Assembly: GCA_038322255.1 (NCBI GenBank)
Contig: JBBQFS010000001.1
Span: 11,729 to 75,728 of the forward strand
Source: Candidatus Limnocylindrales bacterium
Lineage (GTDB): Bacteria; Chloroflexota; Limnocylindria; Limnocylindrales; CSP1-4
Length of the DNA stretch: 64,000 bases
Reading direction: 5' to 3'
Made by a program: the position numbers and the translations under genes. Below are positions 1 to 64,000 of this stretch, piece after piece. The notes under the pieces were generated by a model. The model worked only from the letters and a program-made list of their open reading frames with translations. It was not told where the DNA came from and did not search any database. How positions within the stretch are numbered: position 1 is the stretch's first letter; every line of letters starts with the position of its first letter.

Positions 1-661
1 GCCGGTGACCCAGGCGTACGTTCCCCCGACGCCCAACGAGGTGACGGCGATCTCCGCCCGGCTCGGGCTACCGGATCGGTACGCCTTCTATCCGGCGCAG
101 ACGTGGGGCCACAAGAACCACGAGCGCCTGTTCGAGGCCCTGCGCCGGCTGCGTGACCGCGGAATCGAGGTGCCGCTGGTGTGCTCCGGCCACCAGAGCG
201 ACCGCTATCCCGCGCTCATGAACCTCGCGGCCGAGCTCGGCATCCAGGGCCAGATTCTCTTTCTGGGCTTCCTCAGCTCGACCGAGATCCAGGTCGTCTA
301 CCGGCAAGCGACCTGCCTCGTGTTTCCGTCGCTGTACGAGGGTTGGGGCCTGCCGATCCTGGAGGCGTTCGGCGCCGACCTGCCCGTCGCCTGCTCGAAC
401 GTGACGTCGCTGCCCGCGCTCGTCGGTGACGCCGCCGTCGTGTTCGATCCGACGGATCCGGGAGCAATCGCCTCGGCGATCGAGCGGTTGTGGGTCGATG
501 ATGTCCTGCGAAGCGAGCTCGTGGAGTGCGGCCGAGCGCGTACCCGCCAGTTCGACTGGCACCGGACCGCACTGACCATGCGGGCGCACTACCGTCGACT
601 CGCGGGCCGGGAGTCCGACCCTCGCGACCTGGGTTTGCTCGCGGCCGAGCCGCTCGTCTAG
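1..661 (+). CDS. Glycosyltransferase family 1 (GT4-like), C-terminal part; the gene starts upstream of the window
   Basis: ORF 5..661 carries the GT1 C-terminal signature (EGWGLPILEAFGADLPVACSNVTSLP...DP.DP..IA.AIERL). No credible start within the window. GT1 enzymes are about 370 aa, so only the C-terminal 218 aa are present. Confidence 0.7.
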   Translation, partial: PVTQAYVPPTPNEVTAISARLGLPDRYAFYPAQTWGHKNHERLFEALRRLRDRGIEVPLVCSGHQSDRYPALMNLAAELGIQGQILFLGFLSSTEIQVVYRQATCLVFPSLYEGWGLPILEAFGADLPVACSNVTSLPALVGDAAVVFDPTDPGAIASAIERLWVDDVLRSELVECGRARTRQFDWHRTALTMRAHYRRLAGRESDPRDLGLLAAEPLV

Positions 662-699
662 CCCGAGATGCGACGGCAGACGCTGACGCGCGGCAGTCG

Positions 700-2835
700 A
701 TGACGGCCGCATCGGGACCCGAGGCCGAGCAAGCTACTGGGTTTCGCTCGGACATCGAAGGCCTCCGCGCGGTCGCGGTGCTCCTGATCCTGCTCTACCA
801 CGCCGGCGTGCCCGGCCTGTCCGGCGGCTACGTCGGCGTCGACGTGTTCTTCGTGATCTCCGGCTTCCTCATCACGAGCCTCCTTGTCCGCGAGCTGGAT
901 GAGACCGGCCGGCTCGACCTGCCGCAGTTCTACGCCCGCCGAGCGCGTCGCATCCTGCCCGCCTCGCTGCTCGTCCTCGCCGCGACGCTCGTCGGGGGCG
1001 TCGTCTTCCTGTCGCCGGTGGGCCTCTGGCGGGTGGCGCCGGACATCGCCGCCGCGGCGGCCTACGTCCCGAACATCCTGTTCGCGTTCCAGACGATCGA
1101 CTACTTCCATCCGGCCAACGTATCGCCGGTGATCCACTACTGGTCGCTCGGCGTGGAGGAGCAGTTCTACGTCGTCTGGCCGGTGTTCCTGTGGCTGGCG
1201 CACCGCTTCGCCGGCGGCGCACGCAGCCGGCTGACCTGGGTCGTCGTCGCCGCTATCGCAGGCTCATTCCTCCTCTCAGCGTTCCTCACGAGCCGCTATC
1301 CGACCGCGGCGTTCTACCTGCTTCCCACGCGCGCGTGGGAGCTGGGTGCGGGTGCGCTCGTGGCGCTTGCCGGCCAGCGCGCGCGAGGGTTGGCGCCAGC
1401 CATCGCGAATGTCGTGGGGGCGCTGGGTCTCGGCGCGATCGGCATCTCAGCGGTCGCGTTCGGGACATCGACGCCGTTCCCCGGGACCGCGGCCCTCCTG
1501 CCGGTGCTCGGATCCGTCCTCGTCCTCGTCGGGGGCATGGGCGCGCTCGCGGGCGCGCAAGGGAGCGCCTCGCCGACCTGGGCCGGGGTCGCCCTGGGAT
1601 TGCCGCCGATGCGCTACGTCGGCCGGATCTCGTACTCGCTCTATCTGTGGCACTGGCCCGTGCTGATCCTCGGCGGCATCGCCCTGGGCGCAATGCCGAA
1701 GCCGCTCCCGGCTGTCGTGGCGGTCACGGCCTCGGTCGCCCTGGCCGCCGTCACGTATCGCTGGGTCGAGGATCCGCTCCGCCGTGGGCAGCTCATCGGT
1801 CGGCGACCGCTACGGAACCTCACGGTGGCGCTGGTCGCCTCCGCCCTCGTCGCCGGGGCTGCACTGGGCGGCAGCCGCCTCGCCACTGCGAGGTTCAGGC
1901 AACCCGCCGCGGTGGTGACACCGCCGGCGGGCGACGATCCCTTCGGCGGCCTGATCCCGACCGTCGGGCCGATTTCCAGCGACGGGCCGACCCCGACGGT
2001 CTGGCCTATCCGCACCTTCGGGCCGACCGTCGACGGGCCCCTGCCGGCCGACCTGATCCCCCCGATCCTCAACCTTCATCGCGGCACGGTGAAGTACAAC
2101 CCGAGTGCCGACGGCTGCTCGCTGCTCACCGGCCAGACCGTGAATGGGCCGTGCACGTATGGCAATGTCGCATCGCCCACGAAGGTCGTTCTCTTCGGGG
2201 ATTCGCACCTGGCCCAATGGTGGCCGGCCCTCGAGCGGATCATGGCGAACCGCGATTGGAAGGTCGTCTTCCTGATCAAGACCAGCTGCACCTACGCAGA
2301 CGTGACCGCGATGAGCGATTCCGGCCCCAAGACGGAGTGCGACACGTGGCGGGCTGGTGCCCTCGCCCGGATCAGGGCCGAGCAGCCCGCGCTGGTCGTC
2401 GTGTCCTCCAACCAGCGCCCTCCGCCGGTCGTTGCAGGCGTGGCCCTGGCTGGGGCCGAGGCGACGGCCGCCATGCAGGCCGGCGCAACGCGAACGATCA
2501 CCACGCTCCAGTCGATCGGCGCGCGCGTCGCCGTGCTCGCGGACACGCCGCAGGTCCCGTTCGATCCGGCCGACTGCCTGAGCGCGAACGCCGACCACGT
2601 CATCCGCTGTGCGATTCCGCGTTCGCAGGCGATCGATCTCGGCTGGCTCGTCGCCGAGCGAGCCGCCGCGGAGGGCCTGAGCGCGACCTTCGTGGACGTG
2701 GATGCGTGGATCTGCCCGACCGATCCGTGCCCGATGGTGATCGGCCGGTATGCGGTCTTTGCCGACACCAACCACGTGACGAGGCCGTTCGTCCAGGGCC
2801 TGACGAACCGACTGGACGCAGCGCTGCCGCGCTAG
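700..2835 (+). CDS. Acyltransferase-3 family membrane O-acyltransferase fused to a C-terminal SGNH hydrolase domain (OatA/OafA-like)
   Basis: Internal ATG at 700 of ORF 526..2835. Acyltransferase-3 signatures are present (RSDIEGLRAVAVLLILLYH, VDVFFVISGFLIT, WSLGVEEQFYVVWP), with multiple TM segments. The C-terminus has SGNH motifs (VVLFGDSHLAQWWP). Confidence 0.8.
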   Translation: MTAASGPEAEQATGFRSDIEGLRAVAVLLILLYHAGVPGLSGGYVGVDVFFVISGFLITSLLVRELDETGRLDLPQFYARRARRILPASLLVLAATLVGGVVFLSPVGLWRVAPDIAAAAAYVPNILFAFQTIDYFHPANVSPVIHYWSLGVEEQFYVVWPVFLWLAHRFAGGARSRLTWVVVAAIAGSFLLSAFLTSRYPTAAFYLLPTRAWELGAGALVALAGQRARGLAPAIANVVGALGLGAIGISAVAFGTSTPFPGTAALLPVLGSVLVLVGGMGALAGAQGSASPTWAGVALGLPPMRYVGRISYSLYLWHWPVLILGGIALGAMPKPLPAVVAVTASVALAAVTYRWVEDPLRRGQLIGRRPLRNLTVALVASALVAGAALGGSRLATARFRQPAAVVTPPAGDDPFGGLIPTVGPISSDGPTPTVWPIRTFGPTVDGPLPADLIPPILNLHRGTVKYNPSADGCSLLTGQTVNGPCTYGNVASPTKVVLFGDSHLAQWWPALERIMANRDWKVVFLIKTSCTYADVTAMSDSGPKTECDTWRAGALARIRAEQPALVVVSSNQRPPPVVAGVALAGAEATAAMQAGATRTITTLQSIGARVAVLADTPQVPFDPADCLSANADHVIRCAIPRSQAIDLGWLVAERAAAEGLSATFVDVDAWICPTDPCPMVIGRYAVFADTNHVTRPFVQGLTNRLDAALPR

Positions 2836-2842
2836 CCGGGGT

Positions 2843-4243
2843 TCAGGCCGGGCCGTGCCGCCAGCTGCGCCAGTCCTCGATCGTTTCGGCGTACCACGCG
2901 AGGGTGGAATCAAGCTGGCCGTTGAGGCCGAAGCGCGGCGATGCATCGTCTGCGGCGTTGCGCCCGAGCCGGGTCCGGAGGTCGTCGTCGCCGAGCAGCG
3001 CGGCCGTCGCCGTCGCCATGCCGGCCGCGTCGTGCGCACCGACGAGCACGCCCGTCGCCGTCTCCGGACCTTCAGCCGCGCCGGTCCAGGATCCGGGCGC
3101 CCCCTCGAGGCTGCGGACCTGCTCGTGGATCCCGCCGACCGCGGTCGCGACGACCGGCAGGCCAACCGAGAGCGCCTCGAGCACGGTCGTCGGGAACGTG
3201 TCGGCGTTGGCTGCGTGGAGGTAGACATCGGCGGCCTGGTAGTACGCCGCGACCCGCTCCGGAAGCTTCTCGTAGGGCACGAACCGCAGCTCGGCGTTCT
3301 CCAGGCGTCGGGCCGGGCCGTCGTCGCCGAGCGCGATCAGCAGCAGCTGTCGATCGCGCAGGGCAAACGCCACGCTTTCCGCCGCGGCGGCGACGGTCTC
3401 GTAGTCCTTGAACGGGTTGCGCTGCATGGCGTTCGCCGTGAAGAGGAGGATCAGGTGGTCGCGCGGAAGCCCCAGCAGCTCACGCGCCGCGGCCTGCTCG
3501 GCCGGCCGGAACACCTGCTGGTCGACGCCGTTCGGGATTAACCGAAAATTCACCGCGCCGGCCGCGAGGACCGACTGCTCGGCCCGCTCCAGCAGCCATC
3601 TCGACGGCGCGGAGACGTAGAGCCGGCTGCCCTCGTAGATCGCCTTCTTTGCCAGCCAGTTCTCGTGCGTGGCGTCGCGCTGGATGGCGGGATGGATGGC
3701 GAGATCCGGGCAGCTCACGCAGCCGGACCGCCAGTTTTCAATGCCCATCGTGTAGGCGCAGTGGCCGGTGTACGTCCACTCGTCATGCAGGGTGAGCGCC
3801 GTCGGCACCCGGGCGGTCAGCGCCGTCAGCGACCGGAGGTCGAAGTACTCGTTGTGCAGGTTGTGCAGATGGACGAGGTCGGGCGTGAACCCCGCCAGCT
3901 CCAGGAGGGCCCGGCTGCCCGGATAGTCGAAGAACTCGCGGCCCTTCGCCCGGCTCCGGAGATAGGCAACCGGATGCGGTGAGAGGAGCGCGCGCCGGAC
4001 CGGCTGGAGCGCCGGGCTGCGCCGGGCGAGTGGCCTGAGCAGCCGCGCCGCCACGCGCCGGGCGAACCGCCCGGAGTCCGGAACGCTCGCCGGGATCAGG
4101 TGGACGTCCGGATCGTGCGTGGTCCGGGTCCCGACGGCCATCGCCGAGGTATGGCCCCGGCTGCGGTAGCCGCGAAAGAGCGCGTAGCCGATTTTGTGCG
4201 CGCCACCGCCACCGTCCGAGGCGCTGACCTGGAGGATCCTCAA
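2843..4243 (-). CDS. Glycosyltransferase family 1 (GT4)
   Basis: Minus-strand ORF. N-terminus RILQVSASDGGGGAHKIGYAL is typical of GT4. C-terminal motif EALSVGLPVVATAVGGIHEQV. A TTG start at 4243 overlaps the TGA stop of the upstream GT2-like gene (TTGA). The long 5' extension of the track ORF (to 4864) overlaps the neighbouring gene and is not coding. Confidence 0.75.
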   Translation of the reverse strand: MRILQVSASDGGGGAHKIGYALFRGYRSRGHTSAMAVGTRTTHDPDVHLIPASVPDSGRFARRVAARLLRPLARRSPALQPVRRALLSPHPVAYLRSRAKGREFFDYPGSRALLELAGFTPDLVHLHNLHNEYFDLRSLTALTARVPTALTLHDEWTYTGHCAYTMGIENWRSGCVSCPDLAIHPAIQRDATHENWLAKKAIYEGSRLYVSAPSRWLLERAEQSVLAAGAVNFRLIPNGVDQQVFRPAEQAAARELLGLPRDHLILLFTANAMQRNPFKDYETVAAAAESVAFALRDRQLLLIALGDDGPARRLENAELRFVPYEKLPERVAAYYQAADVYLHAANADTFPTTVLEALSVGLPVVATAVGGIHEQVRSLEGAPGSWTGAAEGPETATGVLVGAHDAAGMATATAALLGDDDLRTRLGRNAADDASPRFGLNGQLDSTLAWYAETIEDWRSWRHGPA

Positions 4244-5346
4244 GGCCGGCGCACGAGGCGGCCAACCTGGCGGCCAACCTGGCGGATGACGCCCGAGCTG
4301 GTTCGCCCGCCCAGGCGCCGGGCCCGGCGCGCGACGCGACGAACGATGCTCCTCGAGCCGGCGTCCACGACGTCGAGGGCTTTCAGCGCCCGGCGGCCGA
4401 AGCCGTACCAGCGCGAGCGCAGGAGTCGTTCGATGTCCGCCGTGTCGCGCAGCTCGCCCGGCCTGCTCCGCGCCAGGTCGTCGACCATCCGGGTGATCTG
4501 CTCGGGATGCGGACCGGCGTAGCGCTCGAGCCAGCTCGGGAAGTCGTAGACGTTGTGGACGCGGTACGGCCGGCCGAGCCGCAGGAACGCGTCCTGCGCC
4601 CAGGCGACCGCTCCGGGGCGCTTCGACCAGCTGGCGTGGCCGTAGTAGTCGCACTTCTCGATGACCTGCTTCGGCAGCAGCAGCGAGTAGTGGTAGAGGT
4701 GGATGCCCTGGCGGGCGAGATCCTCGCCGCGCAGCCAGTTGCCGGCGCGCAGATCGCGTCCCTCCGGGTCGAGGACGGTCGGCGGCCGGTGGCTCGCATA
4801 CGCGTAGCCCGGGCCCCACCGGAACAGGCGGTGGTAGTAGGTCGCGCCGCGCCGCAGGTACCACCCGTCCGCGGTGTAACCGAGGCCGCCCCAGAACGTG
4901 ATCTGCTTGAACGTGACCGCCGTGATCGTCGGGTCGTCACGGAGCATCCCGACGACGCGCGTCATCTCCTCGCCGCGGTAGAGCTCGTCGATGTCGACCT
5001 GCCAGAGATAGTCCCCCGTCGCCCGCTTGGCGTAGGCCCGGCTCTGCTCGTCCTTCTCGCCCGGCCAGAAGCCGCTGGGATGCCCCTCGTCCTCGGCGGT
5101 GACGATCGAGACCTTGCCCTCGGGGTCCTCCTCGCGCTTGAACCGGCGGAGCTCGGCCAGCGTGCCGTCGCGCGAATGCCCCTCGGCGGTGGCGATGTTC
5201 ACGGCCCCCGGCGCGGCCCCCTCGACCACGATGATCTCGTACGCGAACCGATACAGCGATCGCAGCGTGTAGCTCGTGAACGGCTCGCCGTTCAGCACGA
5301 TCACGCCGAACGTGATCCTCGGCTCGCCGGTGGTCGCGGCGGTCAC
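4240..5346 (-). CDS. Glycosyltransferase family 2-like (nucleotide-diphospho-sugar transferase fold) protein
   Basis: The conserved part of ORF 4240..5934 starts at the GTG at 5346 (VTAATTGEPRITFGVIVLNGEPF...). This GTG overlaps the TGA stop of the FkbM gene (GTGA). GT2-like N-terminal motif; the family assignment is tentative. Confidence 0.55.
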   Translation of the reverse strand: MTAATTGEPRITFGVIVLNGEPFTSYTLRSLYRFAYEIIVVEGAAPGAVNIATAEGHSRDGTLAELRRFKREEDPEGKVSIVTAEDEGHPSGFWPGEKDEQSRAYAKRATGDYLWQVDIDELYRGEEMTRVVGMLRDDPTITAVTFKQITFWGGLGYTADGWYLRRGATYYHRLFRWGPGYAYASHRPPTVLDPEGRDLRAGNWLRGEDLARQGIHLYHYSLLLPKQVIEKCDYYGHASWSKRPGAVAWAQDAFLRLGRPYRVHNVYDFPSWLERYAGPHPEQITRMVDDLARSRPGELRDTADIERLLRSRWYGFGRRALKALDVVDAGSRSIVRRVARRARRLGGRTSSGVIRQVGRQVGRLVRRP

Positions 5347-6053
5347 GCCGGCTCGGCCGCCATGCGTCGCGCGTCCCGGCGAACGAAGGTGAAGTTCCAG
5401 CCATCGACCGCGACGAGGTCGTAGCCCCTGCCGAGAACGCGTCGGATCGTCGACCAGAAGCGATAGGCGCTGACCGGCTGGTCGACCTCGAAGCACAGGA
5501 CCTGGGGCAGGATGCCGGCTCGCAGGGTCGCGGCGATCACCTTGTGCTCCGCGCCCTCGATGTCGAGCTTGAGCAGGTCGATCGAGGTGTGGCCAAGCTC
5601 GGCCATGATCGATTCGATGCTCACGACAGCGGCTTCGAACCACTCGCTCGTGTGCTGCAGGTTGACGACCGAATGGGAGACGTGCGCTGGGTCTCGGGGA
5701 CGGTAGAACTTCATGACCGTGTTCGAGGACCATAGCCCGACCGGCCGGAAGCGGAAGTGCGCCTCGCGGCTCGCGATCGGCTCCGCGTATGCGATCGCTC
5801 GCGGCGTCGGGTCGAAGGCGAAGACGTCGCAGCCGAACCGCTCGATGACGCCCAGGTCGAAGCTGACATCCTCGCCGACGCCGCCGTCGTAGCAGCGCCA
5901 GGCCGGGCCGATGAGCACCGTCGGTACGATCCATCCGCCATAGGTCGTGCCGATCTTCTCGAGACCGAGATCGGGGCGTTCGCGAACGCTCCGGATGACC
6001 GACCGGCGAACGCGGCGGAGGGCCCAGCCCCGGGCCCGCGGCAGGATGGTCAC
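5343..6053 (-). CDS. FkbM family SAM-dependent methyltransferase
   Basis: C-terminal region FDPTPRA...MKFYRP...IDLLKLDIEGAEHKVI matches the FkbM methyltransferase family. A GTG start at 6053 overlaps the TGA stop of the upstream GT2 gene. The upstream part of track ORF 5343..6707 overlaps the GT2 gene and is rejected. Confidence 0.7.
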   Translation of the reverse strand: MTILPRARGWALRRVRRSVIRSVRERPDLGLEKIGTTYGGWIVPTVLIGPAWRCYDGGVGEDVSFDLGVIERFGCDVFAFDPTPRAIAYAEPIASREAHFRFRPVGLWSSNTVMKFYRPRDPAHVSHSVVNLQHTSEWFEAAVVSIESIMAELGHTSIDLLKLDIEGAEHKVIAATLRAGILPQVLCFEVDQPVSAYRFWSTIRRVLGRGYDLVAVDGWNFTFVRRDARRMAAEPA

Positions 6054-6934
6054 GGCGTTGGGACGGGGCGGAGCCGGGCCGCCTGCAGCAGCCCGATCAG
6101 GAAACGGCGCCAGACGCGCACCAGGTTCGACAGGATCAGGCCCCGCGGCGAGGCCAGGATCACGAAGGTCGTCCAGTAGAAGGGATTCTTCGTGGCCCTG
6201 ATCGTGAGCGAGGACCGCAGGTAGGCGCCCACGGAGCTGAGGTCCAGCGACCGGATGCCGGTCGTCGCCTCGTCCATCACGACCCGGACGGAGGGATCCG
6301 TCCGCAGCTCGAAGCCCTTGCGTGCGGCGCGAATCGTGAACTCGTAATCGGACAGGTAGTGCGGCAGCAGGATCGTGTGCCATCGCCCGAGCTCGACGAA
6401 GTCCGCGCGCCGGAGGAACAGGTCGCGCGTCGGGAAGCAATCGATGTCCTGCGGCTCGAACGCGGGGGTGAATGCCAGCTTTCGCCAGTCGACATGCACG
6501 CCGATCCCGGCCGGCTCGCCCGTCTGGGCGCTCGACGGCTGGGCGAGCAGCAAGACCCGCCTGCCGTCCGGCATCGCGGCGCGGGCCGCTGCCAGGAAGT
6601 CCGGCTCGAAGGTGGTGTCGTCGTTGGCGAGGAGGACGAGGTCGCCCGGCGCGCGCGGCCGGCGCTTGAGCCAGCGGCGGGCCTGCTCGAGGCTGCCGGC
6701 CCACCACCAGTCCCCGGAGCCACGGATGACGGTCACCGAGGGGATGACCGAACGGACCGCGTCGGCAGTGCCGTCCCGGGAGCCGTCGTCGACGAGGACG
6801 AGGTGGAAGCCCTGGTCGGTCTGCGCGGCAAGGCAGCGCGCAAACCGCTCGGTCAGCGCCCGACGGTCGTGGACGGGGGCCAGCACGTAGATCGTGCCGG
6901 CGGGTGCCTGCTCGTGGGCACGGGCCGCTGTCAT
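6050..6934 (-). CDS. Glycosyltransferase family 2
   Basis: ATG at 6934 (MTAARAHEQAPAGTIYVLAPVHDRRA...). The LVLVDDGSRDGT motif is the classic GT2 DxD region. Confidence 0.75.
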   Translation of the reverse strand: MTAARAHEQAPAGTIYVLAPVHDRRALTERFARCLAAQTDQGFHLVLVDDGSRDGTADAVRSVIPSVTVIRGSGDWWWAGSLEQARRWLKRRPRAPGDLVLLANDDTTFEPDFLAAARAAMPDGRRVLLLAQPSSAQTGEPAGIGVHVDWRKLAFTPAFEPQDIDCFPTRDLFLRRADFVELGRWHTILLPHYLSDYEFTIRAARKGFELRTDPSVRVVMDEATTGIRSLDLSSVGAYLRSSLTIRATKNPFYWTTFVILASPRGLILSNLVRVWRRFLIGLLQAARLRPVPTP

Positions 6935-7099
6935 GCCCGGGGAACGCTCATCATCGGAGTGGACAGTATCCCACGCTGACCCGGCGGCTCCGACGAGACA
7001 GCCGCGGGTGGGTGGGTGTCGGTCGATCCCCCTATCCTCGAACGCAACGAGGCCCGGTCCGCGGGACCGCGCCCGAATCCGCGCGCCGCCGGAGGGAAG

Positions 7100-8401
7100 A
7101 TGAAGCTGTTTCTGATCGGGGCTGGCCACGTTGGCCTCGTCACCGCGGTCGGCATGGCCCGGCTCGGCCACCGCGTGACCGTCGCCGACATCGACGCGGC
7201 CCGAATCGACGGCCTCAAGGCCGGCCGGGCACCCATCTTCGAGCCCGGTCTCGAGGACGCCATCACCGAGCTCGGCGACCGCCTGGCTTTCACCACGGAG
7301 CTGCGCCCGCCCCGCGACGCCGGCCACTCGTTCGTGGCGGTGAGCACCCCATCCGGGCGCGACGGCCCGCTCACGATCGACAACGTGCTCCAGGTCGTCG
7401 AGGCGCTCCTCGACGGGACCGGCCCCGATCACACGATCGTGGTCCGCTCGACGCTGCCGATGACCGCCCCCGGCGCGCTGACGGCGCTTCGCGGCGGACG
7501 GCCCGGGACGCCCGCGATCGTGACCAACCCCGAGTTCATGCGCGAGGGCTCGGCGCTGCGCGATTTCGAGCGCCCTGGGCGCGTCGTCGCGGGCTGGCTC
7601 GAGGAGCGGGATCGCCCGGCCGCGGCTCGCGTCCTGGAGCTGTACGCCGGCATCGAGGCCCCGACCCTGGTCGCCGACGCCAGCTCGGTCGCCCTGATCA
7701 AGCTCGCCTCGAACGTCTTCCTCGCGATGAAGGTGGCGTACGCCAACGAGCTCGCCCGCCTCGCGGATGCCTTCGGGGCGGACGCGCCGCTCGTCGCGGA
7801 TGGGCTGGGCATGGACGGGCGAATCGGCCGGGGCTTCCTTGACGCCGGCCCCGGCTTCGGCGGCTCGTGCCTGCCCGAGCAGGCGGTCGCGCTGGCCCGC
7901 ATGGCCGCATCCGCGGGCGTCGCCGCGCCCCTCATCGACTCGGTCTCAAGCTCCAATCGGACCCACCAGGCCGCGATCGTCAGCCGACTTGGCGAACTCC
8001 TCGGCGGCGGGCCGGGCAGGGAAAGATTGCGCGGCGCCCGGATCGGGCTGCTCGGCCTGGCGTTCAAGGCCAACACCGACGACGTGCGGGAATCGCCGGC
8101 GCTGGCGATCGCGACCGAGCTCCGCGCCGCCGGGGCGACGGTCACCGGTACGGACCCGCGCGCCGCCGATCGGGCTCGGCGCGCCGATCCAGCCCTCGTG
8201 ACCGCCCCGGACCCGGCGGCCGCCGCCGCAGATGCCGATGCCGTGTTGATCGTCACCGAGTGGCCTGAGTACGGCGCGCTCGACTGGGCGCCGGTCGCGG
8301 CGGCGATGCGCGGCGACCTCGTCTACGACACGCGCGGCATCGCCGATCCCGAACGGGTCGCGTCCGCCGGGCTTCGCCTGGAGCGCCTCGGGCGACCCTG
8401 A
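7100..8401 (+). CDS. ugd: UDP-glucose 6-dehydrogenase (nucleotide-sugar dehydrogenase family)
   Basis: GGAGGG RBS at 7091-7096, then ATG at 7100. N-terminal Rossmann motif MKLFLIGAGHVGLVTAVGMARLGHRVTVADID. Catalytic region GFGGSCLPEQ. 434 aa. Confidence 0.85.
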   Translation: MKLFLIGAGHVGLVTAVGMARLGHRVTVADIDAARIDGLKAGRAPIFEPGLEDAITELGDRLAFTTELRPPRDAGHSFVAVSTPSGRDGPLTIDNVLQVVEALLDGTGPDHTIVVRSTLPMTAPGALTALRGGRPGTPAIVTNPEFMREGSALRDFERPGRVVAGWLEERDRPAAARVLELYAGIEAPTLVADASSVALIKLASNVFLAMKVAYANELARLADAFGADAPLVADGLGMDGRIGRGFLDAGPGFGGSCLPEQAVALARMAASAGVAAPLIDSVSSSNRTHQAAIVSRLGELLGGGPGRERLRGARIGLLGLAFKANTDDVRESPALAIATELRAAGATVTGTDPRAADRARRADPALVTAPDPAAAAADADAVLIVTEWPEYGALDWAPVAAAMRGDLVYDTRGIADPERVASAGLRLERLGRP

Positions 8402-8518
8402 GCCGACGCCGGGCCCCGCACCCACGCGGCTGGTCCGACGCCTTGCGGTACCATTCGGCCCCGCCAACGCGCCAGGCGTGATCGGCGCGCCCGACATCGA
8501 ACAGGACACCCGTACCGC

Positions 8519-10252
8519 ATGACGCTCCGAGCCAGACCCGTCGCACGCCGACGGGGCCGTGCCGGCTGGGATTCCGGCGACCGCCGCAACACCCTCATCA
8601 ACGCCGGCTTCTTCATCGCGATCGGCCTTGCCGTCCTCATCCTCCTCGGCTACGCGGCCTGGAGCTGGTACGACGGCCACTTCGGCGCCGCAGCCGTGGT
8701 CAACGGCCAGGTCATCACCAAGGACGACCTGCGCAACCGGCTCGCGATCGAGAACTTCCGGCTCGACTACATCGAGAGCCGCATCAAGACCCTCGAGGCC
8801 AAGGGCCGCATCTCCAGCGCCGACGCCCAGCAGCAGGTCGATTTCCTCAACCAGCGCCGCCAGCAGCTGGCGAACCTGACCCTCCAGCGGCTGGTCGACG
8901 GCACGCTGATGGCGAAGCTCGCGGCCGATGACGGCGTCGCCGTGACCGACGCGGAGGTCGATGCGCAGCTCGTTTCGGAGGCGACGACGTCGGAGCAGCG
9001 TCACGTCTGGATGATCGCGGTCGAGCCCGCGACGGACCCCGCCACCGGCCAGGTCGGGGAGGCCCAGAAGCGGGCCGCGCTCGTTCGGGCCCAGCAGGCG
9101 TTTGCCCGGCTCAAGAACGGTGAGTCCTGGGACGACGTCGCCCGGACGATGTCAACGTCGGGGCTCGCACCCCAGAGCGGCGACCTCGGCTGGCTGTCGA
9201 AGGACAGCGGCTACGACGCGGATTTCATGACCGGCGTGTTCGCGGCCGAGCTCAACGCGCCGACCACGGTCATCCAGGGCGCCGACGGGACCTACCGCAT
9301 CGGGCGGTACACCGAGGTCGCTGCCCAGGAGGTCGATGCGAACCTCCAGCCCTCGATCGTCGATATCGGCATCAAGCTCGACGACTACCGCGTCGCCGCT
9401 CGCGCCGACGTTGTCCGCAAGAAGCTCTCGGACAAGGTCGTCGCCGACATGTCGAAGCCCGGCCCGCAGCGACACGTGCTCCAGATCTACCTGCCCGAGC
9501 CCAACGCGCCGACGGTCACGACCGAGAGCGGCGTGAAGGTCCGCCACATCCTCTTCGCGCCGAACGACGACGCCACCAAGGCCGCGGACGTCCCGGCCGG
9601 CGACCCGGCATGGGCCAGGGCCAAGGCGGCTGCCGACGCGACCTACCTCGAGCTCAAGACGCATCCCGACACCTTCGACGCGCTGGCACGTGGGCTCTCG
9701 GATGAGCCGTCGGCGAAGTCGACCGGCGGAAAGCAGCCCTGGTACTACCCGTCCAGCTCGCTCGAGCAGGCCTTCAAGGACGCGATCTTTGCGCCCGGCC
9801 TGACGCCCGGCCAGCTGCTCCAGCCCGTCAAGACGGCATTCGGCTGGCACGTGATCCAGATCATGCGACCGACGGGCGACGGCGATGCCGCCTGGCTCGC
9901 GGCGATCAAGGCCAAGGTCACGGACGACGCGTCGTTCAAGCAGCTCGCGAAGGACAACAGCGAAGGACCCGAGGCGATGGCCGGCGGCGACATCGGCTGG
10001 ATCGCCCCGGGACAGCTCGCGGACAAGGTCGACGCCGCCATCTTCGGGACGGCCGTCGGCTCGCTCTCGGCGGTCGTCACCGTCGACCAGGGCGGCGTCT
10101 ACCTGATGAAGGTGCTCGCCGAGGAGACGAGGACGCCGACCGACGCGCAGCTCAAGATCTTCAAGGACAGCGGCTTCTCCTACTGGTACACCCGCCAGAA
10201 GGAGAAGGCCAAGATCGACTATCCCCTCGGGACCGCCTCGGCGACCGGCTAG
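8519..10252 (+). CDS. Membrane-anchored SurA/PrsA-like peptidyl-prolyl cis-trans isomerase (parvulin type)
   Basis: N-terminal TM anchor (LINAGFFIAIGLAVLILLGYAAW). SurA-like chaperone region. C-terminal parvulin/PpiC motifs (VRHILF..., GWHVIQIM, GGDIGWI). The weak RBS makes the start uncertain. Confidence 0.7.
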   Translation: MTLRARPVARRRGRAGWDSGDRRNTLINAGFFIAIGLAVLILLGYAAWSWYDGHFGAAAVVNGQVITKDDLRNRLAIENFRLDYIESRIKTLEAKGRISSADAQQQVDFLNQRRQQLANLTLQRLVDGTLMAKLAADDGVAVTDAEVDAQLVSEATTSEQRHVWMIAVEPATDPATGQVGEAQKRAALVRAQQAFARLKNGESWDDVARTMSTSGLAPQSGDLGWLSKDSGYDADFMTGVFAAELNAPTTVIQGADGTYRIGRYTEVAAQEVDANLQPSIVDIGIKLDDYRVAARADVVRKKLSDKVVADMSKPGPQRHVLQIYLPEPNAPTVTTESGVKVRHILFAPNDDATKAADVPAGDPAWARAKAAADATYLELKTHPDTFDALARGLSDEPSAKSTGGKQPWYYPSSSLEQAFKDAIFAPGLTPGQLLQPVKTAFGWHVIQIMRPTGDGDAAWLAAIKAKVTDDASFKQLAKDNSEGPEAMAGGDIGWIAPGQLADKVDAAIFGTAVGSLSAVVTVDQGGVYLMKVLAEETRTPTDAQLKIFKDSGFSYWYTRQKEKAKIDYPLGTASATG

Positions 10253-10260
10253 ACCCGCGA

Positions 10261-11589
10261 ATGCTCGATGCCCTCGTCGCCGAAGCGACCGATCGCTGGG
10301 GCCTCGACGTCTCGGCCGGCATCCAGGTGGTCGCGGCGGAGCGCCTGCCCGCGACGCCGATCGAGGCCTCGCGACCGCTGCTGATCGTGCCCCTGGCAAT
10401 CCTCGCCGGGGTCGGGGAGCTCCCGCCACGGATGACCCCGCCCGCGAGCGCGCTGCCCGGGCGGCACGGGCCCGCCGGACGCGATCCGCTGGCCGTCCTC
10501 GGTCGGCTCTATCCGGCCGATGCCACGGTCGCGCGGCTCGGCGATCCCCCGGTCGGCGCCGGCGGTCTGCCCTCGGCCGGGCTCGAGGCCGGGCTCGAAG
10601 CCGGGACCGTCGCGGGCCTGACGGCCGACGACCTCCTCGGTCCGCTTTACCTCCCGCCGATCGCCCCCGAGCTCGCCGCCGCCGGCCCGTGGGCGATGCC
10701 ATATATCAGCGATCGTCTCCGCCAGCCCGACGGCTGCCCGTGGGACCGGGAGCAGACGCACGCCTCCCTTCGGAAGCACCTGCTCGAGGAGACGTACGAG
10801 GTGTACGACGCGCTCGAGGCTGGCGTCACGCCGGAGCTGGCGGAGGAGCTCGGCGACCTCCTGCTCCAGGTCGTGCTCCATGCCCAGCTGGCGGCCGAGG
10901 CGGGCGCGTTCGACCTGGCCGACGTCCAGGCGTCGATCGCCCGCAAGATCGTTCGCCGCCACCCCCACGTGTTCGGTGACGCCGTCGCGCGGACCGCGGC
11001 GGACGTCAACCGGCAATGGGAGCGGATCAAGGCCGAGGAGCGCGCCGAAGCGGCCGGATTGCCGGACACGGTCGAAGCTACCGACGCCGCCGACGCGCCC
11101 GACAACGAGGGTCGCGGCCGAAGCCACGCCGGGACCGCCGCCGGCTGGACGCCGAAGAGCGCCCTCGACGGCATCAGCAGGTCCATGCCCGCGCTCGCCG
11201 CGAGCCAGGAGATGCAGGAACGGGCGGCGGCCCTCGGCTACGACTGGCCGAACGTCGATGGCGTGCTCGACAAGGTCGCCGAGGAGCTCGGCGAGCTCGC
11301 TCAGGCGGCGTCCGCCGTGGACCGCCAGGAAGAGTTCGGCGACCTCCTGCTGGTCGTGGTGAACGTCGGGCGCAGGCTCGGCATCGAGTCGGAAGCGGCC
11401 CTGCGGGCGGCGAACGCCAAGTTCCGGGAGCGCTTCCGGCGGGTGGAGCGGATGGTCGCCGCACGCGGCGTCGCGATGCGCGACCTCGACTTCGCGACCC
11501 TCGACGAGCTGTGGGATGCTGCCAAGGCTGAGGAGCGGGCCGCAGCCGCGAGCCCGCCGCTGACCGTCGGGAGTGAGGACGTGCGATGA
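10261..11589 (+). CDS. mazG: Nucleoside triphosphate pyrophosphohydrolase MazG with an N-terminal extension domain
   Basis: Two MazG/EE..E. repeats ([30 protein letters not shown] and [25 protein letters not shown]). The extra N-terminal domain of about 150 aa resembles a degenerate YabN-type N-domain. Confidence 0.8.
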
Positions 11590-12323
11590 CCATCGGTAAT
11601 CGACCCCCGTCGGTGCGCGCCGACGGCCGGGGTCCGCGCGACCTCCGCCCGGTCATCATGACGCTGGGCGTGCTCAAATGGGCCGAGGGCTCGTGCCGCA
11701 TCCGCGCCGGCGACACGGAGGTCCTGTGCGCCGCGACCATCGGCGACCGGGTGCCGCCACACCTCCGCGGCAAGGGCACGGGCTGGGTCACGGCCGAGTA
11801 CTCGATGCTTCCACGCGCGACGGCGGAGCGGTCCGATCGCGAGTCGGTCAAGGGCCGGATCGGTGGTCGGACGCACGAGATCCAGCGCCTGATCGGGCGG
11901 TCGCTGCGTGGCGTGGTCGACCTCGCGAAACTCGGTGAGCGCACGATCACGGTCGACTGCGACGTCCTCCAGGCCGATGGCGGGACGCGCTGCGCCTCGA
12001 TCACGGGCGGCTACGTCGCACTCGCCGCGGCGCTCATGGGCGCGGGCCTGGAGCGGACGCTGATCGGCAAGGTTGCCGCGATCTCGGTTGGCATCGTCAA
12101 CGGCATCGAGGTGCTCGATCTCGACTATCCCGAGGACTCCCACGCCCAGGTCGACGCGAACGTGGTCGGGACCGACGCCGGGACCTATGTCGAGGTCCAG
12201 GCCACGGCCGAGGGCGTGCCCTTCGACCGGGCACGGATCGACTCCCTGCTGGACCTCGCCAACGAGGGCCTGGCTCGCCTGTTCGAGGCGCAGACGGCGG
12301 CGCTCGCCACGGTCCGCCGCTGA
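11586..12323 (+). CDS. rph: Ribonuclease PH
   Basis: ATGA overlap with the mazG stop. Full-length match to the RNase PH family (LRPV...[17 protein letters not shown]...[18 protein letters not shown]...[17 protein letters not shown]). Confidence 0.9.
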
Positions 12324-12379
12324 GCGGTCCGCCGCTCAGCCGTCGGCTGCCGAGCGGTCGGGGCCTGGCCGCCCGGTCG

Positions 12380-13003
12380 AAGCCACGCCTGGTCGTCGCG
12401 ACCCACTCGGAGCACAAGCTGGGCGAGCTCTGGGACCTGCTTCGCCTCGATGGCGTCGATCTGGTGTCGGTTGACGAGCTGGGCGTGCCGGGCGAGCCGG
12501 TCGAGGACGGCTTGACGTTCGAGACCAACGCCAGGATCAAGGCCCGGTTCGCCGCCCGGGCGACGGGCTTGCCGGCCCTCGCTGACGACTCCGGCCTGGA
12601 GGTCGATGCGCTCGATGGCGCGCCGGGCGTACGTACCCGGCGCTACGCCGGCGCCGACGCGACGGACGCGCAGAACAACGCGAAGCTGCTGCGCGAGCTG
12701 GCCGACGTGCCCCCGGACCGGCGCGGCGCGCGCTACGTCTGCGTCCTCGCACTCGCGATGCCGGATCCGGCAGCCCCCGGCGGGCTGCGGATCGTGACAC
12801 GCCGAGGCACGAGCCGCGGCCGGATCGCGACGGCGCCGCGTGGGCGGGGAGGCTTCGGCTACGACCCGCTGTTCGAGCCGGCCCGGGAGCGGCCGGGTGG
12901 GCGAACGTTCGGCGAATACGGCCGCGAGGAGAAGGATACGATCTCGCACCGCGGCCGCGCCGCGCGCCGGATGAGCCCGCTGCTTCGACGCCTCGAGCTC
13001 TAG
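12380..13003 (+). CDS. rdgB: Non-canonical purine NTP pyrophosphatase RdgB/HAM1 family (dITP/XTP pyrophosphatase). The 5' end is approximate because no canonical start codon is present.
   Basis: RdgB homology begins at about 12383 (PRLVVATHSEHKLGELWDLL...), upstream of the first GTG at 12464. Motifs FETNARIKARF...ADDSGLEVDALDGAPGVRTRRYAG and GRGGFGYDPLFEP are present. The frame is open upstream, but there is no ATG, GTG or TTG between the rph region and 12464. Confidence 0.7.
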   Translation, partial: KPRLVVATHSEHKLGELWDLLRLDGVDLVSVDELGVPGEPVEDGLTFETNARIKARFAARATGLPALADDSGLEVDALDGAPGVRTRRYAGADATDAQNNAKLLRELADVPPDRRGARYVCVLALAMPDPAAPGGLRIVTRRGTSRGRIATAPRGRGGFGYDPLFEPARERPGGRTFGEYGREEKDTISHRGRAARRMSPLLRRLEL

Positions 13004-13167
13004 CCGGGGGCGCGATGCCGGGCTCGACCCGGGAGGGGTGGAATCAACGACGCCGGACGGTTCCATCAGCCTGCCAGCTACCGTCCGGCGCCGCCCGTGA
13101 GACGCCGACGTCAGGCGGTCGGTTCCCGGATCGGGGAGTGGCACCCCCTATGATTGGCGGCGCCCGT

Positions 13168-13244
13168 CGGGGCGTAGCGCAGCCTGGTAGCGCACATGCT
13201 TTGGGAGCATGAGGCCGTGGGTTCGAATCCCACCGCCCCGACCA
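13168..13244 (+). tRNA. tRNA-Pro (anticodon TGG)
   Basis: Manual fold. A 7-bp acceptor stem (CGGGGCG/CGCCCCG), a D-arm GCGC-AGCCTGGTA-GCGC, an anticodon stem CATGC/GCATG with loop TTTGGGA (anticodon TGG), a T-arm GTGGG-TTCGAAT-CCCAC, discriminator A, and encoded CCA. Confidence 0.85.
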
Positions 13245-13253
13245 CCACCTCGG

Positions 13254-13592
13254 TCAGCCGCCCTGGCCCTGACCGTTGGTCGCGTGGGGCGCACCCATGA
13301 CGCCGCCCACCCGGCCCTCGCGGATGTTGTCGTTGCCGACCGGCTCGCGCGCGATTCCCGGGCCATCGAGCAGGTTCTCGCGGGAGCTGGCCCGCATCGG
13401 CGGCTGCCCGCCTGAGTCGGGATCCTCCTGGCCGGCGCCCGGCGCACGCATCGGCTCCTCGCCGGGCTGCGCCGGTGGCCCGTCGTTGGGCTGCGCCGGT
13501 GGCCCGTCGCCGGGCTGATCGGGCGCCCCAGGCCCGTCCGGGGGCTCGCGATCGGGATCCCAGGGATCCGACGGGCCGCGTTCGATGGTCAT
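13254..13592 (-). CDS. Hypothetical proline/glycine-rich small protein with an internal tandem repeat
   Basis: AGGAGG RBS 6 nt upstream of the ATG at 13592 (MTIERGPSDPWDPDREPPDGPGAP...). Low-complexity PGDGPPAQPNDGPPAQPGEEP is encoded by a 24-bp tandem DNA repeat. No family recognised. Confidence 0.4.
   Translation of the reverse strand: MTIERGPSDPWDPDREPPDGPGAPDQPGDGPPAQPNDGPPAQPGEEPMRAPGAGQEDPDSGGQPPMRASSRENLLDGPGIAREPVGNDNIREGRVGGVMGAPHATNGQGQGG
13465..13518. repeat. Tandem direct repeat, about 24 bp x 2.3 (GGGCTGCGCCGGTGGCCCGTCGYY), inside the Pro-rich ORF
   Basis: Seen directly in the sequence. It encodes the repeated PPAQP(N/G)DG motif on the minus strand. Confidence 0.6.
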
Positions 13593-13862
13593 GGGAAGCC
13601 TCCTGTCGGCGTACGTCCTGGAAGCGTGCGTGGGCTGAGGCACGCGGAGCGGAACGCCGCGCGCGTTGGCCTATCGACTGCGTTCCAGCGCGGCGTGCGT
13701 GATGATTGCGCGCGCCGGCTGGCGCACCGCGGAAGGCGACGCACTTGTCTCAAGTCACCGTGTGGCATGGGACGGCTGGCGCAAGGTCGATTGGGCGAGG
13801 ATGCGTCGAACGCACGGGCTGACCGCGGCCGCGCCATGGATCATCTCGGCGGAGGGAGGGTC

Positions 13863-14318
13863 ATGACGGAATTCACCGACGACAACGCGCAGCTGGACCA
13901 CGCCGCCGACCTTCGGCGCGCGTCGGACCTGTTCGTGCAGCGGCTCGACCGACTGCAGGAGCTCGAGACGCGCAAGCGCGAGCTGCCGCCCGACCAGCCC
14001 GAGTTCATCCGGCTCGCCCGCGAGGTCGAGGACATGGCCCGGGCGCTGCTCTTCGCCGGCGGTCAGCAGGTGGAGCTCGCGGAGGAGGTCCATCGCGAGG
14101 CGAAGACCAACGACGTCGCCATCGACCAGTCGATCCGTGACACGCCGCCGCGCCGGGACGCCGTGGCGATCCTCGCCGACTGGCGGGCGGCCGAGCGCAG
14201 GCTCGCGGCCGCGGAGCTGGGCTCCGACGACGAGACGGCTGCCCGGGGGAACGTCGAGCGCCTCCGGAACGAATACCGGCTGATCACCGCCCCGAACCCG
14301 AACGACCGCAACGCCTGA
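13863..14318 (+). CDS. Hypothetical protein (helical, charged; 151 aa)
   Basis: GGAGGG RBS at 13852-13857, then ATG at 13863 (MTEFTDDNAQLDHAADLRRASDLFVQRLDRLQELETRKRELPPDQPEF...). The longer track ORF from 13626 lacks an RBS. No family recognised. Confidence 0.45.
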   Translation: MTEFTDDNAQLDHAADLRRASDLFVQRLDRLQELETRKRELPPDQPEFIRLAREVEDMARALLFAGGQQVELAEEVHREAKTNDVAIDQSIRDTPPRRDAVAILADWRAAERRLAAAELGSDDETAARGNVERLRNEYRLITAPNPNDRNA

Positions 14319-14351
14319 CGCGCCCGTTGCGCGCTCGATAGGCTTCGGCGC

Positions 14352-15278
14352 GTGACGCCCGCCCGCCGACCCATTCGTGTTGGCATCCAGCTGCCAGAGG
14401 TCGAGCGCGTCGTTCGCTGGCCGGAGTACGTGGCGCTCGCGAAGGCCGCCGAGGACGTCGGGTTCGACACGCTGTGGCTCGGCGACCACCTCCTGTACCG
14501 CTATGGGGACGGCTCCACCCGCGGGCCGTGGGAGGTCTGGACGATCCTCTCGGCGCTCGCCGCGAGCACCTCGCGGATCCGGCTCGGGCCGCTCGTCGCG
14601 TCGACCGCGTTCCACGCGCCGGCGATGCTCGCCAAGCTTGCCGCGACGGTCGACGAGGTGAGCGGCGGGCGGCTGATCCTCGGCCTCGGCGCCGGCTGGA
14701 ACGAGACCGAGTTCCGGGCGTTCGGCTTCCCATTCGACCACCGGATCTCGCGCTTCGAGGAGGCGTTCACGATCATCCGCACGCTCCTGCGCGAGGGCGC
14801 GATCGACTTCGACGGCCGCTTCTTCCAGGCCCGCGACGCCGTCCTGCTCCCGGCGTCGACGCGCCCGGGCGGGCCGCCGCTGATGGTCGGCAGCATCGGT
14901 CCGCGGATGCTCGAGATCACGCTCCCGCACGTCAATGCCTGGAACGTCTGGTACGCCGAGACGGGTAACTCGCCTGCGGGCCTCGAGCCGCACCTCCGGC
15001 GCGTCGACGAGATCAGCCGGAAGGTCGGGCGCGACCCCGCCGAGATCGAGCGCACCGCGGCGGTCCTGGTGCGCCTCCCCGAGGGGAAGGGCCGGGTGAT
15101 GGGCGACACGACGCAGGCCGGCGTGCCGCCGTTCCAAGGCTCGCCGATGGAGCTCGCGAGCCTGCTCCGCGAATACGCAGCCCTCGGCGTCGCCGAGGTC
15201 CAGCTGGTCGTCGACCCGATCACGATCGAGTCCGTCCAGGCCCTCGCTCCCGCGCTCTTGGAGCTCGATCGAGGCTAG
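14352..15278 (+). CDS. LLM-class (luciferase-like) F420-dependent oxidoreductase
   Basis: GTG start. Matches the luciferase-like monooxygenase family (DTLWLGDHLLYRYGDG...GPLVASTAFHAPAMLAKLAATVDEVSGGRLILGLGAGWNETEF). Confidence 0.8.
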   Translation: MTPARRPIRVGIQLPEVERVVRWPEYVALAKAAEDVGFDTLWLGDHLLYRYGDGSTRGPWEVWTILSALAASTSRIRLGPLVASTAFHAPAMLAKLAATVDEVSGGRLILGLGAGWNETEFRAFGFPFDHRISRFEEAFTIIRTLLREGAIDFDGRFFQARDAVLLPASTRPGGPPLMVGSIGPRMLEITLPHVNAWNVWYAETGNSPAGLEPHLRRVDEISRKVGRDPAEIERTAAVLVRLPEGKGRVMGDTTQAGVPPFQGSPMELASLLREYAALGVAEVQLVVDPITIESVQALAPALLELDRG

Positions 15279-15404
15279 GGAGCGCGTCGCCCGGGACCGC
15301 GCCAAACCGCACGGCGAAAGGATCTCCGCCGGCCTCGTATTGGGGGCTCGCCGAGAGGCCCGGCAACAGGTCCGCTGCTACCATCGAGGGGAAGGGGGTC
15401 GCTA

Positions 15405-15899
15405 TTGCGAGATTCGCATCCGGCTGAGGAGAATCGCCGGAATCGCCGCCCGGATGAGCTCTCGCCCCTCGACAAGCGCATCATCGAGCACCTCCAGCAG
15501 GACGGCCGGCGGCCGTTCACGCAGATCGCCGCGGCGCTGGGTGTCTCCGAAGCAGCGGTGCGCGCCCGCACCAATCGGCTCGTCGAGCGTGGCATCCTGC
15601 AGATCGTCGGCGTGGCCGACCCGGACAAGCTCGGTTTCCAGCAGGCGCTGATCGGCGTTCGCTGCCAGCCGGGCAAGCTCCTCGAGGTTGCGGAGGCCCT
15701 CGCGAGCATGCCCGAGGTCGACTACGTCGTGGTAACGACAGGCCGTTTCGACGTCCTGATCGAAACCGTGGCCGAGGACAACGAAGGGCTCCTGCACTTC
15801 CTCGCCGACCGCCTCCAGCGGATCGACGGCGTGCGCGACACCGAGACGTTCTCGTACCTGCGACTCGTGAAGCAGACCTACCAGTTCGGAACGCGGTGA
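15405..15899 (+). CDS. Lrp/AsnC family transcriptional regulator
   Basis: TTG start preceded by a GAAGGGGG RBS. N-terminal HTH region (LDKRIIEHLQQDGRRPFTQIAAALGVSEAAVRARTNRLVERGIL). C-terminal RAM/AsnC_trans domain. Confidence 0.8.
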   Translation: MRDSHPAEENRRNRRPDELSPLDKRIIEHLQQDGRRPFTQIAAALGVSEAAVRARTNRLVERGILQIVGVADPDKLGFQQALIGVRCQPGKLLEVAEALASMPEVDYVVVTTGRFDVLIETVAEDNEGLLHFLADRLQRIDGVRDTETFSYLRLVKQTYQFGTR

Positions 15900-17233
15900 T
15901 GCCGGCACTCTCAAACCTGATCCTCGCTTCGATCGGCATCCTGGTCTTCTTCGCGTTCGCAATCTTCCTGGGCCCCACTGTCTGGGCCGGCCGACGGGTC
16001 TTCGGACGGGGCTCTGAACACGGTGAGACAAGGTTGGGTGGCATGCCGGGCACCGAAGACGGACCGCGCGACGACGCCTCCGCCGCGGCGATGAGCCGGG
16101 CGCTCGTTCCGGTCGCCGACGTCGACCCGGATCCGCCCGCGGGGAAGCTCGGCGCTGTGACCAGCGACCCCAGCCTCGAGGACCGGGTCATCCGGATCGT
16201 GAGCTGGGCGTTCCTGATGGCCGTCGCCGTCTTTGCCGCGGCGAGCGGAGCCTGGACCGCCGAGCTGCCCACGATCGTCGTCGCGATCGCGATCACCGGC
16301 CTCCTGATGCTCATCCTCCAGGACGTCCTGCCCCGGACGGCGTTGCGCCGCGCGGGCGGTCCTCTACAGGGCCTGCTGGCGCTGGTCTTCACCACCGGCC
16401 TCGTCGCGCTGACCGGCGGCCTCCAGAGCCCGTTCACCTTCGGGTTCCCGCTCATCGTGGGCGCCGGGGCCCTCCTCGTAGCGCCGCGAATCGCGCTTGC
16501 GCTCGCCGTCCTTACGACGGCCTGCTACCTCGCGGCCGGCCTCGTCGCCGACCCGACGCCCGAGATCGGGCCGCTCGTCCAGATGGCCGTCACCCTGACC
16601 GGCGTCTTCCTGCTCGCCTACATCGGCGCATCGGTGGGCCGGGAGCAGCGCCGGGCGCGCGACGCCGCCATCCGCCTGTCGACCCTCGACTCCCTGACGG
16701 GGCTCTTCAACCGGACGTACTTCTTCACCGCCCTCGAGCGGGAGATCGCGCGGGGCGACCGCTCCGGCCGGGCGTTCTGCCTGGTCATGCTCGACCTCGA
16801 CGACCTGAAGGCGGTCAACGACCGGTTCGGGCACGTGGCAGGCGACCAGGTGCTGCGGGCCGTGGCGGACATCGTACGAATCGGCGTCCGCAAGATCGAC
16901 GTCGCGGCGCGCTACGGCGGCGACGAGTTCGTCGCGCTGCTGCCCGAGACCGACCCGACGGGCGGCTGGGTCCTGGCCGAGAAGATCCGCCTGACCGTCG
17001 CGGAGCAGGGCCTGCCGGGCGTCGACCCCGGCCCCACGATCTCGGTCGGGGTCGTGTCGTACCCGGCCGACGGACGGTCGGCCGACGCGCTCCTCGTGAG
17101 CGCCGACCGGGCGATGTACGCCTCGAAGCGCGGCGGCAAGAACCGGGTAGCACGGGCCACCACCGAGCCGATGGTCCTGTCCATCGAGCCGATCGAGGCA
17201 GCGCGGCCACGCGAGGGCGAGCGCGCCGGCTAG
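15896..17233 (+). CDS. Membrane-bound GGDEF-domain diguanylate cyclase
   Basis: ATGA overlap with the Lrp stop. An N-terminal region with about 6 TM helices. A C-terminal GGDEF domain (LDSLTGLFNRTYF...RYGGDEFVALLPETD...ADRAMYASKRGGKNRV). Confidence 0.8.
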   Translation: MMPALSNLILASIGILVFFAFAIFLGPTVWAGRRVFGRGSEHGETRLGGMPGTEDGPRDDASAAAMSRALVPVADVDPDPPAGKLGAVTSDPSLEDRVIRIVSWAFLMAVAVFAAASGAWTAELPTIVVAIAITGLLMLILQDVLPRTALRRAGGPLQGLLALVFTTGLVALTGGLQSPFTFGFPLIVGAGALLVAPRIALALAVLTTACYLAAGLVADPTPEIGPLVQMAVTLTGVFLLAYIGASVGREQRRARDAAIRLSTLDSLTGLFNRTYFFTALEREIARGDRSGRAFCLVMLDLDDLKAVNDRFGHVAGDQVLRAVADIVRIGVRKIDVAARYGGDEFVALLPETDPTGGWVLAEKIRLTVAEQGLPGVDPGPTISVGVVSYPADGRSADALLVSADRAMYASKRGGKNRVARATTEPMVLSIEPIEAARPREGERAG

Positions 17234-17289
17234 CGCTCGTCATGGCGCTTCCGGGCGCCACCCGGCGCGCGGTGTAGCATCGCCGGGCG

Positions 17290-18540
17290 ATGACCGACGG
17301 CGACCGACCGCGACCTTTCGAGGCCCGGCCCAAGGGCTTCTCGACCCGCGCGATCCGGGCCGCGTCCCGAACCCCCCCCGTCGCCCAGCGCTCCACTTCG
17401 GTGCCGATCTACCAGACGGCGACATTCACCTCAGAGGATGCCGAGGGGCTCGGCGACGTCGTCGGCGATCCGTGGGCGGGGTACTCATACAGCCGCCTCT
17501 CGAATCCCACGACCCAGGCGCTCGGCGATGCCTACGCGGAGCTCGCCGGCGGAGAAACCGGGTACGCCTTCGCCTCTGGGATGGCGGCGATCCACGCGAC
17601 CCTCGCCGCGCTGCTGAAGGCGGGTGACCGGGTCGTCGCGCCGACGGCCCTGTACGGCTCGACGCGCACCCAGCTGACCGGCTATTTCGGCCGCTTTGGC
17701 ATCAGGGTCGAGCTCGTCGACGTGAACGACCTCGATGCGGTCCGGCGCGCTGTCGCAGCCGCGCCGACGCGCATCCTGTACGCTGAGACATCGGCCAACC
17801 CGACGACGTTCCTCGCCGACCACCAGGCCCTCTCGGGGATCGCGCGCGAGCACGGCGCGGCCTACGTTGCCGACAACACCTTCGCCTCGACCTACGTCTG
17901 CCGGCCGCTCGAGCTCGGTGCCGACCTGGTGATCGAATCGGCGACGAAGTACCTCGGCGGCCATAGCGATCTCATCGCTGGCCTCGTCGCCGGCCCGCGC
18001 GAGCTCGTTGCGAAGGTCGCCCGAACCCAGGTGGAGACCGGCGCGACCCTCGGGCCGTTCGAGGCCTTCCTCGTGCTGCGCGGCCTGCTGACCCTCGCTG
18101 TCCGGATGGACCGCCACGCCGCCAACGCGCTGGCCCTCGGGACCTGGCTGGAGGGCCAGGACGGCGTGCGACGGGTCTTCTATCCGGGTCTCGCGAGCCA
18201 CCCCCAGCGAGCGGTCGCGGAACGCCAGTTCCGCCGAGGCAACGGCGGCGGGGTGCTGGCCTTCGAGGTCGTCGGCGGCCGGGTCGGCGGGCAGGCGGTC
18301 ATCGATACCCTGCGCCTGACCGAGCTCACGGCCTCGCTCGGGAGCGTCCACACGATGGTTGTCCATCCGCCCTCGACCTCGCAGCGCCAGCTGTCCGAGG
18401 CTGAGCTCATCGAGAGCGGCGTCACCCCGGGCCTGCTCAGGGTGAGCGTCGGGCTCGAGGACGTTCCGGATCTCCGCGACGATTTCGAGCGGGCACTCGC
18501 CGCGGCGCGAGCGGCCGTCGCCGTCCCGGCCGGGGTCTGA
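17290..18540 (+). CDS. PLP-dependent trans-sulfuration enzyme (cystathionine gamma-synthase/beta-lyase or O-succinylhomoserine sulfhydrylase family)
   Basis: Cys/Met-metabolism PLP family motifs (YSRLSNPT, TGYAFASGMAAI, SATKYLGGHSDLIAG with the lysine in TKY). Confidence 0.8.
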   Translation: MTDGDRPRPFEARPKGFSTRAIRAASRTPPVAQRSTSVPIYQTATFTSEDAEGLGDVVGDPWAGYSYSRLSNPTTQALGDAYAELAGGETGYAFASGMAAIHATLAALLKAGDRVVAPTALYGSTRTQLTGYFGRFGIRVELVDVNDLDAVRRAVAAAPTRILYAETSANPTTFLADHQALSGIAREHGAAYVADNTFASTYVCRPLELGADLVIESATKYLGGHSDLIAGLVAGPRELVAKVARTQVETGATLGPFEAFLVLRGLLTLAVRMDRHAANALALGTWLEGQDGVRRVFYPGLASHPQRAVAERQFRRGNGGGVLAFEVVGGRVGGQAVIDTLRLTELTASLGSVHTMVVHPPSTSQRQLSEAELIESGVTPGLLRVSVGLEDVPDLRDDFERALAAARAAVAVPAGV

Positions 18541-18642
18541 TCAGGCCCACGCTTGGCGAGCCTGACGATCGAGCGGCCCGCGGGCCACGCAGCGGGCCGG
18601 CCCGAAGGCCGCGCCGCCCCGAGCCTCGCAGCGCGCGCCGGC

Positions 18643-20076
18643 ATGCGTCTGTGGCGGCTGTTCACGTCGGTCAACTTCGCGGTCGTCCAGATCGTGGCCG
18701 TGGCCGTGCTCGCGGTGTTCGGGATGACAATCCGGCAGCTGCCGGGCTTCGCGTTCCGCTCGGCCGGCGACTACGCGACGCAGATGGACAAGCTGCGCTC
18801 GATCTACGAGCCGGCCCTCGGTGTCGGCCTGGTCGACGTCATGGAGCGCCTCCAGCTCTTCCGCGTCTTCAGCTCGACGCCCTTCAGCGTCGCGCTACTC
18901 GTCCTCGCGGTCTCGATCCTGATCTGCACGATCGACCGGCTGCCGCGGCTGTGGCAGCAGTCGGCCACGATCCGGGTCGTCCAGCCAGACGCGTACTTCG
19001 ACCCGCAGCTGCCCGATCGCGTCTCGATTGCAGCCGGGCCGGGGCTCACGGCGGCCGCAGTTGGCCGCGCCCTCCGCGACCACCACTTCTCGGTCCGGGA
19101 AGCGGCCGGCCCTGACGGCTCGAGCTTCGTCTACGGTGACCGCAATCGCTGGGTGAAGCTCGCGACGCTCGTCTCGCACCTCGGCCTGATCCTGTTCCTG
19201 GTGGCCGGGCTCGTGACGGCCCGCCTCGGCGACGAGCAGGGGCTCGTGGTCGCGGAGGGGGACACGCTGACGGTGCAGCCGATCGGGACGCCGGGCCTGC
19301 TCCTGGTCAAGAACCTTGGCTTCGATGCGCCGGGCCTCGAGACCGGCGTGCCCAGCGACTTCACGACCGACCTCGCGGTCTATCGCGACGGCGAGCTCCT
19401 GGCGCGCAAGACGATCCGCGTCAATGACCCGCTGACGGCGGGCGGCTACACGTTCCACCAGAACGGCTTCGGCCCGGCGCCCGACATCGAGATCAAATCC
19501 ACCATCGACGGCTCGGTCCTGTGGTCCGGCCCCGTCCCGCTGACTGACGCCGCGGGCGGCCGGCCGTTTGGAGCCATCCCGATCCCGGGGCGGCCCTATG
19601 GCCTCGAGTTGCTGCTCGATCGAACGGACACGGGCGTCGGGACGCTGATCACCCTGCCGTACGCCGTTCGCGGCACGAATCCTGACGGCACGCCGGACAT
19701 CGTGCAGGGCTTCCCGGTGCTCGTGGTGCGCGGCGACACGGTGACCATGGAAGGCCTCGACATGAGCGTCCACCTGCGGGGCTTCAGCGACTACACGCTG
19801 CTGATCGCGAAGCGCGACCCCGGCCAGCCGATCATCTGGGGCGCGTTCATCACCCTCCTCGCCGGCCTCGCGGTGACGTTCTACCTGCCCCGGCGACGCG
19901 TCTGGGCGAAGCTCCGTGGGGATGGCCGGCTTGATCTCGTGGGCCGATCGGATCGCCAGGTCGACTTCGACCGGGAGTTCGGCAGCCTGGTCGATGCCCT
20001 GGTCGTCGCGCGGGGGCCATCGGGCAGCCCGGCCTCGCCGTTGAGTTCGACCTCGGCAACGGGGCCGACAGGGTGA
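18643..20076 (+). CDS. resB: Cytochrome c biogenesis protein ResB/Ccs1 (system II)
   Basis: Internal ATG at 18643 (MRLWRLFTSVNFAVVQIVAVAVLAVFGMTI...). The N-terminal TM helix, large periplasmic domain and C-terminal TM are typical of ResB. No resC/ccsA is adjacent. Confidence 0.7.
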   Translation: MRLWRLFTSVNFAVVQIVAVAVLAVFGMTIRQLPGFAFRSAGDYATQMDKLRSIYEPALGVGLVDVMERLQLFRVFSSTPFSVALLVLAVSILICTIDRLPRLWQQSATIRVVQPDAYFDPQLPDRVSIAAGPGLTAAAVGRALRDHHFSVREAAGPDGSSFVYGDRNRWVKLATLVSHLGLILFLVAGLVTARLGDEQGLVVAEGDTLTVQPIGTPGLLLVKNLGFDAPGLETGVPSDFTTDLAVYRDGELLARKTIRVNDPLTAGGYTFHQNGFGPAPDIEIKSTIDGSVLWSGPVPLTDAAGGRPFGAIPIPGRPYGLELLLDRTDTGVGTLITLPYAVRGTNPDGTPDIVQGFPVLVVRGDTVTMEGLDMSVHLRGFSDYTLLIAKRDPGQPIIWGAFITLLAGLAVTFYLPRRRVWAKLRGDGRLDLVGRSDRQVDFDREFGSLVDALVVARGPSGSPASPLSSTSATGPTG

Positions 20077-21593
20077 CCGACCTCGCCGCGCTGGCGGCCG
20101 AGCTGCTGCCCGGCGCGACGTGGGTCGGCGGGCCCAAGGCCAAGGGCGGTGAGCCGTCCGCGACGGGCCGCTCCATCGCGTGGGTGCGGATCCTCCGAGC
20201 CCGCGTTCCGGCCTTCGACGCCCTCGAGTCGGGCGACCTGGTCATCGCGCCGGCGTCGGCCCTCGCCGTCGTGGCGCCCGGCGAGGGCGAGCTGCGGGAC
20301 CTCGTCGCGGCGCTCGCCGCCGTGCCGGTCTCGGGCGTGCTCCTCCTCGAGAGCGAGGCGGGCGCCGGCACGACGCCGTTCGATGCGGCGGATGCGGCCG
20401 CAGCGGCACTCGGCTCGGCCGGCGTCCCGGCGATGCGGGTGGCCCGGACGGATGCCGCGACCCTGGAGCGCAGCGTGGTCGGGTTCATCGTCGCGCGTGG
20501 CGCCGAGCTCGAGCGGCAGGCGGCCCTGCTCGAGGCCGAGCTGCGCCGCCGGGCGCTGGAGGGCGGCGGCGTGGCGGCCCTGGTCGCCGCGGTCTCGAGC
20601 TTCCTCGGCCGGGCGCTGGCGGTCGAGGCGAGCCGCGGCGAGGCGATCGTGGTCCACGCGCCCGCCGAGGTTCCAACCGCGGCCGCCGACGCGGCCCGGT
20701 ATCAGGCGAGAGCCGGCGACCAGGCCGCTGTGGCGATGCGGGTCGCCCTACCATCCGCCTCCGGCGCCGCAGGGTCGGTGCTGATCCTGGGCGCCGAGCC
20801 GGCGTCGGAGCTTGGTCGGGTCACGCTGCCGCGCGTGGCCGGCCTGCTGGCGCTCGAGCTCGCCCGCGAAGAGGCGGTTCGGGGCGCGACCGATCGTGCG
20901 CGCCGCCCCGAGCCGATGCCGTCCGCGGGCCCGCCATGGGTCGTCGTGCTCGCCCGCCAGCGCGAGCCCGGCGGGGAGGACGATGCGCCGGCCGCCCGGA
21001 CGTCGCGGGAAGGCGTGCGCCGGGCGCTCCGACTCCTGGCCCCGGCCCGGCGGATGAGCCTCCGAGGCGACGCGGACAGCCTCGAGATCCGCCTTGTCGC
21101 CGCCGGCACGGCCGAGGAGATGCGCCGGCTCGTCGCGGGGACGGGCGAGATCCTCGGCCGGTCCGTCGCGATATCGCGGGAGTTCGCGGTCCCCGCCGAT
21201 CGGCCGGCCGCCGAGGCCGAGGCCCGAGCGACCCTCGAAGCCGCGCTCGTCCTCGAGCGCGCGCCGACGGTCGCCCGCGCGGACCGGCTGGCCGTCTACC
21301 GCATGCTGGGCGCGCTGCACAAGCTGCCTGACGGTCAGCGGCTCGCGCTGGCCGTCCTCGAACCGTTGCTCCACGCCCGTCCCGACGTCCGCCGCGAGCG
21401 CCTCGAGACCCTCCGCGTGCTGCTCGCCCATGGCAGCGTCGGCGAAGCGGCGGCGGCCCTCGGCGTGCATCGCAACACCGTGGCTTACCGCCTTCGCGGG
21501 ATCGAGGCGGCGACGGGCTGGCGACTCGCAGATCCGGAGTTGCGGCTCCCGTTGGCAGTCGCGATCGGACTCGTGCAAGAAGAACAAGTCTGA
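20073..21593 (+). CDS. PucR/CdaR family transcriptional regulator
   Basis: A GTG start overlaps the resB stop (GTGA). The C-terminal PucR-type HTH is LETLRVLLAHGSVGEAAAALGVHRNTVAYRLRGIEAATGWRL. Located directly upstream of glnA. Confidence 0.7.
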   Translation: MTDLAALAAELLPGATWVGGPKAKGGEPSATGRSIAWVRILRARVPAFDALESGDLVIAPASALAVVAPGEGELRDLVAALAAVPVSGVLLLESEAGAGTTPFDAADAAAAALGSAGVPAMRVARTDAATLERSVVGFIVARGAELERQAALLEAELRRRALEGGGVAALVAAVSSFLGRALAVEASRGEAIVVHAPAEVPTAAADAARYQARAGDQAAVAMRVALPSASGAAGSVLILGAEPASELGRVTLPRVAGLLALELAREEAVRGATDRARRPEPMPSAGPPWVVVLARQREPGGEDDAPAARTSREGVRRALRLLAPARRMSLRGDADSLEIRLVAAGTAEEMRRLVAGTGEILGRSVAISREFAVPADRPAAEAEARATLEAALVLERAPTVARADRLAVYRMLGALHKLPDGQRLALAVLEPLLHARPDVRRERLETLRVLLAHGSVGEAAAALGVHRNTVAYRLRGIEAATGWRLADPELRLPLAVAIGLVQEEQV

Positions 21594-21741
21594 CCTCCTG
21601 TGGCGGGCGATTTGCCTGCTCAGCTGCCCTCCGGGCGATGGTAAGGTGACCTCCCGAGAAACCCGGCCGAGCCGTTCCTCGTGCGTGGCGCACAAGACGA
21701 TCGGCGGGAACCGTCCGTCAGAAGGACAGGAGGCAGCGTCG

Positions 21742-23094
21742 GTGGTTGCGCCCTACGAAGCGGTGTCAGGCACGGAGCAGATCGAGCAGGCCAAGGCCAA
21801 GGGCATCCGGTTCATCCAGCTCCAGTTCACCGACATCATCGGTGTCGTCAAGGCGGTCACGATCCCGGTCCACCAGCTCGAGGGGTCGGTCCGGCACGGG
21901 ACCTGGTTCGATGGCTCCTCGGTCGAGGGCTTCACCCGGATCGCCGAGAGCGACCAGTACCTCATGCCCGACATGCGAACCTTCTCGGAGATCCCGTGGT
22001 CGAACGGCACCGCGGCCCGGGTCATCTGCGACGTCTTCACGCCACGAGGCGAGCCGTTCGCCGGCGATCCGCGCTTCGTCCTCCGCCGCCAGGTCGAGCG
22101 CGCCAAGAAGCTGGGCTACATCGTCAACATGGGGCCGGAGCTCGAGTTCTTCCTGTTCCGACGTGGGGACGACGGCACGATCGAGCCGCTGCCCCACGAC
22201 CAGGCCGGCTATTTCGACTTCAGCTCGGACCTCGCAACCACGATCCGGCATGACATGGTCGACGCCCTCGAAGCCTTCGGCATCCGCGTCGAGGCGGCCC
22301 ACCACGAGGTCGCGGCGGGCCAGCACGAGATCGACTTCGAGTATGCCGACGCCCTCCAGACCGCAGACAACGCGATCACTTTCAAGTTCACGCTCAAGGC
22401 GATCGCCCAGCAGCACGGCCTTTACGCGACCTTCATGCCCAAGCCGATCCACGGCATCAATGGCTCGGGCATGCATACCCACCAGAGCCTCTATTCGATC
22501 GACGACGCTCGGAACTCGTTCGCCGACGCCGAGGCGTCGTACGGGCTGTCGCCGCTGGCCAAGTCCTACGCGGCCGGGATCCTGGCCCACGCCCGGGGCA
22601 TGATCGCGGTCCTCGCGCCGCTCGTGAACAGCTACAAGCGGCTGGTCCCGGGCTACGAGGCCCCGACGTACCTGACCTGGGGCCGGACGAACCGGTCGGC
22701 GCTCATTCGCGTTCCGATGGTCTCGCCGGGCAAGTCGATCGAGGGCACCCGCCTCGAGGTCCGCTGCCCGGACCCCTCATCGAACACCTACCTTGCCTTC
22801 GCGGCGATGATCGCGGCCGGCCTCGACGGCGTCGAGAAGGGCCTCGAGCTCAGCGAGCCGGTCGAGGAGTCACTGTTCGAGATGGACGCGGCCCAGATCG
22901 CGGCGAAGTCGATCAAGGAGCTGCCAGGCACGCTCGGCGAGGCGCTCGACGAGCTCGAGAAGGACGACGTGATCCGCGAAGCCCTCGGGGACCACGTCTT
23001 CAGCCACTTCGTCGACGCCAAGCGCCTCGAGTGGGACGAGTACCGGACCCAGGTCTCCGACTGGGAGGTGGAGCGCTACCTCGAGCAGTTCTAG
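21742..23094 (+). CDS. glnA: Glutamine synthetase type I
   Basis: GGAGG RBS, then GTG at 21742. GS-I signatures (GPELEFFLF, HHEVAAGQHEIDF, KPIHGINGSGMHTHQSL, NSYKRLVPGYEAPTYLTWGRTNRSALIRVP). The long 5' part of the track ORF (from 21094) is rejected. Confidence 0.9.
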   Translation: MVAPYEAVSGTEQIEQAKAKGIRFIQLQFTDIIGVVKAVTIPVHQLEGSVRHGTWFDGSSVEGFTRIAESDQYLMPDMRTFSEIPWSNGTAARVICDVFTPRGEPFAGDPRFVLRRQVERAKKLGYIVNMGPELEFFLFRRGDDGTIEPLPHDQAGYFDFSSDLATTIRHDMVDALEAFGIRVEAAHHEVAAGQHEIDFEYADALQTADNAITFKFTLKAIAQQHGLYATFMPKPIHGINGSGMHTHQSLYSIDDARNSFADAEASYGLSPLAKSYAAGILAHARGMIAVLAPLVNSYKRLVPGYEAPTYLTWGRTNRSALIRVPMVSPGKSIEGTRLEVRCPDPSSNTYLAFAAMIAAGLDGVEKGLELSEPVEESLFEMDAAQIAAKSIKELPGTLGEALDELEKDDVIREALGDHVFSHFVDAKRLEWDEYRTQVSDWEVERYLEQF

Positions 23095-23137
23095 CGATCG
23101 CCTGTCGCGGGCCCCGCCTCGGTCCCCAGCAACACCA

Positions 23138-23175
23138 CCGAGCGGCCGGGTTCTCCGGCCGCTCGGTTCGTTTAT
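23138..23175 (+). terminator. Rho-independent terminator downstream of glnA
   Basis: Perfect 12-bp inverted repeat CCGAGCGGCCGG-gttct-CCGGCCGCTCGG, followed by TTCGTTTAT. Confidence 0.6.
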
Positions 23176-23341
23176 CGGCGAGCCATGTCGCCCTATGCTG
23201 CGCTGATGCCCGAACCGCCCCGACAGCTCGACCAGTGTGGCCCGAGCGCCATCCGCGTCGGCGACGGCTACCTGAGCACGTGGCGCCTGCGCGCCTCGAC
23301 GCCGCTGCCCGACTGAGCCCGGCGCGAACCTGGCGCCGCCG

Positions 23342-24610
23342 GTGTCAATCGACGATCCACGCTCCGCCGCGTCGCCGCGGATCCACCCTGAGCGGACGCT
23401 CTGGCTGCTCTCGATCGCCCACGCGGTCAACCACGCCCAGGCGGTGGTCCTGCCGCTGATCTTCCTGCGGATCATCGACGAGTTCGGGGTTGGCGTGCAG
23501 GCGGTCACCTTCGTCGCGGCGGCGGGCGCGATCTCGTCCGGGATCATCCAGGCGAGCTACGCCTTCGTCACCCGTCACGTCGAGCGGCGCCTGCTGCTGA
23601 CCGCCGGCGGGCTGCTCTTCGGGCTGGGCTTCGCGGCCCAAGCCGCGGCGACGTCCTTCTTCGGCTTCGCGGTGACGAACGTGGTGTCGAGAGTCGGCGG
23701 CTCGCCCCAGCACCCGGTCGGCAACGCGCTCCTGGTCGAGCAGTTCCCGACCGAGCGGCGGGGCTTCGCGATCAGCGCCCACATCTCGGGCGGCAACGTC
23801 GGCACGGTCGTCGCGGCACTGGCCGGCCCGCCGCTCCTCGCGGCTGCCGGCTGGCGGGGCGTCTCGATCGTCTTCGGGATCCCGGCGGCGCTGATCGCGG
23901 TGGCGATGTTCCGCTGGATTCGCGAGACCGGCGCCGACCGACTGGCCGCGATCCGCGAAGGCTCCGTGCGCGACGCGATGCGCACGATCGCGCGAAGCTC
24001 CACGATCAAGCGCACGTACCTCGCGTCCGTCTTCGGCGGCGGCGGGCGCGGCCTCGGCGTCGCGAACCTGTTCGCGCTGCTGTACATCACCCACGTTCTG
24101 GGGCTGCCCGAATCGACGACGAACCTCATGTACGCCGGGCTCATCGTGCTCTCGGTGCCGATGCCGCTCGTGGCGGGCTGGCTCTCGGACCGCTATGGGC
24201 GGCGGCCAACGATCCTCGGGGCCTACCTCGGCGGCGCCGCCGGGTTCGTGATCTTCATCGCCGCGGGCTCGAGCCTGCTGGGCCTGTGGGTCGGCATCGC
24301 GATCATGGGCCTGTTCTCGTTCGCCGAGAGCCCCCAGCTGCAGGCCCTCCTCGCGGACATCGTGCCAACGGGCATCCGGGACGTCGCTTTCGCCCTGTAC
24401 TTCACGCTCGCCTTCGGCGTCGGCTCGCTGTGGACCGCCGCGTACGGCGCGATCATCGAGGCGACCGGGGAGGCGACCGGGCTGCCGATCGTGTTCGGGC
24501 TGATGGCCGCGTCGTTCGTCGGGGCGGCCGTCATCATGTACCCGGTCCGGGACCCGCCGCGCCGGTCGGCGCCGCGCGAATCGGCGCCGCGCCAGGGCCT
24601 CGCCGACTGA
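23342..24610 (+). CDS. MFS transporter (12 TMS)
   Basis: GTG start. Hydrophobic profile and MFS motifs (GWLSDRYGRRPT, LGVANLFALLYITHVLG). Confidence 0.75.
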   Translation: MSIDDPRSAASPRIHPERTLWLLSIAHAVNHAQAVVLPLIFLRIIDEFGVGVQAVTFVAAAGAISSGIIQASYAFVTRHVERRLLLTAGGLLFGLGFAAQAAATSFFGFAVTNVVSRVGGSPQHPVGNALLVEQFPTERRGFAISAHISGGNVGTVVAALAGPPLLAAAGWRGVSIVFGIPAALIAVAMFRWIRETGADRLAAIREGSVRDAMRTIARSSTIKRTYLASVFGGGGRGLGVANLFALLYITHVLGLPESTTNLMYAGLIVLSVPMPLVAGWLSDRYGRRPTILGAYLGGAAGFVIFIAAGSSLLGLWVGIAIMGLFSFAESPQLQALLADIVPTGIRDVAFALYFTLAFGVGSLWTAAYGAIIEATGEATGLPIVFGLMAASFVGAAVIMYPVRDPPRRSAPRESAPRQGLAD

Positions 24611-24664
24611 CCTCCGGAGGCCCTCTGCTATGCTCCCCGAGCCCTGTCAAACGGGCACCTCAGT

Positions 24665-24741
24665 CGGGGCGTAGCGCAGCCTGGTAGCGCGCTTCGTTCG
24701 GGACGAAGAAGTCGTGGGTTCGAATCCCGCCGCCCCGACCA
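24665..24741 (+). tRNA. tRNA-Pro (anticodon CGG)
   Basis: Manual fold. The acceptor, D and T arms are nearly identical to those of the tRNA-Pro at 13168. The anticodon stem CTTCG/CGAAG has loop TTCGGGA (anticodon CGG). CCA is encoded. Confidence 0.85.
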
Positions 24742-24799
24742 TACTCACCGCTTCCCGATCCGAATACGTTGGCGTCCGCTCGAGCCCGAGGAGGAAGCC

Positions 24800-25090
24800 T
24801 TGACCCAGTACCACCTCGCCATCGACGAGGGCGATGTCGCCCCGACCGTCCTGATGCCGGGCGACCCCGGCCGCGTCCCGACTGGCACGCGTCTGGCGCC
24901 TGCGTGCCGGTGGGATCTCGGTCGTTCTCGATACGCCCGCAAGGTTTCGGCGAAGGGCGAGGAGTTCGACCCGGATACGCAGTTCGAGCACACCGCCTAC
25001 TCCATCCAGCGGCTCGCGCGGCTCGGCTGCGAGATCGTTCGCGAGCTGCACGAGCAGGACCAGCGCCGGGCCTCGCGCCCCGGAAGCTGA
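24800..25090 (+). pseudogene. Remnant ORF: the first 25 codons match the purine/uridine nucleoside phosphorylase (PNP_UDP_1, DeoD-like) N-terminus, then the homology ends
   Basis: GAGGAGG RBS, then a TTG start. MTQYHLAIDEGDVAPTVLMPGDPGR parallels the DeoD N-terminus (HI.AE.GD.A..VLMPGDPLRA). The remaining 70 codons have no PNP similarity. The ORF is 96 aa, against about 235 aa for a full enzyme. Confidence 0.35.
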
Positions 25091-25113
25091 GACCGGGTCA
25101 GGACATCAAGCCT

Positions 25114-26394
25114 ATGGACGTGGGCCTGTCGATGGGCAAGATGGTGGGCATGACGCAGCCACCCGGATCGGGTCGCCGGCTCTCGTCACCCCGCCGGCTC
25201 GTGGCCCTCGCCACGGCGTTCGCCCTCATGGCGCTGGCAGGGACGGCGTCAGTCGCCGCAGGGCGGCCGGTTGCAGTCGATGCCGCACCCCAGGGAGCCC
25301 TCGCGGTCCCTGGCCCGGGCAGCCTCGTCCTCCAGCTTCGGGCATCCGGCCTGTCGAACCCTGTCTTCGTGACCACCGCGCGGGACTCGACCGGACGGCT
25401 GTTCATCGTCGAGCAGACCGGCCGGATCAGGATCTACCAGAGCGGCAACCTGCTCGCCATGCCGTTCCTGTCGATCGCCGGGCTGGCGGGCGGCCATGAG
25501 CAGGGCCTGCTCGGCCTGGCTTTCCACCCGAGCTACCCGTCGAACCGCAAGCTCTACGTCAACCTCACCAATGCGGCCGGCGACACGCTCATCCGCGAAT
25601 ACCGCGCCTCGAGCACGAATCCGAACGTCGTCGACACGAGCACGGCCAGGAACGTGCTCAAGATCAGCCAGCCCTACGCCAACCACAACGGCGGCATGCT
25701 CGCGTTCGGGCCCGACGGGTACCTCTACATCGGGATGGGCGACGGTGGTTCCGGCGGTGACCCCGGCAACCGTGCCCAGAGCACGAGCACGCTCCTCGGC
25801 AAGATGCTCCGGATCAACGTGAATGGCACGACGTCCACGAGGGGCTACCTGATCCCGTCCACCAACCCCCACGTCGGGAAGACCGGCCTCGACGAGATCT
25901 GGCAGATCGGCCTGCGCAACCCGTGGCGCTTCTCCTTCGATCGGGCAAACGGCAATCTCTGGATCGGTGACGTCGGCCAGGCCAAGTGGGAGGAGATCGA
26001 CCGGGCGGTGAAGACGTCAGCGGGAGCGGGCAGGGGCGTCAACTGGGGCTGGCGGTTCATGGAGGGCCGGCACTGCTTCAATCCTTCGTCCGGTTGCAGC
26101 TCGGCCGGCAAGAACCTGCCGATCGTCGAGTTCGATCATGGCAACGGGCGGTGCTCGGTGACGGGCGGCTACGTGTACCGCGGCACGGCGATCCCGGCGC
26201 TGGCTGGTTCGTATGTCTTCGCCGACTACTGCAGCGGCGAGATCTTCTGGATCACCGCGAATGCCGCTCCACCGCAGACCCGGCACCTGCTCCTCGACAC
26301 AGCGTTCAACATCTCGTCATTCGGCGAGGACGCTGCGGGCGAGCTCTACGTCGTCGACCACGGCGGGGCGCTGTACGCGGTCGCCAAGGCCTGA
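25114..26394 (+). CDS. PQQ-dependent soluble sugar dehydrogenase (glucose/sorbosone dehydrogenase, YliI family), secreted
   Basis: Signal-peptide-like N-terminus (SPRRLVALATAFALMALAGTASVAAG). Beta-propeller motifs (LFIVEQTGRIRIY, GLLGLAFHP, ANHNGGMLAFGPDGYLYIGMGDGG, NPWRFSFD, GNLWIGDVGQ). The start is ambiguous, with ATG candidates at 25114, 25132 and 25150. Confidence 0.8.
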   Translation: MDVGLSMGKMVGMTQPPGSGRRLSSPRRLVALATAFALMALAGTASVAAGRPVAVDAAPQGALAVPGPGSLVLQLRASGLSNPVFVTTARDSTGRLFIVEQTGRIRIYQSGNLLAMPFLSIAGLAGGHEQGLLGLAFHPSYPSNRKLYVNLTNAAGDTLIREYRASSTNPNVVDTSTARNVLKISQPYANHNGGMLAFGPDGYLYIGMGDGGSGGDPGNRAQSTSTLLGKMLRINVNGTTSTRGYLIPSTNPHVGKTGLDEIWQIGLRNPWRFSFDRANGNLWIGDVGQAKWEEIDRAVKTSAGAGRGVNWGWRFMEGRHCFNPSSGCSSAGKNLPIVEFDHGNGRCSVTGGYVYRGTAIPALAGSYVFADYCSGEIFWITANAAPPQTRHLLLDTAFNISSFGEDAAGELYVVDHGGALYAVAKA

Positions 26395-26442
26395 CCTCCC
26401 GCAAGGCCTGACCGCCGGCGGATCACCTGTCACGCTCCAGGT

Positions 26443-27090
26443 GTGACAACGCCCGCAGGCGCCACGATCGAGCTCGAGACGGCGACGGCCGCGATCTCCG
26501 CCGCCGACCCGATGTTCGCGGCCTTCATCGCGGGGGCCGGGCCGTATGCCCCGAGGCCGGGCCAGGGTGACCCACTGGCATCGCTGGCGAGGGCGATCGT
26601 CTTCCAGCAGCTCGCGACTCGCGCCGCCGCGGCGATCCACGGGCGGTTCGTCGAGGCGATCGGCGGAGCCGTCACGCCCGAGGCGATTCTGGCCACCGAT
26701 GTGACCGCCCTTCGCGCTGCCGGCCTCTCCGGCGCCAAGACCGCGTCGCTGCAGGATCTCGCCGCGAAGGTCACCGACGGGACGGTCCCGCTCGACGGTC
26801 TCGACGCGCTCGAGGACGACGAGATCGTGACGCGGCTCACGGCCGTGCGTGGCATCGGCCGCTGGACGGCCGAGATGTTCCTCCTCTTCGAGCTGCAGCG
26901 GCCGGACGTCTGGCCGGTCGACGATCTCGGCATCCGCCACGGCTGGCGCCTCATCCACGGACAGGCGGAGCTCCTCAAGCCGCGCGAGCTCCAGGCAGAG
27001 GGCGATCGATTTCGACCGCACCGGAGCGTGGTCGCGCTCTACTGCTGGCACGCCGTCCACGTCGACCGCGGCCAGGTTCCCGCCGGCTAG
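26443..27090 (+). CDS. DNA-3-methyladenine glycosylase II family (HhH-GPD) protein
   Basis: GTG start. HhH-GPD motifs (LTAVRGIGRWTAEMFLLF, WPVDDLGIRHGW). Confidence 0.75.
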   Translation: MTTPAGATIELETATAAISAADPMFAAFIAGAGPYAPRPGQGDPLASLARAIVFQQLATRAAAAIHGRFVEAIGGAVTPEAILATDVTALRAAGLSGAKTASLQDLAAKVTDGTVPLDGLDALEDDEIVTRLTAVRGIGRWTAEMFLLFELQRPDVWPVDDLGIRHGWRLIHGQAELLKPRELQAEGDRFRPHRSVVALYCWHAVHVDRGQVPAG

Positions 27091-27551
27091 GGCGACGTCC
27101 CTGCGGTCGCCCCGGCCGAGAACCCCGCCGGCGAATCGGCCGCCGACCAGCCCGACACCGCATCGATGCGGAAAGTGACGATCTGGGCGAACGTCGTCTC
27201 GGCGTACTGCGCATAGCGCTGGCGAAGCGACCGTTCGAGGGCGTCGACTCGCTCGGCCGGCTCGACCGTCCGGACCAGGGCCAGGCGGACCCACCACAGG
27301 GTCGACCAGTCGTGGGCATTCCAGTGCTCTACCAGGAGCGTCGCCCGGGGGTCTCGCTCGAGGTTGCGGACCCGCCCGAGCGCCGCGGACCCCTTCGGCT
27401 TGACCGAATCGATCGGGATCGCGAGGCGGTCGCCATCGATCGCGAAGCACGCCGGCACGACGTCCGCGACGCCCGTGCGATTGAGCGTCGCCAGCACGCC
27501 GTGGTCCGCGGCCGCGGCCCGACGCATCGCCTCAACTCGGTCCAGATGCAT
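27087..27551 (-). CDS. PPOX-class (pyridoxamine 5'-phosphate oxidase-like) F420-dependent oxidoreductase family protein
   Basis: GGGAGGT RBS, then ATG at 27551 (MHLDRVEAMRRAAAADHGVLATLNRTGVADVVPACFAIDGDRLAIPIDSVKPK...). The long 5' extension of the track ORF is rejected. Confidence 0.65.
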   Translation of the reverse strand: MHLDRVEAMRRAAAADHGVLATLNRTGVADVVPACFAIDGDRLAIPIDSVKPKGSAALGRVRNLERDPRATLLVEHWNAHDWSTLWWVRLALVRTVEPAERVDALERSLRQRYAQYAETTFAQIVTFRIDAVSGWSAADSPAGFSAGATAGTSP

Positions 27552-27676
27552 CCCGACCTCCCTGGAGGGCTGCGCCACACCCCGGGCGCCCGACTCGTCC
27601 GTCAGTCTCCCATCGAACCACGTACCGCGTGCGGGGTCGGTCCGGCGACCCTCCCGAGCGGTACGATCGTGCGCCG

Positions 27677-28447
27677 ATGGACCTTCTTCCCGCGCTCGGC
27701 CTGATCGGCCTGCTCCTCGTGAAGGAGGCCGGCGTGCCGGTGCCCGTGCCGGGCGACCTGCTTGTTCTCGGCGCCGGAATCGCGGCGGCGGGCGCGGGCC
27801 TCGCCGCCGGAGGCGTGCCGGCCTTGCCGGCACCGCTGCTTCTGGCCGCCATCCTGACCGCGGGCTTCGTCGGGGGGAGCCTCCAATTTGCGCTCGTGCG
27901 AGTGGCGTTTCGGGAGCCGCTTCTGCGGTTGCTCACCCGCTTCGGGGTGCCGCGCGACCGTCTCGATGGTCTCGCCGGGTGGCTTCGGCAACGAGGCGCT
28001 GTCGGCGTGGCCCTCGCGCGTGCGACACCCGGCGTGCGGGTCGGGGCCACGGCCGCGAGCGGCCTCGCGGCGCTGCCGTTCGGGGCGTTCCTGCCTGGCC
28101 TCGTCGCGGGGAACACGCTCTTCGTGGGCGGTCACTTCGCGTTGGGCTATGTGGCAGGCCCGGCGGCCCTGGCGCTCATCGCCGCAACCGGCGGGTTCGC
28201 GCTGGCGGTCGGCGGGTTCGTCATCCTCGCTCTGATCGGCGCCGGCGGCTGGCGCGTCCTTCGCCGCCGTCGGGCTGCGGCGTCTGCGGGGGGTTCGAGC
28301 GCGTCGCCGGTCGCCGCGCGGGCCGCCCGGTCCGGCGCGAGCGGGGAGCGCGCGCTGCCACTCGACCTCCCAAGCCTCGCGACCTGGGCCGAGGCCGCCT
28401 GCCCAGCCTGCCTCGCAGTGTCGCTGGTCCGGGGCCGAGGGGCGTAA
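27677..28447 (+). CDS. DedA/VTT-domain family membrane protein
   Basis: ATG at 27677 (MDLLPALGLIGLLLVKEAGVPVPVPGDLLVLGAG...). Multi-TM protein with an Ala/Gly-rich C-terminal basic tail. Confidence 0.7.
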   Translation: MDLLPALGLIGLLLVKEAGVPVPVPGDLLVLGAGIAAAGAGLAAGGVPALPAPLLLAAILTAGFVGGSLQFALVRVAFREPLLRLLTRFGVPRDRLDGLAGWLRQRGAVGVALARATPGVRVGATAASGLAALPFGAFLPGLVAGNTLFVGGHFALGYVAGPAALALIAATGGFALAVGGFVILALIGAGGWRVLRRRRAAASAGGSSASPVAARAARSGASGERALPLDLPSLATWAEAACPACLAVSLVRGRGA

Positions 28448-28509
28448 GCGGCGGGGGGTAGCCGCACGTTTGGAGCCCTGGGGTGTAGGGTGGATGCAGG
28501 GGGTGACGG

Positions 28510-28950
28510 ATGCCGTCAGCAGAGCGCACGGTCAGCATCGACCGGCCGGTGGCCGAGGTCTTCGAGTTCGTCGCCGACGGGCGAAATGCACCGCGCTGGC
28601 GTAGCGGGGTCCAGGACGTCGCGCACCAATCCGGCGAGGGCGTCGGCGCTGCCTACCGGCAGGGCGTACGCGGTCCCGGTGGCCGCAGGGTCGCCGCCGA
28701 CTACGAGATCACGAGCTACGAGCCAGGACGGCTCCTGGCGTTCCGCGCGATCGCCGGGCCCGTTCGGCCCGAGGGCTCCTACCGGTTCTCGCCTGACTCG
28801 GGCCGGACGGTCGTGACCTTCTCGCTGCACGTCGAGCTCTCGGGCTGGAAGCGGCTCGTGATGGGTCGGGCCGTCCAATCGACGATGGACGCCGAGATGA
28901 CTGCACTCGACAAGCTGAAGTCGACCCTCGAAAGCTCACCGACGGCCTGA
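28510..28950 (+). CDS. SRPBCC family protein (polyketide cyclase/dehydrase-like, Polyketide_cyc2)
   Basis: GGGGGTGA RBS, then ATG. N-terminus RTVSIDRPVAEVFEFVADGRNAPRWRSGV is typical of SRPBCC. Confidence 0.75.
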   Translation: MPSAERTVSIDRPVAEVFEFVADGRNAPRWRSGVQDVAHQSGEGVGAAYRQGVRGPGGRRVAADYEITSYEPGRLLAFRAIAGPVRPEGSYRFSPDSGRTVVTFSLHVELSGWKRLVMGRAVQSTMDAEMTALDKLKSTLESSPTA

Positions 28951-29029
28951 GCCGGCAGCAGCCCCCACGGGTCCGAGAGGCCTGGCGACTTCTCAGGAAA
29001 ATCTCACGTTCCGATCCTTGAATGCTGAC

Positions 29030-29983
29030 ATGAACGACGAGTTTCGAACCAGCGACGGGGCCCAGCACTCGGCGCCCGTTGCCTTCACGCCGACCACCGA
29101 CACGTTCCTGTTCACCGACGCCGATCCGGGTCCTCCTCCCCCACTCGGCGCATCGGTGGCCGACCAGGCAACCCGACCGTCCCGCGCGGGCGGTCGGGGC
29201 CTCGCCGGCCTGCTGGCGGTGAGTCTCTTCTCGGCGGTGCTCGCCTCGACCGGGACCGTTGCGGTGCTCCAGGGCTCCCTCGCGGCGCCTGCGGCCTCGG
29301 GCGCGCCTGTGGGCGGTCGGACCGTCACGAGCGTCGACACGACCGGAGACATCACCGCGGTGGTTGCCGCGGCGCGGGAATCCGTCGTCACGATCACCTC
29401 CAACGGCATGGCCTCGAACCGCTTCTCGCCATTCGCGGTGCCCACGACCGGCGTCGGGTCCGGCGTGATCCTCAGCGCCGATGGCTACATCCTGACCAAC
29501 CGCCACGTCGTCGAGAACAGCCAGAGCCTGACCGTGACGCTCTTCGATGGCCGGGAGATCCCTGCGACGACCGTCAAGATCTCGGACACCACGGACCTGG
29601 CCCTGATCAGGATCGACGCGACGGGCCTCCGGGCGGCCCCGATCGGCGACTCCGCGGCGCTCCAGGTCGGCCAGACCGCGATCGCCATCGGCAGCCCGCT
29701 CGGGACCTATACCGAGACGGTCACCCGGGGGATCGTCTCCGGGCTCAACCGCACGATCACCGTCACCGATCAGGCCACGCGCCGCGACACGACGCTGAAC
29801 GGCCTGATCCAGACCGACGCCGCGATCAACCCCGGCAACAGCGGCGGGCCCCTCCTCGACGCCGCCGGGAACGTCATCGGCATCAATACCGCGGTCGCGA
29901 CCAGCGCCGAGGGCCTCGGCTTCGCGATCCCGATCGCCGCCGCGAGCGACCTCATCAGCCTGGCGCGCGGCGCCGCGGCCTGA
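29030..29983 (+). CDS. Trypsin-like S1C serine protease (HtrA/DegP-like without a PDZ domain), with N-terminal membrane anchor
   Basis: Catalytic triad contexts (TNRHVV, DLALIRID, GNSGGPLLD). TM segment GLAGLLAVSLFSAVLASTG. Confidence 0.8.
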   Translation: MNDEFRTSDGAQHSAPVAFTPTTDTFLFTDADPGPPPPLGASVADQATRPSRAGGRGLAGLLAVSLFSAVLASTGTVAVLQGSLAAPAASGAPVGGRTVTSVDTTGDITAVVAAARESVVTITSNGMASNRFSPFAVPTTGVGSGVILSADGYILTNRHVVENSQSLTVTLFDGREIPATTVKISDTTDLALIRIDATGLRAAPIGDSAALQVGQTAIAIGSPLGTYTETVTRGIVSGLNRTITVTDQATRRDTTLNGLIQTDAAINPGNSGGPLLDAAGNVIGINTAVATSAEGLGFAIPIAAASDLISLARGAAA

Positions 29984-30109
29984 CGTGGCCCATGGCGCTG
30001 CCCTGCAGCCCCGGGACCGGCGCCCCGCCTACCATCCCCATCCCATGAACCATCCCATCCGGAACGCCGCTGCCGTTCGCAGCTCCTGACCTCCAGCCGA
30101 GCCCAGCCC

Positions 30110-30787
30110 ATGCACCTGCTACTCGTCGAGGATGACCCACGCCTCCAGCGGGTCCTTCGGCGCTTGCTCGAGGACGACCGCCACGTGGTGGAGGTCGCGC
30201 CCGACGGTGAGACCGCGCTCGAGCTCGCAGCCGCCACGGCGGGCATCGAGACGGTCATCCTGGACCTCGGGCTGCCGGACATGTCCGGCCTCGACGTCGC
30301 GCGCCGCCTTCGCCGCGACGGGCGCGAGGTCGCGATCCTCATGCTTACCGCTCGCGACGCGGTCAGCGACCGCGTCAACGGGCTGGATGCCGGCGCCGAC
30401 GACTACCTGGTCAAGCCGTTCGCCTACGAGGAGCTCTCGGCCCGGCTGCGGGCTCTCGCGCGGCGCACCGAATCGGGCGTGCGGCGGCCCGACCCGGTGC
30501 TGGCCGCCGGCCCCATCGCTCTCGACGAGCGAAGCCGTCGCGTCACCGTCAAGGGCCGCCTCGTGGACCTCAGCCCGCGCGAGTTCTCGTTGCTGGAGTG
30601 CTTCCTCCGCCACCCCGGCCAGTCGCTCACCCGCGATCAGCTGCTCGACCAGGCCTGGCCATTCTCGGTCGCGGTGACCCCCAACGCCGTTGACGCCTAC
30701 GTCCACTACCTGCGGACCAAGCTCGGTGACGCCGGGCGCTGGATCGAGACCGTCCGGGGCGTGGGCTACCGTCTGGCCGATGGCTGA
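30110..30787 (+). CDS. OmpR-family two-component response regulator
   Basis: Receiver motifs (LLVEDDPRL, VILDLGLPDMSG, LMLTARD). Winged-helix output domain. Confidence 0.9.
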   Translation: MHLLLVEDDPRLQRVLRRLLEDDRHVVEVAPDGETALELAAATAGIETVILDLGLPDMSGLDVARRLRRDGREVAILMLTARDAVSDRVNGLDAGADDYLVKPFAYEELSARLRALARRTESGVRRPDPVLAAGPIALDERSRRVTVKGRLVDLSPREFSLLECFLRHPGQSLTRDQLLDQAWPFSVAVTPNAVDAYVHYLRTKLGDAGRWIETVRGVGYRLADG

Positions 30788-32177
30788 CGAGGGCGCCTCG
30801 CCGGACTCGGTCGATCGTCACGCGTCCGAGACCGACGCCCGTCTCGTTCGCGGCGTCCGCTGGCGCCTGGTGGCCTGGAGCGGTGGCTCGACGCTCCTGA
30901 TCCTGCTCGTCCTGGGCATCGCGCTGTACCTGAGCGTCGCCTCATCGCTGCAGGCGACGGCCCTCAGCAATCTCGAGCAGCGTGCCGGCGACCTCGTGGA
31001 CTTCGTTCACGGCCGGCCGCCGGGCGGCAGCGACGACCACCCGACCGACATCATCTTCGGCGGCGGCGGCAGCACCTTCGCGATCCTGATCGCGCCCGAC
31101 GGCAGCGCGATCGGGCCACGCCAGTTCCAGATGCCGGATGGGCTACCCGACCGAGGGGCGGCGACGGCGGCCGGCAGGTCGGGCCGCGACGTGCGCCTGT
31201 CGACGATCACGGTCCACTCGAACCCGGGCAACCAGGCCGTTGCGGTGCCGGTCCGCCAGCTGACGATCCCCGCCGACTCCTCCCAGGGCCGGTTCTTCGT
31301 CCAGGTCGTCCAGGATCGGACCGCCGAGGCCCGGACCCTCGAAAGCCTGCTCGTCGTCCTCGTCGTCGGCGGCTTGGTCGTGGTGCTCGTCGCGGTCGGC
31401 TTCGGCGCGATCTATGCCCGCCGGGCGCTCGTTCCGATCCGCGAATCGCTCACCGGCCAGCGCGTCGCACTCCAGCGCCAGCGCGAGTTCGCGGCGGATG
31501 CGAGTCACGAGCTGCGGACGCCGCTCACGGTCATCCGCGCGTCCGTGGAGCATCTCCGTCGCAATGCCGCCCGGCCGGTTCGCGAGGTCGGCGACGCCCT
31601 GCTCGACATCGACGCCGAGGTCCAGCAGCTCACGACCCTCGTTGACGACCTGCTCCTCCTTGCCCGCTCCGATTCGGGCGCCGTGACGCTCGAGCGCGTG
31701 CCGCTCCATCTCGACGACGTCGCGGCGGACGCTGCCGCGGCCCTCGCTCAGCCGGCTGCCGACGCGGGGGTGCGCGTCGAGATCGACCCGCAGCCGACGG
31801 CCGCGATCGGCGATCCGGCGCGGCTCCGGCAGCTGGTGATGATCCTCGTCGACAACGCGATCCGGCACAGCCCCCGCGGTGGCGCGGTCCGGGTGGTTAT
31901 CCGGCCTGATCCCGCGGGCGCGGGTTCCGCCACCCTCGCTGTCGAGGACGCCGGGCCCGGCGTGGCGCCCGACGATCGGCCCCGCGTGTTCGACCGCTTC
32001 TGGCGGGCGGCCGGCGCGCCCGCCGGCGGGACGGGGCTCGGCCTGGCGATCGCCAAGTGGATCGCCGAGCACCACGACGGCAGCATCTCCGTCGATCGAT
32101 CCGAGGCAGGCGGGGCCCGCTTCGAGGTCAGGCTCCCCAGCCCAACCGCGCGACCCACCCCGGAGGCTGGATCGTGA
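30780..32177 (+). CDS. Sensor histidine kinase (TM-HAMP-HisKA-HATPase_c)
   Basis: ATG at 30780 overlaps the regulator stop (ATGGCTGA). H-box ASHELRTPLT. N, G1 and G2 boxes (LVDNAIRHS, VEDAGPGV, GGTGLGLAI). Confidence 0.85.
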   Translation: MADEGASPDSVDRHASETDARLVRGVRWRLVAWSGGSTLLILLVLGIALYLSVASSLQATALSNLEQRAGDLVDFVHGRPPGGSDDHPTDIIFGGGGSTFAILIAPDGSAIGPRQFQMPDGLPDRGAATAAGRSGRDVRLSTITVHSNPGNQAVAVPVRQLTIPADSSQGRFFVQVVQDRTAEARTLESLLVVLVVGGLVVVLVAVGFGAIYARRALVPIRESLTGQRVALQRQREFAADASHELRTPLTVIRASVEHLRRNAARPVREVGDALLDIDAEVQQLTTLVDDLLLLARSDSGAVTLERVPLHLDDVAADAAAALAQPAADAGVRVEIDPQPTAAIGDPARLRQLVMILVDNAIRHSPRGGAVRVVIRPDPAGAGSATLAVEDAGPGVAPDDRPRVFDRFWRAAGAPAGGTGLGLAIAKWIAEHHDGSISVDRSEAGGARFEVRLPSPTARPTPEAGS

Positions 32178-32965
32178 ACACCCGCCCAACTCGCCCAACT
32201 CGCCCAGCTCGCCGCTCGCCGCTCGTTCCGGGCCTCATCGCACTCGCCTTGCTCGTCGGCCTGGGAGCCGCGGGCGGGCTCGCCTATCTCTTCATCAGAG
32301 GCGCGCCGCCGCCGGCTGTTGGCCTCGGCAGCGCATCGCCGGGCTCGAGCCAGGCACCGGCGAGCATCGGGGTCATGCCGACCGGGCCGGTCTCGACGAT
32401 CGGTCCGGGGGGCGTCGACGGCACCTGGACCATCGACACCACGATCGGGTCGTTCTCCGACTTCTCTTCGTCGTTCGTCGGCTACCGCGTGGAGGAGACG
32501 CTGGCCAACGTCGGCGCGAACACCGCGGTCGGGCGGACGCCGAAGGTGAGCGGGTCGCTCGTCCTTGCCGGCACATCCATCGCGAGCGTCGAGGTGACCG
32601 CGGACCTGACGGCGCTGCGAAGCGATGACCAGCGGCGCGACGGCCAGCTGGATCGGCAGGCGATCCAGACCTCGCAGTTTCGGACCGCGACGTTCAAGCT
32701 GACCAGCCCCCTCGCGCTCGGATCCGTGCCCGCCGACGGCCAGACCATCACCGTCACGGCCGACGGTGAGCTCACCCTCCACGGCGTGACTCGCCCCGTC
32801 GAGGTCGCGCTCCAGGCGCGCCTGTCGGGCGACGTCGTGACCGTGACCGGGTCGATCCCGATCCTGTTCGCCGACTACGGCATCGAGCGCCCGAGCTCGT
32901 TCCTCGTCCTGTCGATCGAGGACCACGGGACCATGGAGCTGCAGCTGCACTTCCGACGCGCCTGA
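32174..32965 (+). CDS. YceI-family periplasmic polyisoprenoid-binding protein, membrane-anchored
   Basis: A GTG start overlaps the kinase stop (GTGA). Signal or anchor region LIALALLVGLGAAGGLAYL. YceI-like body (GTWTIDTTIGSF...VTRPV). Confidence 0.75.
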   Translation: MNTRPTRPTRPARRSPLVPGLIALALLVGLGAAGGLAYLFIRGAPPPAVGLGSASPGSSQAPASIGVMPTGPVSTIGPGGVDGTWTIDTTIGSFSDFSSSFVGYRVEETLANVGANTAVGRTPKVSGSLVLAGTSIASVEVTADLTALRSDDQRRDGQLDRQAIQTSQFRTATFKLTSPLALGSVPADGQTITVTADGELTLHGVTRPVEVALQARLSGDVVTVTGSIPILFADYGIERPSSFLVLSIEDHGTMELQLHFRRA

Positions 32966-33068
32966 CGCTTCGGCCGGGCGGCCGCCTGGGTCCCGCAAGG
33001 CCGCCACCGACTGACCGTGAGGGTGCTGGCCCCGCCGGAGGGCTGACCACGCTGTAGGATCGCGGCGG

Positions 33069-34730
33069 ATGCCCGACGACCGCTTCGATTTCGTCATCGT
33101 CGGCGGGGGATCAGCCGGCTGCGTCCTCGCCAACCGCCTGAGCGAGGATCCGGGCAGCCGCGTTCTGGTCCTCGAGGCGGGCCGACCGGACTGGCGATTC
33201 GACGTCTTCCTGCACATGCCCGCGGCGCTAGCCTTCCCGATCGGGAGCGCGTTCTACGACTGGGGCTACCGCTCGGAGCCCGAGCCCAATCTCCATGGCC
33301 GCCGGGTCTACCACGCCCGGGGCAAGGTCCTCGGTGGCTCCTCCTCGATCAACGGCATGATCTTCCAGCGTGGCAACCCCCTCGACTACGAGCGCTGGGC
33401 GACCGTGCCGGGCCTCGCCGACTGGGACTACGCCCACACCCTGCCGTACTTCAAGCGGATGGAGACGGCCCTGTCCGCCGCGCCAGACGACCCCTATCGC
33501 GGCCAGACCGGACCGCTCGTGCTCGAGCGGGGCGCGGCGAAGGGGCCACTGTTCGGGGCGTTCTTCGACGCGGTCGAGCAGGCGGGGTACGCGCACACCC
33601 CGGACGTGAACGGCTACCGTCAGGAGGGCTTTGCCCCGTTCGACCGGAACATCCACCGGGGCCGCCGGGTTTCGGCGGCGACGGCCTATCTCAAGCCGGC
33701 GCTGCGCCGCCGCAACCTCGAGGTGCGCACCTCCGCGCTGGTCACCTCGGTCACGTTCGACGGCCGTCGCGCGACAGGCGTCGAGTACCGGACCGGGGGC
33801 GGGCACCATCGCATCCTGGCCGGGAATGTCATTCTCGCCGGCGGAGCGATCAACACGCCCCAGCTGCTGCAGCTGTCCGGGGTGGGGGACGGCGATCACC
33901 TCCGGAGCCTTGGCATCGAGACCATCCAGCACCTGCCCGGCGTCGGGCAGAACCTCCAGGATCATCTCGAGGTGTATGTCCAGCACGGGAGCCTCGAACC
34001 GGTCTCGATGCAGCCGCAGGCGACCGATCAATGGCGCCGGCCGTGGATCGGCTTCCAGTGGCTGTTCCTCCGTCGCGGCCCGGGCGCGACGAACCATTTC
34101 GAGGCCGGGGGGTTCGTCCGCGGCGATGAGGACGTCGCCTACCCGAACCTGATGTTCCACTTCCTGCCGCTGGCGATCCGCTACGACGGGACCTCGCCAG
34201 CGGGAGGGCACGGCTATCAGGTTCACGTCGGCCCGATGTACTCCGACGCCCGGGGTTCTGTGCTGATCCGCTCGACCGATCCGGAGGTCCACCCGGCCCT
34301 GCGGTTCAACTACCTCTCGACCGACCAGGATCGCCGCGAATGGGTCCAGGCGATCACGGTCGCCCGCCACATCCTGGGCCAGCCCGCGTTCAAGCGCTAC
34401 GACGCCGGCGAGGTGTCACCCGGGCCGGTGGTCTCCACGCCCGAGGAGATCCTCGACTGGGTCGGGCACGACGCGGAGACCGCCCTGCACGCGTCGTGCA
34501 CCGCGCGGATGGGCATCGACGACGAAGCCGTCATCGATCCATCGACGATGGCCGTCCATGGAATCGACGGCCTGCGCGTCGTCGACGCTTCGGTATTCCC
34601 GTACGTCACGAACGCCAACATCTACGCGCCGGTGATGATGGTCGCCGAGCGGGCGGCGGACCTGATCGGCGGCCACACCGTGATGCCGCCCGAGCCCTTG
34701 CCGTTCTACCGCCACGAGCCGGGAGCCTGA
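33069..34730 (+). CDS. GMC family oxidoreductase (choline dehydrogenase-like)
   Basis: N-terminal FAD motif [33 protein letters not shown] signatures ([14 protein letters not shown]). C-terminal active-site region. Confidence 0.9.
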
Positions 34731-34775
34731 GACCGGCTCACCCGAGGCCGGCTGGCGGATTGCTGGCGGAGCCGG

Positions 34776-35102
34776 TCAGGCGTTCTTCTTGCGCCGCCCG
34801 CCACGTCCGCCCGGGATGGGGCCGCGGCTCAGATAGATCGCGCCGTTGCGCACGCCGAGATTCACGGGGCTGCCGCTGGCCTTGATCTGGCGGGCCACGG
34901 CGGCGCGAATCGTCACCAGCTTCTCGTTGTCCTCGAGCTCGATCTTCTTGATCCACGTCACCGATCCGGCACCCAGCTCGTTGAGCACTTTCTCGATCAA
35001 CTGCTCGCGTCGCTTGATTGCCAGCTGGCGCGGACTGAGGGCGCGGGGCTTGCGCGGCTTGGGTGCAAGCTCTTCGGGTTTGGCGTCGCGCACGCGAACC
35101 AT
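34776..35102 (-). CDS. Hypothetical small basic protein (108 aa, Lys/Arg-rich termini)
   Basis: ORF in a locally lower-GC region. MVRVRDAKPEELAPKPRKPRALSPRQLAIKRREQ...GGRGGRRKKNA. No family recognised. Flanked upstream by an AT-richer promoter region with a palindrome. Confidence 0.5.
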   Translation of the reverse strand: MVRVRDAKPEELAPKPRKPRALSPRQLAIKRREQLIEKVLNELGAGSVTWIKKIELEDNEKLVTIRAAVARQIKASGSPVNLGVRNGAIYLSRGPIPGGRGGRRKKNA

Positions 35103-35191
35103 AGGGGGTCCTCCTCAAGGAATGCAGGGCTACGCGCGGATCCGTAACGAACGGGAGCGCATCGTAACGAATCGCGCGCCAAAGTACAAAG

Positions 35192-35203
35192 TTTCGCGCG
35201 AAA
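35192..35203. promoter_or_regulatory. Perfect 12-bp palindrome TTTCGCGCGAAA in the AT-richer upstream region of the small basic-protein gene (candidate operator)
   Basis: Seen in the sequence. Flanked by a CGTAACGAA direct repeat x2 and a TTGACG hexamer. Its function is inferred only. Confidence 0.3.
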
Positions 35204-35235
35204 ACCAGTTTCGCCCGAAGAGTTGACGCGTCGCG

Positions 35236-36159
35236 CTAACCGATGATCTGGCGGAGCGCGAAGATGACGTTCGCCGGTCGCTCCGCGAGTCGTCGCATAT
35301 ACCACGGGTACCACGCTTCGCCGTAGGCGATGAGATCACGCACGAGGTAGCCCTCGCGGGCCAGCCGTCGTTGCTGGTCCATGCGAATCCCGTACAGCAT
35401 CTGGACCTCGAAGCTCGTCTTCGGCAGGCTCATCGCCGTCGCGTGCTCGGCGATCTGCTCGATGAGCCGGACGTCGTGCGTCCCGAGCCCGAGGCGCACG
35501 TTGCGACCGCTCCGGGCGCCCTCCAGCAGGGCGACCGCGAGAGCCACGAAGTTGGCATCGACGTCGTGGCGGCTCTGGTAGGCGCGCTCGACCGGCTCCG
35601 CGTACGCGCCCTTCACGAGGCGGATCCGGGGATCGAGCGGCAGCAGCCGCTGGACGTCGGTAGCGGTCCGGCGGAGGTAGGCCTGGAGGCAGAGGCCGGT
35701 GTTGGGTTGCGTCACCTTGATGCGTTCGTAGAACGCGATCGTGCCCTCGGCGTAGGCGCTGCCCTCCATGTCGATCCAGAGGGTCTTGCCAGTCTCGGCC
35801 GCCCGCTCGGCCAGCCGGACGGCGTGGGCGAGCGTGCGCTAGATATCGATGTCATAGCCGAGCTGGGTGAGCTTGACGCTGACCTCGCCATCGAGGTCGC
35901 GCGCGGCGATGTCGGCCATCAGCCCGAGGTAGTGCTCCGCGACCTCGTCACCCTCCTCAGCCCGGGTCACGTTCTCGCCGAGGCGCGTGAACTCGCTCGA
36001 GATGCCGTCCGCGCGGAATCTGACCGCGGCATCGAGGGCGCTGCCAGGGTCCTCGCCGGGCATGAACCGGCGGACAGCACGGCGGGCGAACCACAGCTTC
36101 GGCAGGTGTTCCCGCAGCCAGGGGTTCCGGGCCATCCACAGCAGCAGCCGTCGCATCAT
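35236..36159 (-). pseudogene. Proline dehydrogenase (PRODH) interrupted by a single in-frame TAG at 35839-35841
   Basis: Track ORFs 35839..36207 (N-terminal part) and 35236..35769 (C-terminal part) are in the same frame. They are contiguous in PRODH family alignment (…LGYDIDI-TAG-RTLAHAVRLAERAAETGKTLWIDMEGSAYAEG…). Probable start at 36159 (MMRRLL...). Confidence 0.7.
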
Positions 36160-36197
36160 CCGCAGCCTAGCGCGGTCGCCCCCGCCATACTGGGCAG

Positions 36198-37610
36198 GTG
36201 ACGGCAAGCGACCGTTCGACGGGCACCCGGCGAGAGGCCGATTCGATGGGCGCGATCGAGGTCCCGACCGACCACTACTGGGCAGCCCAGACCCAGCGCT
36301 CGATCCACCACTTCGCGATCGGGCGCGACCTCATGCCCGAGCGGATCATCCGCGCGTTCGGGTTGCTCAAGCTCGCCGCCGCGGATGTCAACGCCTCGCT
36401 CGGGCTCATCACCGACGCCGAGCACGACCTGATCGTGGCGGCGGCCCGCGAAGTCGCGGACGGCCGGCTGTCGGCCGAGTTCCCGCTGCGGGTCTGGCAG
36501 ACGGGGTCGGGCACACAGACGAACATGAACGTCAACGAGGTCATCGCGGCTCGGGCCAACGAGCAGGCCACCGGGGTGAGGGGCGGCAAGGCGCCGATCC
36601 ACCCCAACGACCACGTCAACCGCAGCCAGTCCAGCAACGACACCTTTCCGACCGCGCTCCACGTGGCCGTCGCGATGGCCCTGGTCGAGGACCTCAAACC
36701 GTCGGTCCGCGAGCTCCGCGACGCGCTCGACGCCAAGGCGGCCGAGTTCCGTGACATCGTCAAGATCGGCCGGACGCACCTGCAGGACGCCGTGCCCCTG
36801 ACCCTCGGCCAGGAGTTCAGCGGCTACGTCGCGCAGCTCGACGGTGACTTCGCCCGGATCGACGCGACGCTGCCGGGGCTGTACGAGATCGCACTCGGCG
36901 GGACGGCTGTCGGGACGGGCCTCAACAGCCACCCACGCTTCGCCGAGCTGGTCGCCGCCCGCATCTCCGAGCTCACGCGCCTGCCGTTCGTCAGCGCACC
37001 CAACAAGTTCGCGGCCCTCGCCGGCCAGGAAGCCACCGTCTTCGCGTCGGGCGCCCTCAAGACCCTCGCCACCAGCCTGATGAAGATCGCCAACGACATC
37101 CGCTGGCTCGGCTCCGGGCCGCGGGCGGGGATCGGCGAGCTGCGCCTGCCCGAGAACGAGCCCGGCTCCTCGATCATGCCCGGCAAGGTCAACCCGACCC
37201 AGAGCGAGGCGCTGACCATGGTCTGCGTCCAGGTCATGGGCTATGACACGGCCATCGGCTTTGCCGGCTCGCAGGGCAACTTCGAGCTCAACGTGTTCAA
37301 GCCGGTGATCGCCCACGACCTCCTCCACGGGATCGAATTGCTGAGCGACGCGAGCCGCAGCTTCCGCGAGCACTGCGTCGTGGGCCTCGAGGCGGACAAG
37401 GTCCGCATCGACGAACACGTGACGAACTCGCTCATGCTCGTGACGGCGCTGACACCCCGGATCGGGTATGACAAGGCGGCCGAGATCGCCAAGAAGGCAC
37501 ATCATGAGGGCACGACGCTTCGCGCGGCGGCTCTCGCCCTTGGCTATCTCGACGAGGCCGAGTTCGACACGCTCATGCGGCCGGAGGCGATGACCCGCCC
37601 CTCCGCCTGA
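36198..37610 (+). CDS. fumC: Fumarate hydratase class II
   Basis: Full-length match including the [20 protein letters not shown] signature. 470 aa. Confidence 0.92.
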
Positions 37611-37680
37611 GCAAGGGGCGCGGTCAGCTTCGCGCGACGCGCCACCCGGCACGACGCGGAGCCGCCAGGGAGACGGTCAC

Positions 37681-38592
37681 ATGCGCTGGAGACCATCAGG
37701 CTCGACCCAGGTCGAGGACCGCCGCGGCGGTGGCGGGGGCATGGGCGGCTTCGGCGGCTTGCGGACGGGCGGCCTCGGCAGCGGCGGCATCCCGATCCCG
37801 GTCGGTGGCGGCCTCGGCGGTATCGTCCTGATCATCATCGTCATCGTCGTCATGAACCTGCTCGGCGGCAACGGGGGCGTTCCGACCGGCGGACTCCAGG
37901 GCGGCGGAGGTGGCGCGATCGCGTCGCTCAATCCGGGCGACAACCAGGCCCAGTTCATCAACTCGGTCGTGGTCGATGTCCAGACGTTCTGGGCCGACGA
38001 GTTCGTGAGGACCGGGCGCCAGTACCCGCAGACCACGCTCGTGCTGTTTTCCGACCAGACCCAATCGGGCTGCGGCGTCGCCTCGTCGCAGACCGGGCCG
38101 TTCTACTGCCCCGCCGACCAGAAGGTTTTCCTCGACGCGGGTTTCTTCGACGAGCTGCACCAGCGTTTCGGCGCACCCGGTGACTTCGCCGAGGCGTACG
38201 TCATCGCCCACGAGTTCGGCCACCATGTCCAGAATGCCCTCGGGACGATGGACAACGTCGCAGCCGAACAGCAGGCCAACCCGAGCCGGGCCAACGACCT
38301 CTCGGTCCGGCTCGAGCTCCAGGCCGACTGCCTTGCCGGCGACTGGGCCCACTCGGTGTGGGCCAATCCGGACCAGGCCAACGTCGAATCCATCACCGAC
38401 GCCGATGTCCGCGACGCCCTCAACGCGGCTGCCGCCGTCGGCGACGACCGGATCCAGCAGCAGGCCACCGGGACGATCGACCAGGAGTCGTGGACCCACG
38501 GCTCGGCCGATCAGCGCGTGAAGTGGTTCAACACCGGGTTCAAGCAGGCCACGATCGAGAGCTGCGACACGTTCTCGGTGGCGACGCCGTAG
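37681..38592 (+). CDS. Neutral zinc metallopeptidase (YpfJ-like family), Gly-rich N-terminus with TM
   Basis: HExxH motif AHEFGHHVQN. Family-typical FWADEFVRTGRQY and GPFYCPAD. Confidence 0.85.
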   Translation: MRWRPSGSTQVEDRRGGGGGMGGFGGLRTGGLGSGGIPIPVGGGLGGIVLIIIVIVVMNLLGGNGGVPTGGLQGGGGGAIASLNPGDNQAQFINSVVVDVQTFWADEFVRTGRQYPQTTLVLFSDQTQSGCGVASSQTGPFYCPADQKVFLDAGFFDELHQRFGAPGDFAEAYVIAHEFGHHVQNALGTMDNVAAEQQANPSRANDLSVRLELQADCLAGDWAHSVWANPDQANVESITDADVRDALNAAAAVGDDRIQQQATGTIDQESWTHGSADQRVKWFNTGFKQATIESCDTFSVATP

Positions 38593-38605
38593 TCGCGCGC
38601 CGGCG

Positions 38606-38989
38606 CTAGGTGCGCGAGGCCCTGGGCTTGGGCACCTTCGAGGGAAGCGTCGCCGTGTAGTCGATCGCCTCGCGCACCCACGCGTCGATCTGCGCGTCGT
38701 CGGCGATGACCTCGTCCGGCAGCGCGGCGTAGCCCTTCATCGCGCGCCCGGGCATGACCTCGAAGGTCCGGCCCTCGCCCGATGCCAGCACCGCAGCGAG
38801 CCGCCCCGGCTCGAGACGAACCCACCACGAGCTGGCGAACAGGCCGGTCGCCATGTTCCCGCCGACCCACGCACAGGGGTAGCCGAACATCGGGCGCCGG
38901 GTCGCATCCGGACCCGCCCGATCGAGGACTCCCGAGAAACGCTCGACGAGCTCCGGCGGCGATTTCTCGAACTTCGGCATGTCGGCCAT
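38606..38989 (-). CDS. TfoX N-terminal domain-containing protein
   Basis: RRPMFGYPCAWVGGNMATGLFASSWWVRLEP...EVMPGRAMKGYAALPDEV resembles the TfoX_N domain. The start is ambiguous, at 38989 or 38980. Confidence 0.6.
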   Translation of the reverse strand: MADMPKFEKSPPELVERFSGVLDRAGPDATRRPMFGYPCAWVGGNMATGLFASSWWVRLEPGRLAAVLASGEGRTFEVMPGRAMKGYAALPDEVIADDAQIDAWVREAIDYTATLPSKVPKPRASRT

Positions 38990-39023
38990 GGCGGGACGAT
39001 AGCCGTTTCCGCCGTGGCGCGGC

Positions 39024-40013
39024 CTAGGGACGCCGGGCGCGGTTGGCCGAGCGGGCCACGAGGTCGCGAGCCAGATCGCGCGGCGCGATTCGTGGCCCAT
39101 AGCGCGGCGGCATGATCCCCGACGACTCGAGGAGGCGGACCACCCGCGCCCGGTGCCCGGCCCACGGCGCGAGCAGCTTGAGCATCTCCTCGTCCGTGCC
39201 GCGCGGCGCCCCCGTCAGCGCGAATGCCACGACGTGCGACAGGTGCGCATCACCGACGCTCACCGCGTCGGGGTCCCCGAGCGCCCGGAGCGTGACCTCG
39301 GCGACCGTCCACGGCCCGATGCCGGGCTGGGCCCGCAACGCCGCGGCCACGGCGGCGGTTTGGGCGCCGCCTCCGCCAGTGGCGCGGGCCGCCTCGCCGA
39401 GGGCCTCGAAGCGGGCGCTGTCGCGGGCGATCCGGCGGAGGAGCGTGCCGCGTCGCGGTTCGATACCGAGCTCGGTCAGGGTCCACGAAGGCTGTGCGGC
39501 GATGGTCGCGGGCGTCGGTGGCAGCCACAGCCCGAGCGGGCCGGGCGCCACCACGCCGTGTGCCCGGACCAGGCGCCGGTAGTTGCGCCACGCCTCGGTG
39601 CCCGTGATGCGCTGCTCGAGGATCGCCGGCAGGAGCGCCTCCCAGACCGCGCCGGTGCGGCCGAGTCGGACGCGGCCATGGCGCCGCGCGAGCCGCGCGA
39701 CGACGGGATGGTGCCCCGGCTCGAAGCCCGCGTCGTCGTCGTCCTGGGCCAGCGCAGCGGGCAGGCCGTCGAGCAGCCGCGCCGCTCCCGGCCCCCAGGC
39801 CCACGCCCGAGCGACGAGTCCATCCAGCCGGATCTCGATCGCCCCCGGGCCGTCGGGCGTCACCGAGGCGCGAATCGCCGCCGCCGCCGCGACCCGGATC
39901 GTGGGGTCGCCGGCACCGCGGACGAGCGGGCCCAGGACGGCCCGCAGGTCGAGTGGCGCATCCAGCTGGAGGGACCGGGCCGCTGCGCCGGCGCGGGCGT
40001 CGACGATGCCCAT
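39024..40013 (-). CDS. AlkA-like DNA glycosylase (AlkA N-terminal domain plus HhH-GPD)
   Basis: ATG at 40013. HhH-GPD region (LRAQPGIGPWTVAEVTLRALGDPDAVSVGDAHL). Second AlkA-family paralogue in the window. Confidence 0.7.
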   Translation of the reverse strand: MGIVDARAGAAARSLQLDAPLDLRAVLGPLVRGAGDPTIRVAAAAAIRASVTPDGPGAIEIRLDGLVARAWAWGPGAARLLDGLPAALAQDDDDAGFEPGHHPVVARLARRHGRVRLGRTGAVWEALLPAILEQRITGTEAWRNYRRLVRAHGVVAPGPLGLWLPPTPATIAAQPSWTLTELGIEPRRGTLLRRIARDSARFEALGEAARATGGGGAQTAAVAAALRAQPGIGPWTVAEVTLRALGDPDAVSVGDAHLSHVVAFALTGAPRGTDEEMLKLLAPWAGHRARVVRLLESSGIMPPRYGPRIAPRDLARDLVARSANRARRP

Positions 40014-40099
40014 CACGCGATGGCATCCGCGCTTCGAGAACGTTGCAACAGGCGGCTTCTTCCCGCTGCCGGGCAAGCTGGGGTAAGGTTCGCCCTGAC

Positions 40100-40696
40100 G
40101 TGCGACTCCCAAGGGTCGTCGCGCGCGCCGTGCTCATCGCGGCGCTCGCCTCGGTCGCCGTCCCTGGTCTCGTTGGCTCGCGTATCCCAAGCGTCCCTGC
40201 AGCCATCGATCCGTCGGCCTTTCGCGAGGTCGATGCCGATCAACCGGTGACGGATACGACGACCCCCTTGTTCGATCCCCAGGCGCGATCCGCGGGAAGG
40301 CTGAATGCCGATGCCGTGCTCGGCGAGCCGGCGGCAGCCCCAGTCGGTCTCGTCGCGCCCCGGCCCCTCGCGAAGCTGCCGGCCGCCAAGTCGATCGTCC
40401 AGGAAACCTGGAAGCTCGATTCGAATATCAGTTGGTACGGGCCGGGCTTCTACGGCAACAACGGCGCATGCGGGATGATCCCCGGCGGACTCCAGTCCGA
40501 CACGGTCGGCGTGGCCCACCGCACGCTCCCGTGCGGCACGAAGGTGACGTTCCGGTACAACGGCAGGACCGTAATGACGAGGGTCATCGACCGAGGGCCC
40601 TACGTCGCGGGTCGCACCTGGGACATGACCCACGGGCTGTGCGCCCTCCTCGGACATTGCTTTACCGGCGGAGGGGTCTACTACAGGATCGGGTAG
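40100..40696 (+). CDS. RlpA-like double-psi beta-barrel (DPBB) domain protein, secreted
   Basis: GTG at 40100, then a signal-like segment (VVARAVLIAALASVAVPG). DPBB motifs (ISWYGPGFYGNNGACGM, HRTLPCGTKVTFRYNGRTVMTRVIDRGP). Confidence 0.65.
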   Translation: MRLPRVVARAVLIAALASVAVPGLVGSRIPSVPAAIDPSAFREVDADQPVTDTTTPLFDPQARSAGRLNADAVLGEPAAAPVGLVAPRPLAKLPAAKSIVQETWKLDSNISWYGPGFYGNNGACGMIPGGLQSDTVGVAHRTLPCGTKVTFRYNGRTVMTRVIDRGPYVAGRTWDMTHGLCALLGHCFTGGGVYYRIG

Positions 40697-40727
40697 CGAC
40701 ACGGCGGTCGCGAGTATCCTCGGGCCC

Positions 40728-42107
40728 GTGAACCGCTGGAGCACGATCATCGAGCCGTTCAGGATCCACTCCGTGGAGCCCATCCGGCTCACGACCGTCG
40801 AGCAGCGGGACGCGGCGCTCGAGACGGCCGGGTTCAACCTGTTCAACCTCCACGCCGACGACGTCCTCATCGATCTCCTGACCGATTCTGGCACCGGCGC
40901 CATGTCGCGTGACCAGTGGGCCGCCATCCAGCACGGCGACGAGAGCTACGCCGGCTCGCCATCGTGGTTCGCGTTCCTCGAGAGCGTCCAATCGCTGTTC
41001 CCGTTCAAGCACGTGATCCCGACGCACCAGGGCCGGGCGGCCGAGAAGATCCTGTTCAGCGTCCTCGGCGGCCCGGGCAAGGCGGTACCGAACAACACCC
41101 ACTTCGACACGACCCGCGCGAACGTGGAGGCGACTGGCGCGGAGGCGATCGACCTCGTGATCCCCGAGGGTCGAGACCCGTCGTTCGTTCATCCCTTCAA
41201 GGGCAACATGGACGTCGAGGCGCTGGATCGCTTCCTGGCGGAGCGTCAGGGCAACGTGCCAGTCGTCTTCGTGACCGTCACGAACAACTCGGGTGGCGGG
41301 CAGCCCGTGTCGCTCGAGAACCTGCGGGCCGTCCGCGGCGTCTGCGATCGGCATGGCGTGCCGCTCTTCCTCGACGCGTGCCGGTTCGCCGAGAACGCGT
41401 GGTTCATCAAGCTCCGCGAGCCGGGCCAGGGCGACCGCTCGATCCCCGACATCGTGCGCGACATGGCGACCCTGGCCGACGGCATGACGATGTCGGCGAA
41501 GAAGGACGGGCTGGCCAACATCGGCGGCTGGCTCGCGGTCAATGATGACGCGCTGGCCGAGCAGTGCCGGAACCTGCTCATCCTGACCGAGGGCTTCCTG
41601 ACCTACGGCGGCCTCGCCGGCCGCGACCTCGAGGCCATCGCCCAGGGCCTTCGCGAGGTCGTCGACGAGGACTATCTGCGCTACCGCATCCGCTCGACCG
41701 CCTACCTTGGCGAAGCGCTGGATCGCGCCGGCGTGCCGCTGGTCAAGCCGTTCGGCGGGCATGCGGTCTACCTCGACGCGCGGGCCCTCCTGCCGCATCT
41801 CACGCCGCTGGAGTACCCCGGCCAGGCGCTGGCGATCGCGCTCTACCGCGAGGGCGGGATCCGGGGCTGTGAGATCGGCACGGTCATGTTCGGGCGCCGG
41901 CCGGACGGGACGGAGTCAGCCGCGGCGATGGACCTGGTGCGGCTCGCGATCCCGCGGCGGACGTATACCCAGAGCCATATCGACTACGTGATCGAGGTCG
42001 TGCGCCACGTCGCCGAGCGCGCCTCGACCCTGCGCGGGCTCCGGATCGTCGAGCAGCCAGCGGCCCTGCGGCATTTCACCGCGAGGTTCGAAGCGATCAA
42101 GGCGTGA
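40728..42107 (+). CDS. Beta-eliminating lyase family: tryptophanase or tyrosine phenol-lyase
   Basis: GTG start. Family-wide match (IIEPFRIHSVEPIRLTT..., DSGTGAMS, PLP-lysine region SAKKDGLANIGGWLAV). Confidence 0.8.
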   Translation: MNRWSTIIEPFRIHSVEPIRLTTVEQRDAALETAGFNLFNLHADDVLIDLLTDSGTGAMSRDQWAAIQHGDESYAGSPSWFAFLESVQSLFPFKHVIPTHQGRAAEKILFSVLGGPGKAVPNNTHFDTTRANVEATGAEAIDLVIPEGRDPSFVHPFKGNMDVEALDRFLAERQGNVPVVFVTVTNNSGGGQPVSLENLRAVRGVCDRHGVPLFLDACRFAENAWFIKLREPGQGDRSIPDIVRDMATLADGMTMSAKKDGLANIGGWLAVNDDALAEQCRNLLILTEGFLTYGGLAGRDLEAIAQGLREVVDEDYLRYRIRSTAYLGEALDRAGVPLVKPFGGHAVYLDARALLPHLTPLEYPGQALAIALYREGGIRGCEIGTVMFGRRPDGTESAAAMDLVRLAIPRRTYTQSHIDYVIEVVRHVAERASTLRGLRIVEQPAALRHFTARFEAIKA

Positions 42108-42108
42108 T

Positions 42109-44313
42109 CTAGGCGCTGGCGGGTGCCGCCGAGGCCGGGGCGCTTGACGCGTCGGGCTCGCGGTCGAAGACGTGGACCGTGTCGTCGGCCGTGGGCGCCA
42201 CGTCGAACTCGTCGACGTACGCCGGAATGCTGAATCCGAATTCGGCGCCCTTGCCGGGCCGCGGCCTGGCCCAGATCCGGCCGCCCATCGTCGCTACGAG
42301 CTCGCGGCATACGAACAGCCCGATGCCGGCGCCGGGGGCGATCGAGGCATTCTTCGCCGACCGGTAGTAGAGCCCGAACAGTCGATCGCCGTCGTCCTCC
42401 GCGATCCCAGGGCCATCGTCGCGGACGTGGATGAGCACCTCGCCCTCCCCGTCCTCGACGCTGACCTCGACGGTCGAGCCGGCGCCGCTGTACTTCGCGG
42501 CATTCGAGAGGAGGTTGCGCATGATCTGGGCGAGGTATTCCTCGTCCGCAGCGACCATCTGGACCGGGCCGTTCGAGGCGAGCTTGATCGTGACCTCGGG
42601 CCACAGGCCCCGCTCGCGCTCCACGAGCTGCTTGATGATCCGGTCGATCAGGACCGGCCGGACGCCGCCGAAATCGCCGCCGCGCTCGATGCGGGCCATC
42701 GCGACGAGGTTCTCGATCATCCGCTGCAGCCGCTCGGCCTCTGCCGCGACGCTCACGAGGAGCTCGTTGCGCGTCTCCGGATCGAGCCTCGTGCCGCGGC
42801 CCAGCAACAGCTGCGTCCCGCCGTAGATCGAGGTCACCGGCGTCCGCAGCTCATGCGACAGGACGCCGAGGAAGCGGTCCCGGATCAGGTCGGCTTCGTG
42901 GCGCCAGGTGACGTCCGAGATGACGGCGACCTGGAACGGCCGACCGTCGAGCTCGAACGTGCTGCGCGCGATCTCGGCCGGGAAGTGGGTGCCATCGATG
43001 CGCCGCCCGGTCGTCTCCGAACGGAAGACCGGTCGCTCGCCGGACGTCGTCGGCGTCTCGTCCTTGTGGAGGGCAACCAGGTCGCTGAGCGCCATGCCGA
43101 TCAACCGATCGACGTTACAGCCGTACAGCTCGGCGGCCTGGCGGGTCGCCCAGGACACCCGGCTCTCCTCGTCGAGGGCGAGGATTGCGTTGGGGTCCGC
43201 CTCGAGGAGCGCCCGGAAGCGGGCCTCGCTCGCTCGAACAGTCCGCGATTCCTCGGCTTCGCGGCGGGCCTCGCCCAGCCCGATAAGCATCTCCTCGCGA
43301 TCGATGGCATGCGCGGTCAGCGACGCGAGGTCGGCGAGCAGGGCCACGTCGTCGTCGACGAAGAGCGGCCGCCCTTCGATCTCGGCGATGAGGCGCTCCG
43401 TCGTGTCGCTGTCCGGCCGGACGGCAAGCTCGACCCTGGACGCGGTCGCTGCGGTGACCGCGGATCCCGGCCCTTCCGCGGCGGCGGACAGCACGGCGGG
43501 CCCCAGCACCCGGTCGCCAACCACGGCCAGTGCCGGGCCGGGCGACCGCGGCAGGATCGTGACGCGGCTGGCCCCGAGGATCTCGCGCGCGGTCGTCGCG
43601 AGGTCGGCCCAGAGGCTGACGGTGCTCACCTCGGCAGGCGGGGCGACGAGCTTGCGGACCAGCTGGAAGGACGCGGCGCGATTGATGGACCCGCGGAACC
43701 ACGCGGGCGGTACGAACGCGGCGAAATAGCCCAAAGCTGCGACCAACGCGAGCGCCCGGCTGACCGCCGTGACGTCTGCGGTCGACGCTCCAGGGCCACG
43801 GGCGACCCCGACGAGCCCGGCGATGAGGATGGCGGCAGCGAACAGACCGGTGGCGATTGCCGCCGCGGCGAGGCGAATGCGGGCGACGCCGTAGCGCCGG
43901 CGGCTGTCCCGGGCGAACCAGGCGGCGGCGCCGATCTCGGCAGCGAAGAAGTAGACCACGGCAAAGACCGTGCCAATCGCTTGGAAGCCCGTGTCGCGCA
44001 GGAAGGTCACGGCGGCCCACGCGGCCACCGCGCCGACGAGGGCGGCGAGCGAGATCCGGTTCGGGATCGAATGGATCTGCCCAATCAGGCGGATCACGAA
44101 CAACGGCTGCGCGAACAGGATGCCCACGAGCACCGGCCTGGCCACCGGCGCCAGCGCCGGCACGAGCGCATTCAGGAAGTTGAGGGCGAACAGCGCCGAG
44201 AACGACCCAAAGATGACCATGACCGAAAGCTCGAGCGGGCCTCGGTGCCGCAGGTATCGCCAGAGGCTGGCGCCGAAGAGGAGGTAGAACGCGACCTGAA
44301 GCGCCGCCGTCAT
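42109..44313 (-). CDS. Multi-domain sensor histidine kinase (polytopic membrane N-domain, GAF-like, PAS, HisKA, HATPase_c); orphan (no adjacent response regulator)
   Basis: ATG at 44313. About 6 TM helices. PAS (LLEADPNAILALDEESRVSW). H-box HELRTPVTSI. N/G boxes (LLSNAAKYS, DDGPGIAEDD, GAGIGLFVCRELV). Confidence 0.85.
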   Translation of the reverse strand: MTAALQVAFYLLFGASLWRYLRHRGPLELSVMVIFGSFSALFALNFLNALVPALAPVARPVLVGILFAQPLFVIRLIGQIHSIPNRISLAALVGAVAAWAAVTFLRDTGFQAIGTVFAVVYFFAAEIGAAAWFARDSRRRYGVARIRLAAAAIATGLFAAAILIAGLVGVARGPGASTADVTAVSRALALVAALGYFAAFVPPAWFRGSINRAASFQLVRKLVAPPAEVSTVSLWADLATTAREILGASRVTILPRSPGPALAVVGDRVLGPAVLSAAAEGPGSAVTAATASRVELAVRPDSDTTERLIAEIEGRPLFVDDDVALLADLASLTAHAIDREEMLIGLGEARREAEESRTVRASEARFRALLEADPNAILALDEESRVSWATRQAAELYGCNVDRLIGMALSDLVALHKDETPTTSGERPVFRSETTGRRIDGTHFPAEIARSTFELDGRPFQVAVISDVTWRHEADLIRDRFLGVLSHELRTPVTSIYGGTQLLLGRGTRLDPETRNELLVSVAAEAERLQRMIENLVAMARIERGGDFGGVRPVLIDRIIKQLVERERGLWPEVTIKLASNGPVQMVAADEEYLAQIMRNLLSNAAKYSGAGSTVEVSVEDGEGEVLIHVRDDGPGIAEDDGDRLFGLYYRSAKNASIAPGAGIGLFVCRELVATMGGRIWARPRPGKGAEFGFSIPAYVDEFDVAPTADDTVHVFDREPDASSAPASAAPASA

Positions 44314-44546
44314 CGGGTCCACCCTGCCTGAGAGCCTCCGCCTGCGAGCGCCCAGCCGTCGTTTCACGGACTCCCGCTGCCCGACGGGCGCTGACGTGAT
44401 CGCCGGTCTTTGCGCCCCGCGAATAACGTCGACATTACAGCTCTGGCCCGGAATCGGCCTCGCCACGAACGCCCGGAAGGCTTTCCGATGCCTCCCGCAC
44501 CGCTCCCCGGGGCCGGTCCGAGGCGGGCGCTGGTACGCTCCGGGGC

Positions 44547-44843
44547 ATGTGTCGAAGCATCAGGACCCTCCGCCATCAGGACGACGCCGCGACGACCGGC
44601 GAGGTCGAGGCCGCCGCGCGCCAGTACGTGCGCAAGGTCAGCGGCTTCCGCCAGCCGTCGGCCCGCAACACCGAGGCCTTCGAGGCTGCCATCGCCGAGA
44701 TCGCGGCCGCCTCGCAACGGCTCATCCTGGCCGTCGGCGGCGACGTCGAGCCCGGGCCCGATCGACGCCCGCCGTCCCGACCCCGGATCGAGCGTGAGCA
44801 CGATCACGGGCACGTCCACCCGCACGCCGCCAGCCCCGCCTGA
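44547..44843 (+). CDS. DUF2277-like small protein (98 aa)
   Basis: MCRSIRTLRHQDDAATTGEVEAAARQYVRKVSGFRQPSARNTEAFEAAIAEIAAASQRL resembles the conserved MCRNI...AA.QYVRK.SG...PS N-terminus of DUF2277 proteins, as I recall it. Confidence 0.5.
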   Translation: MCRSIRTLRHQDDAATTGEVEAAARQYVRKVSGFRQPSARNTEAFEAAIAEIAAASQRLILAVGGDVEPGPDRRPPSRPRIEREHDHGHVHPHAASPA

Positions 44844-44871
44844 CCGCCCGCAACCCGGGCCGCTGACGAGG

Positions 44872-45762
44872 ATGCGCGCGTCGCCCGACGAGGCAGCCCA
44901 GATACCGCTCGCCCCCGAGCTCCCGACCCGCCACGTCACCAGCACCAAGATCGTCGCGATCCGCGGCTCCGAGCTCGAGGTGCGCGACGACCTGGTCGTC
45001 GGCGAGGAGCCCCTCGAGATTCTCGCCGCCGGTCCCCGCCAGGAGGCGGTCCAGGTGGCGGTCACGATGCGCACCCCCGGCCACGAGGAGGACCTCGCGA
45101 TCGGCTTCCTCATGAGCGAGGGCCTGCTCGCGGGCAACGAGGTCAAGAGCGTTCAGTACGGCGACCCCGGGGTCATGGCCGAGCCCGACGACAGTGTCCT
45201 CGTCCGCCTGGCTCGGCGTTTCGACCCATCGCTCGTGGCCCAACGGAACTTCGTGGCCACGGCCTCGTGCGGCATCTGCGGCAAGGCCTCCATCGACGAC
45301 GTCGCGATCCGGTGCGAGCCGCTGCCAGAGAACCTGCCCGTCATCGCCCGGTCAGTCATTGCGTCGCTGCCGGATTCGCTGCGCGCGGCGCAGGCAGCCT
45401 TCGACCGAACCGGCGGGCTCCACGCGGCGGGCCTGTTCGAGACCGACGGTCGCGCCGTCGCCGTTCGTGAGGACGTGGGCCGACACAACGCGCTCGACAA
45501 GCTGATCGGCTCGCGATTGCGGGCCCGCGAGCTGCCGCTCTGGGATCGGCTTTTGATGGTTTCGGGCCGGGTGAGCTTCGAGATCGTGCAGAAGGCCGCG
45601 ATGGCCGGCATCCCGATGATCTGCGCCGTGTCGGCCCCGTCCGATCTCGCGGTCCGGCTCGCAGATCGCCTCGGTGTGACGCTCATCGGCTTCCTGCGCG
45701 GCGACGGCTTCAACGTCTACACCCACGACGGCCGCGTCGACCTTCGCGACCTCATGCGCTGA
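44872..45762 (+). CDS. fdhD: Formate dehydrogenase accessory sulfurtransferase FdhD
   Basis: Motifs VTMRTPGHEEDLAIGFLMSEGL, ATASCGICGKASID, DVGRHNALDKLIG and MVSGRVSFEIVQKAAMAGIPMICAVSAPS. Confidence 0.85.
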   Translation: MRASPDEAAQIPLAPELPTRHVTSTKIVAIRGSELEVRDDLVVGEEPLEILAAGPRQEAVQVAVTMRTPGHEEDLAIGFLMSEGLLAGNEVKSVQYGDPGVMAEPDDSVLVRLARRFDPSLVAQRNFVATASCGICGKASIDDVAIRCEPLPENLPVIARSVIASLPDSLRAAQAAFDRTGGLHAAGLFETDGRAVAVREDVGRHNALDKLIGSRLRARELPLWDRLLMVSGRVSFEIVQKAAMAGIPMICAVSAPSDLAVRLADRLGVTLIGFLRGDGFNVYTHDGRVDLRDLMR

Positions 45763-45829
45763 GTCGGCCCAGGAACCACCCGACGTCATTCCAGGACACG
45801 CACCTCTGCCGGATCGGGCGGCGAAGCCC

Positions 45830-46681
45830 TCAGGGGCCGAGCGCGAGCGAGGCCTCCACCAGGCAGTGATCGCCCCGTGGCGGGCAGTCGATCGAGGTGC
45901 TGGTGGGGACCAGCTCCGGGCTAGAGAGGATCAGGTCGATCCGGAGCAGGCCGATCCCGAGGAAGGCGAACTGGCCGGGTCGCCAGCTCCATCCGGGTCC
46001 GATACCGGCCACGGCGTGGGCGTCGTTCAGGCCGTTCGTGAGCCGTCCGAACGCCGGCTCGGTCGGGGTCGTGTTGAAGTCGCCGATCAGCAGGACCCGA
46101 TCGCCGCCGGCCTCCAGCTCGAGAGCTCGGGCCCTGATCAGGCCGAGGTCGGCGTTGCGCTGGATCGGGTCATAGCCAGACGGGATCCAGGCCACGCGCT
46201 CGATCAGCGCCGGGAATGGATGGGCACCGAGGACGACGAGCTCCCCGTCGGGCAGGTTCACCCGGGTCTCGAGCCGCACCGGATCCTGCCTGTAGTCAGA
46301 CGACAGGATCGGGTAGACGCTGAGGAGGCCGATGCCGGTCACGCCTTCGGTCGGTGACATCGCCCGATAGGGATAGCGGTCCAGCAACGTTGGGTCGGAT
46401 TCGATCGCGGCCGCGACCGGCGGCGTCAGCTCCTCCAGGACGACCAGGTCGACCGGGTGCGGCAGCAGCATCGCGATCGCGTCGGGGCCGACCCGCGCGC
46501 CGGCCTCCAGGTTCCAGGTTGCGACGTCGACGTGCCTGCCGATCCCCGAGGTCGCAACCGATGGCGACCACCATTCGCCGCCAAAGCGAAGGCCGAAGAC
46601 CGCGGCGACGAGCAGCAGCGCCAGCCCAAGCGCTCTCGATCGAGTGAGCGCCGCGACGGGGAGGAGGACGAGGCCGGCCAA
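45830..46681 (-). CDS. Endonuclease/exonuclease/phosphatase (EEP) family protein with N-terminal TM segment
   Basis: TTG start at 46681. EEP motifs (VATWNLE, VVLEEL, LIGDFNTTP, DHCLV). Confidence 0.75.
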   Translation of the reverse strand: MAGLVLLPVAALTRSRALGLALLLVAAVFGLRFGGEWWSPSVATSGIGRHVDVATWNLEAGARVGPDAIAMLLPHPVDLVVLEELTPPVAAAIESDPTLLDRYPYRAMSPTEGVTGIGLLSVYPILSSDYRQDPVRLETRVNLPDGELVVLGAHPFPALIERVAWIPSGYDPIQRNADLGLIRARALELEAGGDRVLLIGDFNTTPTEPAFGRLTNGLNDAHAVAGIGPGWSWRPGQFAFLGIGLLRIDLILSSPELVPTSTSIDCPPRGDHCLVEASLALGP

Positions 46682-46829
46682 GGCCAGGTGCGGCGCGATG
46701 AGCTGGGCAATCGCGATCGGCCCGCCGTCGAACGGCGCGACGGCTCCGCTGGCGAGCAGGGCGCCGACGATCGAGGCGTAGGCGACGCCCAGGCGAGCGA
46801 CGCGCCCCGCCCGAGACGAGCGCGGCAGG

Positions 46830-47879
46830 TCAGTCCCGGCGTGCGTTCGTGAACTCGAAGCCGAAGCGGCCCTTGATGCAGAGGTGGCCTTCGGTTACGG
46901 TCGAATCCATCGGCGAGGTGACCTTCACGATCGTGTTGTCCTGGACGTGGAGGTCGATCGCGCAGCCGACGCCGCAGTACGGGCAGATCGTCTGGGTCAT
47001 CGTCTGGGCCGACTCGTCCCACGTGCCTGCCTCGCGCATGTCGTACTCCGACTTGAACATCAGCGCACCCGTCGGACAGACGCCGATGCAATTGCCGCAG
47101 TAGACGCAGGCCGAATCGGGCAGGGGCGCGTCCCACTCCGTGGAGATTCGGGCATCAAAGCCGCGGCCCGCGACGGCGATCGCGAACGTGTTCTGGGCGT
47201 CCTCGCCACAGGCCTCGACGCACTTGTAGCAGAGGATGCACTTCGAGTAGTCACGCACGTAGAGGTTGTTATCGACCTTCACCGGCTGGGCGACGGACTC
47301 GGCCACGGACGCTTCTGGGCCGGCGGGGGCGTGGTGATGCCCGGGATCACGGTCATCGCGTTCGTGCGCGGCGGCGGAGCGAGCCGGCGGCCCGAATCTC
47401 AAAGGGTCGGCGCCGTACCGCGCCGCGTAGCGGGCCGCGTCGCCATCGGGCTCGCGAGGACCGGCGAGCGAGAGGTCGACCGACGAGCCGAGGAACTCGA
47501 GCACCACCTTCCGCGAGTGCTGGACGCGCTCGGATTCGGTCTGGATCTCCATGCCCTCCTCGACGCGGCGCGAGCACGCGGGAGCGAGCACGCGCGCCCC
47601 CTTGACCTCGACGACGCACACGCGACAGACGTTCACGGGAGTGAGATTCTCGAGGTAGCACAGGGTCGGGATGTCGAGGCCCTGGGCCCGGCAGGCGTCG
47701 AGGATGGTCGAGCCGGCGGGCACTTCGACCGCGACGCCGTCGATCGAGAGGCTGAGCCGCGCTGGGAGGGCGGCCGGCGGCGGGCCGGGGATGCGCGTCG
47801 CCCGGGCCGGCGGCGTCGTGTAGACGATGCCTGGTGGCGCCGTGTCCACCGCTCCCGGTTGCTGGGGGTCGTGGGTCAC
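46830..47879 (-). CDS. Formate dehydrogenase alpha subunit, N-terminal electron-transfer fragment (2Fe-2S ferredoxin-like, 2x[4Fe-4S] and the MopB-type CPYCGVGC cluster region), ending where the catalytic domain proper begins
   Basis: A GTG at 47879 overlaps the fdsB TGA (GTGA). Motifs: 2Fe-2S region LSIDGVAVEVPAGSTILDAC...CYLENLTPVNVCRVCVV; ferredoxin CxxCxxC (CILCYKCVEAC, CVYCGNCIGVCP); and TICPYCGVGCAIDLHV...GHLCIKGRFGFEF. Stop after ...FTNARRD. 349 aa. Confidence 0.8.
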   Translation of the reverse strand: MTHDPQQPGAVDTAPPGIVYTTPPARATRIPGPPPAALPARLSLSIDGVAVEVPAGSTILDACRAQGLDIPTLCYLENLTPVNVCRVCVVEVKGARVLAPACSRRVEEGMEIQTESERVQHSRKVVLEFLGSSVDLSLAGPREPDGDAARYAARYGADPLRFGPPARSAAAHERDDRDPGHHHAPAGPEASVAESVAQPVKVDNNLYVRDYSKCILCYKCVEACGEDAQNTFAIAVAGRGFDARISTEWDAPLPDSACVYCGNCIGVCPTGALMFKSEYDMREAGTWDESAQTMTQTICPYCGVGCAIDLHVQDNTIVKVTSPMDSTVTEGHLCIKGRFGFEFTNARRD

Positions 47880-49834
47880 AGCGCTGCCAGCTCCGGTTGG
47901 CGGATGGCCGACTCGATCGCCGACGAGGCCGTTTGCCCGAGCCCGCAGATGCTCGCGTCGCGCATCGCCCGGCCGATGTCGGCCAGGAGCACCAGTTCCT
48001 CCTCCCGGGTCCGGACCGCGACGCCGTCTGCCAGGCGCGAGAGGAGCTCCTCCTGGCGAACCGTGCCGACCCGGCAAGGCACGCACTGGCCGCACGACTC
48101 GTCGCGGAAGAACGCGGCGATCCGGCGCAGCGTACCCACGAGATCGGCGGTCTCGTCGAAGACCATCACCACGCCAGACCCCAGGGTCGCATTGATCTCG
48201 CGCGTGCCCTCGAACGTCAGTGGCGTGGCGAGCACCTCAGGCCCGACGAAGACGCCGGCCGCGCCGCCGAGCAGGATCGCGCGGATGGCGCGCCGCTCGG
48301 GCACGCCACCGCCCAGCTCGATGAGCTGGCCCAGGGTCGTCCCGAACGGGACCTCGTACACGCCTGCGCGCCCGACGTTGCCCGACAGGCAGAACAGCTT
48401 CGGCCCGGTTGAGCCCTCGCTGCCGACCTTCGCGAACCGGGCCCCGCCGCCGGGGCCGTCCTCGAGGATCGCGAGCACGTTAACGAGCGTCTCGACATTG
48501 TTGACCGCCGTCGGCTTGCCAAACAGCCCGAACTCGACGGGGAAGGGAGGCTTGTTGCGCGGCTCGCCGCGCTTACCCTCGATCGACTCGAAGAGCGCCG
48601 TCTCCTCGCCACAGATGTAGGCGCCCGCGCCGCGCCGGACCTCGATGTCGAAGGCGAGGCTCGATCCCGCGACCGAGGCGCCGAGGTAGCCGGCGGCTCG
48701 CGCCATCTCGATGGCGCCACCGATGCGCGATTCAGCGAGCGGATATTCGCCACGGATGTAGAGGTAGCCCTTGGACGCGCCCGTGGCGAAGCCCTCGATC
48801 GTCATGGCCTCGACAACCGCGAACGGGTCGAGCTCCATGAGCACGCGATCCTTGAACGTGCCCGGCTCCGACTCGTCGGCGTTGCACACGACGTAGTGGG
48901 GCTGCGCAGGCTGGGCGGCGACCGCGGCCCACTTGCGCCCAGTTGGGAAGGCCGCGCCGCCGCGGCCGAGGAGCCGGCTGTCGGTGACCTCGCCAAGCAC
49001 GGCATCGGCGCCCATTGCCAGCGCCTGCTCGAGGGCGCGGTAGCCGCGATGGGCGACGTAGTCGTCGAGCGAGCTGGGATCGGCCAGGCCGACGCGGCGG
49101 AGCAGCAGGAGCTGCGGCTGGCCGGTCTGGGGCACCGAGGCGTGCGCAGCGTCCCGGAAATCCGGTGCGGGCGGTGCGTGGCCATTGGTTTTGGCAGCCG
49201 CGGACCCTGTCCACTGGGCATTCGCGGCCGACGGGGCGTTCGCCGCCGAGGGGGCCGCGACCGCGCGCTCGAGCCGAGCGATCACGCCCGCGGCATCGAT
49301 CGGCGCGGCGGTCTCCCGGGTCGGCTGCTCGCCGGCGATCGTGAACATCGCGGCCGGCGCGAGCTCGCACAGCCCTAGGCACGGGCTGCGCAGCCAGCCG
49401 ATTCGGCCGTCGCCCGAGGGGGCTCCGGCGGGCCCGAGCGTCCGGCCCAGGTCGGCGCACAGCTCCTCGGCCCCGGCAAGACGGCAGGCGATGTCATCGC
49501 AGACGTGGGCGATGGCCGGCGGCCGCGGCTTCGTGGTGAAGAGGGCGTAGAACGTGGCGACACCATAGGCCTCGGCGGGCGGTACCGACAGGCGCCGGCA
49601 CACGTAGTTCAGGCCCGGCTGCGTGATCTGGCCGACCCGATCCTGCAGCGCGTGCAGCGCCGGCAGGAGGAGGTCGCGCCGGCTCCGGGCTTCGTGCCCG
49701 CCTCTCGCGACGTGCCCCTCGGTCATCGAGTCGCGCCCGCCGCCGCGCCAGCCGCTGTCGGCCGGCCCGAGCACCGCATCGACCGCCGCGCGCTCCCCGG
49801 GGGAAGCCAGCGGCCCGATGACGTGAAGGTCCAT
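47876..49834 (-). CDS. NAD-dependent formate dehydrogenase beta subunit: fused NuoE-like (2Fe-2S thioredoxin-like) and NuoF-like (FMN, NAD, 4Fe-4S) domains
   Basis: N-terminal NuoE/FdsG-like region (LLPALHALQDRVGQI...EAYGVATFYALF...RSPCLGLCELAPAAMF). NuoF motifs (GAGAYICGEETALFESIEGKRGEPRNKPPFP, CGQCVPCRVGT). Confidence 0.85.
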   Translation of the reverse strand: MDLHVIGPLASPGERAAVDAVLGPADSGWRGGGRDSMTEGHVARGGHEARSRRDLLLPALHALQDRVGQITQPGLNYVCRRLSVPPAEAYGVATFYALFTTKPRPPAIAHVCDDIACRLAGAEELCADLGRTLGPAGAPSGDGRIGWLRSPCLGLCELAPAAMFTIAGEQPTRETAAPIDAAGVIARLERAVAAPSAANAPSAANAQWTGSAAAKTNGHAPPAPDFRDAAHASVPQTGQPQLLLLRRVGLADPSSLDDYVAHRGYRALEQALAMGADAVLGEVTDSRLLGRGGAAFPTGRKWAAVAAQPAQPHYVVCNADESEPGTFKDRVLMELDPFAVVEAMTIEGFATGASKGYLYIRGEYPLAESRIGGAIEMARAAGYLGASVAGSSLAFDIEVRRGAGAYICGEETALFESIEGKRGEPRNKPPFPVEFGLFGKPTAVNNVETLVNVLAILEDGPGGGARFAKVGSEGSTGPKLFCLSGNVGRAGVYEVPFGTTLGQLIELGGGVPERRAIRAILLGGAAGVFVGPEVLATPLTFEGTREINATLGSGVVMVFDETADLVGTLRRIAAFFRDESCGQCVPCRVGTVRQEELLSRLADGVAVRTREEELVLLADIGRAMRDASICGLGQTASSAIESAIRQPELAAL

Positions 49835-50094
49835 CGAGTGAGGAGTCTAGCCCTGCCGCCGCGTCCACCGACCGCGGCCCGCCCGACCCGGCTGGGCATG
49901 CCGAAGTTCCGATCCGTGGGGACGCGCTTGTAATGGTCCTGAAATTGGTCCGGAGCCCTACGGGCGCTAACATCCGGCCACCGTCGCGCTCACACCAGTG
50001 ACAGAGGTGTCACTGCGCCCGACGCGCGTAGGAGACCAAAGGGCGCCTCCGTGGGGTCGTCGCTTCGCCGTGTTCGCGTCGACGTGGCCGGTCA

Positions 50095-50166
50095 GGTCGG
50101 TCGCGCGGTCGCCCGGTTCGCGCGGTCGCGCGGTCGCCCGGTTTCGCGCGGTCGCGCGGTCGCGCT
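50095..50166. repeat. Tandem direct repeat, about 25 bp x 2.6 (GGTCGCGCGGTCGCCCGGTT(T)CGCGC), within a 640-bp non-coding spacer
   Basis: Seen in the sequence. Not CRISPR-like: there are no unique spacers and the units are contiguous. Confidence 0.55.
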
Positions 50167-50478
50167 TGACCCGCCAAATGGGCACGCCTTGAGCAATTTC
50201 GGGGCTAAACCAGGGCTAAGCCCGGCTGAAGGCCGTGCACGTCCCCTCGGCCCGTAGCGGCGGCGCCGGATTCACGCTCAGGCTGCCGGCCGACGACCAT
50301 TCGCGACACGGTGCCACAGCGCGCGCAGGTGGCTAGGGCTCAGGTAGACCCGATTCTGATCACGGGGTGTGCATCCTCAGGCTCTAGATCCTTCCCACCC
50401 GGTTTTTCGCGGAGCCTCCTCGAATCAGCGGTACCGGGCGGCGCGTTCCACCTGCTTCGCGGGCCGTGAAGGCGCAGC

Positions 50479-50799
50479 TCAGCCGCCTGGCGCCTGGTAG
50501 CTGGGGTGCATGGAACGAGCCTTGTCGACCTCGTCCGCCGTCAGGAGGACCGTCGTCACGATGTGGGCCGCGCCGGTTGTCGCGACAGTCGTGGACAGCG
50601 CCGCCGCCGCAGCGTTGTCGGGCAGCTCGACGATGAGGATGACGTCGTACTTCCCGAACGACCAGTACATCGCCTCGAGCTTCCCGCCGAGGCTGCTGGC
50701 GGAGGCCTCGAGGGCCTTGATCCGGGTTGCCGCGCCGTCCTTCATCACCCCGGCGAGGCCCGCCTGGGTGTAGTTCGCCGAGAACAGGAAATGGGCCAT
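50479..50799 (-). CDS. GYD domain-containing protein
   Basis: GAGGTG RBS, then ATG. MAHFLFSANYTQAGLAGVMKDGAATRIKALEASASSLGGKLEAMYWSFGKYDVILIVELPD is a typical GYD-family sequence. Confidence 0.75.
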   Translation of the reverse strand: MAHFLFSANYTQAGLAGVMKDGAATRIKALEASASSLGGKLEAMYWSFGKYDVILIVELPDNAAAAALSTTVATTGAAHIVTTVLLTADEVDKARSMHPSYQAPGG

Positions 50800-50858
50800 G
50801 TCGCACCTCGTCCATGGGCGCTCATGCGCCTCCCGGGCATCCTACACGCGTAACCGGT

Positions 50859-52784
50859 TCAGGCCGGAATCGGCGCCGGGAGCTTCTCGACGCGGATCGC
50901 CGTCGCCTTGAACTCGGCCGTGCCTGACTTCGGGTCGGTAGCGTCGATCGTCAGGACGTTCGTGGCGACCTCATCCTGGAAGTGCAGGGTCATGAAGGTC
51001 AGGCCGGGACGCAGGCTGTGATCGATCCGGACCGGCGCCTCGATCGAGCCGCGACGCGAGGTTATCCGGACGCGCTCGCCGTCGATCAGCGAGAACCGCG
51101 CGGCGTCCTCGGGCGAGATGTCCAGCGACTCGCCGCGCCGCAGGGGCGACGTGTAGCCGCTCGACTGGACGCCGGTGTTGTACGAGTCGAGCCGCCGGCC
51201 GGTCGTGAGCCGGATCGGAAAGTCGTCGTCGAGCTTGTCGACCGGCGGGTCGTGGTCGACCGCGACGAACGGCGCCCGCAGCCCCGGCACCGGGTCCTCC
51301 CAGAGGCGCGAGTGCAGGAACAGCTCGCCCGGATGGGTCTCGTCCCAGCACGGCCACTGGATTCCGCCGAGCGACTCGAGCCGGGCGTAGGTCATGCCGC
51401 GATGGACGGGCGACAGCGACCGCAGCTCGTCCCAGGTCCTCTCGGCCGAGGCTTCGCCCCAGTCGCTGCCCATCCGCCGGGCAAGCTCGTAGATGATCCA
51501 GAGGTCCTCGCGTGCCTCGCCCGGTGGGTTCATCGCCCTGCGGACGCGCTGGACGCGGCGCTCCGAGTTCGTGACCGTCCCCTCGGATTCGGCCCACGCC
51601 GCGGCGGCCGGCAGCACCACGTCGGCGATCTGGGCCGTCGCGGTCAGCAGCAGGTCCTGCACGACGAGGAAATCGAGGCCGCCGAGGAGCCGCTTGGCCC
51701 GCTGCTGGTCGGCCTCGGACTGGACGGGATTCTCGCCGATGACGTAGACGGCGCGGAGCTCGCCCTCCTCCATGGCGTCGAACATCTGGGAGAGGTGCCA
51801 GCCGCGCCGCGCCGGGACCGTGACGCCCCAGGCTTCGTCGAACTTCGATCGGAGGGCCTCGTTCTCGACGTACTGGAAGCCAGGGAGTCGGTCGGGGAGG
51901 GCGCCCATGTCGCCGCCTCCCTGGACGTTGTTCTGGCCCCGGAGCGGGTTGAGGCCGCTGCCGTACTTCCCGACATGCCCGCAGAGCAGCGCGAGGTTGA
52001 TCAGCGCCAGCACGTTGTCGACCGCGTTGTGGTGTTCGGTGATGCCGAGCGTCCAGCAGATCATCGCCTTGTCGGCGGTCGCGAAGGCGTGGGCCAGCTC
52101 CTGGATCGCGGAGGCGGGCACGCCCGTCTCGCGCTCCGCGTACTCGAGCGTGTACGACTCGACCTTGGCCCGGTAGGCCTCGAAATCTGACGTCGCGCGC
52201 TCGATGAACTCGGTGTTCGCCAGGCCGGCGTGGATGATCTCGCGCCCGATGGCGTTCGCGAGGGCGATGTCAGACCCGACGTCGAGCCCCAGCCAGACGT
52301 CGGCCCACTCGGCCGAGCTCGTCCGGCGCGGGTCGACCGCGTAGAGCCGGGCGCCGTTGCGGACGCCGCGCAGGAGGTGGTGGAAGAAGATCGGATGCGT
52401 CTCCCGGGCGTTGCTGCCCCAGAGCACGATCAGGTCCGTCTCTTCAGCCTCGCGATATGAGCTGGTTCCGCCACCAGCGCCGAACACGGTCGCCAGACCG
52501 GCGACAGATGGCGCGTGTCAGGTGCGGTTGCAGCTGTCGATGTTGTTGCTGCCCAGGACCTGCCGGGAGAGCTTCTGGGCCGCGAAGTTGACCTCGTTGG
52601 TCGCCTTCGAACAGCTGAAGATCCCAATCGGGGTTCGCGCGTCCGCGGTGGCCTTGGCGGCCAGCGCGGCGCGGAATCCGGCGACGGTCCGGTCGAGCGC
52701 CTCGTCCCAGGTGGCCGGGCGGAGCTCGCCGCCCTTCGTGTCGCGCACGAGGGGCTGGGTCAGGCGAACGTACGACTTCGGCAA
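50859..52784 (-). CDS. Formate dehydrogenase alpha subunit, molybdopterin (Mo-bisPGD) catalytic fragment, selenocysteine-containing (in-frame TGA at 52518-52520)
   Basis: GGAGGA RBS 4 nt before the TTG at 52784 (MPKSYVRLTQPLVRDTKGGELRPATWDEALD...). Continues ...LGSNNIDSCNRT-TGA-HAPSVAGLATVFGAGGG..., matching the FdhF/FdsA Sec/Cys active-site context (…NN.D.CAR.U.HGPSVAGL). The downstream 540 aa are a full MopB domain plus the molybdopterin-binding C-domain. 641 codons if TGA is decoded. Confidence 0.8.
52489..52505 (-). other. Putative bacterial SECIS hairpin (GUCGCC-GGUCU-GGCGAC) 12 nt 3' of the in-frame UGA
   Basis: On the mRNA: UGA-CACGCGCCAUCU-GUCGCCGGUCUGGCGAC. A 6-bp stem with a GGUCU apical loop, similar in position and loop sequence to the E. 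coli fdhF SECIS apical stem-loop. Confidence 0.55.
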
Positions 52785-52988
52785 GGGTCCTCCGTGCCTT
52801 CTCGTGGCCGTCGATCGGCCGCGTTCGTCGCCGGCTGCTGCCGGTCCGGCCAGTGTAGCGAGGCACCCGCCGAGTGCCGGGTGCCAGCTCGGGCCGTCTC
52901 GGCGGAGAGGCCCCGGCCCGTCCGGCCCGCCCGGTTGGTTGTGGCCAGTTCGGACCGGCTCGGACGTCCGTGGCGATTTTTCCGCCAC

Positions 52989-53753
52989 CTAGGTCCGCCT
53001 GGGGCCACCGACGCGCCGCGCGACGATGTTGAGGCGGACGTAGTCGAGCTTCGCCTCGGGCATGCGCGCGGCGACCGCCTGCACGAAGGGCTTCCGCTCT
53101 CCGGGTGGCAGCTCGGCGAGGAAGGTCCGAAGGCAGACCGTCTCGAGGAACGACTCGAAGGGCTCGCCGGGATCGAAGTGCGTCGGCTCGTCGGAGAGCC
53201 AGGTCTCGATCTCGACGAAGCCGCTCCTCTCGAGCCGCGCCCGCGTGGCCTCGGGCGTCTCGAAGCGGTGCTCCCGGTGGAAGCCTGGATGGACCTCGAG
53301 GGCGGTGTCGAGCAGCGCGGCGACGTTGCCGGCGCCGCCGCACTGGGCCACGAGCCAGCCGCCGGGACGCAGGACGGCGGCGAGATTCGCAAAGAGCGCG
53401 TCGTGATCGAGGACCCAGTGGAAGGTCGCCGTCGACAGGATCGCGTCGACGTTGGCGGCGAGCGGGAGCCGTAGCGGGCGGGCGAGGTCCGCCTCGACGT
53501 AGTCCACCTGCTCGCCGAATCTCGCCAGCCGTCCACGCGCCTCCGCGAGCATCGACGCCGACGCGTCGAGCGCGACCACGCGCCCGTGCGGCAACCGCCC
53601 GAGCAGCATCTCGGTGACGCGTCCCGTGCCGCACCCTGCGTCGAGGACCGTCTCGTCGCCGTCGAGCGGCAACCGATCGAGGACCGCCGCGCCCCAGCGC
53701 GCCTGCGGGTCGGCGACCCGATCGTACGCTCTCGCATTCCAGTCGCCGGTCAT
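52989..53753 (-). CDS. Class I SAM-dependent methyltransferase (trans-aconitate methyltransferase Tam-like)
   Basis: MTGDWNARAYDRVADPQARWGAAVLDRLPLDGDETVLDAGCGTGRVTEML parallels the Tam N-terminus (DWN..Y, V.D.GCG.G). Confidence 0.8.
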   Translation of the reverse strand: MTGDWNARAYDRVADPQARWGAAVLDRLPLDGDETVLDAGCGTGRVTEMLLGRLPHGRVVALDASASMLAEARGRLARFGEQVDYVEADLARPLRLPLAANVDAILSTATFHWVLDHDALFANLAAVLRPGGWLVAQCGGAGNVAALLDTALEVHPGFHREHRFETPEATRARLERSGFVEIETWLSDEPTHFDPGEPFESFLETVCLRTFLAELPPGERKPFVQAVAARMPEAKLDYVRLNIVARRVGGPRRT

Positions 53754-53760
53754 GGCACGA

Positions 53761-54288
53761 CTATGGCATCACCCAGCGCGCCGGTGGCACCTCGACCGCG
53801 AGGACGGTTGCGTTCCACGGCGGTGGCGTCGATCCCGGGATGTCGAGGTCGGTCGGCAAGTCGAGCCCGAGCACGACGACGGCAACCTTCTCGGAACCCG
53901 AGAAGCTGACCCAGGCGTGCATGAACTGGCCAGGTCGCACGACGGGGCCGTAGCACGGCGGCATCGATCCGCCACCCGGCCAGAACACCGCGCAGAAGAA
54001 GGGCCCCGGCTCGATGGCGATCCGGTCGATCGGCAGCCGGACCGGGGCGATCGCGAGCTCGACGGCCATCGTCGCCGAGGGACATGGGTCGCCGGAAAGG
54101 GTCGATGGCAACGGCAGCGGCTCGATGCGGCAGGCGACCAGTCGGGTCGAATGCAACGGACCCGCGGGGGTTGCGTCGGAAGCCGGCCGACCGAATCCCA
54201 GGGCGACCGCAAGGGCGACGGCCAGCGGAACCGTGATCCCGGCAAGCAGCACGGCGATGCCGAGCCACCCACCGCGCCGAGAGGTCAC
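53761..54288 (-). CDS. Hypothetical membrane-anchored protein (175 aa)
   Basis: A GTG at 54288 overlaps the selD TGA stop (GTGA). N-terminal TM (GGWLGIAVLLAGITVPLAVALAVALGF). No family recognised. Lies 8 nt upstream of the methyltransferase start. Confidence 0.45.
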   Translation of the reverse strand: MTSRRGGWLGIAVLLAGITVPLAVALAVALGFGRPASDATPAGPLHSTRLVACRIEPLPLPSTLSGDPCPSATMAVELAIAPVRLPIDRIAIEPGPFFCAVFWPGGGSMPPCYGPVVRPGQFMHAWVSFSGSEKVAVVVLGLDLPTDLDIPGSTPPPWNATVLAVEVPPARWVMP

Positions 54289-55391
54289 GCGAGGGCGACG
54301 GCCGCGAGTGTCGCGGCTTCGACGCGGCCGATCGTCCAGCTGGACACGCCTGCAGCACGTAGCGCGCTTTCGACCGCTGGCGCCCCGCGCGCGGGAATGG
54401 CGGCGAGGAGACCGCCCGAGGTTTGCGGGTCGTGGGCGAGGGTGACGACTTCTCCCGAGACGTCGCCGCCAACGGTCAGGGCCGGCGCGACGAACCGGCG
54501 GTTGTTGGCGGCCCCGCCGGTCTCCACGCAGTCACGCGCGAGGTCGAGGGCGCCATCCAGCGCCGGGAGCGCCGACGCGTCGAACACGAACTTCGTTCCT
54601 GAGGCTCGAGCCATCTCGAGGCCGTGGCCCAGGAGGCCGAAGCCGGTGACGTCGGTCGCCCCGCGGATGCCGTGCGCGACGAGCACCTCCGCTGCCGCGC
54701 GGTTCAACGCGCGCATGGAGTCGACGGCCGCCGCGAGCTCGTCGTCGCTCGTCCGACCCTGCCGGCGCCCGCTCACGAGCAGCCCGGTCCCGAGCGGCTT
54801 CGTGAGCATCAGGAGGTCGCCCGGCCGCGCGCCTCCCTTGCGCAGCAGGTGATCGGGCGAGGCAACCCCGACAACGGCCAGGCCGTATTTCGGCTCCTTG
54901 TCCCGGATCGTATGGCCGCCTGCGAGAAGCCCCCCGGCTTCGCGGACCTTCGATGCCGCGCCGTCGAGGATCGCCCGGAACGCGTAGCTCGGCATGTCCT
55001 CCGGGATCGCGGCGACCGAGAGCGCGAACAGGACCCGGCCGCCCATCGCGAAGACGTCCGACAGGGCATTCGCCGCCGCGATCTCGCCGAAGGTGCGAGG
55101 GTCGTCGACGATCGGGGGGAAGAAGTCGAGCGTCCCGATGACGGCGACGCCGGGCGCAACCAGGTGGACGGCGGCGTCGTCCGGCGGGTCGAGCCCGGCG
55201 ATGAGGCCGGTCGAGCCCTCGGTCGCCGACCGGTGGTCGTGACCGTAAACCGCGTCAACGTCGTCGATGCCGAGCCCGGCGAGCGCCTCGGCCAGAGCGT
55301 CAGCCCCGAGCTTCGCCGCACAGCCGCCGCACGTCGTCAGCTCCGTCAAACGGATGGGCGGGAACGTCAGCTCGGGAAGCTGGGACGGCAT
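54285..55391 (-). CDS. selD: Selenide, water dikinase (selenophosphate synthetase)
   Basis: ATG at 55391. IRLTELTTCGGCAAKLG (Cys form), DDAAV..., GTLDFFPPIVDDPRTFGEIAAANALSDVFAMGG, GGHTIRDKEPKYGLAVVGV and TDVTGFGLLGH align with E. coli SelD. The 5' part of the track ORF (to 56084) is rejected. Confidence 0.9.
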   Translation of the reverse strand: MPSQLPELTFPPIRLTELTTCGGCAAKLGADALAEALAGLGIDDVDAVYGHDHRSATEGSTGLIAGLDPPDDAAVHLVAPGVAVIGTLDFFPPIVDDPRTFGEIAAANALSDVFAMGGRVLFALSVAAIPEDMPSYAFRAILDGAASKVREAGGLLAGGHTIRDKEPKYGLAVVGVASPDHLLRKGGARPGDLLMLTKPLGTGLLVSGRRQGRTSDDELAAAVDSMRALNRAAAEVLVAHGIRGATDVTGFGLLGHGLEMARASGTKFVFDASALPALDGALDLARDCVETGGAANNRRFVAPALTVGGDVSGEVVTLAHDPQTSGGLLAAIPARGAPAVESALRAAGVSSWTIGRVEAATLAAVALA

Positions 55392-55490
55392 GTGGGCGAT
55401 GGTAGGACGCAGCCCATTGACCGTCGGCGCGGTGGCCGCGACGATGCCGCGAACCCGCACTTCTGACGCGGGCCCTTGGGAGGGCAGGCG

Positions 55491-56507
55491 ATGACCGACC
55501 TCGCGACCGAGCGCGACCTTGTGACGGTCCCGAAAGTGGAGCTGCACATCCACCTGAACGGCTCGATCACCGAGGCGACGGCGTCCGAGCTGGCGCGCCG
55601 CCACGGTGCCGATCCAGCGGAAACCCTGATCCTGCGCGACGGCCGCTACCCCGGCAGCTACCCGGACTTCAAGGCGTTCCTCGACGTCTACATGGCCGCG
55701 AACGCCTTCGTTCGGACGCCGGAGGACCTGGAGTTCGTCGCGGCCGAGTTTGCCGAGGGGCAGGCCGCCCAGAACATCGTCTACTCCGAGGCGATCTTCA
55801 CGGCGATGATCTATGCCCGGAACGGGATGGATCCGACGGCGATGTGGGCCGCGCTCCAACGGGGCCTCGCAGCTGCCGGGCCTAACACGCGCATTGGACT
55901 GGTGGTCGATGCGATCCGCGACTTTGGCCGGGCTGAAGGGGACGCCACGCTCAAACTCGTCGAGGGCGCTGACGCCCCGATCGTCGGTCTCGGCCTGACC
56001 GGAATCGAGGGCACGGTTCCGGTCGAGGAGTTCCTTTCTTTCCGGGCCGCTGCGCGACGGCTCGGGCTCGGTTTCGAGGTCCACGCCGGCGAGATGGGCC
56101 CGCCTGAAAGCATCGTCGAGTCACTCGATGTGCTGGAGGCGGATCGGATCGGCCACGGCGTCGCGGCCATCGGCGACTCGGCACTCCTGGAGCGACTGGT
56201 GCGCGACCAGGTCGTGCTCGACGTCTGCCCATCATCGAACATCGGGGTGGGTCTCTTCCCGTCGCTCGACGCACACCCAGTGGCGGAATTTTGGAAGGCC
56301 GGCGTGAACATGACGATCTCCAGCGACGACCCGCCGTTCATGAGAACGACCCTGACTGATGAGCTCCGCCACGTCGTCCGACTGGCCAGGCTATCGCGGA
56401 ACGACCTCGCTGAGCTCCAGCGGAGAGGCGCACGTGCGGCGTTTGCCAGTGATGCGACGCAGGGCGAGCTGCTGGCGCTGATCGACGAGTGGGCGGGCGG
56501 CACTTGA
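55491..56507 (+). CDS. add: Adenosine deaminase
   Basis: GGGAGGG RBS, then ATG at 55491. Metal-binding motifs (VELHIHLNGS, EVHAGE, SSDDP). Confidence 0.85.
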   Translation: MTDLATERDLVTVPKVELHIHLNGSITEATASELARRHGADPAETLILRDGRYPGSYPDFKAFLDVYMAANAFVRTPEDLEFVAAEFAEGQAAQNIVYSEAIFTAMIYARNGMDPTAMWAALQRGLAAAGPNTRIGLVVDAIRDFGRAEGDATLKLVEGADAPIVGLGLTGIEGTVPVEEFLSFRAAARRLGLGFEVHAGEMGPPESIVESLDVLEADRIGHGVAAIGDSALLERLVRDQVVLDVCPSSNIGVGLFPSLDAHPVAEFWKAGVNMTISSDDPPFMRTTLTDELRHVVRLARLSRNDLAELQRRGARAAFASDATQGELLALIDEWAGGT

Positions 56508-57253
56508 CGAGCGAGGTGTCGCTGGCAGCCCGGAGGCGGGTGCGGATCACCGACACGGTCCTGGGCGGCGGCGATGCCGCGGTCGAGGCCTACGTCGTCG
56601 AACGGCCCGACGAGCCCGTCGTGGCCGGGATCCTCTTCCTGCACTGGCTCGGCGACCACCGCAGCGACCGGACGCAGTTCCTTTCGGAGGCCCGCGAGCT
56701 CGCCACGTTGGGCGTTCGAAGCGTCCTGCCCGCCGGTCGACTGCCCTGGGTGCCGGAACCGGTGAACGCTGCCACCGATATCGCCAACATCGAGGCCGAG
56801 CAACGGCGGCTCGGAGCCGCGCTCGAGGCACTCACAAGTGGGCTGCCCAAGGGCGCGCCGATCGGCCTGGTTGGCCACGACTTCGGCGCGATGCACGGCC
56901 TGCTCCTGGCCGCGCGCCAGCCGCGGTTCAGGGCCGCCGTCCTCATCGGGGCTACGCCGCGCTGGGGCGACTGGTTCCTGCGGTTCTGGCAGGTCGACGG
57001 CGACCGGTTCGACTACCTCCGCAGGCTTTCCCCAGTCGACCCGATCGAGGCGGCGCGTGACCTCAAGGCCACAGTGCTCTGGCAGTTCAGCGAGCGTGAC
57101 TTCTTCATCGCCCCGATGTCCGCGGTCGAGCTGGCGAAGGCCGCGCCGGGTGAGCCGGTGATCGAGTGGTATCCGGCCGATCACGCGATGCGGAGCCCGA
57201 AGGCGCGCCGGTCGAGGATCGCGTTCCTCCGTCGGGAGCTGCACCTTCGCTGA
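56504..57253 (+). CDS. Alpha/beta-hydrolase fold protein (dienelactone hydrolase-like)
   Basis: A TTG at 56504 overlaps the add stop (TTGA); alternatively GTG at 56489. Nucleophile elbow GLVGHDFGA. Weak family assignment. Confidence 0.5.
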   Translation: MTSEVSLAARRRVRITDTVLGGGDAAVEAYVVERPDEPVVAGILFLHWLGDHRSDRTQFLSEARELATLGVRSVLPAGRLPWVPEPVNAATDIANIEAEQRRLGAALEALTSGLPKGAPIGLVGHDFGAMHGLLLAARQPRFRAAVLIGATPRWGDWFLRFWQVDGDRFDYLRRLSPVDPIEAARDLKATVLWQFSERDFFIAPMSAVELAKAAPGEPVIEWYPADHAMRSPKARRSRIAFLRRELHLR

Positions 57254-57324
57254 CAGCGCGCAGCGTCGTCACGCGGCCGGAGGCCGACGGACACTCCGGC
57301 GCGAGACCTTCACTACGATGTTCC

Positions 57325-57421
57325 GGGAGCGGAGGGGTCCCGGTGGGCTTCCTCGTCTTCAAAACGAGTGGCGCGGCGCTCGGCGTCGCGCGGTGGGTTC
57401 GACTCCCATGCGCTCCCGCCA
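57325..57421 (+). tRNA. selC: tRNA-Sec (selC), anticodon TCA
   Basis: 97 nt. The acceptor stem GGGAGCG(G)/(G)CGCTCCC has 7 bp plus a G-G at position 8. D-region CCCGGTGGGC. Anticodon loop CTTCAAA with TCA at 57359-57361. Long variable arm. T-arm GGTGGGTTCGACTCCCAT is identical in loop to E. coli selC. Discriminator G and CCA are encoded. Sits immediately upstream of selA. Confidence 0.8.
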
Positions 57422-57470
57422 GCGCGGCTGCACCAGCGAGGACGATCGAGCCGATGACCGGATCGAGCCG

Positions 57471-58922
57471 ATGACGAGAGAACGGCGGCCCCCCAGCGTC
57501 GACGCGATCCTGCGTGCCGCGGCGCCGGGCCTCGACGGGCGCGACCACGAGGCGGTCGTCCTCGTGGCACGCGAGGTCGTGGCGGGGGAGCGGGCGCGGC
57601 TCGCGGGCGGCGGCCCTGGGGCGGCCGCGGCGAAGCTCGCCGACGAGCTGCGCGAACGCCTCGAGGCGCTCGAGGGGGGAAGCGATGAGGCAGGCGCGCG
57701 GGCCGCCGGCTCCGGGCTTCAGCCCGTCATCAACGCGACCGGCGTGATCCTGCACACGAACCTCGGGCGCGCGCCGTGGCCCGACGCGGCGATCAAGGCA
57801 GGCCAACTGGCCGCGAGCGGTCCCTCGATGCTCGAGCTCGATGCCGACTCGGGGCGCCGGGGCCGGCGCTTCCGGGCGGTCGAGGATGAAGTCGTCGCAT
57901 TGACCGGCGCCGACGACGCGCTGGTCACCAACAACAATGCCGCCGCGGTTGCGCTTGCGGTCGGGCTCGCGGGGCGCGGCGGCGTTGCGGTCTCGCGTGG
58001 TGAGCTCGTCGAGATCGGTGGCGGCGTCCGGATTCCGGAGATCGTGCGCCGCGCGGGCGCCCGCCTCCTCGAGGTGGGCACGACGAATCGCACCCGCGTC
58101 GCCGACTTCGAAACGGCCCTCGTCGAAGGCCGCGCGAAGCTCGTCTTGCGCGTCCATCCCTCGAACTTCACCCAAACCGGGTTCGTGGAATCGCCGGACG
58201 ACGCGGAGCTCGCGGCGGTGGCCCACCGTCACGGGGCCCTGGTGGTCGACGACCTCGGGTCGGGCGCCCTACTCGACACGGCGCGATTCGGTCTCGCCCA
58301 CGAGCCGATGCCGCGCGAGCGCCTCGAAGCGGGTGCTGACCTCGTGACATTTTCCGGCGACAAGCTCGTCGGTGGGCCTCAGGCCGGGATCATCGCTGGC
58401 CGCGCCGATCTCGTGGAACGGCTGCGGCGCGACCCCCTGGCCCGCGCGATGCGCCCGGACAAGGTCGTCCTCGCGGCGCTGGCTGCGACGCTCAGGCTGT
58501 ACCGAGCCGGGGTCGCGCACACCGCCATCCCGATCTGGCGCCAGATTGCGGCACCACTCGACGGGCTCGAACGACGCGCGACCGACGTCCTCGCGGCGCT
58601 CACCGGCGGCGCGTCCCTGCTCAACGCCGACGCCTCGCCCGGGACCCGCGGCGTCACGCTCGGCGTCGAGCCGACCGAGTCGACCATCGGCGGCGGCTCG
58701 CTGCCCGGGCAGACGCTCGCGTCCTGGGCAGTCGTCATCGTCGGTCCGCCGCCGCAGCGCCTGCTCGCCGCGCTTCGGGACGGGCACCCGCCGGTGATCG
58801 GCCGGGTGGTCGACGACGCGGTCGTGCTCGACTTTCGAACGGTAGAGCCACGCGACGACAAGCGATTCGCCGACGCCGTTCGGGCAGCGATTCTGTCGAC
58901 CTCACCGCCCCTGCGGGGTTGA
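57471..58922 (+). CDS. selA: L-seryl-tRNA(Sec) selenium transferase
   Basis: ATG at 57471 (MTRERRPPSVDAILRAA...). PLP-lysine region FSGDKLVGGPQAGIIAG. INATGVILHTNLGRAPW. Confidence 0.9.
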   Translation: MTRERRPPSVDAILRAAAPGLDGRDHEAVVLVAREVVAGERARLAGGGPGAAAAKLADELRERLEALEGGSDEAGARAAGSGLQPVINATGVILHTNLGRAPWPDAAIKAGQLAASGPSMLELDADSGRRGRRFRAVEDEVVALTGADDALVTNNNAAAVALAVGLAGRGGVAVSRGELVEIGGGVRIPEIVRRAGARLLEVGTTNRTRVADFETALVEGRAKLVLRVHPSNFTQTGFVESPDDAELAAVAHRHGALVVDDLGSGALLDTARFGLAHEPMPRERLEAGADLVTFSGDKLVGGPQAGIIAGRADLVERLRRDPLARAMRPDKVVLAALAATLRLYRAGVAHTAIPIWRQIAAPLDGLERRATDVLAALTGGASLLNADASPGTRGVTLGVEPTESTIGGGSLPGQTLASWAVVIVGPPPQRLLAALRDGHPPVIGRVVDDAVVLDFRTVEPRDDKRFADAVRAAILSTSPPLRG

Positions 58923-58929
58923 CACCAGC

Positions 58930-59145
58930 ATGGACGCGACCACGGCGTTCGGCGTCGCGGCCCTCAGCTTCATGATGCTGATGTATGCGCTGGAACGGCG
59001 CGGGCGCGTCTTCGTCCTCGCATTCGCAGCGGGGTGCGCCCTCTCGAGCGCCTACGGATTCGCGTCTGGCGCCTGGCCGTTCGGCGTTGTTGAAGCCATC
59101 TGGACGGTCATCGCGCTCCGTCGCTACGCCACGGACCCGAGCTGA
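58930..59145 (+). CDS. Hypothetical small membrane protein (71 aa, 2 predicted TM helices)
   Basis: ORF between selA and selB. Its TGA overlaps the selB ATG (TGATG). No RBS upstream. No family recognised. Confidence 0.35.
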   Translation: MDATTAFGVAALSFMMLMYALERRGRVFVLAFAAGCALSSAYGFASGAWPFGVVEAIWTVIALRRYATDPS

Positions 59146-61076
59146 TGCATGACCCCAACGTCGGGCCGACCGTCGTCATCGGCACCGCCGGCCACATCGA
59201 CCACGGCAAGACGAGCCTCCTGCGCGCGTTGACCGGCATCGACGCCGACCGGCTGCCCGAGGAGCAGGCCCGGGGCATGACGATCGACGTCGGATACGCC
59301 CATCTCACGTTCGGCGATGGCGTCGAGCTCGACTTCGTCGACGTGCCGGGGCATGACCGCCTGATCGGCAACATGCTCGTCGGAGCGGGCGAGGTCGACG
59401 CGGCGATGGTCGTCGTCGCCGCCGACGATGGGCCTCGGCCGCAGACGCTGGAGCACCTGCAATTGCTCGACGCGCTCGGCATCGACGAGGGTCTCGCGGT
59501 GGTGACGAAGGTCGATGCGGTCGACCCGACGAGAGTCACGGAGGTCGTGAGCGCCGTGACCGCGCTCCTCGCCGTGACATCGCTCCGTGGTTCTCCCGTT
59601 CTCCCGGCATCGTCGGTGACAGGAGAGGGGATCGAGGCGGTTCGAACGGCGCTTCGATCTGTGCGTGACGGGGTTGCTGCGCGATGGTCGGCGGTTGGGC
59701 TGCCACCTCACGGCGCGGGCCCGCTCCGGCTCGCAGTCGACCGCGCCTTCGCGGTCAAGGGTCGGGGCGCGGTTGTCACAGGGAGCCTTCGCGGCGGCGC
59801 GCTGGAATCCGGAGCGACGCTCCGGCGCGAGCCAGGCGGTGAATCGATCCGCATTCGCGAGGTCCAAGTGCACAGCCATGCGCGGGATCGTCACGACGGC
59901 GGCCGGACGGCGCTCAACGTGGTGGGGCTGCCGGTCGAGTCCCTACGGCGTGGCGACGTGCTGACGAGCGGACCCGGTGTGCTCGGGAGCGATCGGATCC
60001 TCGTCGAGCTTCGGCCGCCAGCCCGCGTTGGGCCAGCGACGGCTCGTCCACCGAAGGTCGGCGCTCGACTCCGACTGCACGTCGGCACCGATAAGGCCGA
60101 GGCGACGCTCCGGCTGGTTCGCGCGCGCCCGAGTGCGGCGATCCTGACCCTGGAGCGACCAGTTGCGACATTCGTGGGCGATCGAGCAATCCTTCGGGAG
60201 CCAGCGTCGGGGGACGTCGTCGCCGGCGTTCGCGTCCTCGACCCGCGACCGCCTCGGGGCCCTTCGCGACGTCGCTTGACCGCTGCACGCCTTCAGGTCC
60301 TGTCGGCGGCGGTCGAAACGGGCGACGTCAGCGCGACTTGGTCGGCTCGCGTCGAGTTGCACGGGGCCATCGCGCTGGCGTCATCGCTTGACGGCGGAGG
60401 TCGAGGGCCGACGGCGCCGAATCTGGCGCTCGCGGCCGACGTGCGAACCGCGCTTGAGGAGGCCGCCCTCGAGGCCGTGACCGCGCAGCATCGCGAGGCG
60501 CCACTTCGTCCGGGTCTGGCACTCCCGCGCGCGCGCGCCGCGCTCCTCCGGCGGCTCCGCTCCCTCGCGACCATCGAGCGCCGCGACGCCGAGGCTGCGG
60601 GATCGGCCGTTGCCGGCGTGCTCGACCACCTCGTCGAGCAGGGCTTGCTTGTCCGGCAGGGCGAGGCGCTGCGCGATCCGTCCCGCGGCTCAGAGCTGCC
60701 GCCGGACCTGGTCGCCGCGATGGATCGGCTCGAATCAGCCCTCGCGATCGCCGCGCCGCCGCCGCTCGAAGCCGCGGCGCTCGAGGCTGGCTGCCCAACC
60801 GAGGGCATTCGCGCGCTCCAGGCCGCCGGGCGCATTGTTCGACTCGGGCCGGATCTCGCCTGGGCGACGCCGACGTTCCACCGCCTCGCGGCCGTCGCCC
60901 TCGACCGATCGCGCCAGGCGCCGCTCACGCCCGCGGCCTACCGGGACGCGACCGGGACCAGCCGGCGCTACGTGCTCGCCATCCTCGAGGACCTGGATCG
61001 GCGCGGAATCCTGCAGCGAACCCCCGAGGGCCACATTCCCGGCCCTCGGGCTCCGCGGGCGGAGCCGGTCGCGTGA
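59145..61076 (+). CDS. selB: Selenocysteine-specific translation elongation factor
   Basis: G-domain motifs (IGTAGHIDHGKTSL, DVPGH, TKVD). Long C-terminal winged-helix region. 643 aa. Confidence 0.9.
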   Translation: MHDPNVGPTVVIGTAGHIDHGKTSLLRALTGIDADRLPEEQARGMTIDVGYAHLTFGDGVELDFVDVPGHDRLIGNMLVGAGEVDAAMVVVAADDGPRPQTLEHLQLLDALGIDEGLAVVTKVDAVDPTRVTEVVSAVTALLAVTSLRGSPVLPASSVTGEGIEAVRTALRSVRDGVAARWSAVGLPPHGAGPLRLAVDRAFAVKGRGAVVTGSLRGGALESGATLRREPGGESIRIREVQVHSHARDRHDGGRTALNVVGLPVESLRRGDVLTSGPGVLGSDRILVELRPPARVGPATARPPKVGARLRLHVGTDKAEATLRLVRARPSAAILTLERPVATFVGDRAILREPASGDVVAGVRVLDPRPPRGPSRRRLTAARLQVLSAAVETGDVSATWSARVELHGAIALASSLDGGGRGPTAPNLALAADVRTALEEAALEAVTAQHREAPLRPGLALPRARAALLRRLRSLATIERRDAEAAGSAVAGVLDHLVEQGLLVRQGEALRDPSRGSELPPDLVAAMDRLESALAIAAPPPLEAAALEAGCPTEGIRALQAAGRIVRLGPDLAWATPTFHRLAAVALDRSRQAPLTPAAYRDATGTSRRYVLAILEDLDRRGILQRTPEGHIPGPRAPRAEPVA

Positions 61077-61798
61077 ACCGACGGCCCGACCGACGGCCCG
61101 ATGGATCGCCGGATCCTCCAAGCGTGTCGGCCCCGCTCCGGCAGGCCGTCACGGCGATCGTGCTGGCAGGCGGTCGTTCGTCGCGGTTCGGCGGCCCGAA
61201 GCTCGTCGTCGAGCTTGACGGCGCGACCCTCCTCGACCGCGCCGTGCGCGCGGTCCAATCCGTCGCCACGTTTGTCATCGTCGCTGGTCCGGAGCCCGCG
61301 GCGCGGTTGGGTTCGTCCACCCCGCGACGTCGCCTTGGCGCTGCTGGCGACGCCCCGGCTTCGTCCGTCCGGTTCGTCGACGACGACCAGCCATTTGCCG
61401 GCCCGCTCGCGGCGCTCGCCGGCGCGCTCCGCGAGACCTCGACCGAGCTCGCCATCATCGTCGGTGGCGACATGCCGGGCCTCGTGCCCGCCGTGCTCGC
61501 CGCGATGCTGGACAACCTCGCGTCGGACCTCACTGTCGATGCGGTCCACCTCGCCGGCGTGACAGAGCCCCCGCATCGGGAGGTCCTCCCGCTCGGGCTC
61601 CGAGTCGCACCGGCCGCGAAGGCCGCCGTCGCGCGCCTGGGAAACGGCGATCGCTCGCTCGTGCGCCTCCTTGACCGCCTTCGGACCGTCGAGATTCCGG
61701 CCACCGAATGGTTGGCTCTCGACCCGGCCGGCCGGACCCTCCTGGACGTCGACGAGCCGAGAGATCTGGAGCGTTGGGACGCAGGCGAGATTCGCTGA
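61073..61798 (+). CDS. mobA: Molybdenum cofactor guanylyltransferase
   Basis: A GTG overlaps the selB TGA (GTGA). N-terminus TAIVLAGGRSSRFGGPKLVVELDG is the MobA NTP-transferase signature. Confidence 0.8.
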   Translation: MNRRPDRRPDGSPDPPSVSAPLRQAVTAIVLAGGRSSRFGGPKLVVELDGATLLDRAVRAVQSVATFVIVAGPEPAARLGSSTPRRRLGAAGDAPASSVRFVDDDQPFAGPLAALAGALRETSTELAIIVGGDMPGLVPAVLAAMLDNLASDLTVDAVHLAGVTEPPHREVLPLGLRVAPAAKAAVARLGNGDRSLVRLLDRLRTVEIPATEWLALDPAGRTLLDVDEPRDLERWDAGEIR

Positions 61799-61912
61799 CC
61801 CCCTTTCGTCGCTTGCAGGGGCCCGTTACGCTCTCGCCTGCATGTGCGGCGCGGTGCTCCGTCTGCCGCGATGGATCAAACCGGCTCGATGGCCGAACGC
61901 GAGGGAGGAACC

Positions 61913-62464
61913 ATGCCACCTACGATCACGGCGTTCTGGAACAAGCTCAACGCCAACGAGAAGCTCGTCGGCTACGGAATCGTCATCGTGCTCATCTCGT
62001 GGCTCGTGGGCATCGTCACGGGCGGCGGGTTCGGCAGCAGCTGGGCCTTCGTCGCCGCGATCGCCGTCGCAATCATCTACTGGCTCAAGTACGCCCCGAA
62101 CCAGTCGATCACGTGGCCCGCGCCGATCCCAACGATCGTCCTGGTCATCTCCGGGATCGCCGCCCTGCTGTCGATCCTCGGGCTGCTGGCGTTGCTGAGC
62201 CTGCTCGGCTTCCTCGGAATCATCTATCTGCTCGCCGTCCTACTGAACGCGGTCGGGGCCGGGATCATGGCGTACGGCGCCTGGAAGGAATACCAGGCAA
62301 TGCCGAAGGCCGCCTCGAGCTCGGCATCACCGTCAGCGCCATCGGCGCCGATGTCGACCATGCCGCCGCCATCATCGGCGCCGATGTCGACCATGCCGCC
62401 GCCTCCTCCGGCCTCCACGACTCCGCCGGATTCGACCCCGCCCTCGGCCCCGCCGGCGCCCTGA
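61913..62464 (+). CDS. Hypothetical 4-TM membrane protein with Pro/Ser-rich C-terminal tail
   Basis: GGGAGGA RBS, then ATG at 61913 (MPPTITAFWNKLNANEKLVGYGIVIVLISW...). The tail SAPMSTMPPPSSAPMSTMPPPPPASTTPP is encoded by a 30-bp direct repeat. Locally lower GC. Confidence 0.5.
   Translation: MPPTITAFWNKLNANEKLVGYGIVIVLISWLVGIVTGGGFGSSWAFVAAIAVAIIYWLKYAPNQSITWPAPIPTIVLVISGIAALLSILGLLALLSLLGFLGIIYLLAVLLNAVGAGIMAYGAWKEYQAMPKAASSSASPSAPSAPMSTMPPPSSAPMSTMPPPPPASTTPPDSTPPSAPPAP
62341..62403. repeat. Direct repeat ATCGGCGCCGATGTCGACCATGCCGCCGCC x 2 (33-bp period)
   Basis: Seen in the sequence. In-frame, within the membrane-protein C-terminal tail. Confidence 0.6.
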
Positions 62465-62549
62465 CCGTCGCCCGATCCAGCTGCCCAAACGGCGGGCCGG
62501 GAGCAATCCCGGCCCGTTTCGTTTCCCGGGCTCGGCTCGGGCGGTTGGC

Positions 62550-64000
62550 TCAGGCATCTCCAGTGGCTGAAGCGCCGGCGCTTGAAGGCGAAGGGCCTGC
62601 CGCGGCGCGTCGCGGCTGACGCAGACCCACCGCGTTGACGGCCGCGCCCGCGACCATCAGTCCCGCCGCGACGATCGCAGCCAAGTGAAAAGCGTCGGTG
62701 GAAGCCACCCTGGTCGCCGTCGCCAATTCGGGTGGCGCGTTCTTCGGTGGCGGATTCAGCGGCTCGTACGCTGCGCGGAGCTCGGGTGAGCTGGGGTCGG
62801 TGCCTGGGACGGCCGCCGCGAGCGTCCCGTAGAACGCGCCGCTCACGACGATGAACACCACCGCGGCGATGATCGGCTGCCCGACCCGTGACAGCGCGTT
62901 GTTGATCGCGGATGCGATCCCCGCGTTGCGCACCGGCACGGAGCCCATCAGCGCCGTCGTAAGCGGCGCGACGAGCAGCGAGATCCCAAGGCCGAACAGG
63001 ATCGTCGCCGGAAGCGGGTCGACGAAGACGTCCGGCGGTGGCGCGAACGTCGACGGGTTCGAGAGTGACACCGTCCAGGGCTGCGAGGTCGGCGGCACTC
63101 GAGCCCACCAGAGCAGCCCGAGGGCCATCAGCACGGGACCCGCGACAAGGAACGGCCGGACGCCGACCCGGCCGGACACCGACCCGACTCGCGCGGACAG
63201 GAAAGTCAGGAGCAAGCCGCCCGGCAAGCCGATGATGGCAGCGCCCAGGGGGCTATAGCCGAGCGTGTTCTGGATGAATAGCGACTGGAACGTGAACGTC
63301 GTGTAGAGCGCGCCGTAGATCAGCAGCGTGGACAGGTTCACGGCGGCGAACTCCCGGATCCTGAACAGGCTGAGGGGCACCAGCGGGTGCTTGCGGCGGG
63401 CCATCAGGATTGGGAAGGCGATGGTTGCCGCGAGGCCTATTCCGATCGCGGCAAACGCCACCGGATCCTTCCACTGCTGCTGCTGGCCCCGAGTCGCCCC
63501 GAACGCCAGGCCTCCGACCGCCAGGACCGCCACGAATGCTCCCAGCCAGTCGAAGTGGCCCGTCGCCGAGTCGTTGCGCGATTCGTCCATGTACCGCCAG
63601 GCCAGCCAGGCACCGACCACGACGAGCGGCACGTTGATGAGGAACAGCGCCCGCCAGCCGGCGGTGTCGACCAGGATTCCGCCGATCGGCGGCCCGAAGG
63701 TCGACAGCGCGGACGTCACCGAGGCCCAGAGCCCGAACGCGCGAGCTCGGCTCGCGCCCTCGAAGGCGTTGGTGATGATCGATAGCGAGCCCGGAACGAG
63801 CAGCGCGCCGGCCACCCCCTGCAGCAGCCGGCCGAGCACGAGCAGCTCGAGGTTCGGCGCGAGCCCGCACAGGACCGACGTCGTCCCGAAACCGATCAGC
63901 CCGATGATGAACATCCGGCGCCGGCCGTAGAAGTCGCCGAGCGCACCGGCGAGGACGAGGAACGCGGCCAGCGTCGCGAGGTAGCCCGCGGTGACGTAGG
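62550..64000 (-). CDS. MFS transporter, DHA2 (EmrB/QacA-like, 14-TMS) family; 5' end beyond the window
   Basis: The frame stays open to the window edge (…LGDFYGRRRMFIIGLIGFGTTSVLCGLAP…). MFS motifs and a continuous hydrophobic profile. Confidence 0.8.
   Translation of the reverse strand, partial: YVTAGYLATLAAFLVLAGALGDFYGRRRMFIIGLIGFGTTSVLCGLAPNLELLVLGRLLQGVAGALLVPGSLSIITNAFEGASRARAFGLWASVTSALSTFGPPIGGILVDTAGWRALFLINVPLVVVGAWLAWRYMDESRNDSATGHFDWLGAFVAVLAVGGLAFGATRGQQQQWKDPVAFAAIGIGLAATIAFPILMARRKHPLVPLSLFRIREFAAVNLSTLLIYGALYTTFTFQSLFIQNTLGYSPLGAAIIGLPGGLLLTFLSARVGSVSGRVGVRPFLVAGPVLMALGLLWWARVPPTSQPWTVSLSNPSTFAPPPDVFVDPLPATILFGLGISLLVAPLTTALMGSVPVRNAGIASAINNALSRVGQPIIAAVVFIVVSGAFYGTLAAAVPGTDPSSPELRAAYEPLNPPPKNAPPELATATRVASTDAFHLAAIVAAGLMVAGAAVNAVGLRQPRRAAAGPSPSSAGASATGDA

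Follow-up and report, generated by a model that had tools for sequence, protein, structure and literature searches.

The rdgB gene in the 64-kb window (the whole stretch of DNA that was analysed) has no canonical start codon ahead of its conserved domain, and we consider it likely that the gene starts at the CTG at 12320, by termination-reinitiation coupled to the upstream gene rph, to give a protein of 227 aa. This CTG shares two of its bases with the rph stop codon. The same start-less junction is found in 20 other independent assemblies, where the reading frame of rdgB keeps its phase with the rph stop across linkers of very different length, and where the C of the proposed start codon does not vary even though rph itself would tolerate any base at that site.

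The mazG-rph-rdgB locus and the missing canonical start

The genome from which the window derives has 71% GC and belongs to the uncultured Candidatus Limnocylindria (Chloroflexota), a group that also supplies all of the public proteins and loci closest to the window. Three genes lie head to tail on the + strand at this locus, namely a mazG-like pyrophosphohydrolase (10261..11589), rph (11586..12323) and rdgB, with the stop of the mazG-like gene overlapping the rph ATG in an ATGA at 11586-11589. The features of the locus, with the evidence for each, are as follows.

11586..12323, + strand: rph (RNase PH), 245 aa, from the list of open reading frames, with Pfam matches to RNase_PH (1.3e-26) and RNase_PH_C (1e-06)
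12320..12323, + strand: CTGA stop-start overlap, in which the proposed rdgB CTG (12320-12322) shares bases with the rph TGA (12321-12323)
12320..13003, + strand: proposed full rdgB coding sequence, 227 aa, stop TAG at 13001-13003, from translation, Pfam and alignment with the E. coli RdgB structure
12310..12359, + strand: 15-nt tandem repeat, 3.3 copies, consensus CGGTCCGCCGCTGAG, from a repeat search (TRF score 65)
12319..12340, + strand: perfect 9-bp hairpin with a 4-nt loop, enclosing the CTGA, from an inverted-repeat search (-16.7 kcal/mol alone)
12323..12388, + strand: N-terminal RdgB linker of 22 codons, variable and of low complexity, rich in Ala, Arg, Gly, Pro and Ser, from the linker lengths in 21 start-less loci
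12389..12463, + strand: conserved first 25 codons of the Ham1 domain (beta1, T-x-S-x-x-K loop, alpha1), from protein alignment, pN/pS and alignment with E. coli RdgB
12464..12466, + strand: GTG, the first canonical in-frame start, used by the public 179-aa annotation P0001 and judged not to be the functional start

Both RNase PH domains (PF01138 and PF03725) are present in the upstream open reading frame, which ends in CGC TGA at 12318-12323, the stop itself occupying 12321-12323. Downstream, the Pfam profile Ham1p_like (PF01725) matches residues 24-219 of the CTG-initiated translation (2.3e-56) over profile positions 1-184 of 186, and the window's RdgB matches the E. coli RdgB structures 1K7K and 2PYU (4e-44). 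The Ham1 match begins at residue 24, which corresponds to position 12389 (LVVATHSEHK), and it is at this domain start that the N-terminus of E. coli RdgB aligns, with its residues Q2-K3-V4 opposite window residues 22-24 (counted from 12320). Thr and Lys of the T-x-N-x-x-K loop are present in the window's protein (ATHSEHK), and the Asn is replaced by Ser, the residue found at this position in at least 90% of 30 aligned sequences.

The frame of rdgB is -1 relative to that of rph and is open from 11939, and from there it contains no ATG, GTG or TTG until the GTG at 12464. A preliminary description of this DNA, made by reading the sequence without database searches, had placed the beginning of RdgB homology near 12383, had noted that the frame is open back through the 3' end of rph, and had pointed out that the first canonical start falls inside the conserved domain. 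All three observations are borne out here, the GTG lying 25 codons into the Ham1 domain.

Those 25 codons are conserved across the clade in the protein alignment and correspond to the first strand, the Thr/Lys phosphate-binding loop and the first helix of solved RdgB structures. Among 20 distinct start-less loci (described below), the first 15 domain codons have a pN/pS of 0.21. As these conserved codons are under purifying selection, they are evidently translated, which places initiation upstream of 12389. Ungapped pN/pS values downstream of the variable loop were set aside as unreliable, some loci having indels there.

The GTG at 12464 is nevertheless the first canonical start and was the choice of the gene caller in P0001, which would be in keeping with an N-terminally truncated rdgB that begins at this codon, or with a gene that is untranslated or decaying in this lineage. 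A start there would remove beta1, the lysine of the phosphate-binding loop and alpha1 along with the rest of the conserved segment. In relatives, a start at or near this position is absent or inconsistent; L001 has an ATG at codon +18 and L002 has one at +16, and L004 has no canonical start within the scanned +20 codons. The full-length gene, moreover, is intact in about 30 members of the clade despite divergence to ~65% identity. We therefore regard truncation or decay as very improbable.

Conservation of the junction among relatives

Related loci were gathered from species-representative genomes and metagenome contigs (160 in total), and in 113 of them the rph stop could be located together with the beginning of the RdgB domain. 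Comparison with the rph-rdgB junctions of close relatives, which the preliminary description had proposed as a check, shows that the start-less arrangement recurs: in 21 loci, the window and 20 independent assemblies, the junction reads CGC-TGA, rdgB lies in the -1 frame and no ATG, GTG or TTG precedes the LVVAT motif. The CTGA loci form one clade in a neighbour-joining tree of RdgB proteins. At this junction the sister clades read GTGA in 18 loci and TAGTG in 20, and in both forms a canonical GTG start overlaps the rph stop, by 4 and 1 nt, respectively. The presence of a canonical overlapping GTG in these sister clades indicates that the stop-overlapping position of the start is ancestral, and the CTG of the window's clade is homologous to their GTG start. 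Across the Limnocylindria, the rdgB frame begins at the rph stop in 66 of 84 loci (GTGA in 18, TAGTG in 20, CTGA in 27 and TTGA in 1). In two relatives, the NCBI start of rdgB is already at the overlapping CTG, with a 4-nt overlap with rph (P0003 on L161 and P0016 on L163).

This recurrence bears directly on the suggestion, raised in the preliminary description, of a 1-nt indel or other error at the junction. The window does come from a metagenome-assembled genome, and L014, a long-read MAG among the relatives, appears to have such an indel, so that an error of sequencing or assembly that erased a canonical start in the contig deserves consideration. The occurrence of the start-less junction in 20 further independent assemblies refutes an artefact of this kind as its origin. 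In addition, direct reading of the window finds no ATG, GTG or TTG in any of the frames from ~12219 to ~12449, and a single-base indel would thus be unable to bring a start into frame. We assign this explanation almost no probability.

An NTG codon arises from any base that precedes TGA, and a CTG at this place is uninformative when taken alone. The argument for it consequently rests on conservation of the frame, on invariance of the C and on the lack of alternatives. As to the frame, the domain of the 21 start-less loci follows the rph stop at a distance of 8, 23 (seven loci), 26 (two), 29 (four), 32 (four), 50, 62 or 116 nt. All 8 of these lengths are 2 mod 3, and none of the linkers contains an in-frame stop. 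Eight lengths require at least 7 indels, each of them a multiple of 3, for which the chance is ~(1/3)^7 = 5e-4; among the indels are the 2 x 15-nt expansion of the window and an expanded repeat in L022. In sequence the linker is hypervariable, and only its phase relative to the rph stop is preserved. Out-of-phase linkers occur in the clade members L087 and L131 and in the near-sister L133, each of which has its own ATG or GTG near the domain. The sole exception in the set is L014, which has one extra base relative to its sister L018 and whose out-of-phase linker is probably an indel error.

In rph, the C of the CTG occupies the third position of the final codon (Arg, CGN) and is hence a four-fold degenerate site. 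It is invariant in 30 of 30 distinct rph tails of the CTGA clade, whereas the last 50 rph codons contain 18 other four-fold sites, at which the modal base has a frequency of 0.50-0.78. Parsimony on the clade tree gives 5-13 changes for each of the other four-fold sites (mean 7.5) versus 0 at the final codon, and the Poisson probability of 0 changes at the final-codon site is 5.5e-4. In the TAGTG clade, where the same base falls outside the start codon, it varies (C in 13, G in 5 and A in 3). Invariance here against ordinary variation elsewhere points to a constraint on this base beyond the coding of rph, and a frozen C would have no explanation if the codon encoded an internal Leu of a hypervariable linker.

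The three loci with out-of-phase linkers (L087, L131 and L133) likewise retain CGC-TGA. Given that these loci keep CGC, the C could be constrained for some other reason, such as the context of rph termination.

Proposed initiation at the stop-start overlap

In the mechanism that we propose, a ribosome completing rph would terminate at the UGA, and this ribosome or its 30S subunit would re-initiate one base upstream, on the CUG, using initiator tRNA and no Shine-Dalgarno sequence. The product would be a 227-aa RdgB that carries a 22-residue, poorly conserved N-terminal tail ahead of the Ham1 domain. No Shine-Dalgarno-like sequence is found upstream of the overlapping CTG in any start-less locus, and the model therefore depends entirely on reinitiation; this absence fits reinitiation by the terminating ribosome over independent binding of a 30S subunit. 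We infer that initiation takes place on the CUG itself and that it depends on translation of rph. Non-canonical initiation was among the options listed in the preliminary description, and the present comparison both supports it and names the codon, the CTG at 12320-12322 whose last two bases belong to the rph TGA.

In E. coli, CUG initiates poorly and is discriminated against by IF3. Among coupled genes, no spacing is commoner than the NTGA overlap, and coupling is possible without a Shine-Dalgarno sequence (PMC12548453; PMC6728339). Initiation on CUG in E. coli amounts to 1-2% of that on AUG (10.1101/063800), and conserved CTG starts are on record for RpsL in Deinococcus-Thermus, with peptide support, and for RepA (PMC2830850).

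Within the proposed mechanism, replacement of the C by any other base would yield one of ATG, GTG and TTG and, presumably, more RdgB, which suggests selection for a weak start, the weak codon being kept, we infer, to hold RdgB output low. That the CUG is actively maintained by selection rather than merely tolerated is, in our judgement, a possible but doubtful reading. If it holds, the identity of the start codon at the overlap may fix a low ratio of RdgB to RNase PH, or reinitiating ribosomes may accept CUG efficiently.

The start might also lie at another non-canonical codon in the linker and be reached by ordinary 30S binding. There are three further in-frame CTGs in the window, at 12347, 12365 and 12389, the last of them exactly at the start of the domain, where several relatives have an in-frame GTG (P0008, P0031, P0049, L003 and L083). 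These further CTGs are not conserved, most relatives having CTC at the position of 12389, and no Shine-Dalgarno sequence lies ahead of any of the three. Thirteen of the 21 start-less loci offer no other near-cognate codon: of all their codons from the rph stop to the domain, only the overlapping CTG comes within one mismatch of ATG. Internal initiation also leaves unexplained both the phase of the linker with the rph stop and the invariant C of the CTGA. On this evidence a start elsewhere in the linker is unlikely, although for the window's genome taken by itself each of the three is a candidate.

A different route to translation of the N-terminal segment, and another option in the preliminary description, would be programmed -1 ribosomal frameshifting towards the end of rph, which would yield an RNase PH-RdgB fusion of ~470 aa. 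The rdgB frame is indeed -1 and open through the 3' end of rph in all loci, the window has a hairpin just downstream of the junction, and in-frame Rph-RdgB fusions of ~430-436 aa occur among the collected loci, though only in those of Clostridia-type MAGs (L042, L067, L071 and L072). A GC content of 71%, however, leads one to expect long open alternative frames. In none of the 21 loci do the last 59 rph codons contain an X_XXY_YYZ heptamer, and the synonymous sites of the last rph codons vary freely, with no conserved signal at the nucleotide level. Nor is a downstream stimulatory structure conserved, as the hairpin occurs only in the window and the linkers vary from 8 to 116 nt. The tRNA-Arg on CGC would be unable to re-pair in the -1 frame (CCG or GCG), a frozen first base is unexpected for what would be an internal Leu codon of the linker, and no single open reading frame spans both domains, given the TGA at 12321 and the change to the -1 frame. 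Frameshifting thus goes unsupported, and we give it very little credence.

The hairpin and the repeat that produces it warrant separate description. The preliminary description had reported that the rph stop lies within a hairpin with a 9-bp stem, and this is exact, the arms being GCTGAGCGG at 12319-12327 and CCGCTCAGC at 12332-12340. It had also reported a 15-bp duplication, which is present and proves to be part of the 3.3-copy tandem array listed above. The array covers the rph 3' end, the stop and the proposed start; it keeps the frame and lengthens the linker by ~10 aa. It is repeat copies 1 and 2 that create the hairpin as a by-product, since the unit CCGCTGAGCGG is close to a palindrome and copy 2 has a G-to-C change. 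The 15-nt repeat is absent from all relatives, the nearest of which have linkers of 23-32 nt; the hairpin is likewise not kept in them, and the region 12290-12400 folds no better than shuffled sequences of the same composition (z = -0.8). Judged from these comparisons, the triplication and the hairpin are recent, lineage-specific additions that lie outside the conserved arrangement, and at most they would add to the reliance of the CUG on being unfolded by the ribosome that translates rph.

Scope, annotation and relation to known systems

A scan of the window for NTGA junctions with coding signal on both sides turned up CTGA at two other places, 25087 (+) and 27605 (-), which were rejected as CTG starts, since each has a plausible canonical ATG shortly downstream, in one case with an AGGGAGG Shine-Dalgarno sequence. 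The rph-rdgB junction is the only CTGA junction in the window that lacks a canonical downstream start, and the ATGs at the other sites indicate that use of CTG is not general in this genome.

Several other signals were considered and discarded. Calling of gene starts from GC content by codon position proved too crude at 71% GC, and base periodicity in the pooled linkers (chi-square p = 0.006) owes a bias to codon 2, where the A of TGA is obligatory. Around the junction, canonical start triplets, with all frames counted, are depleted (0.85 vs 2.08 per 100 nt), a depletion that is not specific evidence, as it is similar in the GTGA clade without the real starts and is partly built in by the way the group was selected.

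For annotation, the consequence is that gene callers limited to ATG, GTG and TTG truncate RdgB in this clade. The correct rdgB coding sequence would be 12320..13003, and the public protein of the window has 179 aa; this annotation, P0001, belongs to the window's genome or to a near-identical one. A like truncation may affect several homologues of 183-198 aa. Missing from such shortened proteins are the N-terminal strand and the phosphate-binding loop.

The position of the CTG on a four-fold degenerate rph site means that its conservation can be measured against a neutral yardstick, which few non-canonical bacterial starts allow. What is noteworthy is that a weak CTG is fixed over substantial divergence though a single synonymous change makes a canonical start, a pattern suggesting that stop-start overlaps can stably retain a non-canonical start. 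If the CUG is indeed under selection, the clade would provide a natural, phylogenetically replicated system in which to study the strictness of start-codon choice in termination-reinitiation. NTGA coupling and initiation on CUG are both already known, and rph-rdgB adds an example and no new mechanism. In the literature on rph-rdgB coupling and on start codons in Limnocylindria, nothing specific was found.

Among known systems, the closest in layout are the NTGA ("-4") coupled pairs of E. coli and Haloferax (Huber et al. 2019, PMC6728339; reviewed in PMC12548453), which are likewise co-directional, have the same 4-nt TGA/NTG overlap and need no separate Shine-Dalgarno sequence. The catalogued NTGA pairs have ATG, GTG or TTG starts, whereas in rph-rdgB, where coupling is predicted from sequence, N is C and the start would be a non-canonical CUG.

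With respect to the start codon, the nearest parallels are the conserved bacterial CTG starts of rpsL in Deinococcus-Thermus, of Deide_03051 and of plasmid RepA (Baudet et al. 2010, PMC2830850). There, as here, part of the conserved protein is encoded ahead of the first canonical start, orthologues within a clade share the CTG, and automatic annotation truncates the protein. The cases of Baudet et al. (PMC2830850) have peptide evidence, whereas the rdgB CTG is a start predicted from sequence comparison. Unlike them, the rdgB CTG overlaps an upstream stop, and its conservation is measurable against the synonymous sites of the overlapping gene.

The Clostridia RNase PH-RdgB fusions (L042, L067, L071 and L072) join the same two enzymes, in the same order, in one translational unit. 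They are single in-frame open reading frames, whereas the genes of the window are separated by a stop and a -1 change of frame, with no frameshift signal. Programmed -1 frameshifting, as in dnaX and IS elements, resembles the window in having the downstream frame at -1 and a hairpin after the junction; unlike those systems, the rph-rdgB junction has no slippery heptamer, its hairpin is not conserved and there is no nucleotide-level conservation upstream.

The mazG-rph-rdgB gene chain

The rdgB (Ham1/RdgB) gene lies in a short chain of genes, followed at some distance by a tRNA gene:

Window 10261-13003: mazG-like gene, rph (RNase PH) and rdgB, with 4-nt stop-start overlaps at both joints
Window 13168-13244, plus strand: tRNA-Pro (anticodon TGG), 165 nt 3' of rdgB

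The joint between the mazG-like gene and rph is ATGA (11586-11589), and that between rph and rdgB is CTGA (12320-12323), where the proposed CTG start of rdgB overlaps the rph TGA. As judged from this arrangement, MazG and RdgB, both nucleotide-pool house-cleaning pyrophosphatases, form together with RNase PH one putative translationally linked unit. A search of window 11400-13300 for terminator-like or sigma-70-like sites found none.

Length changes at the rph-rdgB junction

Among related loci from other genomes and metagenome contigs, tandem repeats have lengthened the linker between the rph stop and the RdgB domain in L022 (repeat unit EPGEAEPGT), L013 (APSSAS) and L131 (a repeated unit of ~27 nt). 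These expansions arose independently in the three lineages. In L022 and L013 the lengthened linker remains in phase with the rph stop; the L131 linker is out of phase, and this locus carries an ATG of its own. The rph-rdgB junction appears to be prone to short tandem duplication, in the window as in these relatives. In L014, a long-read MAG with a TAGTG junction (2474-2500), the linker is 1 nt longer than that of its sister L018, which places the RdgB domain out of frame and without a start; the extra nucleotide is probably a homopolymer indel error of the assembly. Four genome contigs of Clostridia/Bacillota MAGs (L042, L067, L071 and L072) carry a single in-frame ORF encoding both RNase PH and RdgB, ~430-436 aa from the first Met.

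Sequence context of TAGTG and other CTGA junctions

In the TAGTG clade, a sister group in which a canonical GTG start overlaps the rph stop by 1 nt, L016 and L007 share TAGTGGGGGAGG just 3' of the rph stop, and TAGTGGG is common to about 10 other loci of the clade. Directly 3' of the overlapping GTG lies a GGAGG-like motif, a possible internal SD, ~11 nt upstream of the in-frame CTG CT(C/T) GTC at the domain start.

The window contains two other CTGA junctions, each flanked by coding-like sequence on either side:

Window 25087, plus strand: CTGA junction
Window 27605, minus strand: CTGA junction

The genes downstream have plausible canonical ATG starts 9 and 18 codons farther along, and an AGGGAGG SD accompanies the second of these. 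Neither gene therefore requires a CTG start.

The RdgB substrate loop

The window sequence ATHSEHK (12398-12415) corresponds to the T-x-N-x-x-K loop of RdgB/ITPase, with the conserved Asn replaced by Ser. Ser also occupies this position in at least 90% of 30 aligned homologues, mostly from Limnocylindria, whose consensus for the loop is ATRSxHK; the corresponding loop of E. coli RdgB is ATGNVGK.

Follow-up and report, generated by a model that had tools for sequence, protein, structure and literature searches.

The formate dehydrogenase (FDH) locus of this Candidatus Limnocylindrales bacterium likely encodes a conserved, three-polypeptide, cytoplasmic Mo/W-FDH of the NADH-dehydrogenase-linked (FdsABG/Fdh1AB) kind that contains selenocysteine (Sec). 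The locus lies within a 64,000-nucleotide stretch of DNA (GCA_038322255.1, JBBQFS010000001.1:11729-75728), which we refer to as the window and from whose first letter all positions are counted. In the proposed enzyme, the Mo/W-bisPGD subunit would carry Sec and no Fe-S cluster of its own, the Fe-S subunit would provide in trans, from its C-terminus, the proximal [4Fe-4S] cluster (FS0) together with a conserved Lys, and a NuoE-NuoF fusion would serve as third polypeptide and as the route to NAD(P)+.

The break between the Fe-S and Mo genes

The Fe-S subunit gene (46830..47879, minus strand) encodes 349 amino acids, ending in ...GHLCIKGRFGFEFTNARRD, in which a NuoG/FdsA N-terminal module is followed by a C-terminal FS0. 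Its Pfam domains (Fer2_4, Fer4/Fer4_Nqo3 and Molybdop_Fe4S4) represent one [2Fe-2S] cluster, two ferredoxin-type [4Fe-4S] motifs and FS0. The Molybdop_Fe4S4 domain (46845..47000, minus strand; aa 294-345) is nearly complete, spanning profile positions 3-54 of 55, and includes C299, C302, C306, C334 and Lys336 (CIKG). Across the homologues compared, neither Lys336 nor any Fe-S Cys ligand varies; the role of Lys44 of E. coli FDH-H, which is the equivalent of Lys336 and is essential in FdhF, has been described (PMC12176258). For the Fe-S subunit, AlphaFold2 modeling from 50 homologues reached a mean pLDDT of 64, with values below 50 in the Fe-S domains, and added no structural support. The His-ligated [4Fe-4S] motif HxxxCxxCxxxxxC (PF10588), known as A4 in R. 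capsulatus FdsA (RcFdsA; His117/Cys121/124/130) and N5 in NuoG, had no Pfam match in the Fe-S subunit or in any of its homologues among the matches listed. The segment that aligns to the A4 region contains no Cys, and some fused relatives also lack the His-ligated cluster. Because A4 of RcFdsA is located at the dimer interface, off the main path from bis-MGD to FMN (Radon et al., PMC7171172), the absence of this cluster need not break the electron chain.

The Mo/W-bisPGD catalytic subunit gene (50859..52784, minus strand) has 641 codons, including one in-frame UGA, and starts with the predicted TTG at 52784 behind GGAGGA-CCC, in which GGAGGA is the Shine-Dalgarno sequence; 46 of 55 loci have a start codon with a Shine-Dalgarno-like sequence at the corresponding site. 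Profile position 1 of the Molybdopterin domain (PF00384, 2e-67) falls at aa 7, with Molydop_binding (PF01568, 7e-26) at the C-terminus (Pfam). The protein matches the FdhF of HDCR at 9e-141 and that of E. coli at 4e-136, begins 6 residues ahead of the RLTxP motif with no Cys motif upstream, and lacks at its N-terminus the FS0 motif (CxxCxxxC...CxK) that catalytic subunits of the FdhF/FdsA type carry there. The Fdh-alpha model TIGR01591 (NCBIfam) matched the Mo subunit over profile positions 53-672 (640.6 bits), and its positions 1-50 were found on the Fe-S subunit instead (53.5 bits). On RcFdsA, aa 23-344/346 of the Fe-S subunit correspond to residues 7-303/305 (its best PDB matches cover FdsA residues 7-305), while aa 7-634 of the Mo subunit correspond to residues 308-933. 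Similarly, when both parts are matched in a fused representative, the match to the Fe-S subunit typically ends at approximately aa 343-348, and that to the Mo subunit usually begins at its aa 7, a few residues further on. Thus, by Pfam, TIGR01591, RcFdsA and the fused representatives, the break falls at the boundary between the FS0 and molybdopterin domains. The original prediction, that an alpha subunit is encoded here as two separate genes whose products are contiguous in reference FDHs, is borne out by the ORFs, the Pfam domains and matches that abut and do not overlap. A tblastn search of the whole 64 kb found nothing else that resembles FDH or FS0, in agreement with the claim that no FDH-like remnant follows the Fe-S gene stop.

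The fdsB gene (47876..49834, minus strand) separates the two parts, and its stop is overlapped by the GTG start of the Fe-S gene as GTGA, as had been noted. It encodes a 652-aa FdsB-type diaphorase, a NuoE-NuoF fusion with 2Fe-2S_thioredx (PF01257), Complex1_51K (PF01512), SLBB and NADH_4Fe-4S (PF10589) domains (Pfam), which also matches NuoF and NuoE in NCBIfam and has both the NuoF-like FMN/NADH and the NuoE-like [2Fe-2S] parts expected of an FdsABG/Fdh1AB-type FDH. An added C-terminal 2x[4Fe-4S] ferredoxin domain on the NuoF-like subunit is the mark of the bifurcating Bfu/HydABC-type members. No Fer4 or added C-terminal ferredoxin domain was found in FdsB, where matches to FDH beta and NuoF proteins in the PDB end at aa 645-646 of 652, and an electron-bifurcating FDH of that type was rejected because FdsB ends right past NADH_4Fe-4S. 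An FdhD/FdsC-type maturation gene, fdhD (44980..45762, start approximate, plus strand; Pfam FdhD-NarQ, 5e-65), is convergent with the Fe-S gene and adjoins the operon in most related loci.

The Mo gene was correctly placed upstream on the same strand, but not at the proposed 2.7 kb, as approximately 1.0 kb lies between its end and the start of fdsB, and approximately 3.0 kb between its end and the start of the Fe-S gene. A GYD-domain gene (50479..50799, minus strand; Pfam GYD, 1.3e-23) and a 644-bp non-coding spacer (49835..50478) lie between the Mo gene and fdsB. The GYD gene occurs at this position only in some Chloroflexota-labelled loci (52-56% identity), is missing from tight operons, shows a dN/dS of 0.63 against L001, and is probably not part of the enzyme. 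To call the spacer "repeat-rich" was an overstatement, as it contains one 26-bp tandem repeat of 2.6 copies (50098..50163). It also contains a palindrome, AGTGACA-N4-TGTCACT (49997..50014), seen elsewhere only in L001, and its similarity to related loci is limited to 50 nt around this palindrome, located in L001 approximately 190 nt upstream of fdsB. An Rfam search over 44.0-58.5 kb returned tRNA-Sec and one chance-level match, with no Moco riboswitch and no family in the spacer, and scanning 46.5-53.2 kb for consensus promoters and terminators revealed neither. Because the Mo gene is followed by the GYD gene and the spacer, this genome probably expresses the enzyme from two transcription units.

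The selenocysteine codon and its decoding genes

The catalytic fragment does extend from the TTG at 52784, as predicted, but it is not a plain single ORF: an in-frame TGA (52518..52520, minus strand), which is read as Sec within the motif SCNRT-U-HAPSVAGL, causes an ORF finder to split the gene (52988..52518 and 52487..50859). In alignment this codon coincides with Sec (X) in the FdhF of E. coli, and it is kept in all 57 homologous Mo genes that could be scored at the site. The segments SCNRT-U-HAPSV and NPLRGQNNVQG of the Mo subunit align to the U-H motif and to the NPVRGQNNVQG arginine segment of FdhF, so that the Sec metal ligand, the His that follows it and the active-site Arg of an FDH are all present; we take the aligned Sec-His pair to be U140-H141 in FdhF numbering. 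Beginning 12 nt past the UGA is a SECIS-like hairpin (52489..52505, minus strand; GUCGCC-GGUCU-GGCGAC), which resembles the loop of the E. coli fdhF SECIS. It is kept in related loci, including a compensatory variant (GUGGUC/GGCCAC) and a wobble variant (GUCGUC/GGCGAC). The minimum-free-energy structure computed for the 71 nt past the UGA pairs the hairpin region differently and is not significantly stable (z = -1.3); the hairpin was called because of its conservation and compensatory change, not its fold energy.

Genes for Sec synthesis and insertion are found nearby. These are selD for selenophosphate synthetase (54285..55400, start approximate, minus strand; Pfam AIRS and AIRS_C), in whose translation a CGGCAAKLG motif is visible, selC for tRNA-Sec (57323..57421, plus strand; ARAGORN, anticodon TCA; Rfam RF01852, 69.2 bits), selA, inside an ORF at 57318..58922 (plus strand; Pfam SelA, 2.5e-113), and selB (59145..61076, plus strand; GTP_EFTU, SelB wing and beta-barrel domains in Pfam). 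A gene for a MobA-like NTP transferase (61073..61798, plus strand; Pfam NTP_transf_3) is likewise nearby. With its in-frame UGA, the SECIS-like hairpin and selA, selB, selC and selD nearby, the Mo gene is, on sequence criteria, a bacterial selenoprotein gene. The original prediction mentions neither the Sec codon, the hairpin and the Sec genes nor the missing His-ligated cluster.

Conservation of the split locus and alternative readings

The synteny comparison that had been suggested yielded no uninterrupted fdsA in the canonical order among 61 informative loci. In every one of these loci, which have enough flanking sequence, the order is Mo gene, NuoE/F fusion, Fe-S gene on one strand, and this is the standard order of this FDH family. 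The related loci come from many independent assemblies and dozens of species-level genomes, with some contigs of 0.2-2.4 Mb. In 28 of the 61 the Mo gene and fdsB are 3-124 bp apart, and these tight loci include Actinomycetota, Planctomycetota, Rokubacteria and Acidobacteriota, phylum assignments here being MAG labels. Insertions between these two genes are many and occur mostly in Chloroflexota-labelled loci, and the 1-kb gap in the window is one such case, the GYD gene and spacer being an insertion local to the lineage. In almost all loci for which upstream sequence is available, fdsB neighbors the Fe-S gene, and each related locus has one FS0 plus one FS0-less Mo gene. Among the matches listed (three lists of the best 120) there are more than 350 stand-alone Fe-S subunit homologues of 310-394 aa, none of which contains PF00384, and the Fe-S-type ORFs that were examined stop 5-30 residues past CIKGRFG. 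Against L001, L003 and L006, dN/dS was 0.15-0.23 for the Mo, fdsB and Fe-S genes, which indicates purifying selection. The conserved split, the conserved ligands and these dN/dS values support a suggestion of the original prediction, a two-polypeptide arrangement of the alpha subunit with the proximal [4Fe-4S] and Mo on different chains, and the conservation and dN/dS likewise support its reading of the clean start and stop as signs of maintained function.

The alternative that survives best, although we consider it improbable, is that two enzymes are encoded, with FdsB and the Fe-S subunit forming a diaphorase module for another partner and the FS0-less Mo protein acting alone or with other partners. 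The separation of the two units by a gene and a 644-bp spacer is consistent with this, as are five exceptional loci: no Mo gene lies within the 8 kb of upstream flank in L023, L024, L039 and L055, where it is thus farther away or absent, and the Fe-S gene stands alone in L082, so that linkage of the three genes is not obligatory. In addition, the Mo subunit is nearest to FdhF-type proteins (the nearest non-split relative found, P0122/L083, is 54% identical and has the same DSCNRT-U-HAPSV), and the Fe-S subunit is nearest to FdsA N-termini. However, FS0 is without a known role apart from a molybdopterin domain, and the pairing of a single FS0 with a single FS0-less Mo gene in each locus, the tight operons in 28 loci and the parallel drop in identity of all three genes across loci argue for one enzyme, as does the invariance of Lys336, given that its FdhF equivalent is essential. 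It is less probable still that the Mo protein is another Mo/W-bisPGD enzyme working on an NADH module, e.g. an assimilatory nitrate reductase. The NasC (390 bits), NasA (358 bits) and NapA (274 bits) models do match it, but TIGR01591 scores far higher, falling below its cut-off of 666 because profile positions 1-52 sit on the other polypeptide, and both the alignment of Sec-His and the RGQNNVQG arginine to FdhF and the fdhD gene adjoining the operon point to an FDH.

We find it highly improbable that a continuous fdsA was recently broken by rearrangement, misassembly or decay and one half moved, even though the order is unusual with respect to canonical fdsGBA and a GYD gene and tandem-repeat spacer separate the parts. 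The same split and order recur in independent assemblies, the starts and stops are clean and conserved, dN/dS is low, and the 64 kb holds no remnants of missing halves; the recurrence of the order in all informative loci, as a tight operon in several phyla, likewise contradicts the proposal that transposition, or a recent duplication followed by loss, relocated the catalytic half in this genome. Rejoining of the halves into one FdsA chain by trans-splicing, a split intein or programmed read-through has a negligible probability, as nothing more than the exact abutment of the two sequences favors it, while the Mo half is encoded upstream of the N-terminal half with the whole of fdsB between them, neither piece has an intein or Hint domain (Pfam), the tails past FS0 are variable, and the Mo gene has its own conserved start and Shine-Dalgarno sequence.

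The proposed enzyme, its relatives and its significance

In the three-polypeptide FDH that we favor, we infer that the proteins assemble physically and that electrons would pass from formate to Mo/W(Sec), to FS0 on the Fe-S subunit, through the two [4Fe-4S] clusters to [2Fe-2S], and onward via the NuoF [4Fe-4S] and FMN to NAD(P)+, although the path could also run in reverse. To judge by the homology of the NuoE/F fusion alone, NAD(P)+ is probably the partner.

The NAD+-dependent Mo-FDH FdsABG(D) of Rhodobacter capsulatus and Cupriavidus necator (PDB 6TGA, 6TG9) has the same cofactor modules, namely a NuoE-like [2Fe-2S], a NuoF-like FMN/[4Fe-4S], a NuoG-like N-terminus, FS0 and Mo-bisPGD, and likewise has an FdhD/FdsC-type maturation gene. 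FdsA, however, is one chain of 958 aa in which the NuoG-like N-terminus, FS0 and Mo domain are joined, whereas here two chains are cut between FS0 and the Mo domain; FdsG and FdsB are separate there and fused here, and A4 is missing here. The active-site ligand of the R. capsulatus enzyme is Cys, and here it is Sec. A gene for an FdsD-type small subunit was not noticed in the operons. The tungsten FDH1 of Methylorubrum extorquens (Fdh1AB; 7E5Z, 7VW6) and the Moorella-type NADP-FDH share the NuoE/NuoF-fusion beta subunit (FdsB here matches 7e5z_B at 2e-91) and are soluble and NAD(P)-linked, as the present enzyme would be, but the Fdh1AB type has two genes and a single alpha of approximately 990 aa that includes FS0, in place of three genes. 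The monomeric, FdhF-type Sec-FDHs (E. coli FDH-H, 1FDO; HDCR FdhF, 7QV7) give the Mo subunit its best structural-sequence matches and have the same U-H and Arg motifs, yet they carry their own N-terminal FS0 (residues 1-60) with Lys44, which here resides on another polypeptide, and lack NuoE/F/G-type partners. The N-terminal Fe-S modules of HoxU (NAD-linked hydrogenases) and NuoG (complex I), whose models match the N-terminal part of the Fe-S subunit, also stand beside a NuoE/F-type flavoprotein. HoxU is not known to have a Molybdop_Fe4S4 domain and retains the His-ligated cluster, unlike the Fe-S subunit described here, in which FS0 is present and the His-ligated cluster is not.

The literature that we searched contained no description of an FDH split at the FS0/Mo boundary, which is not proof of novelty; the chances are about even that this is the first recognized natural case in the Mo/W-bisPGD (DMSO reductase) superfamily of FS0 and its essential Lys being supplied in trans. 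If this reading is true, the loci would define a distinct, always-Sec clade of three-gene FDHs with the order Mo, NuoEF, Fe-S, which by MAG labels is widely distributed among uncultured Chloroflexota, Actinomycetota, Planctomycetota, Acidobacteriota, Rokubacteria and other lineages of soil and groundwater. No cultured member appeared among the matches listed, including those for a multi-phylum profile and a planctomycete sequence as queries; all relatives found were metagenome or MAG sequences. The arrangement may have originated by duplication of an fdsA-fdsB unit followed by partial loss, or alternatively an FdhF-like Mo protein may have recruited an FdsA N-terminal fragment.

All of the FDHs compared have FS0 and the Mo/W domain on a single chain. 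If the complex forms as proposed, FS0 and the catalytic Mo/W domain are separable without loss of function, and a selenoprotein that is small and free of clusters could be produced and matured apart from the Fe-S/flavin module, or else this module could be exchanged, which is relevant for FDH engineering toward CO2 reduction. Homologues of the Fe-S subunit are currently annotated as "2Fe-2S iron-sulfur cluster-binding protein", "YjgC" or "HndD", and gene calling breaks the Mo gene into two ORFs at its UGA, so that the formate-oxidizing capacity of abundant uncultured soil lineages is probably under-counted. These lineages are presumably largely aerobic, and a strictly Sec-dependent FDH in them bears on selenium dependence in soils.

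Domain boundary between the Mo and Fe-S proteins

The formate dehydrogenase (FDH) genes lie on the minus strand between a methyltransferase gene (53753..52989), the most upstream member of the region, and an endonuclease/exonuclease/phosphatase-family gene (46681..45830), the last. Between these, the gene for the FDH molybdopterin-domain (Mo) protein (52784..50859) is followed by a GYD-domain gene (50799..50479), a 644-bp non-coding spacer, the NuoE-NuoF fusion gene fdsB (49834..47876) and the Fe-S protein gene (47879..46830), which overlaps the fdsB stop as GTGA; fdhD (~44980..45762, plus strand) is convergent with this group. The coordinates and end sequences of the original prediction, along with the TTG start and GGAGGA Shine-Dalgarno sequence that it assigned to the Mo gene, all match the sequence of the window.

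The Fe-S protein (349 aa) contains, according to Pfam, Fer2_4, two ferredoxin-type CxxCxxCxxxC motifs and the proximal [4Fe-4S] domain, FS0 (Molybdop_Fe4S4, PF04879). FS0 occupies aa 294-345 and covers profile positions 3-54 of 55, with the stop four residues further, and the match of the Mo protein to the Molybdopterin profile begins at profile position 1, residue 7. On R. capsulatus FdsA (6TG9/6TGA, 9WXB), aa 23-344/346 of the Fe-S protein correspond to residues 7-303/305 and aa 7-634 of the Mo protein to residues 308-933; on NCBIfam TIGR01591, the two cover profile positions 1-50 and 53-672, respectively; and on fused representatives, the Fe-S match typically ends near aa 343-348 and the Mo match begins a few residues further on, usually from aa 7. 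On the references tested, the two pieces are therefore adjacent without overlap, meeting at a domain boundary, as the original prediction supposed. Its claim that the Fe-S gene is followed by no FDH-like remnant likewise stands, as tblastn found no further FDH-like or FS0-like sequence anywhere in the 64-kb window.

In FdsA, a His-ligated [4Fe-4S] cluster (A4) is bound by His117, Cys121, Cys124 and Cys130, whereas the split Fe-S protein has a Cys-free segment instead (aa 130-205, window 47270-47490). This segment carries an invariant ERD...GHH...P...VxQPxKxDN pattern across phyla, its second half was not confidently modeled by AlphaFold2, and the His-ligated motif PF10588 is absent from every homologue listed. 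Radon et al. located A4 at the dimer interface, outside the route from bis-MGD to FMN (PMC7171172). Lack of this cluster therefore need not break electron transfer, although coupling between protomers may be lost with it. Some fused FdsA-type representatives also lack the His-ligated cluster, so its loss is not tied to the split.

Within the spacer, a 26-bp tandem repeat, CGGTCGCGCGGTCGCCCGGTTCGCG, is present in 2.6 copies (50098-50163), with no second occurrence within the window. A perfect palindrome, AGTGACA-N4-TGTCACT (49997-50014), is located ~165-180 nt upstream of fdsB. The sole stretch that the spacer shares with related loci is 50 nt in common with one Chloroflexota-labelled locus, L001; it contains the palindrome (7919-7936 in L001), which is absent from the other loci and might serve the fdsB/Fe-S gene unit as an operator or promoter element.

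Selenocysteine in the Mo protein

An in-frame TGA in the Mo gene (52520..52518) lies in the motif SCNRT-U-HAPSVAGL, which aligns with the Sec-His of E. coli FdhF, and is followed 12 nt 3' by the hairpin GUCGCC-GGUCU-GGCGAC. This selenocysteine codon and SECIS-like hairpin did not figure in the original prediction. Both the TGA and the hairpin are kept in all 57 of the scorable homologous genes, with a compensatory variant of the hairpin (GUGGUC/GGCCAC) in several Actinomycetota-labelled loci; the SECIS call rests on this conservation because a plain energy fold of the region after the TGA was not significant.

A complete selenocysteine set and a MobA-like (molybdopterin-guanine-dinucleotide) gene are found at 54285-61798, less than 10 kb from the FDH genes: selD (54285..~55400, minus strand), tRNA-Sec (57323..57421), and selA, selB and the MobA-like gene (57.3-61.8 kb). 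Together with the FDH genes, these constitute an island for selenocysteine, molybdenum cofactor and FDH.

Conservation of the split and of the gene order

For the Fe-S protein query, at least 120 clusters were listed (78-95% identity, 324-394 aa), all ending in PF04879 and none of the 120 containing the Molybdopterin domain PF00384, and searches with a multi-phylum profile and with a planctomycete sequence each added at least 120 listed matches of identical architecture. A scan of one genome per GTDB species provided 80 related loci, to which 2 further loci were added. In every one of the 61 loci with both partners in view, the genes follow the strand-consistent order Mo gene, NuoEF fusion, Fe-S gene. 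The gap between the first two is 3-124 bp in 28 loci, which often carry fdhD directly upstream and are mostly labelled Actinomycetota, Isosphaeraceae/Gemmata, Rokubacteria, Acidobacteriota and Eisenbacteria, with several labelled Chloroflexota; in the remaining 33, almost all of which bear Chloroflexota or Limnocylindria labels, it spans 0.2-7 kb (phylum labels are taken from the titles of MAG records, and some of those on short contigs may reflect binning errors). The genes inserted in the gap vary by locus and include GYD, cold-shock domain, SnoaL and peptidase genes, among others. Based on the conserved order and these locus-specific insertions, the 1-kb gap of the window is one of many insertions into a conserved operon. 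The nearest relatives of the window are Chloroflexota/Candidatus Limnocylindrales MAGs (81-87% identity). The feature is real and conserved, not peculiar to this genome, and the proposal that the two fragments were relocated and permuted here gives way to a split and an order common to all informative loci.

A GYD gene also separates the Mo gene from fdsB in eight Chloroflexota-labelled loci (L001, L004, L005, L010, L020, L026, L035, L048); the copy in the window (50479-50799) is only 52-56% identical to theirs, with dN/dS of 0.63 versus L001. A Limnocylindrales MAG locus, L041, carries both a split three-gene FDH and, adjacent on the opposite strand, a canonical fused FdsA-type FDH with a NuoF-like gene (2122-8441 and 9517-14504; fused FdsA-type FDH at 32% and 45% identity); both FDHs have TGA where Sec is encoded. 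In a Chthonomonadaceae MAG locus, L082, the Fe-S gene (9986-10996) is solitary: neither fdsB nor a Mo gene lies closer than 10 kb. In Chloroflexota-labelled L023, L024, L039 and L055, the 8 kb of upstream sequence contains no Mo gene; the three genes can therefore be unlinked.

The N-type ORFs examined stop 5-30 residues past the CIKGRFG motif. At the position aligned with the TTG start, ATG, GTG or TTG with an SD-like sequence is found in 46 of 55 loci, and upstream of the Mo gene there is neither room for nor trace of an FS0 in any locus. Alignments of 10 and of 50 sequences show no variation in the [2Fe-2S] ligands, either CxxCxxCxxxC motif, the four FS0 cysteines or Lys336. Compared pairwise with the three closest loci, the Mo gene has a dN/dS of 0.18-0.23, fdsB one of 0.15-0.23 and the Fe-S gene one of 0.17-0.19. 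Both halves are kept by selection: the conserved starts and stops, invariant ligands and low dN/dS bear out the earlier preference for maintained function over recent decay.

The only serious rival to a single three-gene enzyme is that the Mo unit and the fdsB/Fe-S unit serve different enzymes. The loci without a nearby Mo gene and the solitary Fe-S gene of L082 favor this reading, but the tight operons and the presence of one FS0 per FS0-less Mo gene make it improbable. That the Mo protein is a non-FDH molybdenum enzyme is a good deal less likely still, in view of its profile scores, its U-H and Arg motifs, and fdhD. Misassembly or gene decay is effectively excluded by the conservation data, and rejoining of the halves by splicing or an intein, the least credible reading, has no support and would require a different gene order.

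Proposed electron path, origin and annotation of the split enzyme

Beyond the observed domain content and conservation, we infer an assembly, electron path, acceptor and direction of catalysis for the three-gene enzyme. Formate would be oxidised, or CO2 reduced, at the Sec-ligated Mo/W-bisPGD of the 641-residue subunit, and the first electron acceptor would be FS0, the C-terminal domain of the Fe-S subunit, docked at the site of FdhF residues 1-60. Invariant Lys336 corresponds to EcFDH-H Lys44 and would be supplied in trans by the Fe-S subunit. Of the Lys44 substitutions in EcFDH-H, the conservative K44R alone left activity (7% of the wild-type level), and cluster loss exceeded 90% in K44E and K44M (PMC12176258). 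Electrons would then pass through the two ferredoxin-type clusters, the [2Fe-2S] cluster, the NuoF-type [4Fe-4S] cluster and FMN to NAD(P)+. Bifurcating members are marked by an extra C-terminal ferredoxin domain of the flavoprotein. An electron-bifurcating enzyme was rejected because the flavoprotein here ends right after NADH_4Fe-4S, without this extra domain of HydB-type proteins.

The enzyme would resemble FdsABG or Fdh1AB in operation but differs in three features: it has no single alpha chain, FS0 is not on the catalytic chain, and the His-ligated cluster is missing. The NuoE/F fusion is common to the split FDH and the M. extorquens Fdh1B type. Speculatively, the split might allow a small, cluster-free selenoprotein to be matured by FdhD before docking, or permit module exchange.

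The post-Sec part of the Mo protein was compared exhaustively, by HMMER, with 1.84 billion cluster representatives, matches of ~500 aa or longer being considered full-length. The best of these, P0121 (63% identity), is encoded directly upstream of an fdsB homologue (locus L084). The second, P0122 (54%; locus L083), is a Sec enzyme of FdhF type that carries FS0 itself; fdhD lies upstream of its gene, which is flanked by no NuoE/F/G genes. The remaining full-length matches (<=45% identity) are ~900-aa FdsA-type, ~690-aa FdhF-type or longer fusion proteins, and matches of >54% identity besides P0121 are partial sequences of 208-521 aa. From this pattern, the Mo subunit of the split family appears to form a distinct group among the representatives. 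With the N-terminal parts of fused forms, the Fe-S protein shares only 25-38% identity. The family may descend from a single gene that underwent fission, or from an FdhF-like Mo protein that acquired an N-terminal fragment of FdsA type. P0259 (620 aa, 36% identity), also among the representatives, is a further Mo-domain protein that lacks FS0 and begins at this same boundary (MIHHGDRLQKPLL...). Its active-site position holds neither Cys nor Sec (TAARFYYAPG), and it may be either an artefact of gene calling or a member of a second FS0-less lineage, one that is non-catalytic.

No description of an FDH split at the FS0/Mo-domain boundary was found in the literature searched, and no cultured member is among the ~360 homologues listed or the 80 species representatives. 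Because of the UGA, the Mo gene is called as two ORFs in public records, which cut the subunit into a piece of ~80-100 aa and another of ~495-550 aa (L001 1144-3102, L002 5592-7523, L084 403-2325), and the Fe-S subunit bears public labels that are either generic or incorrect ("2Fe-2S iron-sulfur cluster-binding protein", "YjgC", "HndD"). The three-gene FDH family is therefore systematically mis-annotated by automated pipelines. Though less dramatic than a relocation event, the split three-gene FDH is still a notable enzyme architecture, one that matters to molybdoenzyme specialists and to the annotation of formate metabolism in uncultured soil bacteria.

Follow-up and report, generated by a model that had tools for sequence, protein, structure and literature searches.

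Formate dehydrogenases (FDHs) with selenocysteine (Sec) in their active site are the commonest bacterial selenoproteins. In E. coli fdhF, Sec insertion depends on a SECIS element that is read by SelB with tRNA-Sec. In the bSECIS model of Zhang and Gladyshev (bSECISearch, as summarised in PMC13188914), the element is a stem-loop inside the ORF just downstream of the UGA, with a UGA-to-loop spacing of 16-37 nt, a loop of 3-9 nt, an upper stem of 4-16 bp, G in the first two loop positions and a minimum free energy (MFE) of -7.5 kcal/mol or less; a further description gives a 6-8 bp stem and a conserved G about 20 nt downstream (PMC4605307). At the protein level, the FDH signature is a Sec or Cys metal ligand followed by a conserved His, plus a conserved Arg in an RGQ motif (PMC8808070). 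Three structurally studied NAD-dependent FDHs use Cys (PMC13397495). As for genomic context, selC-selA-selB clusters adjoin fdhA in Actinobacteria/mycobacteria (PMC13449736), and FdhA is often encoded in one operon with sel genes (PMC1794560).

Here we describe an FDH locus in a 64,000-nt stretch of DNA (the window) from a Candidatus Limnocylindrales bacterium, a member of the Chloroflexota. Its catalytic gene is interrupted by a TGA, and the following features are central to how this codon is read:

50859..52784, minus strand: FDH catalytic subunit gene with Molybdopterin and Molydop_binding domains and no FS0 domain (Pfam, TIGR01591, PDB alignments)
52518..52520, minus strand: UGA, probable Sec codon at position 89 of the catalytic polypeptide (in frame; opposite Sec140 of 1aa6, E. 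coli FdhH; TGA in 79 of 79 relatives)
52489..52505, minus strand: putative SECIS apical hairpin, 6-bp stem GUCGCC/GGCGAC and 5-nt loop GGUCU (folding, pairing, synonymous-site entropy)

The original prediction, made from the letters of the window, held that ORFs 52518..52988 and 50859..52487 share one frame on the minus strand and are split by the TGA (52520..52518). This is correct: the 30 nt from the TGA to the GTG of ORF 50859..52487 contain no further stop and encode HAPSVAGLAT. ORF 52518..52988 (156 aa) is indeed in frame with its neighbor, but its first ~68 codons are non-coding, and the real start codon is TTG 52784, preceded by GGAGGA as its Shine-Dalgarno sequence; start and Shine-Dalgarno are both conserved in relatives. 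The peptide around the TGA, LGSNNIDSCNRT-*-HAPSVAGL, had been recognised as the Sec/Cys active-site context of FDHs, and alignment agrees. More specifically, phmmer places the TGA opposite the 'X' (Sec140) of FdhH in PDB 1aa6 (nnidscnrt-[TGA]-hapsvagl against nnvdccarv-X-hgpsvagl) and pairs nplrgqnnvqg of the catalytic subunit with npvrgqnnvqg of FdhH. TGA-H accordingly corresponds to X140-H141 of 1aa6 and the RGQ arginine is present. Pfam assigns Molybdopterin (PF00384, 1.6e-54) and Molydop_binding (PF01568, 5.5e-26), and TIGR01591 is matched over profile positions 52-127 and 141-672. Together with the match to positions 1-50 on the separate Fe-S subunit described below, this makes three pieces, which score 53, 60.5 and 542.7 bits (rough sum 656; whole-protein cut-off 666.25). 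PDB alignments of the subunit are to FdhF, HDCR and FdsA. The product is predicted to be the catalytic subunit of a Mo/W-bis-PGD formate dehydrogenase, with formate/CO2 activity and an Se-metal bond as predicted properties.

The original prediction had suggested examining whether homologues carry TGA or TGC at this codon. We found TGA in 79 of 79 related genomes or loci (species-level, from at least six phyla, with proteins 71-88% identical), with no frameshift or variable stop. These relatives comprise Chloroflexota/Limnocylindria, Acidobacteriota, Methylomirabilota/Rokubacteria, Planctomycetota (including the cultured Aquisphaera insulae), Gaiellales and Dormibacterota. On both sides of the TGA the peptide is kept in frame without extra stops, and in the resulting alignment of 80 sequences the amino acids HAPSVAGLAT between the UGA and the GTG are nearly invariant. 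In the databases, all of the closest 120 proteins listed are truncated at about 542 aa (522-557, mostly 541-545) and start after the TGA, indicating that the gene is systematically mis-annotated; there, the Fe-S and catalytic subunits are listed only as a '2Fe-2S-binding protein' and a truncated 'YjgC-like oxidoreductase'.

Downstream of the codon, a hairpin GUCGCC-GGUCU-GGCGAC had been proposed 12 nt after the UGA. The coordinates bear this out, with the 5' stem at 52505..52500, the loop at 52499..52495 and the 3' stem at 52494..52489; the stem begins exactly 12 nt and the loop 18 nt past the UGA. The 17-mer folds with -9.5 kcal/mol (z = -3.1). All four bSECIS constraints as summarised in PMC13188914 agree with it (loop of 5 nt, stem of 6 bp, GG, spacing of 18 nt, together with the -9.5 kcal/mol), comparison with that consensus revealed no departure in the hairpin, and the description in PMC4605307 fits as well. 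Loop residues G+21 and G+22 are invariant in the 80 sequences. All 402 of 402 stem cells are paired, with 11 wobble changes and one compensatory change: C>U yields G-U, A>G yields U-G, and the compensatory U-A occurs in sequence L074. Covariation is nearly absent (the observed score was reached by 52 of 500 shuffles) because the stem hardly varies, and covariation statistics are uninformative on such a near-invariant stem. Synonymous-site entropy was used as the test, and the evidence for an RNA structure therefore lies in synonymous-site conservation, not in compensatory change.

Over 239 conserved four-fold-degenerate codon columns, third-position entropy averages 1.15 bits. The five lowest values of the whole gene fall in the hairpin, at codons +5 to +9 counted from Sec: entropy is zero at just four of the 239 columns (codons +5, +6, +8 and +9) and 0.35 bits at codon +7, while codons +2, +3, +10, +11 and +13 to +18 are free to vary (1.2-1.9 bits). 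By our own arithmetic, the chance that the five lowest sites form one consecutive run is 235/C(239,5), about 4e-8. The hairpin is under purifying selection at synonymous sites. Taken alone, without comparative data, it is weak evidence; the comparative signal is very strong.

Longer and alternative structures were also considered. A 66-nt fold is not stabler than shuffles (z = -0.92), and its MFE structure takes another pairing, CGCCA/UGGCG, which was rejected: it holds in 74.9% of cells, and one of its pairs fails to form in 56 of 67 distinct sequences. A lower helix like that of E. coli, GACACG/CGUGUU with the UGA included, holds in 84.6% of cells and has two pairs broken in 37-49% of sequences; the breaks fall at freely varying synonymous sites, and this helix does not belong to the conserved element. 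The covariance-model search proposed with the original prediction lent the hairpin no support. Across the whole window, an Rfam scan at gathering thresholds returned no SECIS and no riboswitch, and a permissive scan returned, as its top match and only SECIS model, SECIS_3 (RF01989) from the UGA to +55, at 13.4 bits against a gathering threshold of 63 (E = 3.3). The hairpin is not a member of this curated Rfam family.

The window was also said to carry selD, selC, selA and selB, and each of them passes its curated threshold, making the Sec-decoding trait complete in the window:

54285..55391, minus strand: selD, Cys-form selenophosphate synthetase (TIGR00476, 318 bits, cut-off 125; ATG at 55391)
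57325..57417, plus strand: selC, tRNA-Sec with anticodon UCA (Rfam RF01852, 69.2 bits against a gathering threshold of 47; ARAGORN tRNA-SeC tca)
57471..58922, plus strand: selA, Sec synthase (TIGR00474, 439.5 bits, cut-off 267.9; Pfam SelA)
59145..61076, plus strand: selB, Sec-specific elongation factor (TIGR00475, 280.2 bits, cut-off 242.25)

selA starts 54 nt downstream of selC, and SelB has a C-terminal winged helix (Pfam SelB-wing_3, residues 591-631). tRNA-Sec was found in 29 of 29 Chloroflexota-type relatives scanned. The original prediction had named, as findings that would speak against recoding, the failure of dedicated tools to predict a SECIS together with a genuine stop or frameshift in orthologues, or the lack of a functional selC; neither applies, as TGA in every relative and selC at 69.2 bits are what we observed. 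With the conserved TGA, selection on the hairpin and the Sec machinery all in support of recoding, we conclude with high confidence that UGA 52520..52518 is decoded as selenocysteine. The predicted Sec-containing peptide of the catalytic subunit is T-U-HAPSVAGLATVFGAGGGTSSYR.

Other readings of the TGA were weighed against Sec. Gene callers take the codon as a stop and leave the 522-557 aa fragments described above, and the alpha subunit, without its Fe4S4 domain, looks broken, as would be expected of a pseudogene derived from a Cys- or Sec-type FDH gene that a real premature stop had disabled. Against this, the TGA is kept in 79 of 79 species-level genomes of at least six phyla, with both flanks in frame at 71-88% identity and no additional stops; the missing domain is moreover supplied by a conserved separate gene, and complete Sec machinery is adjacent. 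Conservation has already effectively refuted this reading, to which we give practically no credence. Termination at the UGA could instead leave an 88-aa peptide, with re-initiation at the in-frame GTG 52487, 30 nt downstream, giving a 542-aa protein, as in the database gene model. Two polypeptides of this kind would lack the metal ligand and the near-invariant HAPSVAGLAT with the catalytic His beside that ligand (PMC8808070). No Shine-Dalgarno sequence is evident before the GTG, which is the Val codon of VFG; its third base is G, C, T or A among relatives, so many of them have no start codon there. We consider re-initiation very improbable.

Insertion of a standard residue (Trp, Cys or Gly) at the UGA, through a genome-wide code change or near-cognate suppression, has some precedent: some uncultured lineages have reassigned UGA, and E. 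coli shows leaky termination in the UGA-C context. Yet TGA is the stop of 11 of 13 confidently assigned neighbouring genes, and of the catalytic gene itself, showing that TGA is a normal stop here and that recoding at the FDH codon is local. The codon also sits at the Sec/Cys metal-ligand position and is followed by a dedicated conserved hairpin, and tRNA-Sec, SelA, SelB and SelD are encoded within 7 kb and co-occur with the FDH gene in relatives; the chance that a standard amino acid is inserted is slight. A last doubt concerns the hairpin, as the nucleotide conservation past the UGA might reflect a codon-usage constraint, another RNA- or protein-binding site or an antisense feature, in keeping with the near absence of covariation and the sub-threshold Rfam scores. 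Against this, the conserved block matches the 17-nt hairpin exactly and ends at its edges, every stem substitution keeps pairing, and the conserved Gly codon in the loop is GGU, non-preferred in a 71% GC genome, while other Gly codons of the alignment vary freely. Spacing and loop agree with E. coli fdhF and with the bSECIS model (PMC13188914), and a function other than SECIS seems most unlikely. Under the Sec reading, and by analogy with E. coli and Moorella, the C-terminal winged-helix domains of SelB in the SelB-GTP-Sec-tRNA(Sec) complex would bind the loop of the hairpin when the ribosome arrives at the UGA, and the complex would deliver Sec in competition with RF2 to yield a single 641-residue catalytic subunit with Sec89. 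By this analogy, SelB binding and SECIS-dependent Sec insertion are predicted for the hairpin.

The rest of the enzyme appears to be encoded by neighboring genes, and genes for maturation and cofactor synthesis also lie in the window:

47876..49834, minus strand: NuoE-NuoF fusion, [2Fe-2S] thioredoxin-like plus FMN/NADH-binding subunit, predicted diaphorase partner (Pfam, NCBIfam, PDB)
46830..47879, minus strand: stand-alone Fe-S subunit of 349 aa with Fer2_4 [2Fe-2S], two ferredoxin-type [4Fe-4S] and Molybdop_Fe4S4 (FS0) domains (Pfam)
44872..45762, plus strand: fdhD, sulfurtransferase required to mature FDH (NF001943, 278.7 bits, cut-off 269)
61073..61798, plus strand: mobA-like molybdenum cofactor guanylyltransferase (weak NCBIfam match, 66 bits against a cut-off of 164)

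By Pfam and by TIGR01591, whose match starts at profile position 52, the catalytic polypeptide has no N-terminal [4Fe-4S] (Molybdop_Fe4S4) domain, because the alpha subunit is split: profile positions 1-50 form the C-terminus of the Fe-S subunit. Judging from domain content, the [4Fe-4S] cluster is encoded in trans on this separate NuoG-like protein. The Fe-S subunit ends at the same place in relatives, and its homologues are stand-alone in 120 of 120 matches listed. Its GTG start and the stop of nuoEF share nucleotides (GTGA). The nuoE-nuoF fusion, which matches HydB, FdsB and MeFDH1 beta in PDB, lies downstream of the catalytic gene in all relatives, and the order catalytic gene, nuoEF, Fe-S subunit is conserved; this arrangement was seen in 50-70 related genomes (those with the relevant genes on the same contig) from at least six phyla. 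NuoF-like FMN/NADH, NuoE-like [2Fe-2S] and NuoG-like Fe-S modules, as in NAD-linked FDHs, are encoded with the catalytic domain. In relatives, too, fdhD is convergent with the FDH operon and the mobA-like gene follows selB. Between the FDH genes lies a GYD-domain ORF of 106 aa, in another frame than the ORF 50384..50815 (143 aa) that it overlaps; the latter, without a Pfam or NCBIfam match or a homologue in relatives, was rejected as a gene in favor of the GYD ORF. No ORF for an FdsD-like cap subunit was recognised at the FDH locus, and Pfam found no His-ligated N5-type cluster domain (PF10588) in the FDH proteins.

From domain content and conserved gene order, the separate NuoG-like subunit may supply the proximal [4Fe-4S] cluster in trans to the catalytic subunit, and these two would assemble with the NuoE-NuoF fusion into a cytoplasmic NAD(P)-linked FDH of the FdsABG/MeFDH1 type. 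With the fission between FS0 and the Mo-pterin domain, an electron path from the pterin through a conserved Lys to FS0 would cross a subunit interface. We tentatively raise the possibility, about which we remain more doubtful than convinced, that this is an undescribed architectural class of NAD-linked FDH, in which an FdsA-type alpha is cleanly fissioned between FS0 and the Mo/W-pterin domain, the genes stand in permuted order, the N5-type cluster with its His ligand has been lost and Sec takes the place of the Cys found in all structurally characterised NAD-dependent FDHs. A literature search for split FDHs found nothing relevant in a limited literature set, whose silence is no proof of novelty. 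If indeed undescribed, the split alpha would be of interest to the study and engineering of Mo/W FDHs, as a Sec-containing NAD-linked enzyme with FS0 supplied in trans.

A Sec UGA in the FDH active site with a recoding hairpin is a textbook, ordinary arrangement; Sec itself is routine, and the value of finding it here is mainly one of annotation. Since the gene is cut at the UGA in all 120 closest listed entries, formate metabolism and selenium dependence are under-called, in abundant soil and freshwater Limnocylindria-type Chloroflexota as well as in Acidobacteriota, Planctomycetota and Rokubacteria relatives. The 80-sequence alignment is in addition an unusually clean natural demonstration of selection on the 17-nt apical minihelix only, and not on the extended lower helix of fdhF-type SECIS elements.

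Compared with E. coli fdhF, the catalytic motif (U-H ... RGQ) is common to both and the same fold extends over FdhH residues 61-688 (E = 4e-136), whereas FdhH residues 1-60, the [4Fe-4S] domain, are absent from the Limnocylindrales catalytic protein. The position and loop type of the fdhF SECIS had been predicted for the hairpin, and they do coincide: UGA is followed by CAC in both, and the loop GGUCU lies at the same offsets (+21..+25) and is encoded by identical Gly-Leu codons, GGU CUG. The SECIS sequence used here for E. coli was compared with E. coli records, and of the 5420 that it hit, 5413 match it in fdhF at 99% identity or more. The stems differ, the Limnocylindrales stem being a perfect 6-bp G+C-rich helix from +15. 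The E. coli minihelix has a bulged U with no counterpart in the Limnocylindrales hairpin, and the extended lower helix including the UGA in E. coli is not conserved in the Limnocylindrales set. FdhH is partnered with hydrogenase 3, whereas the partners here are NuoE/F/G-like.

Those partners point to FdsABG(D) of R. capsulatus and C. necator and to M. extorquens MeFDH1 (Fdh1AB), with which the locus shares the NuoF-like FMN subunit, the NuoE-like [2Fe-2S] domain and a nearby FdhD/FdsC-type sulfurtransferase. The NuoE-NuoF fusion matches the MeFDH1 beta chain 7e5z_B (572 aa), in which the two are fused as well. In alignments with FdsA, the Fe-S subunit covers residues 18-305 and the catalytic subunit residues 308-933; the two together thus rebuild FdsA. 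However, the alpha of those enzymes is a single polypeptide with a Cys ligand, whereas the Limnocylindrales alpha is split into an FS0-domain protein and a Mo-domain protein, with permuted gene order and, in all probability, a Sec ligand. As in the clusters of Actinobacteria/mycobacteria, tRNA-Sec lies directly upstream of selA-selB, with selD and a single selenoprotein FDH gene in the same neighborhood; the phylum differs (Chloroflexota), as does the type of FDH, which is here NAD-linked, by its predicted partners, and split.

The in-frame TGA lies at 52520..52518 on the minus strand, in the formate dehydrogenase (FDH) catalytic gene. It parts ORF 52518..52988 (156 codons) from ORF 50859..52487 (542 codons); both share one frame, and the second ORF's GTG follows the TGA after 30 nt that hold no further stop and encode HAPSVAGLAT. 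The observation of an in-frame TGA followed by a hairpin was confirmed. The following features (window positions; bit scores against cut-offs) surround it.

Features of the FDH and selenocysteine loci
44872..45762: FdhD, 278.7 against 269
46830..47879, minus: Fe-S protein, 349 aa
47876..49834, minus: nuoE-nuoF fusion (nuoEF)
50479..50799, minus: GYD-domain protein, 106 aa, Pfam 83 bits, between catalytic gene and nuoEF
50859..52784, minus: FDH catalytic gene
52989..53753, minus: SAM-methyltransferase gene, stop TAG at 52989..52991
54285..55391: SelD, 318 against 125
57325..57417, plus: tRNA-Sec (selC), Rfam 69.2 against 47; ARAGORN anticodon UCA
57471..58922: SelA, 439.5 against 267.9, 54 nt after selC
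59145..61076: SelB, 280.2 against 242.25, with SelB-wing_3 domain

For comparison, we used 80 related loci from species-representative genomes (71-88% protein identity) of Limnocylindria and other Chloroflexota, Acidobacteriota, Methylomirabilota/Rokubacteria, Planctomycetota (including cultured Aquisphaera insulae), Gaiellales and Dormibacterota. The codon in homologues, proposed as a check by the original prediction, was TGA in all 79 loci covering the site, in the context NNIDSCNRT-TGA-HAPSV, which rules out both a pseudogene and a sequencing artefact. A genome-wide code change was likewise rejected: TGA is the ordinary stop of 11 of the 13 neighbouring genes, the FDH catalytic gene's own terminator among them, and recoding is therefore site-specific. 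Among the best 120 matches from a collection of 5.8 billion proteins (P0001-P0120; 83-100% identity, 522-557 aa, mostly 541-545 aa), all gene calls begin past the same UGA and the entries are thus truncated; NCBI, JGI and ENA predictions systematically mis-annotate the selenoprotein.

Pfam Molybdopterin and Molydop_binding domains span both ORFs. When the read-through protein was searched against PDB sequences, it matched T. kivui HDCR FdhF at 1e-140, the E. coli enzyme FdhH at 4e-136 and NAD-dependent enzymes of the FdsA type at about 1e-121. The predicted match to the E. coli selenocysteine (Sec) context held, the stop codon aligning under the X (Sec140) of FdhH nnvdccarvXhgpsvagl. The conserved His directly after the TGA and the conserved Arg motif NPLRGQNNVQG correspond to the class I active-site signatures 'C/U-H ... 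RGQ' (PMC8808070). The Molybdopterin domain starts at residue 75 of the 156-aa ORF, and codons upstream in this ORF encode low-complexity sequence. TTG 52784, preceded by GGAGGA, yields M-PKSYVRLTQPLV; essentially all 78 relatives examined have ATG, GTG or TTG at the equivalent start, usually after a GGAGG-like purine-rich site, and several have an in-frame stop shortly upstream. An inverted repeat, GTGGCGgaaaaaTCGCCAC (52969..52988, minus), lies directly 3' of the SAM-methyltransferase TAG and may represent a terminator-like hairpin lacking a T-run; from it, a non-coding leader of about 200 nt extends to the FDH start.

Twelve nucleotides past the UGA, at 52505..52489, the RNA reads GUCGCC-GGUCU-GGCGAC, exactly as predicted (T of TGA = 0; stem +15..+20 and +26..+31, loop +21..+25). 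Taken alone, this hairpin is weak evidence for a SECIS (recoding hairpin); in a 66-nt context, folding shows no gain over shuffled sequence (z = -0.92), and the minimum free energy (MFE) structure picks another pairing. The comparative sequence data are decisive. Within the hairpin, third-codon positions +17, +20, +26 and +29 are invariant in 80/80 sequences, 75 of which have U at +23, and the flanking synonymous positions (+8, +11, +14, +32, +35, +41, +44, +47 onward) vary freely. As a whole-gene control, aligning 77 full-length genes by codon gave 239 conserved four-fold-degenerate columns, whose mean third-position entropy was 1.15 bits. Zero entropy was confined to four columns, the codons at +5, +6, +8 and +9 from Sec; codon +7 had 0.35 bits, and codon -11 was the sole further column at or below 0.4 bits. 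The five synonymous sites that vary least form one consecutive run, which matches the hairpin exactly; by our own arithmetic, the probability that these five fall in a single run is 235/C(239,5), about 4e-8. Stem pairing is kept in 402/402 cells: the few substitutions are C>U giving G-U in 7 distinct sequences, A>G giving U-G in 4, and a compensatory C-G to U-A change in a single locus (L074). Because the stem barely varies, formal covariation was not significant (52/500 shuffles). Neither the MFE alternative nor an E. coli-like lower helix is conserved among relatives, and both were rejected.

The 17-mer folds at -9.5 kcal/mol and satisfies all four constraints of the bacterial SECIS (bSECIS) model as quoted in PMC13188914 (MFE at or below -7.5), with a 5-nt loop, 6-bp stem, GG first in the loop and 18 nt from UGA to loop; it also agrees with PMC4605307, which describes a stem of 6-8 bp and, some 20 nt downstream, a conserved G in the loop. 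The covariance-model check for bacterial SECIS was negative with the curated Rfam models, the best of which, SECIS_3, reached 13.4 bits where its gathering score is 63. In E. coli, the U at loop position +23 is important for SelB binding. Five Methylomirabilota/Rokubacteria-type loci (L056, L061, L062, L063, L065) have G there, and their GGGCU loops suggest a lineage-specific SelB-SECIS variant.

The predicted selD, selC, selA and selB are all present, each above its cut-off, and a tRNA-Sec gene occurs in the same neighbourhood in 29/29 Chloroflexota-type relatives scanned. sel genes are known to cluster with fdhA (PMC1794560). selC stands 54 nt 5' of the selA start (57325..57471, plus) in a selC-selA-selB arrangement, discussed in mycobacteria as possibly co-transcribed and regulatory (PMC13449736). 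Conserved codon position, conserved hairpin and neighbouring sel machinery together support the decoding of this UGA as Sec. With its fdhF-type SECIS, the feature joins the best-known bacterial selenoprotein family as a new, mis-annotated member; no bacterial selenoprotein is more widespread than FdhA (PMC1794560, PMC13188914).

No Pfam Molybdop_Fe4S4 domain was found at the N-terminus of the catalytic ORF; it forms the C-terminus of the separate Fe-S protein, which further carries [2Fe-2S] and two ferredoxin-type [4Fe-4S] motifs and whose GTG start overlaps the nuoEF stop as GTGA. The split of the alpha subunit is clean: profile TIGR01591 falls into three pieces (1-50 Fe-S protein, 52-127 pre-UGA, 141-672 post-UGA), and residues 18-305 of R. 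capsulatus-type FdsA match the Fe-S protein and 308-933 the catalytic subunit. The window order on the minus strand is permuted (catalytic gene, GYD ORF, nuoEF, Fe-S subunit). The order catalytic-nuoEF-Fe-S recurs across phyla where the contig reaches far enough: about 70 loci have nuoEF behind the catalytic gene and about 60 an Fe-S ORF, with fdhD usually convergent just past it. In nearly all relatives, the Fe-S protein ends 51-68 residues past its CxxCxxGC motif, and its closest 120 listed homologues are all stand-alone (310-397 aa) and carry no other names than '2Fe-2S-binding protein', 'HndD' or 'YjgC'. Conserved order, conserved end and stand-alone homologues mark the split as functional and not as gene decay. 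Residues 103-213 of the Fe-S subunit are a low-complexity linker lacking Cys/His ligands where NuoG/FdsA/HydA-type modules have a His-ligated [4Fe-4S] cluster (N5/FS4C, PF10588), and PF10588 is missing from the Pfam list of every one of the 120 homologues. We found no description of a split FDH alpha subunit in the literature searched, which is no proof of novelty; this conserved, permuted split is of modest interest as a variant and deserves to be recorded.

Relatives differ in the catalytic gene-nuoEF distance, which runs from 7 nt up to more than 7 kb. A GYD homologue occupies the same place in six loci (L045, L007, L036, L011, L030, L037); many relatives have none, and there 7-70 nt separate the two genes. 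Upstream of nuoEF, an unusually long non-coding spacer (49835..50478, ~640 nt) contains a 26-nt tandem repeat (50098..50165; 2.6 copies, 97% matches).

Codon position, conserved hairpin, machinery and partner genes are the observed parts of the mechanism. Following the paradigm from E. coli and Moorella, SelB-GTP-Sec-tRNA(Sec) would use the C-terminal winged-helix domains of SelB to bind the loop of the hairpin at the mRNA entrance and would bring Sec to the UGA, giving a predicted 641-residue subunit with Sec89 as Mo or W ligand. From domain content, electrons would pass from the pterin to the proximal [4Fe-4S] cluster (FS0) on the partner Fe-S subunit. The ferredoxin-type and [2Fe-2S] clusters of that subunit would carry them on to the NuoF-like FMN site and to NAD(P)+, the same route as in FdsABG and MeFDH1. 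The fdhF element of E. coli, verified under fdhF in 5413 of the 5420 E. coli records hit (at least 99% identity), has its GGUCU at the same offsets, +21..+25, as the window hairpin, encoded by the same Gly-Leu codons.
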